A stretch of 64,000 nucleotides of DNA, taken from positions 78,128 through 142,127 of IMG/VR virus record IMGVR_UViG_3300021399_000006; one strand, given 5' to 3'. Positions 1 to 64,000 of the stretch are shown here, piece by piece; positions within the stretch are counted from its first letter, which is position 1; every line of letters begins with the position of its first letter. The notes under the pieces are model-generated. The model had not been told where the DNA came from. It did not search any database and saw nothing but the letters and a program-made list of their open reading frames with translations. Origin of the DNA: a virus. The translations under genes and the position numbers were made by a program.

Positions 1-216
1 AAAAACAATAGCTTCAGAAATAGGATTATTTAAATATCTTTCTATGATTTCTTTTATTTCTATTTCTACTTTTGGCGCGGAAGCTAGGTCTGAATTTTGA
101 CAGACCTGCTTCCCGCATTCTTTATCACACTTAAATGTACAATAAGGCATCATTATTGTCATACAGGGTTTTTTATAATTAACAAAATCTTCTTCTATAA
201 TATCAATTATTTTCAT
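1..216 (-). CDS. Cys-rich protein, possibly an NrdG-like activase (partial; continues beyond window start)
   Basis: Minus-strand ATG at 214-216 overlaps the nrdD stop. Translation reads MKIIDIIEEDFVNYKKPCMTIMMPYCTFKCDKECGKQVC... with a Cys cluster. Its position directly downstream of nrdD is where nrdG normally sits, but the Cys spacing is not the canonical CxxxCxxC. Confidence 0.25.
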   Translation of the reverse strand, partial: MKIIDIIEEDFVNYKKPCMTIMMPYCTFKCDKECGKQVCQNSDLASAPKVEIEIKEIIERYLNNPISEAIVF

Positions 217-2165
217 AATGTCTCCGCAGTATTATTTATCGGTTCCCATCTCCGCATTTTATATTCTTTTACTCTTGCTTTAGACCATGAATTAACTGGT
301 GTATAAAAACCTACAACACGAGTATATGATGTTTCAACTGGCTTTCCGCAAACTGGACATGTTGTACCATAAAAAGCATGATTTTCTTCACAAGCCTGAA
401 TTATTGTATTAAAAGCAAAATATGTAACTCCCGCGTCTGCAATATATTTAACCATTTTATATGCCTTTTCATAAGAATCAAAAGGCGCATCAATGTTTGC
501 ATGAAGGATAGAACCACCGTTACAAAAACTATCAAATAAAGCTTGTACTCTAACTCTCTCTTGTAATGTTGTTTTAATTCCTAATGGAATAAATTGATTT
601 CCATAAAGAGGTAAATCATAAATATTTGCATTGGGATAAAAGAACATATCTTTTTTCATAAGTTTTGCGGCAGCTGTTTCACCAGGAATTTGTTCTGTAT
701 TAATCATATAATCACAATTATAATAACGAATAAATTCATCTGCCGTTTGTCTCATTACTTTAAAGATTTTTTCTCCAAATCTACTTGCTTCTTCTGTATA
801 AAAATTATTTCCTAATTTATCTTTTTGAACATAGCCAAAGCGTTTCATTGTTTCATATATACCGATAAAACCAATAGTATTATATAAATGTTCAAAATCA
901 ACTAATTTATATGAAAAATTAGGAAGTAATTTTTTATCTACATCACGTTTAATAATATTACGAATTACATCAAGAGCCTTTAAATCTAAAAGAACTCGTT
1001 TTTCTAATTCTTCAAGGTACTCTTGCTCTGAATTTGTATCAAGTGCTAAACGCGCTAGATTAATAGTAGAAACTTTTACACTACCAACTTTAAGTGCAGT
1101 ACCTCCAATTGAATTAAAATAGCCTAAATCTCTTATATCACTTTTTAATCTGCAACAATTACTTAGACTATTTACACTATTGTCTACAAAAATATTACTA
1201 TCTGACCATATCATATTATGACGGATAGCCCATTCCGCAAAATCAGGGTCAATAAAATCTCCATTTTGGTAAAGTAATGAAATGGTATTTACAGGAAATG
1301 TAAACATATTTTCACTTCTCGTTTTCGCCATCTATTCCATATACCACTTTTGAAATTCAATAATTTCATCTTCATAATCAATCATAAAAGTCCCGTCTGG
1401 AAATTCTGCTCCACCGAATAGTGCTTCAAAATAAGGCTTATCAAATACTGATGTATTAGTGAAGGCGGATTGCTGTCCATCACGAACATAAGGCTGATTC
1501 ACTGCATAAATAAACCGTTGAAAGTTTTGACGAGCATATCCTTCTGCAGACTCTGATGTAGTTATACCAAGGTAGTCCGCCTATTTATCTTTATTCCAAA
1601 AATAAAACATATATGGAATTAAGTTAGGTAAACCTACTGCTCCGCTACTTCGATTACTTGCAAAACCAATAAACTCTTTTACAAAGTCAACAAAAGTAGT
1701 AAGATGTTTAGCAGGCTTATAATTAAACGGATCTCCTATAAAATAAAGACCCTTTTCCGCCAAATCTTTTAAATCGTAAGCAAAACAATAATGTTTAAAT
1801 GTCGATGTATCTGAATCATGTAAATATAATTCTCCAATCCATTCCGCACGTAACCATTCATTAGCTGTTTTAAACCCATATTTCTTTTGAATTTCATAAT
1901 AAATTTTATTAAAAGCTAAAAGTTTTCTATGCGGTTTAGGCATTTCAGAAAGTAATGTTACCATATCTTTTCGTCTCACATTACTATTTCCATCTATTGA
2001 TACATTTGCTACTGTTTTTTCATCAATAAAATTATCAATAAAATCAGTATAACTTAATTGATCGTCATCGAATCCATTAATTCGTGCAATCTATGTTCCA
2101 AACTATCCTTGCAGTTTATTGTATTGTGTCGTAAAATTTTTTCCAAGTCTAATATTAATTTGCAT
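213..2165 (-). CDS. nrdD: Anaerobic ribonucleoside-triphosphate reductase NrdD (class III RNR), about 651 codons with 4 in-frame TAG
   Basis: Three ORF-track pieces lie in one frame (213..1331, 1581..1979, and an N-terminal extension to ATG 2163-2165). They are separated only by TAG codons at 1332-1334 and 1581-1583, plus two near 2100. The C-terminus has a Zn-ribbon CPVCG and a glycyl-radical motif TRVVGFY. The middle has FTNTSVFDKPYFEALFGG. An SD-like GGAG lies upstream. Confidence 0.75.
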
Positions 2166-2383
2166 TAGTTATAGTTCTCCTTTAACCATTTAACAGCTTG
2201 TCCAAAATCTAATATAGTATCATCTATTTGGAGGGCGGGAACCGATTGAATCCCCAACTATAGCATTTTATCTATGTTTTCATTTACAGTATACTATATA
2301 TTAGTTTTATCTAATTTAGTTTTTAACACTTTACATTTTGGACAATTTGTTGAATAAAATATAATCATCATTTTTTCCTCCAT
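2165..2383 (-). CDS. nrdH: NrdH/glutaredoxin-like redoxin (72 aa, 2 in-frame TAG)
   Basis: Translation reads MEEKMMIIFYSTNCPKCKVLKTKLDKTNI(Q)YTVNENIDKML(Q)LGIQSVPALQIDDTILDFGQAVKWLKENYN. It has a CPKC active site and a VP motif of the thioredoxin fold. Its stop overlaps the nrdD start (TAATG). Confidence 0.55.
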
Positions 2384-2469
2384 TTTATATTTTAAAATCA
2401 TAAAGCATGAATTAATCAATTTTGTTCCTATCGAATAATATGAAGTAAATCAGTTATAATAGGTTGAAT

Positions 2470-2985
2470 CTAATTTGTTGAATTATCAATTACTTTATAG
2501 GAAAAAGGAAGATTTAAAAAATCTTTTTTATCTGATAAAAATCTTCGACATATTTCATTACAATTAGGATTACCTTCTCTATTTAATTGTCTTAATAATC
2601 TAATTTTATCAGGACACCAAATAAAAATAGGAGTACAATCAATTCTATTATTTTCTAATAGCTGTTTGATTGAATTAGGAGAAAAAACACCTACATTAAT
2701 TTTATCTTCTTTTAAAACATCAATAGATGTACCATACCACCAATTATTAAAGCAAGAAAATTCTATCCACTTTTTTAAATTTTCTCCACTCATAAACTCA
2801 TTTGCTGTATTAATAAAATGATAATGTATTCCATCTGCCTAATAAGGTCTTGCAGGACGAGTAGTAGAAGATACAATTTTATTTAAATTCATTTTTGCGT
2901 AAGGTGTCTGAAAAAGGTTGGAAAGGATATAATCCTTTCCAGACCCCGCAGAACCGAATAATGCTATAATTTTATATTTATTCAT
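2470..2985 (-). pseudogene. Guanylate/dNMP kinase-like gene split by a +1 frameshift at a TAA, with one in-frame TAG
   Basis: The N-terminal P-loop piece MNKYKIIALFGSAGSGKDYILSNLFSDTLRKNEFK ends at TAA (about 2878). The rest continues in the +1 frame as ...KIVSSTTRPARPY(TAG)ADGIHYHF...FIEFSCFNNWWYGTS...IFIWCPDKIRLLRQLNREG, which carries the GMP-kinase motifs TTRxPRxG(E)xDG, YGT and RL..R. This is either a programmed +1 shift or a pseudogene/indel. Confidence 0.4.
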
Positions 2986-3190
2986 TATCTTCTTCTCCTT
3001 TTAATAAATAGAGTAATATATCTTTGGCATTATAATTAAAAATATGATAAGGATAAAAACTAAAAACATTATTAAAAATTTTACATTCATGTTTCCATTT
3101 ACATTTATCTTCTTCACATTTACCACCATTATAACATTCAATACACATAATTATAAGATTATAAGGACTCATTATTTTCCTCCATTCCAT
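2978..3190 (-). CDS. Small Cys-rich hypothetical protein
   Basis: 70-aa ORF with CIECYNGGKCEEDKCKWKHEC. Confidence 0.3.
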   Translation of the reverse strand: MEWRKIMSPYNLIIMCIECYNGGKCEEDKCKWKHECKIFNNVFSFYPYHIFNYNAKDILLYLLKGEEDNE

Positions 3191-6100
3191 ATCTTGCGGA
3201 AGCTAGTTCAATCCTTCTTCCATTTACATTCGTTATCAAATAAAGCTGGTGCCCGCCAGTACTTTTATATTTTTTAGCTACGAAAGTATCATCTCGTCTA
3301 TAACCTGTAACTAAAAGTTTATTACCACGAGTAAACCAACCTTTTTCTTTTACTTTTTTAACTCCTTCTTCATTCACTTCACTTATCTGTCTATTGAACA
3401 TTGCATAATAATCACGAGTAAATTTAACATTAACAGTTCCTGTTGGTGTTAAAAGTGTAACTATATGACGTGTATCATTTTTACCGATAACAGTTCCCGC
3501 AATCCTTTGTAACTTATAAATAGGAATTTGTTTTCCATTACGTTTGAAGAAACAATCTACTACGGGAGTTGAAGAAAGATTATTAAAATCTACGATACCA
3601 TAAAAATTATTATCAATATTTTTTAATTCATGGTCGTGATAATAGAAACATAATGATTTCATTTCCCAGAAAGAAATATTTCCTTCTGCATATTTATTCC
3701 ATTCTTCTTCAAAAAGTTTTAAATTTAATTGTTTTAAAACTTCTTGTTGATTAGACTGTAACCAGTTCCGCACTTTATCCATTACTTTTGAATAAATCTT
3801 ATCCCATACCTTTTGTTTTATTACAAAACAATTATTTATAATTTCAATATTCTCCATATCAAAATGGTCGGAATAAAAATTCATACTGTTTTGTTCGGGC
3901 ATTACATAATAATCTTGCCATTTCCTGGCTTTTAAAAATTTATTAAAATAATAAATAGTTTTCTCAAAATCTAAAGACTCTGGTAAAAGGTTATAGTTAA
4001 TAAGAGTTGCCATATTCTGAAGATTTAAACGGGTTTTAGGATTACTAGTTATAGATAAATAATAAACCATAGCCCAAGTACGTGGATCAATATTAAGAGA
4101 TTTTGCATCTTCTCTTGATAATTCATCAAAAGCACCAGCTTTAATTAAACTAATCATTGCCGTTTTATTTAACTTGCATCTATTCATAAAATCTTTAATA
4201 GATACGTATGGACGGTTTTGTTTAATCTGGTCAACAACAGATGCACCTACATTACTCAATGCCTTCATACCGAATAAGATTTGGTTATTTTCTACATCGG
4301 GTTTAAAACCATAATCTGATTTATTAATATCTACTAAACTAACTTTAATACCCGCATTAATAATTTCACCTAATGCTTTTGCAACCTTACCATAATCAGT
4401 CGCATTTTCTTTTTTCTTAATAGGAGTATCATCTTCATCATATTCAATATCATCTTCTTCTTCTTCAAGACTTCCGCTATTTACTACAAGACATGCGGCA
4501 TCCCAATAAATTGGACTCCAATGTGTAGCAATATAAGCAGTTTGAAAACCGATAAAGCTATAAGCTAAAGCGTGAATAATCGAAAAAGAATATCCCATCT
4601 GAGGACCGACGCCATTTTCCCACACATATTTCCCTAATTTTTCTGATGATGCTCGTTCTAGGATTTTTTGATGTAATTCTGGGATTTTACTCATTTGTTT
4701 TTTACCGACAATTTTTCTTGCGGCATTTGCTTCCGCCAAAGTAAAACCACAAATATTCTTATCCATAAGCATTAACATTAATTGTTCTTGTGAAGGTGGA
4801 ACTCCATATGAAGATTTAAAATATGGTTCAAGATAATCTCTTTCATTTGCTGTTAAACCAAATGTATACATTTCTTTATACCAAAGGTCAAGATTATTCT
4901 TATAACGGATATATTTTTCCATAGGTGTTTCCGCACCCTTTTCCGCTGTCATTAATCTCATAAGACCATTAGCATCTGTTAATTCAAGAATTGTTTTCGG
5001 TTTAATCTTTTTAGCGGCCTGACTACCAACTTCTGAATCAAACTGAAATACATTTATTACCGAACCATTTTGAATTGCATCCCATACATCTTTATCGTCT
5101 ATTGGTAAAACATTTGGATGGAAATATTTATCATACACAGGACGTAAATTAATTCCTGTATCTTCTATTATGCCATCTTCTTGTAAAAATCTAATTGCTT
5201 GAGCAAGTTTATCTTGAACTTCTGTAACCAGAAAGTCATATTTAACAAGACCTGCCGCTTCACAATCATGTAGATCATACTGTGTAATTATTTCTCCTTT
5301 TGGAGTTTTCATGAAACATCCAAATTCATATGGATCTTCATCGAAAAGAATTACACCAGAAGCATGACTACTACGCTTATTTACAAGACCAACAATACCA
5401 AAAATAATATCAAGAAGTCCTGGATATTCATTTACTTCTTTAACAAAAGCATGAACAGGTTCTCTATCTTTGTCTTTGTTGCCATTTATAACATCTTCAA
5501 GAGGCCATAAGAATCCTCTCTCTGAAGGAATTAATGATGCTATATATTGTGCTTCATCGTTATCAATACCATCTGGAAATTCTTCTGACCTATATCCGCG
5601 GCAGGCTGTAAGAACTGCTGACTTGGTTTGTTCTGTACCATATGTAGCTACTAAAGTACAACCTAGATTTTTTCGGGATAAATCATCTATATCAGGATTG
5701 AACCTACTGCCGCGCTCTTCTTTTATCTTTCTTACTATTGTTCCTTTTTTCGATGGACATATATCAATATCAATATCACCTAATTCAGTTCTTTCATCAT
5801 TCATATAACGAAAGAAAGGAAGGTTCCATTCAATTGGGTCAAGCTGAGTAATACCTAAAAGATAATGATTTAATGCGGCACATGATGAACCTCTCCCGGC
5901 ACCGACAAGACTTCCGCATTCCCATATCATATCAATATAATATTTTAGTGTAATAGGATATTTAAACATATTTGTTCCAAGTTTTTCTCCTATTACTTTT
6001 TTTACTCTTGCTTCTTCTTCAAGTTCATCCCAGTATTTTCTTAATTTATTTTCCATTAATGGTGAAAAATCCATTTGAGGATTCATTTTATCAATTTGAT

Positions 6101-7136
6101 TTGCACATTCATTTATCCAATATCTATCATAAATATTATCAGATAGATATAATTCATGTAAATTAGGATAAATTTTTTGTTCGTCAAACCAGTCAACATA
6201 CTGTTTAGGATAGTCTTTTACCGGTACGCTTGGAATAGTTTGATTATGAAGTAAATCATATATCTGAATTTTATCAAACATTTCCATACTATTAGCGCAC
6301 ATTTCTTCTATTAATTCGCCAATAGAAGGTTCAAGATTTTTTCTTAAATCATCTTTATCTTGGAGATATGCGTATTCATAAAAAGCATCTGTTTCTCTTT
6401 CTCCCCCTTTAGAATTAAGATATGCTTTATGAATATATCTATCTTCCTTTTTAAGATAATGGGCATCGTCTCCGATTACAATTTTTTTATCATATGAACG
6501 TGCAATTTGAACTAATTTTTTATTTGCAATAATTTGCTCTTTAGATGCTCCTGGAGCAACCTCAATATAAAAATCATTACCAAAAATTCTATCAACGAAA
6601 TCTATAAAATTAATGATTTGATTTTGTTTAATTATCACAGTCTCTTCATCTTCCATATGTCTAGCTTTTTCCATTTCTATAATACAGCTAGATAGTTCAC
6701 CGCCAAGACATGCAGACGTTGCTATAAGATGACCTGGATTCCGCATTACCACTTCTTCTAATTCACTCTTGAGAGTTGGTACACGTTCCATACCTCTATC
6801 CCAATAAGAGTTCATCCAAGCACGCGAAGATAATTGACGTAATTGTTTATGACCTTCCGCATCTTTAGCAATTAATATAAAGTGATAATACTTTATACCA
6901 TTTTGCCTTACATCTGTAAGATATATTTCATTACCTATTGCGATTTTAAAATTTGGGTTTTCTTTTTGAAGTTTACAAACACGAATAGATTGGGCAAGGG
7001 TTTCATGGTCTGTAATAGCCAATCCCGCAAGCCCAATCTCTTTTCCTCGTTTTACGAGGTCTGGTAATTTATTTATACAATCGAGAAGTCTAAAATTTGA
7101 CATCTCTGTATGACAATGTGGAACAAAACGTTGCAT
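3159..7136 (-). CDS. dnaE: DNA polymerase III alpha subunit-like replicative polymerase (DnaE family), 1325 aa, no TAG
   Basis: Uninterrupted 1325-aa ORF. N-terminal PHP domain (HCHTEMSNFRLLD, GLAGLAITDHETL), then polymerase core motifs (GSSCAALNHYLLGIT) and a C-terminal OB region. A perfect sigma70-like promoter and an AAGAGAGG RBS lie upstream. Confidence 0.85.
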   Translation of the reverse strand: MQRFVPHCHTEMSNFRLLDCINKLPDLVKRGKEIGLAGLAITDHETLAQSIRVCKLQKENPNFKIAIGNEIYLTDVRQNGIKYYHFILIAKDAEGHKQLRQLSSRAWMNSYWDRGMERVPTLKSELEEVVMRNPGHLIATSACLGGELSSCIIEMEKARHMEDEETVIIKQNQIINFIDFVDRIFGNDFYIEVAPGASKEQIIANKKLVQIARSYDKKIVIGDDAHYLKKEDRYIHKAYLNSKGGERETDAFYEYAYLQDKDDLRKNLEPSIGELIEEMCANSMEMFDKIQIYDLLHNQTIPSVPVKDYPKQYVDWFDEQKIYPNLHELYLSDNIYDRYWINECANQIDKMNPQMDFSPLMENKLRKYWDELEEEARVKKVIGEKLGTNMFKYPITLKYYIDMIWECGSLVGAGRGSSCAALNHYLLGITQLDPIEWNLPFFRYMNDERTELGDIDIDICPSKKGTIVRKIKEERGSRFNPDIDDLSRKNLGCTLVATYGTEQTKSAVLTACRGYRSEEFPDGIDNDEAQYIASLIPSERGFLWPLEDVINGNKDKDREPVHAFVKEVNEYPGLLDIIFGIVGLVNKRSSHASGVILFDEDPYEFGCFMKTPKGEIITQYDLHDCEAAGLVKYDFLVTEVQDKLAQAIRFLQEDGIIEDTGINLRPVYDKYFHPNVLPIDDKDVWDAIQNGSVINVFQFDSEVGSQAAKKIKPKTILELTDANGLMRLMTAEKGAETPMEKYIRYKNNLDLWYKEMYTFGLTANERDYLEPYFKSSYGVPPSQEQLMLMLMDKNICGFTLAEANAARKIVGKKQMSKIPELHQKILERASSEKLGKYVWENGVGPQMGYSFSIIHALAYSFIGFQTAYIATHWSPIYWDAACLVVNSGSLEEEEDDIEYDEDDTPIKKKENATDYGKVAKALGEIINAGIKVSLVDINKSDYGFKPDVENNQILFGMKALSNVGASVVDQIKQNRPYVSIKDFMNRCKLNKTAMISLIKAGAFDELSREDAKSLNIDPRTWAMVYYLSITSNPKTRLNLQNMATLINYNLLPESLDFEKTIYYFNKFLKARKWQDYYVMPEQNSMNFYSDHFDMENIEIINNCFVIKQKVWDKIYSKVMDKVRNWLQSNQQEVLKQLNLKLFEEEWNKYAEGNISFWEMKSLCFYYHDHELKNIDNNFYGIVDFNNLSSTPVVDCFFKRNGKQIPIYKLQRIAGTVIGKNDTRHIVTLLTPTGTVNVKFTRDYYAMFNRQISEVNEEGVKKVKEKGWFTRGNKLLVTGYRRDDTFVAKKYKSTGGHQLYLITNVNGRRIELASARYGMEENNESL

Positions 7137-7163
7137 TTATTAAACCTCTCTTTAATTTATTAT

Positions 7164-7192
7164 ATAAATATTATATCATAATTTTTATTAAT
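7164..7192 (-). promoter_or_regulatory. Consensus sigma70-type promoter for the DNA polymerase gene
   Basis: On the minus strand: TTGACA, a 17-nt spacer (attaataaaaattatga), then TATAAT. An RBS and the ATG at 7136 follow. Confidence 0.5.
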
Positions 7193-7385
7193 TGTCAAAA
7201 ATAAGACTCGTCTCTTGTTTTTATTTTTCTTTCAAATTCTTTACAAGTTACATAAAATTCAATTATATCAGGACAAAATTCATTATCAAGTTTTCCTTCA
7301 ACCTTTGAAATAATTTCAGGTACTTCAACTTCTGTATATTTACAAACGTTATATTTTTTACAATTTTCACATTCAAAATTAATAT

Positions 7386-7850
7386 TCATATCGGGTACTC
7401 CAATTCCTTACATTCTATTCCATGAAAATTAAAATATTCTTGTAAGTATTTTCTTTCACTACATAAATTATTAGGTGCTTCATATACCATCAAAACGATA
7501 GTATCTTTATTAAATTTATTTAAACAATATTCAAATGCTTTTATCATCGCATTAAAATTAATGGTGTTTAATAATTGTCTATATTCTTTCATACATTCAC
7601 ATTGTCCTCGTAAAGATTCTTTTTCTTCACAAGGACAGTAATGTATTCCTTTAGATTGTACTATAAGTGGTTCATATCTTAAACCGCATATAATACCTCT
7701 TTTATCTATATAATATTCTTGACCTTCTGGTGGTTGATACCAAAAAGGGTCATACATTGCTGTTGAAATAGGTATCATATTTTGTTTGAAGTTACGAATT
7801 TGGTAGAAATAGCTTGTATATATTTTATTTATTCTTTTTGATTTAACCAT
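7386..7850 (-). CDS. Hypothetical protein (154 aa)
   Basis: ORF track; flanked by two small Zn-ribbon ORFs (7195..7389 and 7829..8011, with CxxC pairs). Confidence 0.3.
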   Translation of the reverse strand: MVKSKRINKIYTSYFYQIRNFKQNMIPISTAMYDPFWYQPPEGQEYYIDKRGIICGLRYEPLIVQSKGIHYCPCEEKESLRGQCECMKEYRQLLNTINFNAMIKAFEYCLNKFNKDTIVLMVYEAPNNLCSERKYLQEYFNFHGIECKELEYPI

Positions 7851-8015
7851 TTTTCAAATTCTTCTAAGCAGGTATCGCATAAATCAATTTTTAATGTACA
7901 AATAGGAAATCCTATAGTTTTTGTAATTTGATATTGCGGTAATATGCAATTTTGCCAAGGATGAGGTTCATTATATTCTTTTTTACATCTATCACATATT
8001 CTTTTTATCATTTTT

Positions 8016-9191
8016 TTACCTCACTAATACTAATTTACTACTAGCCCGTGTAATTGCCGTATAAAGCCATCTTGCATGTTCTTCTCTATCAAAAGGGAAA
8101 GATTCTTCTAACACACAAACATTATCCCATTCACTACCTTGGCTTTTATGGACCGTAATAGCATATCCATAAGTAAATTCCATTGGGACAAGATGAGCAG
8201 TTCGCCAGTTAGAAGTAAGTTTATAAATTTTTTTAAAATCTAAACATCTTTCTCCTGTAAGAATTTGTTTTTCATCCATTTGAAGAAAACCAAAATCTGC
8301 ATCACTATCAGATGTAAATTTTGCATTTAAAACTTTAATAATATCGTTTCCTGCCCAACCAGGAACTCTATTATAGGTTTCATATACCTCATCAATATAT
8401 CCAATTGTTCCATTAACAAGAGGGTCATAATTAGTAGCAAGTCTATCCCAATAGTTTCTAAGACAAATAACCTTATCACCATTTTCTGGTTTATTGCCGC
8501 GCCCCATTAAATCTCTCATTTTATTATTAATGGCAACACGTGTTGCATTTGTACCTACTAGTATCTGGTCTGCCCATTTAAGTACACCAGTATTTAAATC
8601 TTTTTTAGGCATAACAATTACATCTGACCCAACAGAATAATCAAAAGATTCTTTATTACGAACTTGCATAGAAAGTCTAATAATTTCAGAGTCTAATGCC
8701 TGTCGCATAATTTCATCAAGAAATACATCTGGATTATTTAATAGACCATTATCTTGATTTTTATCTACTGGCGGAAGCTGGAACGGGTCACCTAAAGCTA
8801 TAATAAATACGTTATGAGAAAAAAGAAGTTCCATTAACTGTTTAGGAGCCATCGAAACTTCATCTACAATAACTACTTTATAATCTATAGTAGCTTTAGG
8901 GATACGGAAAAAAGTTCCATCGGGTTTAGGAATACTCTCATAAAGAAGTTTATGTAAAGTTAAAACATTTTTATTTCCTTTTTTAAGAAGAACCTGTGCG
9001 GCCTTACCTGTATAACAAGCATAAACTACATCTTCTCCAGGATTTATCCCAGGTAAATTTTGAACAATAAATTTTACTAATGTAGATTTACCGGCGCCCG
9101 CATATCCAGATATTACACAATATTTTTCACCATTAATATATTTTTCAATACAAGTTTTTAATCCTTGTTCTTGTTTCTTTGTAAGAATCAT
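8016..9191 (-). CDS. SF1B DNA helicase, Dda/RecD-like
   Basis: Walker A GYAGAGKST, motif II DEVSM, C-terminal VHKSQGSEWDNV. Confidence 0.75.
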   Translation of the reverse strand: MILTKKQEQGLKTCIEKYINGEKYCVISGYAGAGKSTLVKFIVQNLPGINPGEDVVYACYTGKAAQVLLKKGNKNVLTLHKLLYESIPKPDGTFFRIPKATIDYKVVIVDEVSMAPKQLMELLFSHNVFIIALGDPFQLPPVDKNQDNGLLNNPDVFLDEIMRQALDSEIIRLSMQVRNKESFDYSVGSDVIVMPKKDLNTGVLKWADQILVGTNATRVAINNKMRDLMGRGNKPENGDKVICLRNYWDRLATNYDPLVNGTIGYIDEVYETYNRVPGWAGNDIIKVLNAKFTSDSDADFGFLQMDEKQILTGERCLDFKKIYKLTSNWRTAHLVPMEFTYGYAITVHKSQGSEWDNVCVLEESFPFDREEHARWLYTAITRASSKLVLVR

Positions 9192-9457
9192 TATTCATGT
9201 TCTCCTATCGTTTCATCTAAAATTTCACAAAAACGTAATATATCCCGTTTAGCTACATCATAATATTTAGATTTTTCAGATTTATGATCTCTTTGCCATT
9301 CTAATTCAGCCATAGCTTCCCTTGCTCTGATATATCTATATACTAAAGAGTCATATTGATAACCCTTTAATTTTTTTTCATCTTTTTTCGTAAATAATTT
9401 AAAAACAGTATCACCAATTCCTATTTCTTTTATTTCTGTGTCTACAAATTCTGCCAT
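9191..9457 (-). CDS. Hypothetical protein (88 aa)
   Basis: ORF track; start overlaps upstream gene stop. Confidence 0.3.
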   Translation of the reverse strand: MAEFVDTEIKEIGIGDTVFKLFTKKDEKKLKGYQYDSLVYRYIRAREAMAELEWQRDHKSEKSKYYDVAKRDILRFCEILDETIGEHE

Positions 9458-9912
9458 TATTCTTCCTCCAATTTTTTACCCATTCTTAATTTCATTAATC
9501 TACTAATGAATTCTGTTTGAGTAAGAACAGTTTCAGATATTTTATTCCTTCCTATTGAATGAGATAAAATGGCTGGTTTACTAGCTTCTAATGCTTTTTG
9601 AAAACCTTGATTTTTATATAATGCATTGTATGCTTTATTTAATAATAACTGATACTCTTCACTATTTCTTTTATATTCTTTTCCATTCCAGTAAAGAGTT
9701 TGATTTTTTTGCCATTTCTTTTCAGAACCTTTATATTTAGCAGCACGGCCCACTAAAGAGCAAACATATCTCTGCATATCAACATTTTTAAATTTTAATG
9801 ATTGTAAAAATCCTTCCATTGAATTGCATTGAACTCCATCTATTTCAAAGGGGTGAGGTGCAAAATTGCTTAAAGCATTTGAAGGATATTTACCTGTACT
9901 ATTTATATCCAT
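9457..9912 (-). CDS. NADAR/YbiA-like (DUF1768) protein, candidate ADP-ribosyl-DNA glycohydrolase (anti-DarT)
   Basis: Motif ALSNFAPHPFEIDGVQCNSMEGFLQSLKF matches the NADAR signature (SNFxPHPFxxDGxxYxSxEhyfQaxKF). Confidence 0.5.
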   Translation of the reverse strand: MDINSTGKYPSNALSNFAPHPFEIDGVQCNSMEGFLQSLKFKNVDMQRYVCSLVGRAAKYKGSEKKWQKNQTLYWNGKEYKRNSEEYQLLLNKAYNALYKNQGFQKALEASKPAILSHSIGRNKISETVLTQTEFISRLMKLRMGKKLEEE

Positions 9913-9925
9913 TATTTTCTCCTTT

Positions 9926-10180
9926 TTATCTATCTACTATTATAATTTTATATTTTTCTTTATCATTTTTATCTAAACTTTCTATCCATTTATTTACTTT
10001 TTTACTAGGAAAAGTAGGTGATAATGTCAATAAAATTGCATTACCATATTTATCTTTTAAAATTTTTTCATTTTGAAAATGTTGATTTTCTGTAATTCCA
10101 TAAGAAGCAAAATAATAATATACTCTAGTTTCATGTATTAAAATATAATTAGGTTTAGAAAAATATAAAATTTTAGCCAT
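9926..10180 (-). CDS. Hypothetical protein (84 aa)
   Basis: ORF track. Confidence 0.3.
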   Translation of the reverse strand: MAKILYFSKPNYILIHETRVYYYFASYGITENQHFQNEKILKDKYGNAILLTLSPTFPSKKVNKWIESLDKNDKEKYKIIIVDR

Positions 10181-10253
10181 AGTATTTTCTCCCTTTATTC
10201 TTATATTATAATTTTATCATAAAAAAAATAAAAATGCAAAATCGAAATAAAAA

Positions 10254-10289
10254 AGACCAAGACCTAATTTTAAATCAGAATCTTGGTCT
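10254..10289 (-). terminator. Hairpin terminator downstream of the RecJ-like gene
   Basis: 9-bp inverted repeat agaccaaga/tcttggtct, followed on the minus strand by a T-rich tract. Confidence 0.35.
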
Positions 10290-10306
10290 AGCGCGCGCCC
10301 AGCAGA

Positions 10307-12103
10307 TTAAAATACAAAATTGCCTCGGTCTATAACCTAATAGTCCTATATAAAAATTTGAGGAGTTACATTTCCCATCCATTCGTTTTGATGTGCTCTC
10401 CCTATTATATTTAATTCATAATAACCAGAAGTATTCTGTAACATATAACATTCTTCATCAGTTGCTTTAAATTTAATCAATGATATACCTTGCGGAGTAG
10501 TTATTTTTAAAGTGTTATTTTTCTTAACATAAACCGTTACCATATCTGAAGTTACTTTTAAATGTTCAATACATATGAATGGTTCATCTATATCTTTTCC
10601 CCATAAATCCTACATATTAGCAATAGTAAGTATATCATTTGGATTTATATTATTTCCTTGATAAATATAATCTACATAATACATTGCCTAATTAGGCATA
10701 TCTTTTAATAATTCATCTGTTTTTTCTATAAAGGCGGGAATGTTTTTTTGTAATATACCTAAACCAAATGCACCAGGGTGACCTACCTAATACATTGTCA
10801 AACCTGTTTCCGCGCATATACTTTTAAAATCATTTATTCCTACTTTATCACATCCTCTTGCGGAACCTTGATATGATATAGTAGTATATTCATTTACTTC
10901 TTTATAAGGTGGGCAGGGTTCCTTTTCTATAACCTTTGTTAATAAACACGTAGGTCGTTGATATTTAGCCATAATTTTATTTGCAATTAAACCTGCAATA
11001 TTCTTATCAACTTGTCCAGGTTCAAGTAAGAATAATAATACTTTATGGTCTAAAAGATGTTGTTCCTATATCATTCTTTCTATTGTTTGTAACCCTGCCT
11101 CTTGTGCTTTTGTCTGCCTGTTTTTTACATTAGTAACAATTCGCATAACTTGCTAAACAAGCTGTTCTTGCTAACCTAAGAAGTGTCCTCTTTTGGTAGA
11201 AGGTAACATTTTAAACGCTTTATGTTTTAACATAGATTCAAATGTTAATGTTTTTTCTTCTTTTGTTCCACTCCTACAAATAGCATTAATATATGGGGCT
11301 ACATAAAAAGCTACACTCATATGATTAATTTTATTATTCATAGAAAAAGCATTTTTCTCGGATAAATTTACAAAGAATGGATTTTTAAGATTATGAAATC
11401 CTTTATTAATAAGATGTTTTGTTTCAATAGATAGCATAGACATCATATCAGCGCAGTTGCCCAATGCCATTAAATCAGTATAATTATTAGCATTGTTAAT
11501 TTTTAATAAAGAGTCAAGATAACGGCAAAATTGCCAAACAACACCAGCCCCGCTAAAATCTTTATTAGGATAATTTGATAGTTGATTATTTATAACAATA
11601 GCATCAGGATTCTATACGTCACAAATATGATGATCTAAAATAATTGTACTAATACCATTTTGTTTTAAACGAGTGCATTCTTCTATATCATTACTTCCTG
11701 CATCTGGAATAATAACAAGAGAGTATATTTTAGCATTAATTATCCAATCTATATGGTCATTTAATCCATGTTGTTTTCCATCATGTACACGATAATCTAA
11801 ATTAGTTTCTACCCAGGCGGGAAACAGGTCATGTAGGTAATTAATCAAGATTGCAGAACTAGTAAAACCATCAGCATCACTATCAACAATAACTAAACAT
11901 CTATTATTATTTGAGATAGTTTTACTTAAAAGTGCAGCCGCCGCACTTAATTTTTCTTTATCTAATTCCATAAAAGAATTTATATCGTTGTCTGTTGTAT
12001 TAAGATAATGATATACGTTATTATAAGGGACTCCTCTATTAGTTAGAATTTGTTCTATTGTTGAATAACTCTAATTAATAGGATTTATTAATTGATATTT
12101 CAT
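10307..12103 (-). CDS. recJ: RecJ-like DHH-family ssDNA exonuclease, about 599 codons with about 11 in-frame TAG
   Basis: ORF-track pieces 10346..10543, 10787..10972, 11171..11470 and 11612..11971 are all in one frame, joined only by TAG. Motifs are DSDADGFTSSAIL, DHHICDV and a DHHA1-like C-terminus. Ends at TAA 10307-10309. Confidence 0.65.
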
Positions 12104-12186
12104 ATTTTTTGTTACCTTTCTTTTATTATTTTCTCTTCTTTATATGATAACAAAAAAAATTTGAGTTGTCAAATTTACATGACAAC

Positions 12187-13341
12187 TCAAACTGTAATTC
12201 TATTATTGAATAATTCTAAAAAGACATCAGGCCCATTGTCGATAGGGGACATTTTAAAATCTAATAAATGTTCTTTGTCCCATAGAAAACTTATTTGCAC
12301 TTTTGTACAATATTTTTTATTAATACCAATTAATTTCTTAGTCCATTTTTTCCAAGTATCATCCCCTATTTCTTCATATTGTCTATCAAAACCAATTATA
12401 ATTTCTTGCACTCCAAGAGATAAAAGTAAATCAATTTGATAATTAATCAAATTACTTCCACATGCGGCAACTGTAATATCATTCTCGATACCGAAGTAAC
12501 TTTCATATAGGAGCGGACTTTTTTCGCCTTCGAAAATAATAGCTTTTTTTATATTACGTATATTATTTTTACTAACGTTAATATTATATAAGTTAAAACC
12601 TAAAGGATGATTATACATTTTTCCGTGAATAATGGCAGGAATATATTTACCTCTCGTTTCATTTTCTTTAAGTAACGTTCGCTCTCTAATACCAATTAAC
12701 TCTCCATTAATATTATAATGAGGAATAAGTATACCTTGAGTTATAGGGTTATAACGTATATTATGATATTGAATTACCTCTTGTGATATACCTTCTTTAA
12801 TCCATGGGAGTATAATAGGCTGTGGAAAATTTTTTAAAAAATCGCATTGAAAAGTATTGAGAGAGACAATTTGATTACTTGATTTTTTATGTTTTTTTGC
12901 TTCTAATTTTGAGAAAATTTGCCAATCTGGTAATTCTGAATGTTTCTCTGAAAATATTTCATTTGGCGGCTCAATATTAAAAAAGACTGCAACATAATGA
13001 ACAGCATCAGGTAAATCCCATGGGCGAGATACTTTTCTACCTTCTTTAGACAAATAAACTATTTGTTCTTGTGCTGTTGCTTTTATTTTTAAAACAAGTT
13101 CAAATATATCAAAACTATCTTCAGGGCATTGAGTAAAACATTTAAATAATTTTGTATTATCATAATAATATAATTTAAAAGAACCGTGACCAGGCGGATT
13201 ATGACAAATTGTACGTGATATAATTACATCGTGATGAATTTGTGGTTCCCCGCCCATATCAGTAAGGAACTCATATATTTGGTCAATCGTCAAATTATTC
13301 TTTATATCTTCGAGATATTTTTTACGTTCTATATCATTCAT
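12187..13341 (-). CDS. dnaG: DnaG-like DNA primase (Zn finger + TOPRIM)
   Basis: Zn finger CHNPPGHGSFKL...CFTQC; TOPRIM IIFEGEKSPLL...DITVAACGSN. Confidence 0.65.
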   Translation of the reverse strand: MNDIERKKYLEDIKNNLTIDQIYEFLTDMGGEPQIHHDVIISRTICHNPPGHGSFKLYYYDNTKLFKCFTQCPEDSFDIFELVLKIKATAQEQIVYLSKEGRKVSRPWDLPDAVHYVAVFFNIEPPNEIFSEKHSELPDWQIFSKLEAKKHKKSSNQIVSLNTFQCDFLKNFPQPIILPWIKEGISQEVIQYHNIRYNPITQGILIPHYNINGELIGIRERTLLKENETRGKYIPAIIHGKMYNHPLGFNLYNINVSKNNIRNIKKAIIFEGEKSPLLYESYFGIENDITVAACGSNLINYQIDLLLSLGVQEIIIGFDRQYEEIGDDTWKKWTKKLIGINKKYCTKVQISFLWDKEHLLDFKMSPIDNGPDVFLELFNNRITV

Positions 13342-13936
13342 CTTTTTATATAATTTTTATGTAAAATTTTTCGAGTTAAATGATAAGCGTCTATTAAATA
13401 GTTATTTGTTTGAGTTTCACTATTTTTATCTACTATACTTCCTCTACAATGAGGGGTTAATAATTTAGATAATCCTAGCAAAATTATTTCTTGATTTTCT
13501 AAAATTCTATATTCAATATCCGTTATATCTTTCTTTTCTTTTACGTCGTTCATTTTCTTTTGCCTTTATTTCTTTTAATTTTTTACAGCCTTTACCGCTA
13601 CAATTGTTTCTATTTTTGCAATTCCAACAATTGTCAGAGTCCCACCAATACCAATGAGGAGGAGAAGGTTTAGGTTTACGAAATTTTTTCTTCATCTTCT
13701 AATAAAGGTATTATCAATAATATACTTGTTTTTATCTTCTGGAATCTCTATAAGTCTTTTCCATTTTGATAATGGACAATAAGGAAGTTTTCCTTTAGTA
13801 GGATTAAATTTATAACCTCCAGATATTTTTGTCGCACAACAGGTAAGATAATCTCCTTCTTCATATAAGAGAGGGCATTCCCCACAATTTTCAGGAAAAG
13901 GAATATCAATATGTGTTACAACTTCTTCTCTCTTCA

Positions 13937-15475
13937 TTAAAACGCACCTTTCTCTGGTATAACATTAACTTTAAAATCTTCCATTTCAATCAATTCATAA
14001 ACATATGATGTAGCAAAAATAGGATTAATTCTACATGTACCTAAATCCGCTTTACACCATAATAGAATATGATTATATTTACCTCGTCTATTTTTATATA
14101 TAGACATTTTAAGATTAGGAATTTCCATACCCTTTTCAGAACAAAGTTTATTTATAACTTCTTTATCTGCTTCCGTTAAATTAAGTAAGATACTGCCTGC
14201 ATCAATTTTATCAGCAATGGATTTTGCACCACGAAGAAGGTTTTGGTCAAAAATTGTAACGCTAGTATAATCACCATTTAATTGTGTACTTGACATAATG
14301 AAAATATTATTTTCAACAGCAAGGTCTTTAAGTCTAACGCTAATCATAAAAAGAACATTATCTTCTCTTAAACCTTTTACGGATGCGCGAGATGCTACTT
14401 CATGAAGAATTTTCATGCTACTATGAATATAATCTAAAAAGAAATAACTAACGTTATAGCTTCTAATAGAAGTTTTAACTACATTCTCAATATCCTTTAA
14501 AGAGAAATCATGGAGTTCTTTTAAGTATAAAGGACTCTTTTCAATTAAATCAATAGCATGAAGAACCCTTTCTTCTTCGTCTCCAACATATTTATATGTC
14601 AGAATGTGCTCTTCATTTACGCCAGATAGGAAAGCCCACATCATAGTTTGAACTTCATCAAATTCTTGTTCCGTCATAACATACATAGTAGGTTGTGCGG
14701 GACCTGTACTTACCCATTGCTTCTTTTCTAAATCATAAATTTCATCACAACCAATATAACAAGCATCTGCGGCCATTGCTCTGGATTTACCTACATTAGT
14801 TGCTGCTGAACGTAGATAAAATTTACCAAGGCGAGCACCACGAAATACGGTATTGATAAGTCTCCCATATAAAGGATAACCAATATCAGGATTATTTTTT
14901 AATTGTTCAAATAACTGGCGGCCACCTTTACCGGCTTGAATTATACCGTCTGCCGCTCCGCCAGAATAAGATATTTTAATATTATCAATTTTCTCGTCAA
15001 TTAAATCAATGATTTCTTGTTCGGTGTGATTATCTAACCAATCTTCCTGTGCTTGTTTTTTCTTTTGGTCAAAAATATTATTTAAATCATATAACCAAGA
15101 TAAGTCCATACCTATTTCTTCGTTATATAATCTAAGTAGTGTCATCTTTTTTAGGCGGTGGTAATAATAATTAAATGCGGCAACCTGTGAGTTTTCACTT
15201 ATCTTTTCAAGATATTCTGACCCTCGATTGGCTTTATATACAGCTAATTTTTTTGGTCTTGATTCAAGATAATCTTCGATGTTAGCAGAAGATATTTTTC
15301 TAACACCTAATTGATGTAAATTATATATACTACCAAAGATAACTTTATGAAATTCTTCTATAAAGTCGTCAAGAGTAAAAGTATACTGTTCATCTTCTAA
15401 TATCTAAGGATTTTGATACACACTACCTATAATTTGAATTATTGCAGAGGTATCAGTATATCTAACTTTACTCAT
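13937..15475 (-). CDS. dnaB: DnaB-like replicative helicase (SF4), about 513 codons with 1 in-frame TAG
   Basis: The ORF-track 402-aa piece carries a Walker-A-like GKSRAMAADACYIG. It extends upstream through one TAG to ATG 15473-15475, adding a DnaB-N-like domain (MSKVRYTDTSAIIQIIGSVYQNP(Q)ILEDEQYTF...). Confidence 0.55.
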
Positions 15476-15716
15476 TTGTTACCTCAACTGTATAGAAAAA
15501 TTCACTATGTGAGCCTACATCAATCCAAGTCTTTTTGTTGTCGTTTTCATCTTTCCATGTTCTATGATAATACATAACAAACTTATGTGAGTTATTTTCA
15601 TTACACTTATTGATAAAATCTTGGATATGTTTCATAACAAATCCTTCTTGGCAAGTAGCAATAAGAGTATCATTTTCAAATCTGTCAGAAAAATATAAGT
15701 TTACCATATTATTCAT
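15468..15716 (-). CDS. Hypothetical protein (82 aa)
   Basis: ORF track; stop overlaps the dnaB start (ATGAGTAA). Confidence 0.3.
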   Translation of the reverse strand: MNNMVNLYFSDRFENDTLIATCQEGFVMKHIQDFINKCNENNSHKFVMYYHRTWKDENDNKKTWIDVGSHSEFFYTVEVTNE

Positions 15717-16209
15717 CTCCTAAATCTAAGAGGCGGGGAGCAGGTCTTTGAGGCTTTGGGGGTACAATATTGAATTCAATAACCTGCTGCCGCATTTGTT
15801 TGTTACTATTTTGATACTGTGTTGTATATAACTGTTGATAATATTTCCTTACATCTTCATATATATAAGGAATAATACCAATTCCGCCATGACCTTCTTC
15901 TAAATTGCCATGATTAATATTATAAAACCAATGTAAACATCCTGTCATACCGCTCCAGGTATAGCCATATTGTTTTATAAAATTTAAGGCTTGTTTATTA
16001 ATCATTACATAATTATAACCTGGTCCGTATATACTTTTTACACATTTAAAAAAATTCTCTTTATCAATTTCCTCTTGTTTAACACTATCGTCTTGAGACT
16101 CTGCACACTCTTTATGAGCATATCTTCGTGCTCCTACTTTAACAAAAGGTTCTTTATCTCGGTCAAAAGATTTTCCGCAATAAAGACATTTCACCATATG
16201 TACAGCCAT
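15709..16209 (-). CDS. Hypothetical protein with N-terminal zinc ribbon
   Basis: CLYCGKSF...HKEC. Confidence 0.3.
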   Translation of the reverse strand: MAVHMVKCLYCGKSFDRDKEPFVKVGARRYAHKECAESQDDSVKQEEIDKENFFKCVKSIYGPGYNYVMINKQALNFIKQYGYTWSGMTGCLHWFYNINHGNLEEGHGGIGIIPYIYEDVRKYYQQLYTTQYQNSNKQMRQQVIEFNIVPPKPQRPAPRLLDLGDE

Positions 16210-16256
16210 TTTATTTCCTCATTTTTATTTTTATTATATCATTTTTTTTATAAAAA

Positions 16257-16288
16257 AACAAGGTAGTGATTTATATCGCTACCTTGTT
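16257..16288 (-). terminator. Intrinsic terminator after the Sak4-like gene
   Basis: 13-bp stem aacaaggtagtga/tcgctaccttgtt with loop tttata, followed on the minus strand by a T-run. Confidence 0.5.
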
Positions 16289-16293
16289 ATTAA

Positions 16294-17280
16294 TTATTGT
16301 CTATCTTTAAATAATTCTTTTAAATCAAAAACAATTAAAGATAACTGTTCTGTTTGGTCTCTTGTAATATTAGCAATCTTTTTACCTTTACCTAAATATT
16401 TATCGGTAATTTCAGTAATATAAGGTGCGTAATGTACTTCTTCTTCTTTTGATAGAGAGGATAAAAGGTCTCGACATTGTGCGTAAAGATCATCAAAGTT
16501 AACTTCTGTAGAATAAATACTAACATTTCTCTCATTAGTAACAAATTCTTTTCCAGTATATTTAGCTTCTTCATCTATTGCTTTATTTAAACCATCAACA
16601 AGAGAATCATAAGAAAAATTAACTTCTGACTACATATATTTAAAACGAGATCCACAATCAATCGTGCCATCAAGAGAACGTAAAGTTAGAACTCTTTTAG
16701 GTTCGCCATCTCTAATTGTAAGATGTGCATAGCCATAAATATCAACCATATCCTTAATAATTAAATTATAACTATTACCAAGGGTAGGAACAATTTGATT
16801 ATATTCTGTTCCGTCTTGTCTTTTAAAAGTTTTATCTTTATCGTGAGAGATAAAAAGTACAGCATATCCCATTTGAGTTACTTCTCTGAAGGTATCTTCT
16901 AACTATCGTTTTACTCTTGACCATCCTTGACCATAAGGAATTTGATTAAGTGTATCAACTCCTGCTTGTGAAATAATATATTTCTAACATGCGGCAGCTG
17001 CTATGTCAATTGTATCTACAATAATAGAATGGAATAAATCTTTTACTTCTGGCTTTTTTAAATCTCGTAGAATTATTTTCATATCTGCCCAGGTTGTAAC
17101 GTCCTGTGCATATACATTTGGTAAGGCATTATAACCTTTCTAAAAAGCTAAAATAAGAGCACCTGGCATCTGACTTCCAAATGTCGTTTTACCAATTTTA
17201 CCAGGGCCGTATATATAAGTAATATAACCACTTAAATCTCTACTGACTTTATGTGGTTGAAGTTTTGTTAAATCAATCAT
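16294..17280 (-). CDS. Sak4-like RecA-family ATPase (ssDNA annealing/recombination), about 328 codons with 4 in-frame TAG
   Basis: Starts MIDLTKLQPHKVSRDLSGYITYIYGPGKIGKTTFGSQ. The ORF-track fragment 16630..16872 is in the same frame and joined by TAG. Ends at TAA 16294-16296. Confidence 0.55.
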
Positions 17281-17367
17281 GTTTTCTCCTTTACTATTTT
17301 CTTATTTCATACTCACAGTAAACACAAATAACATAGGGAAGGTATCTTCCCTATGTTATCATTTTTA

Positions 17368-18363
17368 TTACCAGTTAGGCATACCGCCAAAATTAAAAGT
17401 TCCTTGAGGGATATTACCCATTGTATTAGGGGTAGGCATTGCCTGGGGAGTAGGGGCTGCCGCACCAGCATTTCTCTGTGCGTAATATGCTTTTGCATTA
17501 GCCTTAACTTCTTCCAGATGAATATTTCTATCAGTAAGAGCCTTATTTAATTCATCTTTTGTGATTGTTTCTGCAATATCAAAAATATAAGGCTGAGGTT
17601 GTGCCCATGTAATAACCCATTCTCTTTCTTGACGAACAGAAGAATCAACAATTGTTCCACCAAAAGCATTTTCCATTACTTTATCAATCTTAACGGTAGT
17701 ATTAATAATTTCTCCCATAACCTTAGTATAAACAGGATTATTGGCAGAAGCATTAAGACCAATAAAATAATTTACAGAACCAGGTGCTTTAGAATCTTTT
17801 GCAATTAAAACAATAGGTAAGATTGCATTTTTAAAATCAAATACATATGCTTTAATTCTAACAAAATCTTCTTGGATATTATGTTCAGGATCCGCAGGAA
17901 CTACAGTAGTATCATAAATGATAGTGTCAAAAGTAAATTTATTTCTTGCGTTTTCAACAGGATTTAAATCAGAAATAAAAGTTACGAAACCACCTTCACT
18001 TCTTTGACGTGTTACAAGTTGGTCTCCACCTTGAGGATAAAAATCATTCAAAGCAAGAGAAGGTTCTACTCTCAACTTCTGTGCGGCATCCTTTCCTACA
18101 TTAAGCCATGTTTTTCCATTTTCAAGAATTTGTTTTAAATTAACAAATGTACTATTGACTGCATTTGCCTTTGTAAATTCTTTTACAAAGGTATAATGTA
18201 CAGGGATTACATTCAATCCTTCTTCATCTGTTGCAATAAAGATTTCTCCTGAAATAAAATCAAGACCATAAAAAGCTGAATTTTTATTAGTAACTTTTTT
18301 CATTTCAAGTTTGTGGTCATAAAGTCTTCCTTCAATTTTCTAAGCATTAATATTTTTTCTCAT
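17368..18363 (-). CDS. Hypothetical protein (about 331 aa, 1 in-frame TAG), Gly/Pro-rich C-terminus
   Basis: ORF track 17368..18303, extended through TAG to ATG 18361-18363, which has a strong GGAGAAAAAT SD. Confidence 0.4.
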
Positions 18364-18450
18364 ATTTTTCTCCTAATTATTTTTTCACATTTATGTTTTC
18401 TTTTTTACTTTATATTAATATTATATAATAAAATTTTATAAAAATCAAAT

Positions 18451-19311
18451 TTACTGATTAAACAAAATTAATTCTTCGGCATAAGGTAAAGTTTTCACCC
18501 AATTACAAAAGTCTTGACTCCATTCAGTAAGTTTATGATTTTTACGTTGTCCATACATATTTCGTAATGTTTCATAGTTTGCTGTCCAAGTTCTAGTTTG
18601 TAGCCATCCCTCAGGAAGCCAACGTATAAGTTCTTTCCAATATTTTTTATCTTTTGTTTCAAGATACCGTTTTCTAAGAGTTTCACATATATCAATAATA
18701 TAATCTATACAGTCATCGGTGGTATCATCAATAGTATATGGTTCACCATTAAAAATAACTATATCTGAATTATAATCTCCCATTTCAAAACAATCTTTAG
18801 TAATAGGAGTACTAGCTAACTTATGCATTGTTGATGTTGAATTAGCAACTGTTGATACTTTATAAGTATCTGCCTCCTTCCACCAATACAACGGTGCAGT
18901 TATGTCAACAGAAACAAAAATTTGACGAAGAAATTTTCTATCACTTGAGCCAGCTTTAATCATACGTTGCGCTAAATCTAAATCTTTTGGACCTAATAGA
19001 GCTAAATCAAAAATTGTCGTTCCATTATCATCTTCTGATAAAACACTATTTTTTATAAGCCAATCTATATAGCTATCTTCTAATCTACAGTATTCAAGGC
19101 TTCCTTCTTCGATTACTTTTTGATTATTTTTTTCTGCTTTAATATTATAATCAGTTATCCACTCATGCGCAACTAAAAGAGTTGCTTCATAACTATACTC
19201 TTCAGGATACATTCCAAAACCACTATCACTTTTTCCCCAACTTTCAAGAGGATTACGTAAACCGCGGAAAGCACCTTCGAAATTCATTACTTTAGTATTC
19301 TCAAATTTCAT
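18451..19311 (-). CDS. Hypothetical protein (286 aa)
   Basis: ORF track; start overlaps the stop of the GIY-YIG gene (TAATG). Confidence 0.35.
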   Translation of the reverse strand: MKFENTKVMNFEGAFRGLRNPLESWGKSDSGFGMYPEEYSYEATLLVAHEWITDYNIKAEKNNQKVIEEGSLEYCRLEDSYIDWLIKNSVLSEDDNGTTIFDLALLGPKDLDLAQRMIKAGSSDRKFLRQIFVSVDITAPLYWWKEADTYKVSTVANSTSTMHKLASTPITKDCFEMGDYNSDIVIFNGEPYTIDDTTDDCIDYIIDICETLRKRYLETKDKKYWKELIRWLPEGWLQTRTWTANYETLRNMYGQRKNHKLTEWSQDFCNWVKTLPYAEELILFNQ

Positions 19312-20267
19312 TATTTATTTCCTTTCGTTACGTTTAAACCTACTTTATTTGATTGATACATCTAAATCCAAAAACGTTCTTTTTCATTTAACTTATCACG
19401 AGTACATTTCTAAAGAATTTCAAAAGTGAAATTCCATACGCCATATTTCTGCATATTATTATAAAGTTTATTCGTTGCGGAAGCATCTATACCAAGACCA
19501 CATTTTACATGCTGTTTCCATCTATCTGCAACATTAACACTTTGTCCAATATATATGTCTTCAGTTTGTTTATTAGTAATTTTATAAATTCCACAAACAG
19601 AACCACTACCTAATACACGATTACATAAATCAGTAGTAGGTTTCATTACAAAAGCAGACCAAATAATTTTAGAAACAATAGAAGGGTCATTAAGCTCTTT
19701 TTTCCATTCTTGAAGATGTGTAATATCATTAATTTGTTTTTCAGATATTTTTATACGATAAAAAGATATTTTATCCTATTCTTCTTGCTATCTAAGACGT
19801 GCGGCGGTCGCAGCCTAATATACAGATTTAAGCTAGACCAAACTCGATTGAATCTAATTCCGCTATCTCTATATTTTACCTATCTATTGATATAATTGAG
19901 ATTTCATTTCTATCTACTCTTGACGGATAGACTAATGAAAATCCTAACGATGTTTTATTCGTTGCTCTTCATAGTTTTGTTCTATTTGCTATAGTTCATC
20001 TTGACGAGTTTTCTTTCTAGTATCTAATATCGTTTGTTCCTATTGTTGTAACTGTTTTAACTATAAAAGTTTATTTTGTTTATTAATAATCTACTGATTT
20101 AAATTAGATATTTTAATCTATCTATTTCTTATCTATATTTTTATATTCTATTTTTCTTTTTCTAATGTTATTTCTTGCTATTTTAATTGCCGCACCTTAT
20201 TAAATAAATAATAAGCAAATATAAGCACTATAAAAAAGAAAATTATTAAGACTGCTCGTCCTAGCAT
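19311..20267 (-). CDS. Membrane-anchored, Q-rich coiled-coil, GIY-YIG nuclease fusion protein, about 318 codons with about 21 in-frame TAG
   Basis: The frame stays open from ATG 20265-20267 to TAA 19311-19313 with no TAA or TGA. It reads MLGRAVLIIFFFIVLIFAYYLF (TM helix), then about 200 aa of heptad-like Q/E/K-rich sequence in which most Q are TAG (e.g. KQLQQQEQTILDTRKK), then a GIY-YIG domain (GIYKITNK...YIGQS...RWKQH...NEKERFWI). Confidence 0.55.
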
Positions 20268-20276
20268 TATATTAAA

Positions 20277-20306
20277 GAACGGGTTAAGTATAAAAACTTA
20301 ACCCGT
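20277..20306 (-). terminator. Perfect 11-bp inverted repeat (hairpin) between the 20318 gene and the GIY-YIG fusion gene
   Basis: aacgggttaag ... cttaacccgtt, followed on the minus strand by a U-rich stretch. Confidence 0.4.
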
Positions 20307-20317
20307 TATAAGAAAAA

Positions 20318-20629
20318 TTATTCGTCTGTTTCTGGGTCAAAGTTGCGGCCGGACTCAGTTAATTTAACAAACTTAACAGACTCATGCTTAATACTACCAT
20401 CTTTATTTTCAATTTGAAGTTCGCCTTCAACTCTTGTAGCAAGCGGGTCTTTTACTTTTTCATCTCCTACCGTCTTAGTATGTCTTGAAAAAGCACCTGT
20501 GATAATACCATTTACAGAACGAGGATCCATATCAAGGGCTGCCGCAATGTCCTTTGCAGTAATATCCTTATCTTCATTTTCCTTAATGTAGTTAAATACT
20601 AGCTTTGTGTTTTCCTTAAATTTTGCCAT
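20318..20629 (-). CDS. Hypothetical small protein (103 aa), possibly DNA-binding
   Basis: ORF track. Confidence 0.35.
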   Translation of the reverse strand: MAKFKENTKLVFNYIKENEDKDITAKDIAAALDMDPRSVNGIITGAFSRHTKTVGDEKVKDPLATRVEGELQIENKDGSIKHESVKFVKLTESGRNFDPETDE

Positions 20630-20700
20630 TTTGTTTTCTCCTTTTATTAAAAAAATTAAATTGTTTTATTTATAATTAATTATATATATTAATATAATTA

Positions 20701-20877
20701 TTATATTCCTTTTAAAGATTCTCGGATAATATCATTAATTTCTAAAATTTCTGCTGTTGTAAGCTATTTCGTGATTTTAGATATTTCTTGATATTTTTTT
20801 ACTTTAGACATATTTTTGTCTTTAGATATAGCATAAAACTGACTTGCTATACTTCTAAGTTCTTCTTTATTTTTCAT
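20701..20877 (-). CDS. Small hypothetical protein (58 aa, 1 in-frame TAG)
   Basis: MKNKEELRSIASQFYAISKDKNMSKVKKYQEISKITK(Q)LTTAEILEINDIIRESLKGI. Confidence 0.25.
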
Positions 20878-20899
20878 AATTTATTATACCAAAAATTTT

Positions 20900-22912
20900 T
20901 CAATTAATCAAGTCAATAAGTTGCTTTTCTGTAATAATCGGGATGTTCAATTCTTTCGCCGTTTTATTTTTACTAGAAGTAGAATTAACATCGTTATTTA
21001 CGAGATAATTAGTTTTTTTAGATACCGATCCCGTAACTTTTCCGCCATTACTTTCGATAAAATCTTTTAATTCATTTCTATTTTTAAATTCAATAGTTTT
21101 ACCCGTAATTACAAAGATTTTATCTTTAAGTTTTTTATCTTCATCTTTATCTTCTTCTGGAACTGAAGATATGATTTCAATTATATGGTTATCAAAAATA
21201 TTATCAGCTTCAGTATAGTCAAAAGTAGTAAGAGTCTTTATCATAACTTCACCGATACCTTTAATATTATAAAGTCTATCATCTTCATCTGGGAAATCAA
21301 CAGCATGTCTAAATCCATTATATGTATGATATACTTTAATTAAATCTTCTGAAGCTACTTTACCTATCTGTGGAATACCAATTGCCGCAATAAATTTAGA
21401 TGCTGTGCAATTTTTACCTTCTTCTATTGCTGATAATATTTTATCAACAGAAGCTATTCCAAAACCTTCTTTTTCAATCCATTCATTACGATGCTCTTGT
21501 AATTTAAAAATATCTTCTAAAGAATTAATCCATCCCCAATCAATAAGTTTTTCGAGAGTTTTTTTAGATAATCCTTTTATATCAAGTCCTTTTTTCCCAC
21601 AGAAATGGTCAAGGCGATTAATTAATTTACCACTGCAAAGAGGGTTTTCACAATACGCTCTTTCTACACCATTTTCTTCTTTAAAAGATATTTCTCCATG
21701 ACAAATAGGGCAAAACTCTGGAGAATCATTTGCTGAGACTCCTCCCTTAGAAATAACTTCTCCGTAATTGTATTTAGGCCCTGCGGAATAAATTTGAGGA
21801 ATTATCATATTGCTTTTAAATACTTCAAGAGGTTCACCTACATAGGCGCAATCCCCCAAAGTTTCTCGCATAACACTAACATTATGTAGAGAAGCACGGG
21901 AGACCTCTGCACCATCTATTTCAATGGGGTCAAATACTGCTACTGGAGTTAAAACTCCTGTTCTACCCATTGTCCAATCAATATGGCGAAGGCGGGTTGA
22001 ATATGTTTCATCGTAAAATTTATAAGCGATGCCGCCTTTGAAGTGATGGTCTGTTCTACCTGCCGCTTCATATTCTATAATATTATCATACTTAAAAACA
22101 ATTCCATCAATAGGATATGAATAAAGACTTACTGCACCTTTTAAAAAATCAATAGCATATTCAATGGAATATTTTTTTGTATAATAAGGAACAGTTATAA
22201 AGCCTTGTTCTTTTAATAAATCAAGTTTTTGTGATAATTTTTTAATAGTATAACCATCAGATATATTATATTTAGTATTATTAAAAAAACAATCCCAAGC
22301 TACAAAAGTAAGATGTCTATTTTTACATTCTTTAGAATCAAGAAGTCTTATACTCCCGCTTGCAAAATTACGAGGATTTTTAAAGAACTTTTGAAAAGGT
22401 TCAAAATCTTTTTTTGTGCAAATGATTTCTCCATCAACAATAAGTTCTTCTCCATCATTTTCACAATGAATATGTTTAGGAATAGAAGGAATTACCATAG
22501 CGTTATGAGTAATATCTTCTCCAATCACACCATTTCCTCTTGTTTCTGCGGAAACTAATTCTCCATTAACATATCGTAAAGAACAAGTAAGACCGTCCAT
22601 TTTAGCCATAGCAATCCATTCTTTATCATCAAGAAATGTTTTAATTTCTTCTTTATCTTTTGTTTTTTGAAGAGAAAGCATAGGATGATTATGAGTAACT
22701 TTTTTTAATTTATTAACTACATTATAATGAATTGTTTGAGTAGGAGAATCGGGGTAAATAAGACCAGTTTCTTTTTCAAGACCTTCTAATCTATAATACA
22801 TTATATCCCATTCCATATCAGTAAGATATGGCTTTCCTTTGTCATAGGCTTCTGTTGCTTGATTTAATTTATTTATAAAAGTTCTTATATCTTTTGAATT
22901 ATTTATCATCAT
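20900..22912 (-). CDS. ligA: NAD-dependent DNA ligase LigA
   Basis: Adenylation motif AKMDGLTCSLRY (KxDG), Zn finger CPICHG...C, C-terminal BRCT-like domain. Confidence 0.8.
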   Translation of the reverse strand: MMINNSKDIRTFINKLNQATEAYDKGKPYLTDMEWDIMYYRLEGLEKETGLIYPDSPTQTIHYNVVNKLKKVTHNHPMLSLQKTKDKEEIKTFLDDKEWIAMAKMDGLTCSLRYVNGELVSAETRGNGVIGEDITHNAMVIPSIPKHIHCENDGEELIVDGEIICTKKDFEPFQKFFKNPRNFASGSIRLLDSKECKNRHLTFVAWDCFFNNTKYNISDGYTIKKLSQKLDLLKEQGFITVPYYTKKYSIEYAIDFLKGAVSLYSYPIDGIVFKYDNIIEYEAAGRTDHHFKGGIAYKFYDETYSTRLRHIDWTMGRTGVLTPVAVFDPIEIDGAEVSRASLHNVSVMRETLGDCAYVGEPLEVFKSNMIIPQIYSAGPKYNYGEVISKGGVSANDSPEFCPICHGEISFKEENGVERAYCENPLCSGKLINRLDHFCGKKGLDIKGLSKKTLEKLIDWGWINSLEDIFKLQEHRNEWIEKEGFGIASVDKILSAIEEGKNCTASKFIAAIGIPQIGKVASEDLIKVYHTYNGFRHAVDFPDEDDRLYNIKGIGEVMIKTLTTFDYTEADNIFDNHIIEIISSVPEEDKDEDKKLKDKIFVITGKTIEFKNRNELKDFIESNGGKVTGSVSKKTNYLVNNDVNSTSSKNKTAKELNIPIITEKQLIDLIN

Positions 22913-23109
22913 GCTTCATAATCCTCATAATCTCTACTGACAGATTCTCCACAAAAAGGGCAAATAGTTGTAATATATGCTTCATTTCTCCAATTGTGGT
23001 ATGTATAAGAAGAATCATCTGCTTCAAAAATACAACCACATTTAGAGCAAATAAAACGTTTTGTTTTATTAAGTTTTTTTAAGCTACCATCTTTGATAAT
23101 TTTAATCAT
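22909..23109 (-). CDS. Small zinc-ribbon protein
   Basis: CSKCGC...CPFCG. Confidence 0.3.
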   Translation of the reverse strand: MIKIIKDGSLKKLNKTKRFICSKCGCIFEADDSSYTYHNWRNEAYITTICPFCGESVSRDYEDYEA

Positions 23110-25442
23110 AATACAATTACGGATTGAACCGTACTCCTTTCTATAATTTTTGTACCATAACCAAATTTAGTCTGTTCAGATAATTCTTGAACAGTAGTAC
23201 AAATAGAATTGGGTTTACCTACAACTAAAAGAGAATCTTCTTTAGTTAAAGGAACAATAGAAGTAACATAATCTTTTTCTTCTAAAGGAATAATATTATT
23301 TCCTCTACCATTACGTTTTTGAATAGTAAAATTATTTATATCCATTTTTTTACTATTTCCATTATGAGTAAAGATTCCAAGATATTTAATATCTTTAGAA
23401 ACATAGAAAGCGGAAACCACTTCATCGTTTTCTTTTAAAGCGATACCTTTTACTCCACAGGTTAACTTACCAATTGGATTAATATCATCCGATGGAACTT
23501 TTATTACATTACCAAATTTAGTTCCAATGATAATATCTTCCCTATTCATAAAAGTAACGGATAATAATTCATCATCCTCTTTAATTTTAATAGCTTGAAT
23601 ACCAGTTTTCTTTTTTGCTTTAGTATATTCTTCTATTTCAGTCTTTTTAATTAAACCATTTTTAGTAAAGAAAACTACATAATCCGCAGTTTTATCACCA
23701 GAAATAGCCGTAGCTGTTTGGAATATTTCATTATCAGCAAAAGGAAGAAGTAAGTGTAAATTAGTTCCCCTTGAAGCATTTGTTCCTTCAGGAATTTTAT
23801 CTACTGCTAATTTATACATTTTACCTTTTGATGTAAATATCATTAAATCATCAAGAGTATTAGTAGATATAGTTGTTTTGATTGCGGCATCCGCAGTTTT
23901 TACACCTTTACCGTTTCTTTTTTGTATTCTAAAACTCTTTTTAGGAATACGTTTAATATCTCCAGTGTGGGTAATAATAACTACGACATCTTCAGGAGTT
24001 ATATCAATCTTTTCTTTTTCTTCTTTTACATCGTCAATTTGAGTTAATTCTGTACGACGTTTGTCTCCATATTTTTTAACCAAGTCCGCCAAACGAACTT
24101 TTAACAAATCTATTTGTTCTTCTTTACTATTGATAAGGTTTTCCCATTTTTGAATATTATGAACTAACTCATCTTGTTCTTTTTCTAACTCTACCCCTTC
24201 TAACTTAGCTAAACTTGAAAGTCGCATAGCAAGAATGGCTTTTGCTTGATTCTCGGTAAAGCCCCATTTTTCAATAAGTGAGATTTTTGCTGTTGCTCCA
24301 GATTCACTTTGTTTGATAAGAGTAATGATTTCGTCAATATGAACAATGGCTCTAAGTAAACCATCAACAATCTCCTTTCTTAATTTAGCTTTTTCTAAGT
24401 CAAATTGAGTTTCTTTAACGATACATTCGAGATTATGGTCTACATAGATTTTTATAGCATCCCGCAAGTTTAATTCAGTAGGGGTTTTATCCACTAAAGC
24501 TACTTGATTATAACTAAATGAAGTCTGAAAATTAGTTTTTGCATAAATCTGTTTTGCAATTGCGTCAGGTGAAAATCCTTTTTGACACGTTACAACAATT
24601 CTAATTTCTTTAGAACTTTCATCATGTATATCATGGATACCTTTTATTTCTTCTTTGTCACAAATTTCACCAAGTTCTGTAATTAATCCTTCTATTGTAG
24701 TCCCATATGGAATTTCATAAAAGATAATTTTATTTTTATCTATTTTATAACGTGCTCTAATTTTTACTGAGCCACGTCCTGTTTCCATAATTTTAGGAAT
24801 ATCATTTTTATTAATGATTAATCCGCCTGTCGGAAAGTCAGGGCCAGGCAGATAAGGAAAGTCTCCATCCAAATAATTATAAATGGCTTGAGCAACATCA
24901 TACAAATTGTGCGGAGCCCAGTTACAGGCCATCGCAACGCCAATTCCAGTATTAGGATTACAAAGCAAATTAGGAAAGGTACAAGGGAGAGTAATAGGCT
25001 CTTCAAGAGTTTCATCATAATTTGGAATAAAGTCAACATTTTTCTTTTTGATTCCATTTAACATACCTTCTTCTGCAATTTTACTAAGGCGGGCTTCAGT
25101 ATAACGTGCGGCCGCAGGTCCATCCCCTGCAATATTACCATTATTACCATGCCAATCTATAAGAGGATAACGCATAACCCAAGGTTGAGATAATCTAACC
25201 ATTGCTCCGTAGATTGAACTATCTCCATGAGGGTGATATTTACCCATAACGTCACCGACAATTCTTGCCGCCTTAACGTGAGGTTTAGATGAAGTCCGCC
25301 CTTCCTCAAATGCTGACCAGAGAATACGTTTAGCAACCGGTTTAAGACCAGATTTAGCATCAGGAATTGCTCTGTCGGTATTAACGGCTACCGCATATTC
25401 TATAAAGTTTGTACTTAATTCTTTTGTTAAATCATTTTGCAT
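23106..25442 (-). CDS. Type II topoisomerase, GyrA/ParC-like subunit (T4 gp52-like)
   Basis: AAMRYTEARL active-site region. Confidence 0.8.
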   Translation of the reverse strand: MQNDLTKELSTNFIEYAVAVNTDRAIPDAKSGLKPVAKRILWSAFEEGRTSSKPHVKAARIVGDVMGKYHPHGDSSIYGAMVRLSQPWVMRYPLIDWHGNNGNIAGDGPAAARYTEARLSKIAEEGMLNGIKKKNVDFIPNYDETLEEPITLPCTFPNLLCNPNTGIGVAMACNWAPHNLYDVAQAIYNYLDGDFPYLPGPDFPTGGLIINKNDIPKIMETGRGSVKIRARYKIDKNKIIFYEIPYGTTIEGLITELGEICDKEEIKGIHDIHDESSKEIRIVVTCQKGFSPDAIAKQIYAKTNFQTSFSYNQVALVDKTPTELNLRDAIKIYVDHNLECIVKETQFDLEKAKLRKEIVDGLLRAIVHIDEIITLIKQSESGATAKISLIEKWGFTENQAKAILAMRLSSLAKLEGVELEKEQDELVHNIQKWENLINSKEEQIDLLKVRLADLVKKYGDKRRTELTQIDDVKEEKEKIDITPEDVVVIITHTGDIKRIPKKSFRIQKRNGKGVKTADAAIKTTISTNTLDDLMIFTSKGKMYKLAVDKIPEGTNASRGTNLHLLLPFADNEIFQTATAISGDKTADYVVFFTKNGLIKKTEIEEYTKAKKKTGIQAIKIKEDDELLSVTFMNREDIIIGTKFGNVIKVPSDDINPIGKLTCGVKGIALKENDEVVSAFYVSKDIKYLGIFTHNGNSKKMDINNFTIQKRNGRGNNIIPLEEKDYVTSIVPLTKEDSLLVVGKPNSICTTVQELSEQTKFGYGTKIIERSTVQSVIVL

Positions 25443-25445
25443 AGT

Positions 25446-25781
25446 TTATTTATTTTCCTTAATTTTTTTAAATGCATATTCCAATTCCTCTTTTGTTGAA
25501 GGATTTATATCTGGAACTTTAGCAAGCATATCTACGATTCTTTCAATTTCTTTTTTATTTGGCTTAAAATCAGGGCATGTTCTATCTTTAAGAGTTTTAA
25601 TATAACTATCAGGATTACAATCTATTAATCCATGAATATGACAATTTTGGGAACGATAAGCACAAAACCATTCATAGTAAACATGCTCACATTTTTTACA
25701 ATAATCATTAAAAAATCTTTCACTCAACATTATAAGTGGCCTCCTTACTGTGCTCTTTAATAAAATTCTTTCTCGGAACAA
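25446..25781 (-). CDS. Cys/His-rich hypothetical protein (111 aa)
   Basis: ORF track; start overlaps the end of the topoisomerase B-subunit gene. Confidence 0.25.
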   Translation of the reverse strand: MFRERILLKSTVRRPLIMLSERFFNDYCKKCEHVYYEWFCAYRSQNCHIHGLIDCNPDSYIKTLKDRTCPDFKPNKKEIERIVDMLAKVPDINPSTKEELEYAFKKIKENK

Positions 25782-27615
25782 TAGCCGTGCCCATCAAATC
25801 ATCAAATAATTTTTCCGTTTCTTCACTATCATCAATCGTAATTTGTTTAATAATTCTATTATTAGGATTCGTAAGAGTCTCTTCTATTTGTTCAACGTCC
25901 ATCTCTCCTAATCCTTTCATACGATTAACTTGATATTTTCCCGTATAGGTTTTTCTAAATGCTTCAAGGTCATCATCGTTCTTTAAATATTTATAACCTT
26001 TATTTCCACCCAGAGTAATCTTATAAAGAGGCGGGACTCCAGCGTAAATAATACCGTCATAAATCAATTGAGGACAAAAATTCCAGATAAAAGTATAAAA
26101 TAGGTTTTTAATATGAGCACCATCAACGTCAGCATCACTCATAATAATAATTTTACCATAGCGGAGTTCATCACGGTTATATGTAACCCGCATTGTTTTT
26201 GTATCAATCTTTAAACCAAACGCTTCAATCATGGTCATAATTTCAGCATTTTTTTGAATCTTATCTAAGGTAGCTTTTTGTGTGTTAAGGATTTTACCAC
26301 GGACGGGCATTACAGCTTGAAATTCATTATTACGTGCCGTTTTTAAACCACCTGCCGCACTATTTCCCTCAACAATATAAATTTCACATTTTTCTCTATC
26401 TTCGCTATAGCAATCCGCAAGTTTACTATCAAATTTTAAAGCCTTTTCTTTTTTCTTTCCTTGCTCTCTTGCTTTTTCTCTTGCCTTCTTAGCAGCTTCT
26501 CTTGCTTTTTTAGCATTAATAGCTTTTTCTGCAATAAGTTTAATTTCTTTTTCATTATTAGCTAACCAATATTGAAGATTTTCAGTTAAAGCTACATTAA
26601 AAGGCTTCATTTCAATTTTAGTAATACGAGTTTTAACTTGTGCATCATATGATATATTTGGAGCGGTAATATTAAAAACAATGTACATACCTTCCTGTAT
26701 ATCATCACCAGTTAAATTTTCATCTGTAGATTTAAGCCATTTCTTTTCTTTAAAGAATTTATTAAATTCACGAGTAATAATAGATTTTACCTGAGTGATA
26801 TGTTGTCCTGTCTCGGTTAAACCTGTATTGACATATGGAACAATAGTAGGAGAGTAATTAGATGTATAGGTAAGAACCATATCCATTTTATTCTTACCTT
26901 CTACAAAACTCATATCAAATCTATTGTTAATAAGTTCTTTATTGCCTACTGCGGCATCGACTAAATCATTTAAGCCTTTTTCGGATACATAATCATATAT
27001 CTTACCATTTTCATTTAAATGAAGTGTTAGTCCTGGACATAGACAAGAAATAGTTTTAAGTAATAAATGAACTCTATTACTTTCTACTTCCGTATGAGTA
27101 AAAAATTCTTCCGAAGGTTGCCATTCTACCAGTGTACCATGTACACCACCTGCTCCCGCAGTTCTATTTTGAAATACACCTTCTTCAAAATAGATTTCTT
27201 CCCATTCATTATCTCTCATAGTTTTGACTCTTAACCAATGACTTAGAAAGTTTGTGATTTTAGAGCCAATACCATATGAACCTAAACTTGTTCCTTCATA
27301 GGTTCCATCTTCCCTATATTTACCAGAAGTATTAAGAACATCAAAAGAAGCCTGAAGAATTGTCTCTCCATCTTCTCTAAAGCTGTTACAGATAAAACCT
27401 TGTCCATAATCTCGAACAGAAACTGTATCTCCGATTATTGTTATATCAATACGATTACCATTTCCAAGACGAAATTCATCGACTGCATTAGAAATAATTT
27501 CTACTAATAATTGCGTTGAATAAGTTGTATCTCCTGCATAAACTCCAGGGCGTAATCGTGTAAATTCTAATGGAGAAAGACTTTCAATACTATCTTCATT
27601 ATAAAGTTTTGCCAT
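25720..27615 (-). CDS. Type II topoisomerase, GyrB-like ATPase/TOPRIM subunit (T4 gp39-like)
   Basis: GHKL ATPase N-terminus; TOPRIM IVEGNSAAGG...IIMSDADVDGAHI. Confidence 0.8.
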   Translation of the reverse strand: MAKLYNEDSIESLSPLEFTRLRPGVYAGDTTYSTQLLVEIISNAVDEFRLGNGNRIDITIIGDTVSVRDYGQGFICNSFREDGETILQASFDVLNTSGKYREDGTYEGTSLGSYGIGSKITNFLSHWLRVKTMRDNEWEEIYFEEGVFQNRTAGAGGVHGTLVEWQPSEEFFTHTEVESNRVHLLLKTISCLCPGLTLHLNENGKIYDYVSEKGLNDLVDAAVGNKELINNRFDMSFVEGKNKMDMVLTYTSNYSPTIVPYVNTGLTETGQHITQVKSIITREFNKFFKEKKWLKSTDENLTGDDIQEGMYIVFNITAPNISYDAQVKTRITKIEMKPFNVALTENLQYWLANNEKEIKLIAEKAINAKKAREAAKKAREKAREQGKKKEKALKFDSKLADCYSEDREKCEIYIVEGNSAAGGLKTARNNEFQAVMPVRGKILNTQKATLDKIQKNAEIMTMIEAFGLKIDTKTMRVTYNRDELRYGKIIIMSDADVDGAHIKNLFYTFIWNFCPQLIYDGIIYAGVPPLYKITLGGNKGYKYLKNDDDLEAFRKTYTGKYQVNRMKGLGEMDVEQIEETLTNPNNRIIKQITIDDSEETEKLFDDLMGTAIVPRKNFIKEHSKEATYNVE

Positions 27616-27649
27616 AAATTATTTCTCCTTTTATATTTTTTCTATAAAT

Positions 27650-27678
27650 ATTATAGCAAAATTTTTGTAAAATTGCAA
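27650..27678 (-). promoter_or_regulatory. Consensus sigma70-type promoter for the topoisomerase operon
   Basis: On the minus strand: TTGCAA, 17 nt, TATAAT, then an AAGGAG RBS and the ATG at 27615. Confidence 0.5.
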
Positions 27679-27715
27679 TTCATATCAAGTCTTTACCTTT
27701 AATGATACATTGTAC

Positions 27716-27744
27716 TTGACTTTTCAAAAATTTTTCGCTATAAT
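27716..27744 (+). promoter_or_regulatory. Perfect consensus promoter (TTGACT, 17 nt, TATAAT) on the plus strand, divergent from the topoisomerase promoter
   Basis: ttgact tttcaaaaatttttcgc tataat. Confidence 0.5.
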
Positions 27745-27750
27745 ATAAAA

Positions 27751-27848
27751 AAGAAAAATAAATGACAAAAGTGGGTAGAAACGTAATATATATATCTATA
27801 GACAAAAATAACGGTGTGTAGTATTAAATACTACACACCTTTTTTATT
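27751..27848 (+). ncRNA. Candidate small RNA of about 95 nt, running from the predicted TSS to an intrinsic terminator
   Basis: A consensus promoter lies immediately upstream and there is no SD. The only ORF is about 20 codons. It ends in the hairpin GGTGTGTAGTA-ttaaa-TACTACACACC followed by T6. Confidence 0.35.
27813..27846. terminator. Bidirectional intrinsic terminator
   Basis: 11-bp perfect stem plus T6. It terminates the plus-strand sRNA and lies just past the endolysin stop on the minus strand. Confidence 0.55.
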
Positions 27849-29319
27849 ATATTGCTTGGACATATCTGTAATTAATAAAACCATAAATTTTATTATCTAT
27901 ACGAATATAATACCATGTTGTGCCATTGCTAGCTTGTATACTATCACAGACCTATACTATTTTATTCTTATAAATAATTGGAATACTCTTTAAAGTTTTA
28001 TATTCAACACCTGCCCAACTTCTTACGTATAAAGCATTTGCAGTAACTTTAGCTTTAAAATAATTATCACGGGCGGGAGATGCTTTACCTGTTCTAGTAA
28101 ATGTAGTTTTAGATGTTGCTAATAAAATTTTATCATTATTAGTGTTTTTTGCTGGAGTTACCTTCTATTCTGTTTTAGGTGTAGTTTCCGCCTTCGCATA
28201 TTTAGGAATAGCATAACCGCGAATGTTACCATTAGCTACTTTTAAAGAGCGACGCGCAACTACTCCGCTATTTCCTGTATTTCCTTCTATTGTAGTAATA
28301 GTATTGCCCGAAACTTTTTCAACAATACCAATATGATCTGCAAAACCATCATTTGGTTGAGTACCATCATCCCAGTTATATGTTATAATCCATCCTGGCT
28401 GAGGAGTAACTGAACCATTTTCCTACCATATACCCGCTTTCTTAAATAATTGAATATGTCTTTCAACGCCACATTCTGTTCCACCAATTAAATCGACAGC
28501 GTTATTTTTAATAAATGCCGCAGATAATGTTGTATCACAATAGTCATCAGTATATTTAACTTTATAGCCAACCGCCAAAGGGGTATGACTATTATATAAA
28601 TCAATTATATCTCTATGAGTTTGTTTAGCTTTACTCTTGCCAATCCAACCCTACATAGTTTTTATAATATCTTTTGCGGTAGTTCCTTTAGTTGGAATAG
28701 GAGTTGTAATAGGTCGTTCCTATACTTCTGCTCCATAAAAATAATTCATATCAACATTTCCAGAAATGCCGTTTACTTTTCCTTTGCTTGTATATTGTTG
28801 ATAAGTACAAGGAAAATGAGGTTCAGGGTTATAATCTGCTAACCATACAATATATTTTTTAATAGTTGCCGCATCGTACCAATTTTTATAATAATCTTGA
28901 TTTAAATAAAAACCAGCTTTGTAACCTTTACTTTTGACGTAATCGCAAAAGGCATTTGTAAATTCGATACAATTTGTTTTAGTTAAATAAACCTTTTTAT
29001 TTTTTGCGCTTTTTACGGTATCGTATTCAAAGTCATAAAATATAATAATATCTTTTCCTAGACCTGCGGCCTCCACATTTTTAATACAACTTTTTGCTTC
29101 TTCTACGGCATCGTTTTTATTTAAAGCATAAGCAAAATGATAAACTCCATGAATAGGGATTCCCGCCTATTTAAATTTTTTTACATTAGCGATAAAATAT
29201 TTATCAATTGTTTTTCTGTATCCCTATCTAATAATAACAAAATCAATTCCTGATGTTTTTACTTTCTTAGCGTCAATATTACCTTGCCACTAAGAAATAT
29301 CAATACCTTTTAATGCCAT
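27847..29319 (-). CDS. Multidomain endolysin: GH25 muramidase + CHAP/NlpC-P60-like + SH3b, about 490 codons with about 8 in-frame TAG
   Basis: N-terminus MALKGIDIS(Q)WQGNIDAKKVKTSGIDFVIIR(Q)GY is GH25-like (ORF-track 28720..29076 is in frame). The middle carries ...DHIGIVEKVSGNTITTIEGNT (CHAP/NlpC-like). The C-terminus WAGVEYKT...WYYIRIDNKIYGFINYRYV is SH3b-like. All pieces are joined only through TAG. Confidence 0.65.
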
Positions 29320-29351
29320 ATTATCTCCTTTCAAAAAAAGAAGCGGTAGGA

Positions 29352-29570
29352 TTAACCTACCGCTTCTTCAGAATCTTTAACTTCTGGAAGTCCAGCTAAA
29401 CTAGTCATAATAGAAAGGAATCCTGCTACGCAAGCAACTGAACCAACATATGTCCAGTTAACTTCATTAATTGCGGCACCTACAGTTATCATAGAAACAA
29501 AAGACTGTGCGAAAGTCTTAATGGCTCTAATACCTGCCGCCTTAATCCATTTCTTTTGTTTTTCACTCAT
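29352..29570 (-). CDS. Holin (phi LC3-type, 2 TM)
   Basis: 72 aa, two hydrophobic segments and a charged C-terminus, immediately upstream of the endolysin. Confidence 0.5.
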   Translation of the reverse strand: MSEKQKKWIKAAGIRAIKTFAQSFVSMITVGAAINEVNWTYVGSVACVAGFLSIMTSLAGLPEVKDSEEAVG

Positions 29571-29625
29571 AATAAAAATACCTCCTTATTATATATAAAT
29601 ATATAAAAAAGAGGTATTTAACTTT

Positions 29626-30075
29626 TTACTTTTTTGACCTTTTTTCTTTTATTTGTTGCAAATGTTTTTTATTATCTTCAAGAGCACGATTAATTGATTC
29701 AATCCACCCTTCTAGATAATTAATTCTTTTTTTATGGTATTCAGTCATAAAATAAAATCTTCTTTCAATAAGAAGTTGTGCCCATGCAAAAGCCTGATAT
29801 GCAGAATATTTATCTAAAGTATGTATTAAATCTTTTTGAATACTTGGAAGAACATGAAGAATAATTCTCTCTCGTTTTAATTCATCTTTGTAGGCTTTTC
29901 GCACAGCTTTCATTTCAGCTATACGCAAACCGGTATATTTACTTTGAATTTCTTTATCATCATGATGAACTTTAGAAACTCCAGTATATGTTCCTCTTTT
30001 GGTTTTTACTGTAACAATAGATCTACCTGACACAGGGTCAAAAGCAGAATTAGAAAGTTTTACTCTTAGTTGCAT
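29626..30075 (-). CDS. Hypothetical protein (149 aa)
   Basis: ORF track. Confidence 0.3.
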   Translation of the reverse strand: MQLRVKLSNSAFDPVSGRSIVTVKTKRGTYTGVSKVHHDDKEIQSKYTGLRIAEMKAVRKAYKDELKRERIILHVLPSIQKDLIHTLDKYSAYQAFAWAQLLIERRFYFMTEYHKKRINYLEGWIESINRALEDNKKHLQQIKEKRSKK

Positions 30076-30174
30076 CTTTATTTCCTTTCTTTTTTATAAC
30101 GTAGTCTCTGATAATGACAATAGCCATTTCTACAAAAAGAGTTCCTACAATTCCTACAAGTACAGGATTTACAA

Positions 30175-30720
30175 TCATTCTTTCTTCTCCTTATATTTAT
30201 CAATATCTTTAATTATTTGCTCTATAGATACAGGATAACAATTATGAGCGTCCATTGCTACATTATAAATACTATATTGTCCAAACTCAAATTTATTAGA
30301 ACTATGAGTATGTCCAGATAAATTCCAGAAGAAACGCTCTTCCTCAAAATTACCTACAAGAGTAGGATAATGAGAAAGATAAAAAATTTTCTTTTTATTG
30401 TATTTATAAATTGAAGCAAAACCAAGATATGTCATACCGTATTCTGTTTGATATTTATTAAGTTTATTATTTGTATCATGGTTCCCCCAAATAATAAATT
30501 TTTCACCATTTAATACTTTATAAACACGATTCCATTCTTTTTCGTTTCCGCTCATACAAAGGTCACCAAGAATGTATACAGTATCTTCTGGAGTTACAAC
30601 ACTGTTCCATCTTTTTAAGATTTCTGTATCATGTTCTTCAATTGAAGAAAAACCGCGCGGACGCCAGATAAAATCCTTATCGTGTCCGATATGTGGGTCT
30701 GCGGTAAAATAAACAGCCAT
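30175..30720 (-). CDS. Calcineurin-like metallophosphoesterase (candidate 2',3'-cyclic/3'-phosphoesterase of an RNA-repair cassette)
   Basis: Motifs DPHIGHD, GDLCMSGNE, GNHD, GHTH. Confidence 0.65.
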   Translation of the reverse strand: MAVYFTADPHIGHDKDFIWRPRGFSSIEEHDTEILKRWNSVVTPEDTVYILGDLCMSGNEKEWNRVYKVLNGEKFIIWGNHDTNNKLNKYQTEYGMTYLGFASIYKYNKKKIFYLSHYPTLVGNFEEERFFWNLSGHTHSSNKFEFGQYSIYNVAMDAHNCYPVSIEQIIKDIDKYKEKKE

Positions 30721-30721
30721 A

Positions 30722-31222
30722 TTATCTCCTTTCTAAAAGATTTATTGTTTTTCCATCAAAAGTATATATATAATCAAAAGGTTCATTATAAGTTGGCGGT
30801 TCCATCCTAAGATACATATTATGTATTTCGTGCGGAGGCACAAAGGTGCGGCCGCCCTTTCTTGTTTCATTACGTTCAAGACACGTTTCCAAAGGAAGGT
30901 TCATATATACACCTATTACGGTTACTTTTGTTCTATCTATATGAAGATTATGAAAAAGAGCATTACGACTTTTTCTATTTAAATGTGTTGCATCTGCAAT
31001 AACATTATAACCTTCTTTTAAATTTTCATTAATTTGTTTAATAAATTCTTTATAAACTTGTTTTTCTTTTGCAAAATAATTATCTGTATCAGAAAGAAAG
31101 GCGAATCTTATCCCATCTCTTGAAATATGGATAGTATTATCATTCATAATAGCATATCTTGCATAAGTAGATTTTCCTGAACCAGGAATACCCATCATAA
31201 TATATAATTTATTTTTTTCCAT
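30722..31222 (-). CDS. P-loop polynucleotide 5'-kinase-like protein
   Basis: MMGIPGSGKSTYA Walker A. The size and position between the phosphoesterase and the RNA ligase suggest a Pnk kinase-domain analogue. Confidence 0.55.
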   Translation of the reverse strand: MEKNKLYIMMGIPGSGKSTYARYAIMNDNTIHISRDGIRFAFLSDTDNYFAKEKQVYKEFIKQINENLKEGYNVIADATHLNRKSRNALFHNLHIDRTKVTVIGVYMNLPLETCLERNETRKGGRTFVPPHEIHNMYLRMEPPTYNEPFDYIYTFDGKTINLLERR

Positions 31223-31268
31223 TTTTTCTCCAAAACGAGGGAGAGATAATCTCTCCCTCTATTATTTA

Positions 31269-41999: not shown

Positions 42000-44588
42000 A
42001 TGAATTACGGTAGTTTTTACGGAGGTCGCCGCGGCGCTTCCTTTGTGATAGTAAAAAGTTATCCTGATATTATAAGTATGACTAATGAATTTGGGAGAGG
42101 CCCAAATTTTAATGAAGTCGAATTTGATGAGTATGTTATTATTAATACTATTAATAAAAATCATCCAGATAACGGAAAAATTTTTAGACGTGGATATGAT
42201 TATAATAGCGGAAGAAAAATTTCAGGATATAGAGCTTTCTGGGAAAAGGATGGAACTGAATATGAAATTATTAATGGAATTCCTTACGATGAAAGCGGAA
42301 ATGAAATAGAGTATGATTCTGACATAAGTATATATTTAAATGCACGATATTAGCCAGATATTGATATAGATGCAAAAGGAGCACAGTATATTGGTACTAT
42401 TGTTGGACCTTCTGGAAGAGCGCCATTAGTAGAAATGGATACGTATGACTCTGTAATGGAGAAGTCCGCAGAAGAAGGTTTTTAGATACAAACTTCTCAT
42501 GGAGATTATACTCTTAGTAATGATAGTTTAATGCCAGGTAAATATTAGGAAAATGGGGTTCCTAAATATAACGATAAGATTCAATGGTTTTGTGCATCAT
42601 TAAGAAATGATAAAAATGATGATAGTATTGCTTATATAGGTTTTAAAACGCCTTATTTAGTAATAGATTTTTTAACAGAACAAATTTCTCCTTATGATAA
42701 TCAAGGTGTTTATATGGATGCTTCTGCGGCAACAAGAATTGAAGATTCTACTACAGAAGGACATCCTTTTTATGAGAAATGGAGACTTTCAATTCCAAAT
42801 GGTATACAAGGGGATAGTTTAAATAATTTAAGAATAATTACTTTTGATGACCCTACTTTATATAATAGTGAATTAAACACTTATACAAGAATTTATATTT
42901 CTTAGGATTTCTATTATTTTTACAATACTGCTGAAGAAAGATTTTTAGGATGTTCTGAAAATGAAGGTGTTTAGATTGAGTCAGAAGGATCTATAACTAT
43001 TAATCAACAAAATGATTATATTACAGTTTATCCTAATACAAAAATTATTGTATATGATAGATTTTCTTATGAAGAAAGAAAAAATCCTACTTAGCCTGAA
43101 AAAACCTATTTCGTAGGAATATATAATCAAATAAAACAAAATGGTTTTATTATTGATGACTATGGAAATATCCATATTGATTTTACAGACGGAACCTCAC
43201 TTGATAAATAGCGTTTTTTAAAAATCATTAAGAACGTGGCTTTCGAAAAAAATGATAATAACGAATTATATATGAATATAATTTTTAATACATTGAAATA
43301 GAATGAAGAGGGAGAAGAGGAAGAACAGTAGTTTGATTCTGTATCATTCCCAATTAAAATTATAGAAGATATAACATTAGATGATGATAGTGTTTTAAAT
43401 ATTTCTTTAACAGATAATTCTACTCTTAGTTTTCCTTTTAAAACAATTTCTAATATAGTGACAGATTAGAATGGAATAACCATAAATTATAGTACAAAGG
43501 ACAATAGCGGGGCTAATGAAAGTGTTTTTCTTCCTATGTCATGGGTTTCTGATTTACAACTTTTAGAAGACGGTACTGTTCAAATTCGTAGAAATAATTT
43601 TGTTAACAGTGAGAGTTGGAGGAATTTAGAAAATAAATTAAGATGGATTACTGGAGTTGATTATGATTCAGGTACGGGTGATATTACGTTAAATTTTAAT
43701 AATGGAAAGCCAGCTACTTATAAGTTAAAAATAGTTAATAGTATTGGTTTTAATGAAGAAACTAATAGTTTAGTAGTTAGATATAATACAGATGTTCCTG
43801 GATCAGAACCAACTCAAATTCGATTAACGGGAAAATTAATCACTAAGATGTCATATGATGAAATCACAGGACAAATTGTTGTGACATATACAGGTGAGAA
43901 CAACACAGAGACATTTGATTTAGGGAAAGTACCAACAAGTTTTATTTTTAATAATAGTAATCCAAATGGTGATTCTATTTTACGTATAAAACATGGTGAA
44001 GAGGATATTTTAACTAGCAGCCCTATTACATCTATATATGATATGAAAATAACTCCTGGACATCATTTAGCAGTATTATTTAATGATGCTAACTTACGTG
44101 AATCAATAAAAAGTAGTGGAAAAGGATTAACATTAACGTCTTCACGAGACAATATTTCATATGATGGTTGGTTAGACCTGGGTAGCGTATTTGTAGATTC
44201 TGGTATTTTTATTGGTACAAATTTAACTTATGAAGATTTAGAATTAACTGCGGCGACCGCTACGATTGATGATGTAGTTAATGAACTTAATGAAAGACTT
44301 CCTGGTGGATTAGGAGGAGACGGTGATAATAGAGATTATTTAAAAGAAAAAATTGTTACCGTTGGAGAAAATAATCAAAAGAAAGAATTTTATGGTTTTG
44401 ATTATGATTATAAAGCAGATTCTCCTGAAGAATATAAAGGATGGTATTATCTAGGTTCTATTGAAAGTGCAGCTGCCGCAACCAAATCAAGCTGTCGTAT
44501 GGGAAGCGCTGATGATCAATCTCGATAGGGACAAGAAATTGAGACTGAAGGTCTATACTTTTTAACAGAAGAATGGCAGGAGGGATAA
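42000..44588 (+). CDS. Structural protein D (862 codons, about 12 TAG), tail-fibre/baseplate-like
   Basis: Fragments 42000..42353, 42714..42905 and 43536..44528 are in one frame. The frame continues through TAG 44526-28 to TAA 44586-88. Confidence 0.55.
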
Positions 44589-44592
44589 TCTA

Positions 44593-44895
44593 ATGAATGG
44601 TTATCAAGGACAAATACGGGCAAGAGACCAAAGTTAGGGACATTTTTCTCCAGAACAAGATATATTTACTTTAATAAGTGAATAGTGTCAAAAAGGAACG
44701 TCAGGAGAAGGAATTATTAGTTTATCAAAATTTGGTATCTTTGCTCCTGAAGGAACTATTATATTATTAAATAATAAAGAAATAAAAATAGGAAAAACAA
44801 AAATTTATTAGATAGATGAAGTTAATATTACTTCAATAAAATTTTTGGAAAATTCTTCAAATGAGGTTATTATAGATTTTGTTGTATCCTATTGA
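44593..44895 (+). CDS. Small structural-module protein E (100 codons, 3 TAG)
   Basis: Ends at TGA, showing that TGA is still a stop. Confidence 0.4.
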
Positions 44896-45017
44896 TTGGT
44901 CAAAATGTAATAATAGTTTTAATTATATTTTTAATAAATAATGAAATGATTTAAAGGTATTAGCTACTATAAAATGGTAGTTAATACCTTTTTTAGTATA
45001 AAAATGAGGTTTCTTTG

Positions 45018-45839
45018 ATGGATAAATTAAAATATATACGTGTTCAGAAAAAAGATGGTACTTATGGAGAAAAAATTCCTGTCGCTGTGAACAGTAATAA
45101 TATTCGTATGACCAATGGAGATGACCTTCAAACTACTATTAATACAGTAGAAGAAAACATATAGGGAGTTAATAACGATATATATAGCGCTCAGATAGAT
45201 CAAGACGGAATAATTTATCCTTCTTTAAGAGATAGAATTAATACTTTAGCAACTGATATAGAAAAAGAAAAATCTTTAATGATAATATTGTCTACTGATG
45301 TTCAAATGGTAACAACAGATAGTAAAGGTAATTTTGGAGATTATTCTAATTGTGAATGTGAAGTATATGTTTATTTTGGCGGAGAAGATATAACAAATAG
45401 TCCTGATTTAGTTTGGAGTATAAAAATTCCAAGTACTGTTATTGCGGTATGGGATGCTACTTAGCATAAAATTAAAGTTTCATACCTTAGTAATAATTAT
45501 TCTGCTATATAGATAAATGTAACTTATAAAAATGATTTATCGGTAAAAAAGAATTTTTTAATTAAAAAAGTTTTTAATGGAACGTCTCCTATTACTGTAG
45601 AAATAGAATCTAGCGCAGGTACAATTTTTAAAAATCATAACGTAAGTACTTTTTTAACTGCTATTGTAAAACAAGATAATGAAGATATTTCAGATAAAGT
45701 TACTAATTTTCATTGGATAAAATATGATGAAGAAGGTAATGAAGATACTTCATGGAGTCGTTTTAATACTCAAACTATTTAGATTTCTCCTGCGGATTTA
45801 TTTAGTAAAGCAATTTTTAAATGTGAAATATCTTTATAA
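45018..45839 (+). CDS. Structural-module protein F (273 codons, 4 TAG)
   Basis: Fragment 45279..45464 is in frame. Ends at TAA 45837-39. Confidence 0.5.
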
Positions 45840-45853
45840 GAATAAAAAGAAAG

Positions 45854-48358
45854 GTGAAAAATATGGCACAAATTACATATGGGTCAATAACATTAGTTGA
45901 CCTTACTGACGTTGGGCAATTATCTGTATACCCTACAAGTAATATGCCTTTATCAATTATATACGATCCAGATCAAAATACTTATACGCCAAACTGGGGA
46001 AATAATAATTTAATATTATCTCCTTCAATTTATTATAATACAACTCAATTGGTTCCTCCTGCAACAGGATTAACAGTTACATGGAAAAGACGAGTTGGAA
46101 TAGAAGCTCCAACAAATTTAACAACAGATGAAACACAACAAACTAATGGTAATTTAGTAGTTTCAGCAAATAAGTTTACTTCTAATTCTACAATGTTAAC
46201 TTATATTGTAACTGCGGAGTATGTTGAGCCTGAAACGGGACAAACTTTACATGCGGAAGGTCAAATTACGTTTAGTCTTGTTAAATTGGCATCTTCTGCA
46301 AAAACCTGCATTATTTCAGGAGAAAATGTTTTTAAATATGATAAAGATGGAACGTTGGTTTCAAATAATCCAATTATTCTTACCGCTACAGTAAATAATG
46401 TTACAATCTCAGCTTGGCAGTATAAAAAATCGGATGGAACCTGGGCTAATTATCCCGGTTTATCTGCCGCACAATTAAAACAATCAACTCTTAGTGTTAA
46501 TACAAATCATAATGTATTTGTTAGCGATGTTGCAACAATAAGAGTTAATACTAGTGATAATAATGTATATGATATACATTCAATAACAAGATTAAGAGAC
46601 GGTGCGCCGGGTGATAAAGCAGTTAGCGCAGTTCTTACAAATGAAAACCAAAGAATTCCTTGTGATGCAAGCGGAAACCCTATAGCCCATGCTTTTGACG
46701 AAGCTACAAGTCAAATTATTATATATAATGGTGGTGTTGATGATACTTCTAATTGGACTATTTCAGCAACAGGAACAAATGTAACTTTTACTAGAAACAA
46801 TGCTACTGTTACTGTATCTAATTTAACAAGTGCTACTGGTAGTGTAACTTTTACTTGTACTCGAACAGGTTATGGAAATATTATAAAAACATTTTCTTTA
46901 GTAAAAGTTACCGCAGGTCAAAACGGAACCTCTCCAGTTATACATTCTTTAGATTGCAGTGCTCTTGCAGTAAATAAAACTACTCCAGCTGAAGCAGGAA
47001 CAGCGGTGACTTTTTCTCCTGCAACTATAACTATAAATGCATATAGACAAGAGGGAAATAGTGCTAAAGAATTATATGAAGGTCGTTTCTGGATTAAAGC
47101 GGGTAATACAGACATTTATAAATCAAATACAAGAGATGAGTCATCTTGTACATTGAATTCTACCCTTATGTCAAACGCTTCCACTTATTTAACTGTTGAA
47201 TTATATGAAAGGGGTAGTTTTACTACATTACTTGACAGTCAGACTATTGTATTTACATCTGATGGCGCACAAGGTGAGCAAGGTGAAACGGGTGCCGCAG
47301 GTGCTGATGCAATTAATGTGGTTATGGGTAATTACGCAGATGTAATTCCATGTAGTCCTACTAATTATCCTTTATCTAAGTTTACTATTGATATTCCTTT
47401 TGTAGGATATAAAGGAACCGCTCAAGTAGGATGTACCGTGGCATCTCCACCAAAAATATTAGGTATTTCTGCAAAAACTAACACACCTGCAACAGCATCG
47501 TCAGTTGGTCATTTAATTTATGAAATACCTACTTCTAAATTAGTTAATACAGCTTCCGCAACAGTGACTATTTCATTTACTTGTGAAACTAAAACAATTA
47601 CTCATAATTATAGTTGGACACGTAGTACAGCAGCAACTAATGGTGTTAATGCTAAATTATTTGAATTATATACTACTTCAGGAGATGTTTTTACATCTCG
47701 TAATTCGCAAACAATAACTATTTATGCACGGTTAATGGATGGCTCTACAGATGCAACTTCTTCTGCAACAGAATGGAAATGGTATAAATATGTAGTAGGT
47801 AGTGGTTATCAACAAATTACAGAACAAACGTCTAGTTCATTGCAAGTTAGTAATTCTACCGTTGATGGATATGCATCTTTTAAATGTACTTGTACTTATG
47901 ATGGTAATAGTAATTATACTGCATATCATTCTTTAATAGATAAACTTGATCCTATTCAAGCGGCGGTCTTTTGTTCACTTGGAGACCAGATTGTTAACGG
48001 ACAAGGAATCGGTGCTTTTTATGTTATTGTTACAGATACTGGCAATGGACAAGAGTTAGACGCACTTAAATCTGATAGATTTTTAACATCAGCACCTAGT
48101 AGTCCGGCAACGGGAGATTTTTATTACCATCTTGATTCTACAAATAAAACTGTTGTATTAAAGAAATATTCTGGAAGCGGATGGGTGGATGCAACAGGAA
48201 GTGATTTACCAACTGGAGAATATACATGGTCATTCCGCGATTCAAGCGGAAATGCTACTTTGTTTAATGGTTCAGCAACGGCTTCGGGAAAAGCAATTTA
48301 TGTAGATGGTACAATGGTTTCAGGGAAAATAATTGCAGATGTAAAAGTTGAAATCTGA
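45854..48358 (+). CDS. Tail fibre/adhesin with Ig-like repeats and a short collagen-like segment (834 aa, no TAG)
   Basis: Uninterrupted ORF with Thr/Ser/Asn-rich beta repeats and GAQGEQGETGAAGADA. Ends at TGA. Confidence 0.6.
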   Translation: MKNMAQITYGSITLVDLTDVGQLSVYPTSNMPLSIIYDPDQNTYTPNWGNNNLILSPSIYYNTTQLVPPATGLTVTWKRRVGIEAPTNLTTDETQQTNGNLVVSANKFTSNSTMLTYIVTAEYVEPETGQTLHAEGQITFSLVKLASSAKTCIISGENVFKYDKDGTLVSNNPIILTATVNNVTISAWQYKKSDGTWANYPGLSAAQLKQSTLSVNTNHNVFVSDVATIRVNTSDNNVYDIHSITRLRDGAPGDKAVSAVLTNENQRIPCDASGNPIAHAFDEATSQIIIYNGGVDDTSNWTISATGTNVTFTRNNATVTVSNLTSATGSVTFTCTRTGYGNIIKTFSLVKVTAGQNGTSPVIHSLDCSALAVNKTTPAEAGTAVTFSPATITINAYRQEGNSAKELYEGRFWIKAGNTDIYKSNTRDESSCTLNSTLMSNASTYLTVELYERGSFTTLLDSQTIVFTSDGAQGEQGETGAAGADAINVVMGNYADVIPCSPTNYPLSKFTIDIPFVGYKGTAQVGCTVASPPKILGISAKTNTPATASSVGHLIYEIPTSKLVNTASATVTISFTCETKTITHNYSWTRSTAATNGVNAKLFELYTTSGDVFTSRNSQTITIYARLMDGSTDATSSATEWKWYKYVVGSGYQQITEQTSSSLQVSNSTVDGYASFKCTCTYDGNSNYTAYHSLIDKLDPIQAAVFCSLGDQIVNGQGIGAFYVIVTDTGNGQELDALKSDRFLTSAPSSPATGDFYYHLDSTNKTVVLKKYSGSGWVDATGSDLPTGEYTWSFRDSSGNATLFNGSATASGKAIYVDGTMVSGKIIADVKVEI

Positions 48359-48419
48359 TAGTTATATCAATTATAAACATTGATATAACTATCAGTGTTT
48401 ATAATAGAAAGGAAAATAT

Positions 48420-50132
48420 ATGATAACTTATAGTTCAGCAACTTTGGCAAATATTAGAGATGGAACAGATGGAAAGGATGGTGTTCTTTATCCTAATTTA
48501 AGTCCATTCTTTTCTCATGATTTAACAGATATATATAATGCAGAAACTAATCCAAATGGCTATTGGATGGAAAATGGTTCTTCTTATGGATGGACAAAAA
48601 ATTCTAAATTTACTTTTACTCAACTTGAAGACGGTTGGTTGCATGTTCATATAGATAATAGTTCTGGAACGTCAATTATAAGAAATGATTGTTGCGTTCC
48701 CAGATATAATCCTTCTATTAAGAAAGGAACAATGTATACTTTTTTTGCGGAATTTCGCAATAATCAAAGTACAGGAATAGATGCAACCTCAAATTTTTAC
48801 TTAGTTCAACAAAGTGGTTCGGTACAATTCTGGGGAACAAATACAGCAACAGCTCCTTCTGTAAAACTTGAAGGAATAGGAGGACTTTCTACAAGAGTAA
48901 TAGATATTCCTTTAGATGGAAGCTATGTATTTTCAAGAGGTACTAAATATTCTGAACCTGATGGTGATTCTTCTCATTGGACTACAGAAGATGCAATGGT
49001 TACTTTTACGTTTCGTGCAAATGCAGGTGCGGTAATTGATTATGATATAAGATTGAGTGTTTATGAAGGAGAATACTGGGGTAATTATGTTCCTTATATT
49101 ATTAGTGACGTAACAGATATAAGAAATTCTGCGGAAACCGCTAATAATAAGATTGATAATCTTGAAATTGGTGGTAGGAACTTACTTAAAACAGAACCGA
49201 AAAAATATGTTCCTACAGATTACAGTGCTTATGAATTTACATTAACAGAACCTCTTGAAGCTAATCAGACTTATACAATTCAATTATGGAATGTAGATGT
49301 GTCACATTCAGCAAAAACTGAAGACCAATTAGGTATTAATGTTTATTATTGTGGTGGAACTGTGAGATTTGGAACATGGCAAGGAACCAACTATTTCGTA
49401 AATGGTCATGCCGATCATTTAATTCTTACATTTACGCCTACAGAAGATGATATAAGTCATTCAAATGTAGTTAATGCAACAACTAAATTTATTAGACTTT
49501 ATAACTCATATCCTAATACTAGTGGCACAAGAAATATGTCTATTGAAAAATGGAAACTTGAAAAGGGCAATAAAGCAACAGATTGGACTCCCGCCCCTGA
49601 GGATATAGAAAATGATATAACCGAAGCTAAAAAGACAGCAACTAATTATATATCATCAGATAATACTGGTATTATGGTTGCAGATTTAGCGGATGGTGAA
49701 CAACTTCCCGCAAATGCAACAGGTAAAAATGTATTTATTACAGCGGGATATGGAAGTGGAGATACAGCTGTTGATGCAGGTGTTCATATTAGAAATGGAC
49801 AAGAGGATTTAGCATTTTTTGGTAAAACTGCACAAATAGGTAAAAGTGATCAAGGACATATTATATTGGATAATGATAGTGTTGATATTAAGAATAACAA
49901 TAATGTGTTAGCGAGTTTTGGGGCTACTAGCGTGATTGGTGACGAAAATGATTGGCATCAAACGATTGCCGCCAATCAAATAACTTTTGCCAAAGGTAAT
50001 GATATTATAACTTATATATCTCCTGATAAATTATATACAATTAATGCAGAAGTAGCGGACGCTTTTTATATTAGTAATTATTCAATAAGAAATGCATCAG
50101 ATGGAAAATTAGTAATTGGATTAAGGAGATGA
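48420..50132 (+). CDS. Tail/receptor-binding-like protein (570 aa, no TAG)
   Basis: ORF track. Confidence 0.5.
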   Translation: MITYSSATLANIRDGTDGKDGVLYPNLSPFFSHDLTDIYNAETNPNGYWMENGSSYGWTKNSKFTFTQLEDGWLHVHIDNSSGTSIIRNDCCVPRYNPSIKKGTMYTFFAEFRNNQSTGIDATSNFYLVQQSGSVQFWGTNTATAPSVKLEGIGGLSTRVIDIPLDGSYVFSRGTKYSEPDGDSSHWTTEDAMVTFTFRANAGAVIDYDIRLSVYEGEYWGNYVPYIISDVTDIRNSAETANNKIDNLEIGGRNLLKTEPKKYVPTDYSAYEFTLTEPLEANQTYTIQLWNVDVSHSAKTEDQLGINVYYCGGTVRFGTWQGTNYFVNGHADHLILTFTPTEDDISHSNVVNATTKFIRLYNSYPNTSGTRNMSIEKWKLEKGNKATDWTPAPEDIENDITEAKKTATNYISSDNTGIMVADLADGEQLPANATGKNVFITAGYGSGDTAVDAGVHIRNGQEDLAFFGKTAQIGKSDQGHIILDNDSVDIKNNNNVLASFGATSVIGDENDWHQTIAANQITFAKGNDIITYISPDKLYTINAEVADAFYISNYSIRNASDGKLVIGLRR

Positions 50133-50136
50133 TTAT

Positions 50137-51360
50137 ATGGCAATAGCAAGTGGAACACAAGGAACATGTAGTTGGAATATAGATGATAATGGGAAATTAA
50201 TAATTAAACCTACTAGTGGAAGTAGTGGAGATTTACAATTTGACACCTCTTTTGTATATTTACTTTCGAATAAGAAATATCCTTGGTATGACTATAGAAA
50301 TAATATTACAAGTGTCGTGTTATCTGGATCTATAGCAAATACTTATCGCCCTTTTACTGAAACAACTATTTCAGGCGATTTCCAGTATATGTTTTATAAA
50401 TGTGATAAAATAACAAATATATCTGGATTAGGTTCAATTGTAGGGGCAACCAATCTGGCGCATATGTTTAACTCCTGTACCTCTTTAAGTTCAATTGATT
50501 TAACTTCTTTAGATGTTACAAATGTAACAAATATGAGTTTTATGTTTTATAAAACTGGTCTCACTTCAATAACAGGAATAAAATCTACAAACAAATTAAA
50601 AGAAGCATCAAACATGTTCGGTTATTGTAAATCGTTGATTAGTCTAGATTTAACAAATTTAAACACGACAGGTTGTAATTTTAATGATGAAGGATTATAT
50701 GATATATTTGATAATACTCCACTTTTAGCCACAATTAAACTAGGAAATTATTTTTATATAAAGCCATATTCTCAATATACAAGTGAATATAAAAATGCAT
50801 CTTCCACAGATATGTATTCAGCTAAAAATCTAACCAATGGTATAGTAATAACATCTGACGAAGTATTCTCAGAATTAACAAATGCTCAACGTGCGGGTAC
50901 TTGGCAACGCAATGTTTCATTTACATATAGTGTCTCTGCATACCGTTCAACATCTGGCACAGCGGATGAAGATGGTGAAAATGTTTCTTTTAATATTCAA
51001 TGGGCTACTAGTGCTACCACTACAGATCGTATATTTAGAATATATCAAAAAGAAGCGGGAGCCGTATCTTATCCGTCTTCACCTATTTTAACTCAGAATG
51101 TTACGGGAAATTCAGGAAATACTATATTAACAATAAACAATATTGGTGATAATGCATATGATTTTAAAGTTGAATTTTATGATGGGACAGATACTTATTT
51201 AGCGTTTCCTTCAATTCAAACGAACATTCGTTTAATTACAATAGATCAAACAGGTAATGTTTGTTTATATTTAAATACATCTGCTTCATCAGGTACAACA
51301 GATGCAAAATTATATGACGCTATTGTAGCTCTTAATTGGCAAGGAGACGTATTAGTATAA
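50137..51360 (+). CDS. BspA-type leucine-rich-repeat protein (407 aa, no TAG)
   Basis: Repeats ...NISGLGSIVGATNLAHMFNSCTSLSSIDLTSLDVTNVTNMSFMFYKTGLTSITGI... are typical of the BspA-like LRR fold. Confidence 0.5.
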   Translation: MAIASGTQGTCSWNIDDNGKLIIKPTSGSSGDLQFDTSFVYLLSNKKYPWYDYRNNITSVVLSGSIANTYRPFTETTISGDFQYMFYKCDKITNISGLGSIVGATNLAHMFNSCTSLSSIDLTSLDVTNVTNMSFMFYKTGLTSITGIKSTNKLKEASNMFGYCKSLISLDLTNLNTTGCNFNDEGLYDIFDNTPLLATIKLGNYFYIKPYSQYTSEYKNASSTDMYSAKNLTNGIVITSDEVFSELTNAQRAGTWQRNVSFTYSVSAYRSTSGTADEDGENVSFNIQWATSATTTDRIFRIYQKEAGAVSYPSSPILTQNVTGNSGNTILTINNIGDNAYDFKVEFYDGTDTYLAFPSIQTNIRLITIDQTGNVCLYLNTSASSGTTDAKLYDAIVALNWQGDVLV

Positions 51361-51373
51361 GGAGGTAAACAGA

Positions 51374-51622
51374 ATGTATCAATTTTATACAGCAGAGATA
51401 ATTAAAACACAGTCAGGCGAGTTTGAACATGATATCCACTGGTATTGGGATGAAAATGAACACCAAGCACAACTTAAAGGCGAAGCAAAGTTTCACGAGA
51501 TATTATCAAGGGCGGCAACCTCTGAATACGCAGAACATGCCGCTATCCTTTTTTCATCTAAAGGGAATCGTATTATGGATAAGTGTTATTACCATACAGC
51601 GGAGGTGATGGATAATGCTTGA
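51374..51622 (+). CDS. Small protein, paralogue of 56220..56501
   Basis: ...QAQLKGEAKFHEILSRAATSEYAEHAAILFSSKGNRIMDKCYYH aligns with ...RARLKGESKFYEILSAAAVSELPVHAAIMFTSEGVPVMNQRYVH. Confidence 0.4.
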   Translation: MYQFYTAEIIKTQSGEFEHDIHWYWDENEHQAQLKGEAKFHEILSRAATSEYAEHAAILFSSKGNRIMDKCYYHTAEVMDNA

Positions 51623-51992
51623 TATTAAAAAACTCCTTACAAAGATGTTGAAAAGGATAGCATTCAAGCCCACACAATTATACAACACTCGGACGGATGC
51701 AACAAAAGTTGGTACAGCTTGGGAATATCATAAGCACGCTTTTCTCGCAGATTGGGATATGATTGCAATTAGTTTTGTAGTGCATGAACATATTGAAGTG
51801 TTTTATATAGTAAGAGGCGATACTCTTGAGAGAGGTCTCACAGACTGGCCTGATGCAGGTAAATTCAGAGGATCATTATATGTTGACTGGGCTAACAACC
51901 AGATCGGTATCAGGGCAATAAATGCGGGAACAAACGGGTCGCACTACAATTTAATTCATTATCAAATTATATATGGAATAATCCCACATTAA
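51615..51992 (+). CDS. Hypothetical protein (125 aa)
   Basis: ORF track; in the higher-GC module. Confidence 0.35.
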   Translation: MLDIKKLLTKMLKRIAFKPTQLYNTRTDATKVGTAWEYHKHAFLADWDMIAISFVVHEHIEVFYIVRGDTLERGLTDWPDAGKFRGSLYVDWANNQIGIRAINAGTNGSHYNLIHYQIIYGIIPH

Positions 51993-52022
51993 ATAAACAT
52001 TAATTAAACGAGGTGAATAAAC

Positions 52023-55000
52023 ATGGCAAATAATGATAATATTATTTATGCTAAATTTAATCATGGTCGTGAAATAACGACTGATTCACGCTCTCAGTAT
52101 GCTTATGGGCAGGTGTTAAAAATAAGCGGACTGCACTTGCCCGCTAGTTTTGATGCAGATATTTCAAATAAAGGTGATAAACAAGCAAAAGTTGTAATAG
52201 GAACAGACAATGAATTACCAATAGATGATGCGTTCTTCTTGTCAGGTAAAGATGTTATCGTAATGATCAATGTACATGCCGCAGATAAAGATGGACGCAC
52301 TAAATATATTATCAGGATTCCTGTTGAAAAACGTCCTGAACGTGCGGATATTGAGGTAGAACCTGTTGAACAGGATGCTATATCTGTTGCTATTGCAGCT
52401 ATGAATGAAGCGGTTGAACAAACATCGGCAAGTGCGGAAAGTGCCGAAAATAGTGCAAATCGTGCTCATGAATCAGCAGTAAATGCAGAAACGTCAGCAA
52501 CTAGCGCATCTAATTCAGAAGCATTAGTACAGCAATATATGGAGCGTGCAGAGACTGCCGCTGAAAATGCTGAACAATCTGAAACAAAAGCAAAAACTAG
52601 TGAAGATAATGCAAAAGCGTCTGAAACACATGCTGAACAAATTGCTACTGAGATCGAACAATATACAGGACGTGCGGAAACCGCTTCTACGAACGCCCAA
52701 TCTTCTGCTTCAACCGCAACGCAAAAAGCTACTGAGGCATCAGCATCCGCAAGTACTGCTTCAACTAAAGCAAATGAAGCATCAATTTCCGCAACAAACG
52801 CACAGAACTTTGCGGATAATGCACAGCAATCTGCTACAGACGCACAAGAATCCGCAAGTTCTGCATCAGCGTCCGCAAGTAGAGCATTAGTAAATGCAGA
52901 GAAAACACAAAGTGATAAAGAGATAGTCGAACTTGCTAAGTCTAATGTGCTATCAGCTGTAGGTGAAGCGCAGAATTATGCTACGACCGCACAATCCGCA
53001 AGTCAGGCTATTCAAGATATGAATGTGCAAGCAACCACATTAGAATCTGATTCTAATGCTACTGTTGAAAAAAGTGTTGATCCTGTGACTGGCACAGTCA
53101 CGCTTACTTATGGTATCCCTAAAGGAGTTAAAGGCGAAAAAGGTGACAAAGGAGACCAAGGAATCCAAGGTGAACGTGGAGAAAAAGGCGATAAGGGTGA
53201 CACTGGATTAAAAGGTGATAAGGGTGACGCTTTTACATATGCCGACTTTACACCTGAACAATTAGCATCTCTTAAAGGTGAAAAAGGAGACAAGGGCGAT
53301 GCTGCCATTACAGTCGATTCCGTCCCCACACAGGGCAGTACAAATGCTGTACAGAGTGGCGGTGTGTATGAGGCGTTGCAGAACATTGATATTACAACAG
53401 ATACAACATTAAGTGTATCCGGCAAGCCTGCGGATGCAAAGGTGGTGGGAGACGAATTTTTTTCCGATACAAGCACCGAAACACCTATTGCACTAACTAC
53501 AACAGTTGGTAACTGGAGGCTTAAAACAGACGGTTATGCGGAGCAAAATGCGTCATACAATCTCAAAAAATATCAGGTAACAGCAGGGGATACCATAAAG
53601 GTTGTTTCTGATGATTATTTCCAGTTCCAAACATCTGCAAGCGTACCGACAAGCGGCACTCAAAGCATAGTTGGTGAGACATATACCACGGGCACGTTTA
53701 CACTTGAAGTTCCTGCTACAGCTACATATTTGATTGTGTCCACGCCAAAAACAAACAGTCAGGCAACTGTTTTTAATTTGGTGGTTGGTGAAAGAGTTAG
53801 CAAAATCGGAGCATTAACCGACAGACTTGACGCTATTGATACAGCTACTACATCAGATGTTGGTAAAGTTCTCAAGGCTAAGACCGTCACTAATGGTAAG
53901 GTGGCCGAGTGGGAGTTTGGTGATTCTGAAGCGGTTGAGGAATTACAATCTCAGATGCAGACGGTCGTATCTACAAGCTACGATTATTCGGGCAACCTTG
54001 CAGATACAACAGGAGCAGTTAAAACAGGGCAGTATACAAATTATGTCGAATTTGATTTGGTAGGGGATGGAACGTATTATTCCAATCCTTATGCCTTGGG
54101 TATTAATACAGATAGTAGCGCAAAGTATGAAGTTTACTTATTAGATGCAAACGGTGAAACGATTACTGCCACAAGAACCTCTGACGGAACGACTAAAACA
54201 AATATTGGTTTTGATTATTCAAAAATACGTTATACGTTCAATGGTGCAAATGTTACGGTTGCTGTTTATCTGCGGAACGGCAACGTAAATACTTATGAAT
54301 ACACATTGTCTGCAACCCCGGTTAAGGTTAAATATCGCACAAGATGGTGGGATGCGGATAAAGCACAGATTAATGGATTTACATATGGATATTCGTCAGA
54401 AACATACGTGCCTTACTCTGCTCCGTCAAAAGTGTATTCACCGAATCCCGATTTTTTGGATGAGATTAAAGACTACTATGTAGCAGACGGATTTATCGAC
54501 AAAACGTTAAGCATAGAAGAAAGTGCGGCTGACGCTAAAGTGGTGGGAGATGAACTCTATGACCGCAAGGGTGTTTCTTTTGATACCGTAACTGGATGGA
54601 TAAGGTCAACCAATGGTGCATTAATAACAGACAGTGATTATACCGCAACAGATTATATTCCGGTTACTCCGGGAGAAGTCATAAGGGTTAATCGCCCGTC
54701 TCTTATCAAACAGACCGATAATGCGTTTTATGGCGCAACTAAAAGTTATGTGTCTGGACTTACTACACCGCTTAATATTAATGATGTTACAGTTCCGAGT
54801 AATGCGTATTATGTACGGTTTTCTGACATGAATAGTGGTATGGTCGGATTCTCGGTTGAACGGACTGGATTGTGGACGCGAATCCGCGATGCTATCACTG
54901 AATCAGGGGGTGAATCCGAATACAGAAATCTGATTGAACAGTCAAGATATGGAAGTAAAGTATTAACCTTGCTCCACTTCTCAGACTTGCACATGGACGC

Positions 55001-64000: not shown

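Follow-up and report, generated by a model that had tools for sequence, protein, structure and literature searches.

Background

The closest described counterpart of the gene examined here is gene 30.3 of bacteriophage T4, whose product Johannesman et al. (2025) renamed AdfN, for anti-DarT factor NADAR (PMC11825919). DarT1-modified DNA is freed of ADP-ribose by T4 AdfN in vitro, T4 lacking adfN is sensitised to DarTG1, and the substitutions E36A and K43A impair rescue (PMC11825919). In vitro, T4 gp30.3 hydrolyses G-ADPr and not T-ADPr (PMC11125620); it is not among the NADARs listed for reversal of C-ADPr (PMC12945103), and DarTG2 is not countered by it (PMC11825919). The allele of phage RB69 is naturally truncated, lacks the last helix and is inactive (PMC11825919). 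The full effect of T4 AdfN is seen only during T-even infection, for which a T-even factor is possibly needed, and the T4-type proteins, which occur mainly in the T4 superfamily, may have been "domesticated" to such a factor (PMC11825919).

Three positions organise the comparison of NADAR proteins. Catalytic roles have been described for a glutamate and a lysine (PMC11825919, PMC11543638). A residue on the last strand separates the subfamilies: it is histidine in the phage gp30.3 NADARs, glutamate in the YbiA type and aspartate in the DarT1-linked or DarG1 type (PMC11125620, PMC11543638, PMC12945103), and both Schuller et al. 2023 (PMC11543638) and a 2024 study in Toxins (PMC11125620) define the phage NADARs by the last-strand histidine. 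AdfN-Bas32 and AdfN-Bas60, from T5-like and Vequintavirinae phages, are also phage orphan NADARs that counter DarTG1 enzymatically. They neutralise DarT1 even when no phage infects the cell, and they belong to archaeal-like and bacterial non-YbiA NADAR clades (PMC11825919).

The DNA analysed here, referred to as "the window", is a stretch of 64,000 nucleotides (positions 78,128 to 142,127) of the IMG/VR virus record IMGVR_UViG_3300021399_000006. A preliminary description, made from the letters of the window alone, had proposed that an open reading frame at 9457-9912 encodes a NADAR protein acting as a counter-defence against DarT-type DNA ADP-ribosylation, and that it sits among replication genes next to a Dda-like helicase. 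Both the family and its function were already known; the 151-aa protein described below adds one more member, and what is new is the kind of phage that carries it.

Results

The gene lies on the minus strand at 9457..9912, and its identification as a gp30.3/AdfN-type phage NADAR gene draws on the ORF list and sequence, the Pfam family PF08010, the alignment to T4 gp30.3 and the NADAR fold. It begins with ATG at 9912..9910, ends with TAA at 9459..9457, carries no in-frame TAG, and has a Shine-Dalgarno-like AAAGGAG (9919..9925, minus strand; read from the sequence) 6 nt 5' of the start codon. The reading frame, with start, stop and ribosome-binding site all in place, is real. Its stop overlaps the start of a downstream 88-aa ORF in the sequence TAATG, and directly 5' of AAAGGAG is the stop (9926..9928) that ends the 84-aa ORF upstream. 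These limits agree exactly with the preliminary description, which had not given the strand, and the motif SNFxPHPF...DG...S.E that it had cited is found in the protein as S15-N16-F17-A18-P19-H20-P21-F22, D25-G26 and S31-M32-E33.

The only Pfam match found by hmmscan for the NADAR protein is PF08010, "Bacteriophage protein GP30.3" (Phage_30_3), with 192.6 bits (E 3.3e-57) against a cutoff of 36 bits; the alignment joins residues 8-143 to profile positions 1-137 of 138. The preliminary description had pointed to PF08719 as the family to look for. That profile was not reported in the direct Pfam search, and the family found in its place is no unrelated one, PF08010 being the NADAR superfamily's phage branch. 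In PHROGs the protein falls in phrog_652, which is annotated as of unknown function, and in PADLOC it has a weak match (E 9e-4) to PDC-M42C, a component of a candidate system. Some members of the family match PF08010 and PF08719 together, and hhalign joins the alignments of the gp30.3 family and the YbiA/PF08719 family with 94.5% probability (E 7.4e-8, 96 columns, residues 13-119). Searches of PDB sequences with the single sequence and with a profile gave nothing significant (YbiA, E 0.75), so that the link to NADAR proteins needed profile-profile and fold comparison.

The AlphaFold2 model, built with 36 sequences as input, has a pLDDT of 86.9 and a pTM of 0.84. It is made up of two beta-hairpins and six helices, among them a predicted C-terminal helix at residues 132-143 (9484..9519, minus strand), and it places residue 117 in a strand or bridge. 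When the model was compared with the PDB by Foldseek, the top three structures were E. coli YbiA (2b3w; E 4.7e-5, TM 0.63, the best match), a Phytophthora NADAR with ADP-ribose (8bau) and the NADAR of G. lovleyi DarG1 (8bat), and no credible match was seen beyond these. Structures of YbiA, Phytophthora NADAR and G. lovleyi DarG1 NADAR proteins are also the structural homologues given for T4 AdfN (PMC11825919). As modelled, the protein has the NADAR-superfamily (YbiA) fold.

The residues on which NADAR chemistry depends in other proteins have counterparts here. By pairwise alignment, E33 (codon GAA, 9814..9816, minus strand), K40 (AAA, 9793..9795, minus strand) and H118 (CAT, 9559..9561, minus strand) correspond to E36, K43 and H123 of T4 AdfN. 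E33 is the equivalent of the catalytic glutamate (PnNADAR E43, E. coli C7 NADAR E88), K40 that of the phosphate-binding catalytic lysine (PnNADAR K50, C7 K95), and H118, in the context AILSHSIG, that of the last-strand histidine of phage NADARs. All three are invariant or nearly so among 36 close homologues (alignment A1), in which H118 is invariant, and each is kept in 90% or more of 51 diverse representatives, whose identity to the query is only 40-59% (alignment A4). In the hhalign alignment H118 is paired with H126 of YbiA, the neighbour of catalytic E125, and not with E125 itself; the exact structural equivalence of the histidine thus rests on published analyses rather than on hhalign. 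By its PF08010 match and histidine signature, the protein is classified as a member of the T4-type clade.

Comparison with the described systems places the NADAR protein closest to T4 gp30.3/AdfN in type. The two are of nearly the same length (151 and 152 aa), each is a single, core-only domain, and they are 44% identical over their full length (BLASTP E 1e-36, query 1-143 to T4 4-149 of 152). The catalytic glutamate and lysine, the subfamily histidine and the C-terminal helix are all kept, and both are stand-alone "orphans" from which a toxin partner is absent. In sequence, however, the copies of KP15-like Klebsiella phages (about 62%) are nearer to it than T4 gp30.3 is; across KP15-like phages of Klebsiella and Enterobacter, identity is 60-63%. 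Its T4-type clade differs from those of AdfN-Bas32 and AdfN-Bas60. Several differences set the protein apart from the DarG1 antitoxins (the BC4488 family, including G. lovleyi NADAR 8bat and E. coli C7 NADAR): identity is only about 14%, the N-terminal extension is lacking, the last strand has histidine in place of the catalytic aspartate, and DarT is not adjacent. Identity as a DarG1 antitoxin was considered and rejected, given that the neighbours are the 84- and 88-aa ORFs, RecJ and the helicase, that the protein begins at position 1 of the profile, and that it has His and not Asp. E. coli YbiA (2b3w; PF08719/TIGR02464) is 20% identical.

The gene is under strong purifying selection. Against the 87%-identical orthologue of a sister phage, dN/dS is 0.06-0.08 (about 0.07), and the NADAR protein is more conserved between the two phages than the proteins around it (87%, compared with 76% for the polymerase, 73% for the helicase, 70% for RecJ and 61% for primase). 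The C-terminal 38 residues are 100% identical in the two orthologues. Recent recombination was considered as the source of this identity and rejected: the DNA of the same segment is only 88-91% identical, which argues for constraint.

The carrier is an uncultured phage with 30% GC and a genome of about 125-145 kb; in several metagenomes the exact NADAR protein recurs, with its neighbours, on contigs that reach about 125-145 kb. No match was found by megablast when window positions 1-25000 were compared with 50,697 phage records, and the phage therefore has no close cultured relative. Tail and tail-fibre proteins are encoded on the plus-strand half of the window. The minus-strand half is a large module for replication and nucleotide metabolism; it encodes NrdD, guanylate kinase, a 1325-aa PolIII-alpha, the Dda-like helicase and the NADAR protein, together with RecJ, primase, DnaB, AAA_24, YorF- and YorH-like proteins, an NAD-dependent ligase and topoisomerase II. 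The replication module (1..20300, minus strand), especially 3159..7136, is similar to the one in Bacillus phage SPbeta: identity between the YorL-type PolIII-alpha and SPbeta yorL is 38%, and the order YorF, AAA_24, YorH, DnaB, primase, RecJ, polymerase is as in SPbeta. The NADAR and helicase genes stand between the RecJ and polymerase positions of this order.

Translation of the window indicates that TAG is a sense codon in this phage, since fragmented ORFs fuse into full-length genes when it is read through. The genes concerned include those for RecJ (598 aa, 10 TAG; 10307..12103, minus strand), NrdD (4 TAG; 213..2165, minus strand), three tail-module proteins (22, 13 and 11 TAG; 36285..39170, 39172..41244 and 42000..44588, plus strand) and a 318-aa protein (21 TAG; 19311..20267, minus strand) whose counterpart on the near-identical contig L002 has a GIY-YIG domain. 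The NADAR, helicase, PolIII-alpha, topoisomerase II and ligase genes are TAG-free. A suppressor tRNA with the anticodon CTA was not found within the window. The endolysin (27847..29319, minus strand; 8 in-frame TAG) combines a GH25 muramidase with CHAP and GW domains, and this architecture, together with NrdD, suggests that the host is probably a Gram-positive anaerobe. The taxonomies of metagenome-assembled genomes (MAGs) containing matching contigs gave inconsistent host assignments.

Around the NADAR gene, the minus strand carries a compact string of genes. Upstream lie the 84-aa ORF (9926..10180), which has no Pfam or PHROG match, and the RecJ-like DHH exonuclease gene, for which PF01368 and PF17768 were matched on an orthologue. 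Downstream lie the 88-aa ORF (9191..9457), which has no family match and is found only in the closest relatives of the phage, and the 391-aa Dda-like SF1 helicase (8016..9191; phrog_325, E 4.3e-94; Pfam AAA_30 and UvrD_C_2). Five small neighbours (84, 88, 60, 154 and 64 aa) had no Pfam or PHROG match. The placement among replication genes that the preliminary description had proposed thus holds, and its Dda-like helicase is confirmed by phrog_325, but the two genes are not immediate neighbours, being separated by the 88-aa ORF. In the sister phages with 87% NADAR identity the 84- and 88-aa ORFs are absent and the helicase directly follows NADAR. In every close relative the NADAR gene is part of a conserved string of replication genes, and its adjacency to the helicase is confined to this phage lineage.

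A near-consensus sigma-70-like promoter (12172..12144, minus strand; 11/12) is found upstream of RecJ, behind a 14-bp hairpin terminator, the pair spanning 12193..12144. This promoter may drive the string RecJ, 84-aa ORF, NADAR, 88-aa ORF and helicase, in a scan whose overall yield was at chance level (53 sites, compared with 46.5 expected from shuffling) and from which two near-consensus sites stand out. A perfect extended sigma-70 consensus (TTGACA, 17-nt spacer, TG, TATAAT) lies at 7198..7170 (minus strand), just upstream of the PolIII-alpha gene.

Several features elsewhere in the window were recorded in passing. A tRNA-like gene at 62924..62999 (minus strand) was assigned a 4-base anticodon, "gcat", by ARAGORN; its anticodon stem CCCCC/GGGGG closes on an 8-nt loop, UUGCAUAC. 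The Rfam tRNA model did not call it at the gathering score and did call its neighbours Arg-TCT, Arg-ACG and Trp-CCA. Close to this tRNA cluster (62768..63175) is the gene of a 502-aa protein (60243..61751, minus strand) with DUF2828, DUF7788 and weak VWA matches, and between the two lies a 272-aa ORF (61975..62793) with no family match. A putative RNA-repair trio at 30175..32516 (minus strand) encodes a Metallophos phosphoesterase of 181 aa, an AAA_33 kinase of 166 aa and a 415-aa RNA ligase that has a PHA02142 OB domain, and recalls the Pnk/Rnl system with which T4 counters anticodon nucleases. An 833-aa protein (33032..35533, minus strand) matches major-vault-protein shoulder and repeat domains and the SPFH/Band 7 domain, and has no PHROG match. 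A tail-fibre-like gene for a 1287-aa protein (52023..55886, plus strand) is in a region with a GC content of 42.5%, compared with about 30% elsewhere, which suggests that it was acquired recently or forms a receptor-binding module of distinct composition.

The family to which the NADAR protein belongs is large and widely scattered. Homologues number 3643 at 90% clustering in a set of 5.8 billion proteins, and 1117 representatives remain at 50% clustering (E of 1e-3 or better). Among 50,697 phage records, 1510 carry the family; T4-like phages infecting enterobacteria, Aeromonas, Acinetobacter and Vibrio make up the majority, and phiCbK-like phages of Caulobacter and Brevundimonas have it as well. 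Contigs assigned by binning to many phyla of bacteria and archaea also carry genes of the gp30.3 type (loci L009-L088), and GroEL or ABC-F genes close by give some of these loci a chromosomal look. A number of longer proteins in which the domain occurs with FtsW, LRR, Lgt or GDSL extras were set aside; they are heterogeneous, and were judged uninformative or gene-calling artefacts.

No conserved partner gene accompanies the family across these loci. When ten neighbours from the window were compared by tblastn with 87 loci, they were present in the phage's own lineage only and in none of the 80 further genome or MAG loci, and clustering of 966 neighbour ORFs from 74 loci yielded no recurrent family besides NADAR itself. 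A census of 142 immediate neighbours in the 80 other loci found 138 Pfam families, the 25 most frequent of which did not include DarT, although an occurrence at a single locus might not show among these 25. The commonest was ADP_ribosyl_GH, an ADP-ribosylglycohydrolase (PF03747), which adjoins NADAR in just four loci, including L010 (10701..11861). By its behaviour across loci the family is a mobile, stand-alone "orphan" gene, and this partnerless behaviour fits an enzymatic eraser that has no need of a cognate toxin.

Discussion

The reading that we consider well supported, and probably correct, is that the NADAR protein is an AdfN-type enzyme that clears ADP-ribose from guanine in phage DNA and so acts against DarT1-type toxins. 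The PF08010 match, the similarity to T4 gp30.3, the catalytic residues and the modelled fold all lend support to this reading, which is also that of the preliminary description. By homology to T4 AdfN, the protein would bind ADP-ribosylated guanine in phage DNA and hydrolyse the N-glycosidic bond that links guanine N2 to the distal ribose, freeing ADP-ribose and restoring the base. If the PnNADAR-ADPr structure (PMC11543638) is taken as the guide, the distal ribose would have E33 and H118 on either side, and the pyrophosphate would be held by K40.

The position of the gene suggests when such an enzyme would act. If transcribed with the replication genes for RecJ, the Dda-like helicase and the YorL-type polymerase, it would be at hand during the copying of phage DNA, when that DNA is single-stranded, which is the substrate state that DarT1-type ADP-ribosyltransferase toxins attack. 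As an "orphan antitoxin" it would erase the damage and not bind the toxin, and for that reason it could be effective against whichever guanine-directed DNA ADP-ribosyltransferase the host has. Replication would then proceed although a DarT1-type toxin of the cell had been triggered. On this reading the host would carry a DarT1-like system. The carrier departs in several respects from the setting in which this function is established for T4. It is a phage with TAG as a sense codon and SPbeta-like replication rather than a T4-like myovirus, and the gene lies between those for RecJ and the helicase, whereas that of T4 lies in the ligase/30.x cluster. Since the carrier is not T-even-like, any partner of the kind that T4 AdfN appears to require may be missing or different.

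The same chemistry could instead be directed at another target in a Gram-positive host, either RNA or the product of a guanine transferase other than DarT1 (pierisin/ScARP-like, YarT-like, or a toxin still to be discovered). The discussion in PMC11825919 makes the point that an enzymatic eraser acts independently of the toxin's structure, and the part of PMC12945103 that cites PMC11833690 states that all NADAR families tested, that of T4 included, remove G-ADPr from RNA also. The phage is Firmicute-like in its GH25, CHAP and GW endolysin, its SPbeta-like replication and its NrdD, and DarTG1 may not exist in such hosts; the spread of the family over contigs of many phyla with no DarT neighbour in the census points the same way. 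Yet action against DarTG1 is the only in vivo function shown for the gp30.3 subfamily, and nothing in the window indicates a specific alternative toxin. We therefore regard a different target as unlikely, and retain clearance of guanine adducts made in DNA by DarT1-type toxins as the preferred reading.

Much less probable is a role in degrading soluble, low-molecular-weight ADP-ribose derivatives, such as immune signals or RNA-repair by-products, in place of adducts on nucleic acids. Iyer et al. proposed this for most phage NADARs (PMC9503650, sections 3.4.3 and 3.7.4), this phage carries the RNA-repair set at 30175..32516, and the only ADP-ribose-related proteins among immediate neighbours elsewhere are ADP-ribosylglycohydrolase (4 of 142) and NUDIX (2 of 142). 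Against this, ADP-ribosylated DNA is a direct substrate of T4 gp30.3 in vitro and in vivo (PMC11825919, PMC11125620), and the NADAR gene is about 20 kb from the RNA-repair genes, inside a DNA-replication string.

A housekeeping N-glycosidase of the YbiA type, detoxifying intermediates of the riboflavin pathway, is more improbable again. The fold is common to E. coli YbiA and the NADAR protein, and residues 12-50 match TIGR02464 weakly (E 2.8e-4), but the score is 21.2 bits where the cutoff for that family is 73.7 bits, the alignment by hhalign stops at residue 119, and the YbiA-invariant C-terminal residues E125, T127, D130, W133, D135 and G136 are without counterpart in SHSIGRNKISETVLT; the window showed no riboflavin genes. 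Least credible of all is that the protein reverses or balances the work of the phage's own ADP-ribosyltransferase, as might be imagined from the location of T4 gene 30.3 within about 3 kb of alt and from the early expression of T4-like NADARs together with ADP-ribosyltransferases (PMC9503650), since T4 Alt and Mod act on proteins or RNA ends and not on guanine bases, and no such enzyme was seen among the scanned proteins, which are a part of those encoded in the window of a genome that extends beyond it. The T4 experiments, the sub-threshold YbiA score, the absent YbiA residues and the lack of an ADP-ribosyltransferase among the scanned proteins are what disfavour these last three explanations.

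The main value of the analysis is a confident annotation: the family's function being established, the gene can be read as a counter-defence gene against DNA ADP-ribosylation. A constrained T4-type copy in an unrelated phage, recoded at TAG and with SPbeta-like replication, is also a natural test case for the AdfN co-factor hypothesis. That an AdfN of the T4 (His) type is functional in a phage otherwise unlike the T-even phages is a tentative and somewhat doubtful proposition. If it is true, the T-even potentiating factor proposed for T4 AdfN would not be generally required, or would be supplied by a generic replication component, the obvious candidates in this lineage being the neighbouring Dda-like helicase and the co-translated small protein of 88 aa. 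A further consequence would be that Gram-positive anaerobes make significant use of ADP-ribosylation of guanine in DNA against phages, a mechanism so far undescribed in them. The family as a whole, with about 1100 clusters at 50% identity, on contigs binned to many phyla, and no conserved partner, hints at guanine-directed DNA ADP-ribosylation defences well beyond the enterobacteria.

What the first reader, a model, noticed from the sequence alone, without database searches (positions are those of the whole stretch)
19311..20267. TM helix, Q-rich coiled coil and C-terminal GIY-YIG nuclease, with about 21 of 318 codons being TAG
A 640-nt stretch that looks non-coding under the standard code is actually one open frame on the minus strand. 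It has no TAA or TGA for about 318 codons, which by chance would be about 1e-6 at this AT content. It runs from ATG 20265-67 into the GIY-YIG ORF. The N-terminus is a hydrophobic helix (AVLIIFFFIVLIFAYYLF). About 200 aa of heptad-like sequence follow, in which the Gln residues are overwhelmingly TAG-encoded. A complete GIY-YIG domain follows. GIY-YIG domains are normally N-terminal and soluble, so a membrane-anchored, coiled-coil-tethered nuclease is unusual. The TAG load would make its expression absolutely suppressor-dependent, a plausible safety lock for a host-DNA nuclease.
Basis: seen in the sequence. Interest (0 to 1): 0.8.

Follow-up and report, generated by a model that had tools for sequence, protein, structure and literature searches.

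The report
Membrane-tethered phage nuclease read through TAG
The stretch is a real phage gene, readable only when TAG means glutamine, that encodes a DNA-cutting enzyme held at the inner face of the cell membrane by a long helical stalk; it belongs to a large undescribed family that resembles, but is not related to, the recently described bacterial defence nuclease SNIPE.

Summary
Minus-strand 20267..19311 is one 318-codon frame with 21 in-frame TAG and no TAA or TGA. None of 20,000 shuffles gave such a frame.

It is a real gene.
- An identical 318-aa protein is already in public databases.
- Relatives down to about 30% identity keep the same plan: an N-terminal membrane helix, a helix of about 140 residues, a conserved helical adaptor of about 55 aa, and a C-terminal I-TevI-type GIY-YIG domain with all catalytic residues.
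- Some relatives are clean standard-code ORFs. Others carry TGA at invariant Trp positions.
- The invariant Gln of YIGQS is CAA here and TAG in two relatives, so TAG means Gln.
- An amber-suppressor tRNA lies about 2.9 kb beyond the window in the same genome.

The gene sits at a fixed place in the replication module, so it is not a mobile homing endonuclease. In six lineages 31-54% of its Gln codons are TAG, against 2-9% pooled over neighbouring genes.

The closest analogue is SNIPE (membrane anchor, DUF4041, GIY-YIG). Profile comparison shows only motif-level similarity, so this is an analogue, not a member.

I rate it a new variant of a known kind, of moderate interest.

The parts
19311..20267 (-). 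Complete gene: 318 codons plus TAA, read with TAG = Gln. It has 21 in-frame TAG. The first is codon 30 (20180-20178). Codons 286 (19412-19410) and 302 (19364-19362) lie inside the nuclease domain.
   Evidence: An identical 318-aa protein, P0001, is in the public collection. Homologues in 9 lineages also have no TAA/TGA in frame.
20202..20255 (-). N-terminal transmembrane helix, about aa 5-22. K/R residues sit on its C-terminal side (NKVRQLK), so the predicted topology is N-out, C-in.
   Evidence: Kyte-Doolittle 19-residue mean is 2.6, and it is the only such segment. 137 of 149 family representatives and 30 of 33 MAG loci have an N-terminal hydrophobic helix. Topology is inferred from the positive-inside rule.
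19776..20201 (-). Long alpha-helical, Gln-rich stalk (aa 23-164), probably a coiled coil. It holds 19 TAG and 17 CAA/CAG codons. Its sequence varies between relatives but its length is kept.
   Evidence: AlphaFold2 predicts a single helix over residues 2-164, with pLDDT above 90 for residues 40-130. The conserved module starts at a median of residue 138, IQR 129-150, in 136 representatives.
19596..19775 (-). Conserved helical adaptor (aa 165-224; FY..., W188, K189, P195, IWS, KP, CNR). It packs against the nuclease domain and matches no known family.
19314..19595 (-). GIY-YIG catalytic domain of the I-TevI type (aa 225-318). Y228, Y239, R249, H253, E297 and N312 are conserved.
20278..20307 (-). 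Intrinsic-terminator-like hairpin (12-bp stem) between the upstream 103-aa ORF and the start codon. A hairpin sits at the same place in five relatives, with different stem sequences.
20318..20629 (-). Conserved upstream partner ORF (103 aa, TAG-free, phrog_2113, function unknown). It lies directly upstream of the nuclease gene in 25 of 33 relatives.
18451..19311 (-). Downstream ORF (286 aa, TAG-free, phrog_6721, function unknown). Its ATG overlaps the nuclease gene's TAA by one base (TAATG). Some relatives carry a Thy1/ThyX gene at or near this position.

Best explanation
What is shown:
- This is a genuine protein-coding gene of a TAG-to-Gln recoded siphophage whose host is probably a gut Firmicute.
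- The product has a single N-terminal transmembrane helix, a helix of about 140 residues, a conserved helical adaptor of about 55 aa, and a C-terminal I-TevI-type GIY-YIG catalytic domain with an intact active site.
- It has no homing-endonuclease DNA-binding domain.
- It occupies a fixed position in the replication module (GyrB-GyrA-LigA-103aa-[this gene]-286aa-YorF-AAA_24-YorH-DnaB) across a large phage clade. That clade includes standard-code, TAG-recoded and TGA-recoded members.
- In recoded members this gene carries recoded stops while most neighbouring replication genes do not.
- The same genome encodes a tRNA with anticodon CUA.

What is inferred:
- The bulk of the protein faces the cytoplasm (positive-inside rule).
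- The stalk oligomerises as a coiled coil and holds two or more nuclease heads roughly 15-20 nm from the membrane.
- Full-length, active enzyme is made only once the phage suppressor tRNA is available, that is, not at the very start of infection.

Proposed role, about 0.35 on its own: the tether keeps a non-specific nuclease away from the phage's own replicating DNA and directs it at DNA that arrives at the membrane. The prime candidate is the genome of a superinfecting phage, as shown experimentally for the unrelated but architecturally parallel SNIPE.
For: The ORF is real:
- 0 of 20,000 shuffles gave a frame free of TAA/TGA.
- An identical protein is in the public databases.
- No TAA/TGA occurs in frame in 9 lineages.
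- Standard-code full-length homologues exist, for example L019, 319 aa.

Codon meaning:
- The invariant Q242 of YIGQS is CAA here and TAG in L012 and L014.
- In TGA-recoded relatives, TGA sits at the near-invariant W203 and at W278.

Architecture:
- AlphaFold2 full-length model.
- C-terminal module model with pLDDT 92.5.
- An N-terminal hydrophobic helix is conserved in 137 of 149 representatives and 30 of 33 MAG loci.

Nuclease:
- Pfam, TIGR01453 and PDB I-TevI matches with aligned catalytic residues.

Core gene with fixed synteny.

Gene-specific recoding:
- TAG share of Gln codons is 31-54% in this gene against 2-9% pooled over neighbouring genes. Fisher p is 1e-4 to 1e-8 in six lineages.
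- In TGA-recoded L027, only this gene and the next one carry TGA.

Suppressor tRNA(CUA): found on contig L017, which is 100% identical to window 53182-64000.

Precedent for the mechanism: SNIPE is membrane-anchored with an N-out, C-in topology. Removing its anchor makes it toxic through host-DNA cleavage, and it cuts DNA during injection (PMC13190303).
Against: - No activity, localisation, topology or timing has been measured. The role is by analogy only.
- The family is not homologous to SNIPE beyond the GIY-YIG core motif.
- Superinfection-exclusion genes are usually accessory and patchy. This gene is core and sits among replication genes, which fits a role in the phage's own DNA metabolism at least as well.
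- Exclusion would be most useful early, while TAG-dependence argues against very early expression.
- Heptad periodicity is only moderate, so a single long helix rather than a coiled coil is not excluded.
- Standard-code relatives show that code-gating is not required for the family's function.
- The window copy lacks the Shine-Dalgarno-like sequence seen upstream of relatives.
Confidence: 0.6

Rival explanations
1. Host-chromosome degradation or nucleotide scavenging. The enzyme cuts host DNA, much as T4 endonuclease II does. Code-gating delays this until the phage is ready.
For: - Some relatives have Thy1/ThyX directly downstream or one gene downstream.
- Phass-1 has NrdD/NrdG and ThyX within 5 kb of its copy.
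- The gene lies in the DNA-metabolism module.
- Recoded stops are consistent with holding back a toxic activity.
Against: - A conserved membrane tether restricts access to the nucleoid. In SNIPE the tether is precisely what prevents host-DNA cleavage.
- No mechanism for sparing phage DNA is evident.
- The downstream gene in this window is not detectably ThyX.
- Late synthesis would be of little use for supplying nucleotides to replication.
Confidence: 0.2
2. A role in the phage's own DNA transactions at the membrane, such as organising or processing membrane-associated replication intermediates or resolving branched DNA before packaging. A comparison from my own knowledge, not tested here, is phi29 p16.7, which has a membrane anchor, a coiled coil and a DNA-binding domain.
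For: - Fixed position in the replication module in about 26 of 33 relatives.
- Core distribution across the clade.
- Constrained stalk length.
Against: - There is no similarity to p16.7 or to any resolvase beyond the general GIY-YIG fold.
- Recoded stops set it apart from the neighbouring GyrA, LigA, YorF and DnaB genes, which carry no or almost no TAG, suggesting different timing.
Confidence: 0.15
3. A free-standing mobile homing endonuclease of the I-TevI type that happens to be fused to an N-terminal extension. A variant of this idea is that there are two separate genes.
For: The best sequence matches are homing endonucleases: TIGR01453, PHROG and PADLOC "homing endonuclease" models, and many phage homing endonucleases in tblastn and BFVD.
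Against: - The catalytic domain is C-terminal and ends the protein.
- No NUMOD, zinc-finger or HTH DNA-binding domain is present.
- The position is fixed across relatives of 30-100% identity, whereas true homing endonuclease genes sit at variable places in the same loci (L001 280-1005; L004 7810-8448).
- No intron or other RNA family was found.
- The frame is continuous, and the adaptor helices pack on the nuclease in a high-confidence model.
Confidence: 0.03
4. A lysis-related membrane protein, spanin-like or holin-like. The reasoning is that it combines a membrane helix, a coiled coil and heavy recoding, as lysis cassettes do in recoded phages.
For: - A weak PHROG Rz-like spanin match (E 0.029).
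- Lysis genes are preferentially recoded (bioRxiv 10.1101/2021.08.26.457843).
Against: - The endolysin has GH25, CHAP and GW domains, pointing to a Gram-positive host that needs no spanin.
- The most conserved part is an intact nuclease.
- The weak match is explained by composition alone.
Confidence: 0.02

Closest known systems
SNIPE / PD-lambda-1 (DUF4041 protein; Saxton et al., Nature 2026, PMC13190303)
   Same: Both have a single membrane helix near the N-terminus, an elongated helical middle and a GIY-YIG-superfamily nuclease at the C-terminus. The predicted topology here is N-out, C-in, which was demonstrated experimentally for SNIPE. In both families the N-terminal region varies while the nuclease is conserved. 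The E. coli SNIPE copy I retrieved is itself phage-borne, in a lambdoid prophage.
   Different: The nuclease here is the I-TevI/PF01541 type, not T5orf172/MUG113. There is no DUF4041. Profile-profile alignment covers only 29 columns at the GIY...YIG...R motif, with probability 63%. The protein is shorter (318 aa against 500 aa). It is a core gene of a replication module rather than a defence-island or moron gene, and it is recoded.
I-TevI catalytic domain / group I intron GIY-YIG homing endonucleases (TIGR01453; PDB 1ln0, 1mk0)
   Different: The domain order is reversed, with the nuclease at the C-terminus. There is no linker or DNA-binding domain, no intron, a fixed genomic position, and a membrane anchor.
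Phage T4 endonuclease II (DenA; PDB 2wsh)
   Different: EndoII is small and soluble and acts on unmodified host DNA. Sequence identity is only 13%.
Stop-codon-recoded phage genes (code 15): Borges et al. (bioRxiv 10.1101/2021.08.26.457843), Peters et al. (PMC9523058), Phass-1 group (PMC10607447)
   Same: TAG is read as Gln by a phage suppressor tRNA. Recoded stops concentrate in a subset of genes while the replication machinery is mostly in standard code. Phass-1 carries a 326-aa homologue with 8 TAG next to two tRNA-Sup-CTA genes.
   Different: The published emphasis is on structural and lysis genes. Here a nuclease embedded in the replication block is the most TAG-dense gene in the window (6.6 per 100 codons). 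The pattern recurs in TGA-recoded relatives.

Membership tests
GIY-YIG nuclease superfamily (Pfam PF01541) | GIY and YIG motifs, conserved Arg, His/Tyr, catalytic Glu and Asn, on the alpha/beta GIY-YIG fold | tested here: met
I-TevI-like homing endonuclease (TIGR01453, group I intron endonuclease) | Catalytic-domain similarity above the curated cut-off | tested here: met
   TIGR01453 scores 69.7 bits against a cut-off of 56.05, but only profile positions 3-89 of 215 are matched.
I-TevI-like homing endonuclease (TIGR01453, group I intron endonuclease) | [quoted passage not shown] | tested here: not met
   The protein ends 10 residues after the domain. No NUMOD or HTH family appears in Pfam scans of 38 and 68 members.
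I-TevI-like homing endonuclease (TIGR01453, group I intron endonuclease) | Mobile or sporadic distribution, or residence in an intron or intein | tested here: not met
   The synteny is the same in relatives from 100% down to about 30% identity. No Rfam intron was found in 18000-21500.
SNIPE / PD-lambda-1 | Transmembrane helix near the N-terminus with the bulk of the protein cytoplasmic | tested here: inconclusive
   The helix is present and conserved. The orientation is only inferred from K/R residues on the C-terminal flank. No topology predictor or experiment was available.
SNIPE / PD-lambda-1 | Central DUF4041 domain (PF13250) | tested here: not met
   SNIPE itself hits PF13250 at E 1e-19. 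PF13250 is not among member P0001's matches at E<=10, nor among the 25 most frequent families in the 38-member or the 68-member scan. hhalign of the family against a 35-sequence SNIPE alignment does not align the adaptor.
SNIPE / PD-lambda-1 | C-terminal T5orf172/MUG113-type GIY-YIG nuclease | tested here: not met
   The members hit PF01541 rather than PF10544/PF13455. The profile-profile match covers 29 columns with probability 63%. PADLOC returned only homing-endonuclease models and coiled-coil matches, and no PD-lambda-1 model appeared among those listed.
SNIPE / PD-lambda-1 | Cleaves phage DNA during injection and protects the cell | not testable with these tools
   This requires experiments.
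Code-15 (TAG to Gln) recoded phage gene | In-frame TAG at positions that are Gln in relatives, with no other in-frame stops | tested here: met
   The invariant Q242 is CAA here and TAG in L012 and L014. Q145 is TAG in 6 of 6 aligned lineages. TAG columns otherwise hold E, Q, K, N or D.
Code-15 (TAG to Gln) recoded phage gene | Suppressor tRNA with anticodon CUA in the same genome | tested here: met
   tRNA(CUA) lies at L017:6625-6697. L017 is 100% identical to window 53182-64000 over 10,819 bp, which places the tRNA about 2.9 kb beyond the window end. Its charging with Gln was not tested.
Rz-like spanin / lysis protein | Significant family match and a Gram-negative envelope to span | tested here: not met
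   phrog_89 matches only at E 0.029. The endolysin has GH25, CHAP and GW domains, typical of Gram-positive hosts.

The most novel reading that the evidence does not exclude
A whole clade of large gut Firmicute phages carries, as a core gene of the replication module, its own membrane-tethered nuclease. On this reading the nuclease works like SNIPE, shredding DNA that enters through the membrane as a phage-versus-phage exclusion weapon. It would have been built independently from an I-TevI-type homing-endonuclease domain. In recoded lineages its synthesis would be gated by the phage's genetic-code switch.
Probability: 0.3. Interest if true: 0.75.

Novelty: new variant of a known kind. Interest (0 to 1): 0.55.

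Why it matters
If the inferred mechanism holds, three things follow.
- Spatial self/non-self discrimination by a membrane-tethered nuclease was shown only in 2026, for bacterial SNIPE. This family would show that the same solution arose a second time from a different GIY-YIG lineage, as a core phage gene.
- It would be a concrete, testable case in which stop-codon recoding controls a potentially toxic enzyme that is neither structural nor a lysis protein, inside an otherwise standard-code early operon. The pattern is convergent in TAG-recoded and TGA-recoded relatives.
- On the practical side, standard-code annotation fragments this gene. The GenBank record of Phass-1, for example, splits it into two "hypothetical proteins". 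The family is therefore under-annotated.

Tried and rejected
- **Non-coding RNA or group I intron in the "non-coding" 640 nt.** Rfam at E<=1 found nothing relevant in 18000-21500.
- **Homing endonuclease.** Rejected on domain order, the missing DNA-binding domain and the fixed synteny.
- **Spanin or holin.** Rejected, as set out under the rivals.
- **SNIPE membership.** I recovered the SNIPE gene from E. coli using a primer sequence in the paper's supplement. I built a 35-sequence alignment and compared profiles. Only motif-level similarity appeared.
- **My interim idea that every family member carries in-frame TAG.** Refuted by the genome-contig scan: 15 of 33 are clean standard-code ORFs and 3 are TGA-recoded.
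- **My initial guess that the downstream 286-aa gene is ThyX.** Not supported. There is no BLASTP similarity to a relative's Thy1, and it falls in phrog_6721, of unknown function.
- **A promoter between the terminator hairpin and the ATG.** The only sigma-70-like hit has its -10 box overlapping the start codon, so it cannot serve this gene.
- **Nucleotide searches of the phage collection.** No close relative was found. By protein, only Phass-1 covers more than the nuclease domain.
- **AFDB50 fold search.** The library was not available.
- **Uzume, Zorya, Jet and Lamassu matches in PADLOC.** I judged these to be coiled-coil composition matches, not homology.
Full report
**1. The observation**

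On the minus strand, ATG 20267-20265 opens a frame that runs for 318 sense codons to TAA 19313-19311. It contains 21 TAG and no TAA or TGA. Nineteen of the TAGs fall in codons 30-164, and two (286 and 302) lie inside the nuclease domain.

In the N-terminal 512 nt the other two minus-strand frames carry 10 and 12 TAA/TGA and only 7 and 3 TAG. None of 20,000 dinucleotide-preserving shuffles produced any frame free of TAA/TGA. The analytic expectation is 1.5e-6. Under the standard code the stretch 19647-20317 has no minus-strand ORF of 30 aa or more.

Two details in the finding need correction. The helical region is about 140 aa, not 200. Gln is not "overwhelmingly" TAG-encoded: the gene has 21 TAG against 24 CAA/CAG.

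**2. It is a real gene, and TAG means Gln**

A protein identical over all 318 residues is already in the public protein collection. Relatives with 50-97% identity and full-length coverage are numerous, on contigs of 130-178 kb. I fetched DNA for relatives down to about 30% identity. Every one has an uninterrupted frame apart from 7-21 TAG.

Three observations fix the reading of the codons:
- The invariant Gln of the family motif YIGQS is CAA in the window and TAG in L012 and L014.
- A scan of species-representative genomes found 33 loci with the whole C-terminal module. Of these, 15 are clean standard-code ORFs with the same plan (for example L019, 319 aa), 15 carry TAG, and 3 carry TGA.
- In those three, TGA falls exactly on the near-invariant Trp203 and on Trp278.

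The window itself holds no suppressor tRNA. Contig L017 is 100% identical to window 53182-64000 and extends 9.6 kb further. It carries a 30-gene tRNA array that includes tRNA(CUA), about 2.9 kb past the window end.

Window-wide, genes fall into two classes, TAG-free and TAG-using. This matches the published picture for code-15 phages and the Phass-1 group.

**3. Anatomy**

- Residues 5-23 form the only strongly hydrophobic segment. K/R residues follow it, so the positive-inside rule puts the N-terminus outside and the rest in the cytoplasm. This orientation is an inference.
- AlphaFold2 on a 38-sequence alignment gives one helix over residues 2-164, with pLDDT above 90 for 40-130. A low-confidence hinge follows at 159-169, then two helices (176-189 and 196-219), then the GIY-YIG fold.
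- A model of residues 140-318 on a more diverse alignment is confident (pLDDT 92.5, pTM 0.83). It shows the adaptor helices packed on the nuclease domain.
- Y228, Y239, R249, H253, E297 and N312 align to the I-TevI catalytic residues and are conserved in 68 diverse members.
- The adaptor (aa 165-224) is highly conserved but matches no Pfam family and has no separate structural hit.
- Heptad regularity is good for 23-72 and 114-150 and weak between them. "Coiled coil" is therefore likely but not proven.

**4. Family and context**

A profile of the adaptor plus nuclease, searched against 1.84 billion representative proteins, found 703 clusters at E<=1e-30. Nearly all place the module at the C-terminus of proteins of 290-350 aa. 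Of the top 149, 137 have an N-terminal hydrophobic helix. The module starts at a median of residue 138 (IQR 129-150), so stalk length is constrained while stalk sequence is not.

Gene order is conserved in the fetched metagenome loci and in about 26 of 33 MAG-binned loci: GyrB-GyrA-(LigA)-~103 aa-[this gene]-next gene-YorF-AAA_24-YorH-DnaB. True mobile GIY-YIG homing genes occur at variable places in the same loci.

The divergent Phass-1 phage has a 326-aa homologue with 8 TAG in a different neighbourhood, next to two tRNA-Sup-CTA genes and NrdD/G. Its GenBank record annotates the gene as two fragments.

All genome-contig hits are MAG contigs binned mostly as Bacilli, Clostridia or Mollicutes. 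The window's endolysin has GH25, CHAP and GW domains. The host is therefore probably a Gram-positive gut bacterium, as proposed for Phass-1.

**5. The recoding pattern**

This gene is the most TAG-dense in the window, at 6.6 per 100 codons. Its TAG share of Gln codons (47%) is, however, the same as in the structural genes (37-44%) and the endolysin (44%). The density simply reflects a Gln-rich stalk.

The striking feature is the contrast with its neighbours. In six lineages the gene uses TAG for 31-54% of its Gln codons. GyrA, LigA and YorF use none, and the neighbouring genes pooled use 2-9% (Fisher p 1e-4 to 1e-8). In TGA-recoded L027, only this gene and the next one carry TGA among 11 ORFs.

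Without read-through only a 29-residue peptide would be made. TAGs at 286 and 302 precede the catalytic Glu and Asn, so the internal standard-code ORF would also be inactive. Standard-code relatives show that the gating is not essential to the family. It marks the gene as one that is not needed before the code switch.

A terminator-like hairpin lies directly upstream of the start codon in all six lineages examined, with different stem sequences. I could not place a promoter between it and the gene.

**6. Mechanism**

Shown: a conserved, membrane-helix-bearing protein with an intact GIY-YIG active site, fixed in a replication module, and dependent on stop-codon read-through in this phage.

Inferred: it is a DNA endonuclease tethered to the cytoplasmic face of the membrane on a long, probably oligomeric, stalk.

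The best-characterised protein with this plan is SNIPE. In SNIPE the anchor keeps the nuclease off the chromosome, and the enzyme cuts phage DNA as it is injected. On that analogy I favour exclusion of incoming DNA, at about 0.35. The alternatives are host-DNA breakdown (about 0.2), a role in the phage's own membrane-associated DNA transactions (about 0.15), and other roles. The core, syntenic position and the non-early expression count against the exclusion idea. The conserved tether counts against simple host-DNA degradation.

**7. Comparison with known families, and novelty**

The nuclease domain is a member of the GIY-YIG superfamily and is nearest to I-TevI. The protein fails the other defining features of homing endonucleases.

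It works, on paper, like SNIPE but is not a member. It has no DUF4041. Its nuclease belongs to a different Pfam family. Profile-profile similarity is restricted to 29 columns of the core motif.

Full-text searches found no description of this family. The Phass-1 paper does not mention it. Both ingredients, a membrane-tethered GIY-YIG nuclease and recoded phage genes, are known. I therefore rate it a new variant of a known kind, with moderate interest (0.55).

Noticed in passing
window 33032-35533 (-): An 833-aa TAG-free ORF matches the Major Vault Protein shoulder domain (PF11978, E 1e-21), plus Vault_3 and SPFH/Band 7. A vault- or SPFH-like protein in a phage genome is unusual.
   Followed up: no
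window 20278-20307 (-), and the equivalent spot in L002, L004, L007, L009 and L012: A terminator-like hairpin sits directly upstream of the nuclease gene's start codon in six lineages, with different stem sequences. There is no room for a promoter between it and the gene.
   Followed up: partly
window 62924-62999 (-): ARAGORN calls a tRNA with a four-base anticodon "gcat". The loop reads TTGCATA, so it is probably a Cys(GCA)-like tRNA. Rfam does not call it at the gathering score.
   Followed up: partly
L017:1-9600 (same genome, just beyond window position 64000): An array of about 26 further tRNA genes includes tRNA(CUA) at 6625-6697, which ARAGORN labels "Pyl". This is the likely amber suppressor.
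   Followed up: partly
window 27847-29319 (-): An endolysin with GH25, CHAP and GW domains and 8 in-frame TAG sits among mostly TAG-free genes next to GyrB. It also points to a Gram-positive host.
   Followed up: no
window 10307-12103 (-): A RecJ-like DHH exonuclease carries 10 in-frame TAG although it is a replication/repair-type gene. TAG use is therefore not limited to structural and lysis genes.
   Followed up: no
window 52023-55886 (+): A 1287-aa TAG-free ORF with collagen-like repeats and a metallophosphatase domain lies in a patch of higher G+C (0.42 against about 0.30).
   Followed up: no
window ~36130-36285: Gene orientation switches from minus to plus here and the GC-skew sign flips at the same point. 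The plus-strand genes from 36285 to 45839 are all TAG-rich.
   Followed up: no
L011 (Phass-1, OQ749652) 6644-7624: The GenBank record annotates the homologous 326-aa gene as two separate "hypothetical protein" fragments, because TAG was read as stop.
   Followed up: yes
L016 (E. coli 118UI) 2501-4003: The E. coli SNIPE (DUF4041) gene lies inside a lambdoid prophage next to ren and replication protein P. The bacterial defence nuclease is therefore itself phage-borne in this strain. 130 of 5,426 complete E. coli genomes match its 5' end.
   Followed up: partly
L026, L027, L028: Relatives with 23-28% G+C read TGA as Trp in this gene. TGA falls at the near-invariant Trp203 and at Trp278. One phage clade therefore contains standard-code, TAG-recoded and TGA-recoded members.
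   Followed up: partly

Follow-up and report, generated by a model that had tools for sequence, protein, structure and literature searches.

A gene-less promoter and a bidirectional terminator at the end of a phage lysis cassette: a candidate cis-acting restraint on lysis genes

Why should a phage keep a promoter that reads into no gene and points at the end of its lysis genes? This question is raised by positions 27616-27846 of a 64,000-nucleotide stretch of viral DNA (the window; IMG/VR record IMGVR_UViG_3300021399_000006), the gap that separates the 3' end of an endolysin gene from the start of a gyrB-like gene. The window has a G+C content of about 30%. All genes from position 1 to about 36130 lie on the minus strand, and the strand skew switches at about 36 kb, coinciding with the flip of gene orientation. 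The gyrB-like gene (25720..27615, minus strand) encodes a type IIA topoisomerase subunit with the Pfam domains DNA_gyraseB, Toprim and DNA_gyraseB_C. It is the first gene of the early operon, and the gyrA-like gene comes next (25442..23106, minus strand; Pfam DNA_topoisoIV). On the other side of the gap lies the lysis cassette, also on the minus strand. It consists of an endolysin gene of 490 codons (27847..29319; GH25, CHAP and GW domains in Pfam) and a gene for a putative holin (29352..29570), a TAG-free membrane protein of 72 codons that was recognized by its size, hydrophobicity and position.

Two promoter sequences stand back to back in the gap, with 37 bp between their -35 hexamers. The minus-strand promoter of the gyrB operon (27650..27678) reads TTGCAA-17-TGcTATAAT, with the -35 hexamer at 27678-27673, a 17-nt spacer and TGcTATAAT at 27655-27650. 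It matches the consensus in 10 of 12 positions and has an extended -10 element. The gyrB start codon (27615) lies 35 nt downstream and has a GGAG Shine-Dalgarno sequence at 27628-27625. The plus-strand promoter (27716..27744), which we term the orphan promoter, is convergent to the lysis cassette and reads TTGACT-17-TATAAT (11/12), with the -35 hexamer at 27716-27721, a 17-nt spacer and the -10 hexamer at 27739-27744. It fits the sigma-70/sigma-A hexamers at their spacing of 16-18 bp, as do its counterparts in related phages with 11-12 of 12 matches, and its spacer carries the A-tract/T-tract signature of the early promoters of this phage group. An earlier sequence-only reading of the locus had correctly placed both promoters with their 17-nt spacers and TATAAT boxes, and had rightly put one of them in front of the topoisomerase operon, the gyrB/gyrA type IIA pair. 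It had described them as perfect consensus, a term that the 11/12 (plus) and 10/12 (minus) matches do not justify.

The orphan promoter faces a hairpin at 27813..27839 (12-bp stem with 5 G-C pairs, 3-nt loop, -16.2 kcal/mol) that has the form of a bidirectional intrinsic terminator. Behind it come T6 on the plus strand (27840-27845; tail TTTTTTAT) and GTTATTTTTG on the minus strand (27812-27803; tail GTTATTTT). The T run abuts the endolysin stop codon TAA (27849-27847), and the gene ends TAA TAA. The positions of promoter and terminator predict a non-coding plus-strand transcript of about 95-96 nt (from ~27751 to 27845/6). It would begin with an A-rich stretch and a middle part that varies, and continue through an A-tract into the terminator hairpin with its U6 tail. 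The lysis-gene transcript is terminated at a U-tract complementary to this A-tract. A terminated transcript of roughly 95 nt, a U6 tail and a hairpin shared with the endolysin 3' end had all been noted in the sequence-only reading and agree with our positions, with the T run touching the endolysin stop codon; the stem, there given as 11 bp, has 12. The possibility raised at the same time that the RNA is a leader can be dismissed because no gene lies downstream on the plus strand.

The lysis cassette contains further signals. Between the holin and endolysin genes there is an intrinsic-terminator-like hairpin on the minus strand (29333..29366, made up of 29366-29340 plus T7; 11 bp, 7 G-C pairs), and the holin stop codon sits in its loop. 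The automated terminator scan misses this hairpin because the stem can extend into the T run; relatives have hairpins with other stems at the same place. A 9-bp inverted repeat (29619-29611 / 29584-29576) could sequester the Shine-Dalgarno sequence of the holin gene, and is retained via compensatory or wobble changes in several relatives. The endolysin frame contains 8 in-frame TAG and no in-frame TAA or TGA codons, and hence it can be read only with TAG as a sense codon. TAG-containing frames form a mosaic in the window: the plus-strand block 36285-45839 and several minus-strand genes are TAG-rich, and the genes for gyrB, gyrA, ligase, DNA polymerase III alpha and helicase have zero in-frame TAG. 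A CTA suppressor tRNA was not found in the window by ARAGORN.

How much weight can a single promoter-like sequence bear in DNA of this composition? The window contains 7 sites with at least 11 of 12 matches on both strands of its 64 kb, compared to 6.1±2.5 in shuffled sequences, and 15 promoter-like sites are found in the 2.5-kb neighbourhood where 14.5 are expected. Since the count at 11/12 equals the shuffled level, the observation in a single sequence does not go beyond chance and the case rests on the relatives. A third candidate, the minus-strand site TTGTCA-17-TATTAT (27768-27740, 10/12), was rejected; it is the complement of the conserved leader and is lost in the second subfamily described below.

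Searches of GenBank phages gave no DNA match and a best gyrB protein identity of at most 36%, and thus there is no annotated close relative. IMG/VR contains about 200 relatives, mostly contigs of 110-145 kb, and the endolysin alone, used as a query against IMG/VR, returned only close relatives already found via gyrB. Bacillota MAGs from the guts of ruminants, rabbits and chickens include similar contigs. A Gram-positive gut bacterium is the probable host, and the sigma-A consensus is appropriate for it because of the Bacillota binning and the Gram-positive-type endolysin. In 80+ loci we compared the sequences that precede gyrB and follow the lysis genes. Besides the window, at least 17 related loci have a promoter with 11-12 of 12 matches and a 16-17-nt spacer directed at the terminator of the lysis cassette; this number of loci overstates the independent observations because the lineages are related by descent. 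Its form is TTGAC[A/T], 16-17 nt and TATAAT, with TACAAT once. Among the carriers, gyrB is 75-98% identical, and endolysin identity falls to about 33-57%. They comprise a first subfamily with a predicted RNA of ~95 nt (the window, L001-L006, L008, L082, L083 and L087), a second one with a different hairpin and an RNA of ~90 nt (L007, L009, L012, L015 and L114), a single locus with an RNA of ~60 nt (L017) and a group with RNAs of ~40-60 nt (L010/L013, L014, L016, L026 and the MAG contig L119). The hairpin is present in every lineage, with a differing stem sequence. Its tail on the lysis-gene strand is good throughout (6-7 T of 8), and the plus-strand tail is variable (5-7 T of 8). In a sister group (L028, L059-L062, L064, L065 and L070) the endolysin and the hairpin are found and the convergent promoter is absent, the best plus-strand match being at most 9/12. 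The unit is therefore dispensable.

Aligning the window with L002, L004 and L005 shows which parts of the locus are kept. Identity is 0.92 in the orphan promoter, 0.95 in the gyrB promoter, 0.94 in the A-tract and 0.89 in the hairpin, compared to 0.66-0.73 at third codon positions of the flanking genes. The least conserved part is the DNA between the two promoters (0.60). We also built a matrix of the non-hexamer positions from 57 gene-proximal promoters of these phages. The orphan promoters score 10.3±1.8 bits (window 10.4) and the gene promoters 10.6 bits as a leave-one-out mean, while other antisense promoter-like hits score 1.7. The signature common to orphan and gene promoters is a spacer with an A-tract and then a T-tract, a frequent TG and an A-rich start. 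These comparisons support the view that both promoters are evolutionarily maintained and that they belong to the same class as the gene-proximal promoters of the group. The orphan promoter is predicted to be active, and active early. The arrangement is also specific to this place. In 679 kb of related DNA there are 13 cases on the antisense strand in which a strong promoter is followed by a terminator within 110 nt and no gene lies between, and all 13 are this unit; among the sense-strand promoters of the same DNA the arrangement occurs in 0 of 97.

Could the orphan promoter simply serve its neighbour? It might boost the gyrB promoter through negative supercoiling or local recruitment of polymerase, the RNA then being a by-product. 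Gyrase promoters are supercoiling-sensitive, the two promoters stand back to back at close distance, and a divergent early promoter is found in every carrier. However, the spacing between orphan and divergent early promoter is not conserved and ranges from ~37 to ~100 bp, across the DNA that is the least conserved of the locus. Several relatives have a small extra gene between the divergent promoter and gyrB, and many have the gyrB promoter without an orphan partner. L082 has a 4.4-kb match to the window that passes through the lysis cassette and starts precisely with the first base of the -35 hexamer (27716), while the 1.2 kb on the gyrB side (26559-27715) are swapped for other sequence; the gyrB-side promoter was thus exchanged and the orphan promoter stayed with the lysis cassette. 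In L007, L009, L012 and L015 it is a holin-like gene (~100 codons, with TAG) that closes the cassette, and the unit comes after this gene and not after the endolysin. This position, the breakpoint in L082 and the unconserved spacing together place the unit with the end of the lysis cassette rather than with the gyrB promoter, and make a boosting role improbable. A sequence without any function, be it a chance match in AT-rich DNA or the relic of a lost gene, kept by shared ancestry, would agree with the shuffled-level site counts and with a sister group that lacks the unit. Such a sequence would hardly hold its hexamers and spacing at 11-12 of 12 where the surrounding intergenic DNA can no longer be aligned, nor exceed synonymous sites in conservation. 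Several lineages carry a better match than the window (12/12 with TG), the signature outside the hexamers is that of real gene promoters, and no relative keeps a plus-strand gene at this place. We consider the absence of function to be improbable as well.

Two further explanations place the function in the RNA itself. The sequence-only reading had proposed a phage sRNA, and a trans-acting sRNA that pairs with mRNAs of the phage or of its host, or binds to a host protein, its position at the endolysin being incidental, would have the anatomy predicted here: it has its own promoter, is ~95 nt long, begins with an A-rich single-stranded part and ends in a Rho-independent terminator and U tail. 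The first 30 nt are well conserved in the closest subfamily (0.88). Yet the conserved bases at the 5' end (ATAAAAAAG...) are those with which transcripts from gene promoters ordinarily begin, in this phage as in other AT-rich ones. As an initial transcribed sequence, TATAATATAAAAAAG is also found before ordinary genes, and 10 of the 26 IMG/VR hits to the promoter plus ATAAAAAAGRAAA precede normal genes. Behind this leader the body diverges between subfamilies. RNA length among relatives varies from 39 to 97 nt, and in 4 or 5 lineages only an A-rich leader of 21-26 nt and the terminator are left, giving RNAs down to ~40-50 nt. The window RNA folds with -21.1 kcal/mol (z = -3.7), nearly all of it from the terminator, and RNAalifold recovered from 14 unit sequences only 5 terminator pairs and no second structure. 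A 7-bp hairpin at the 5' end, predicted for the window RNA alone, is not conserved in the consensus folding. Rfam and ARAGORN searches of the region and the window gave no family at the gathering score and no tRNA or tmRNA at the site; the best sensitive Rfam match, the trpB motif (28.3 bits against a threshold of 59), aligns with the hairpin only. A scan of the 67 translation-initiation regions of the window gave a best duplex of -16.4 kcal/mol against a shuffled mean of -17.0, and 58 of 100 shuffles were at least as good. The target prediction suggested earlier thus yields no phage mRNA in this set that beats the shuffled controls, and a conserved single-stranded seed with targets in the window was not found. 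With no conserved body or fold, no family and no window target, a sequence-specific trans-acting sRNA is unlikely, and the idea of an sRNA with its own sequence-specific function does not fit a body that is unconserved in sequence, length and structure. The predicted transcript also contains a micro-ORF (ATG 27762 to TAG 27819-21, plus strand) that would encode MTKVGRNVIYISIDKNNGV, 19 amino acids, or 21 with TAG as sense. Its ATG lies 11 nt past the predicted transcript start, behind a weak purine-rich Shine-Dalgarno-like stretch that reads AAGGA in L005 and L082. The start codon is, however, ATA in L006 and missing in L007/L009/L012/L015/L114 and in every short-type unit, the frame is shifted in L005, and the peptides can be aligned only in those places where the DNA itself is under constraint, near the promoter or in the terminator. 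The micro-ORF was rejected since its start codon and frame fail this comparison, and a functional micro-protein is very improbable. The earlier statement that there is no real ORF is thus inaccurate as to the existence of a 19-codon frame and sound as to its lack of conservation. A replication-origin primer was also considered and rejected, as there are no repeats and no origin-like features. A body that is this unconstrained is compatible with a unit that works through transcription as such or through plain complementarity to its own locus.

Three features are preserved by selection: the strong early-class promoter, the direction in which it points (the lysis cassette) and the hairpin common to both strands. 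Together they suggest an effect in cis. We therefore favour, with about half of our confidence and by comparison of sequences, a cis-acting convergent early transcription unit that would restrain or insulate the lysis cassette. The host RNA polymerase, of the sigma-A/sigma-70 type, would use the gene-less early-class promoter on the plus strand and transcribe towards the 3' end of the lysis cassette, where the bidirectional terminator of the cassette would stop it and a non-coding RNA of ~95 nt would be released. Two routes might lead from there to the lysis genes. Polymerases from the orphan promoter could run head-on into those leaving the holin-endolysin cassette at the shared hairpin, which would sharpen termination and interfere with transcription of the lysis genes. 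Alternatively, the short RNA, being perfectly complementary to the lysis mRNA at its 3' terminator region and to any read-through transcript, could pair with this end and expose it to double-strand-specific cleavage and decay, as λ OOP RNA does with the cII mRNA. Both routes are possible. The antisense role proposed in the sequence-only reading survives in this narrower cis form, with read-through transcripts and the 3' terminator region of the lysis mRNA as its only targets. As long as early promoters are active, the unit would on either route further restrain or insulate the lysis genes, in company with the TAG recoding of the endolysin, the terminator between holin and endolysin and the hairpin over the holin ribosome-binding site. 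A more specific version, in which the unit is dedicated to termination only, with no other purpose than to deliver polymerases and a hairpin-complementary RNA to the cassette end as part of a lysis-timing lock formed with these companion safeguards, is tentative, and we are inclined to doubt it.

Some observations speak against a cis effect. The plus-strand terminator of the window is strong, and thus little antisense transcription should enter the endolysin gene. The overlap with the terminated lysis mRNA amounts to ~42 nt, most of it within two stable hairpins with 3-nt loops. Furthermore, it is not obvious what harm would be done by transcripts that run on from the lysis cassette into the gyrB operon.

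Convergent promoters with bidirectional terminators and OOP-like cis-antisense RNAs have been described before, and the proposed control is probably of a known kind and not new. λ OOP RNA, made from pO and ended at tO, is a short hairpin-terminated antisense RNA that overlaps the 3' end of cII and leads to RNase III-dependent decay (PMC5869508; Krinke & Wulff 1987/1990 therein). The unit studied here resembles it, at the level of sequence, in having its own downstream and convergent promoter, an intrinsic terminator, a short predicted transcript without coding capacity and complementarity to the 3' end of a neighbouring mRNA. OOP is believed to reduce the expression of a gene that is costly when mistimed (PMC5869508), and the same might be said of the lysis genes. 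However, OOP covers 52 nt of the cII coding sequence, while the RNA predicted here covers only the terminator and 3' untranslated bases. It ends at 27845/6, reaches no sense codon and touches only the redundant second in-frame TAA (27846-27844), and thus complementarity to a coding 3' end is lacking; full overlap would occur solely with read-through transcripts. The targets also differ, a lysis cassette here and a lysogeny regulator in λ, and so does the probable host, here a Gram-positive gut bacterium. The two RNAs are homologous neither in sequence nor in structure.

The collision route has a parallel in bidirectional terminators, where head-on collision of RNA polymerases is needed against read-through and requires a nascent stem-loop (bioRxiv 10.1101/2022.10.23.513370; Ju/Wang/Liu). 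Here too both strands share one hairpin, flanked by an A-tract and a T-tract, converging polymerases would meet there, and the conserved parts of the unit, promoter and stem-loop, are exactly those that the collision model needs. In contrast to the described cases, in which two genes converge, one partner here is a gene-less promoter 20-70 nt from the hairpin that seems to be dedicated to it. An engineered counterpart is found in the pJHL bacterial-ghost plasmids, in which an opposing downstream promoter suppresses leaky expression of holin/endolysin or of gene E (PMC5362813). The promoter likewise lies downstream of and opposite to the lysis genes; the plasmid system differs in that it is synthetic and arabinose-inducible, and that antisense transcription runs through the whole gene with no intervening terminator. 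The lysozyme gene e of phage T4 is guarded against early read-through transcripts by a translational, intramolecular mechanism (PMC3014915). It is likewise a lysis gene in early-transcribed DNA that is silenced early, and the holin gene studied here has a comparable hairpin at its ribosome-binding site. T4 gene e, however, involves neither a convergent promoter nor an antisense RNA.

Recoding of TAG to sense in gut phages is concentrated in late and lysis genes and has been proposed to block premature lysis (bioRxiv 10.1101/2021.08.26.457843; PMC10607447). The window follows the same pattern, with 8 TAG in the endolysin against none in the replication genes. Convergent promoters or antisense RNAs at the lysis cassette are not mentioned in these studies (bioRxiv 10.1101/2021.08.26.457843; PMC10607447). 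Another TAG-recoded phage, phAss-1, has a genome of ~136 kb, and its paper mentions no endolysin, topoisomerase or promoter.

If the cis-acting reading is correct, phages with stop-codon-recoded lysis genes would add a safeguard at the level of transcription that consists of nothing but a promoter and a shared terminator. This would be a compact natural case of control by a convergent promoter or by collision, a natural counterpart of the synthetic convergent-promoter designs for lysis safety and a test case for programmed polymerase collision. Gene-less promoter-terminator pairs in phages could then be selected, and should be regarded neither as noise nor automatically as sRNA genes. If the unit turned out to be inactive, nothing of consequence would be lost. 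The natural variants, with RNAs of 40-97 nt, varied bidirectional terminators and sister phages without the unit, make the hypothesis testable in reporters.

Within the window, the same architecture is absent from the ends of two other TAG-rich early-strand genes (10307-12103 and 19311-20267). The region 10181-10306 contains a terminator and then a same-strand promoter only, and the 270-nt gap at 20630-20899 is occupied by a small TAG-containing ORF rather than an RNA unit.

In some of its genes, the window phage reads TAG as sense. Examples are the endolysin gene (27847-29319, minus strand), a plus-strand block (36285-45839) and two further minus-strand genes (19311-20267 and 10307-12103). 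The endolysin reading frame contains eight in-frame TAG codons and the plus-strand block contains 60, while a single ORF of 318 codons in the window carries 21. No in-frame TAG occurs in the window genes for the gyrB-like and gyrA-like topoisomerase proteins, ligase, Pol III alpha and the helicases. Since sense TAG codons lie inside the endolysin gene, standard ORF calling overlooks it entirely. A suppressor tRNA with a CTA anticodon was not found within the window. Inside a 270-nt "gap" between annotated ORFs lies a short reading frame of about 58 codons (20700-20875, minus strand), which contains a single in-frame TAG and is preceded by a promoter of the form TTGATT-17-TGgTATAAT.

Within the lysis cassette, an intrinsic-terminator-like hairpin is located between the putative holin and the endolysin (29333-29366, minus strand), which was not returned by the scanning tool. 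Its stem of 11 bp includes seven G-C pairs and is followed by T7; the loop contains the holin stop codon, and the endolysin start lies 14 nt further on. Because this hairpin is positioned ahead of the endolysin, two terminators bracket the gene. The same position is taken by hairpins of differing stems in six loci of related phages (L098, L002, L004, L005, L014 and L026). A 9-bp inverted repeat (29576-29619, minus strand) precedes the start of the putative holin gene at 29570; its arms, AAATACCTC and GAGGTATTT, are separated by an AT-rich loop of 26 nt. In transcripts begun further upstream, this repeat would sequester the Shine-Dalgarno sequence of the holin. The pairing is retained via compensatory or wobble changes in L098, L002, L005 and L014, and among the relatives compared it is absent from L004, L010, L017 and L026. 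A similar arrangement is found at gene e of phage T4, and by this likeness the loop could hold a late promoter.

The related locus L082 (IMGVR_UViG_3300001487_000757), compared with window positions 25728-32117, is a mosaic. Its lysis module and the orphan promoter, a gene-less plus-strand promoter convergent to the lysis genes, match the window from 27716 onward with 90.6% identity, and the 3' half of gyrB is 95% identical. Between these two segments about 2 kb are replaced. The exchanged stretch includes an additional ORF containing TAG and a 5' part of gyrB whose protein identity is only 37%. This replacement may reflect recombination or an insertion inside gyrB.

The tRNA at 62925-62998 (minus strand) is counted fourth in a cluster listed as Arg-TCT, Arg-ACG, this tRNA and Trp-CCA. 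Its anticodon loop has 8 nt (UUGCAUAC), ARAGORN gives the anticodon as 'gcat', and the Rfam tRNA model matches with 39.3 bits and an insertion in the loop. Possible interpretations are a tRNA that reads quadruplets or is unusual in some other way, and a CAU tRNA carrying an extra base. Elsewhere in the window, an ORF of 833 codons (33032-35533, minus strand) matches the shoulder and repeat domains of the major vault protein and SPFH/Band 7, a domain set that is uncommon for a phage early-region gene.
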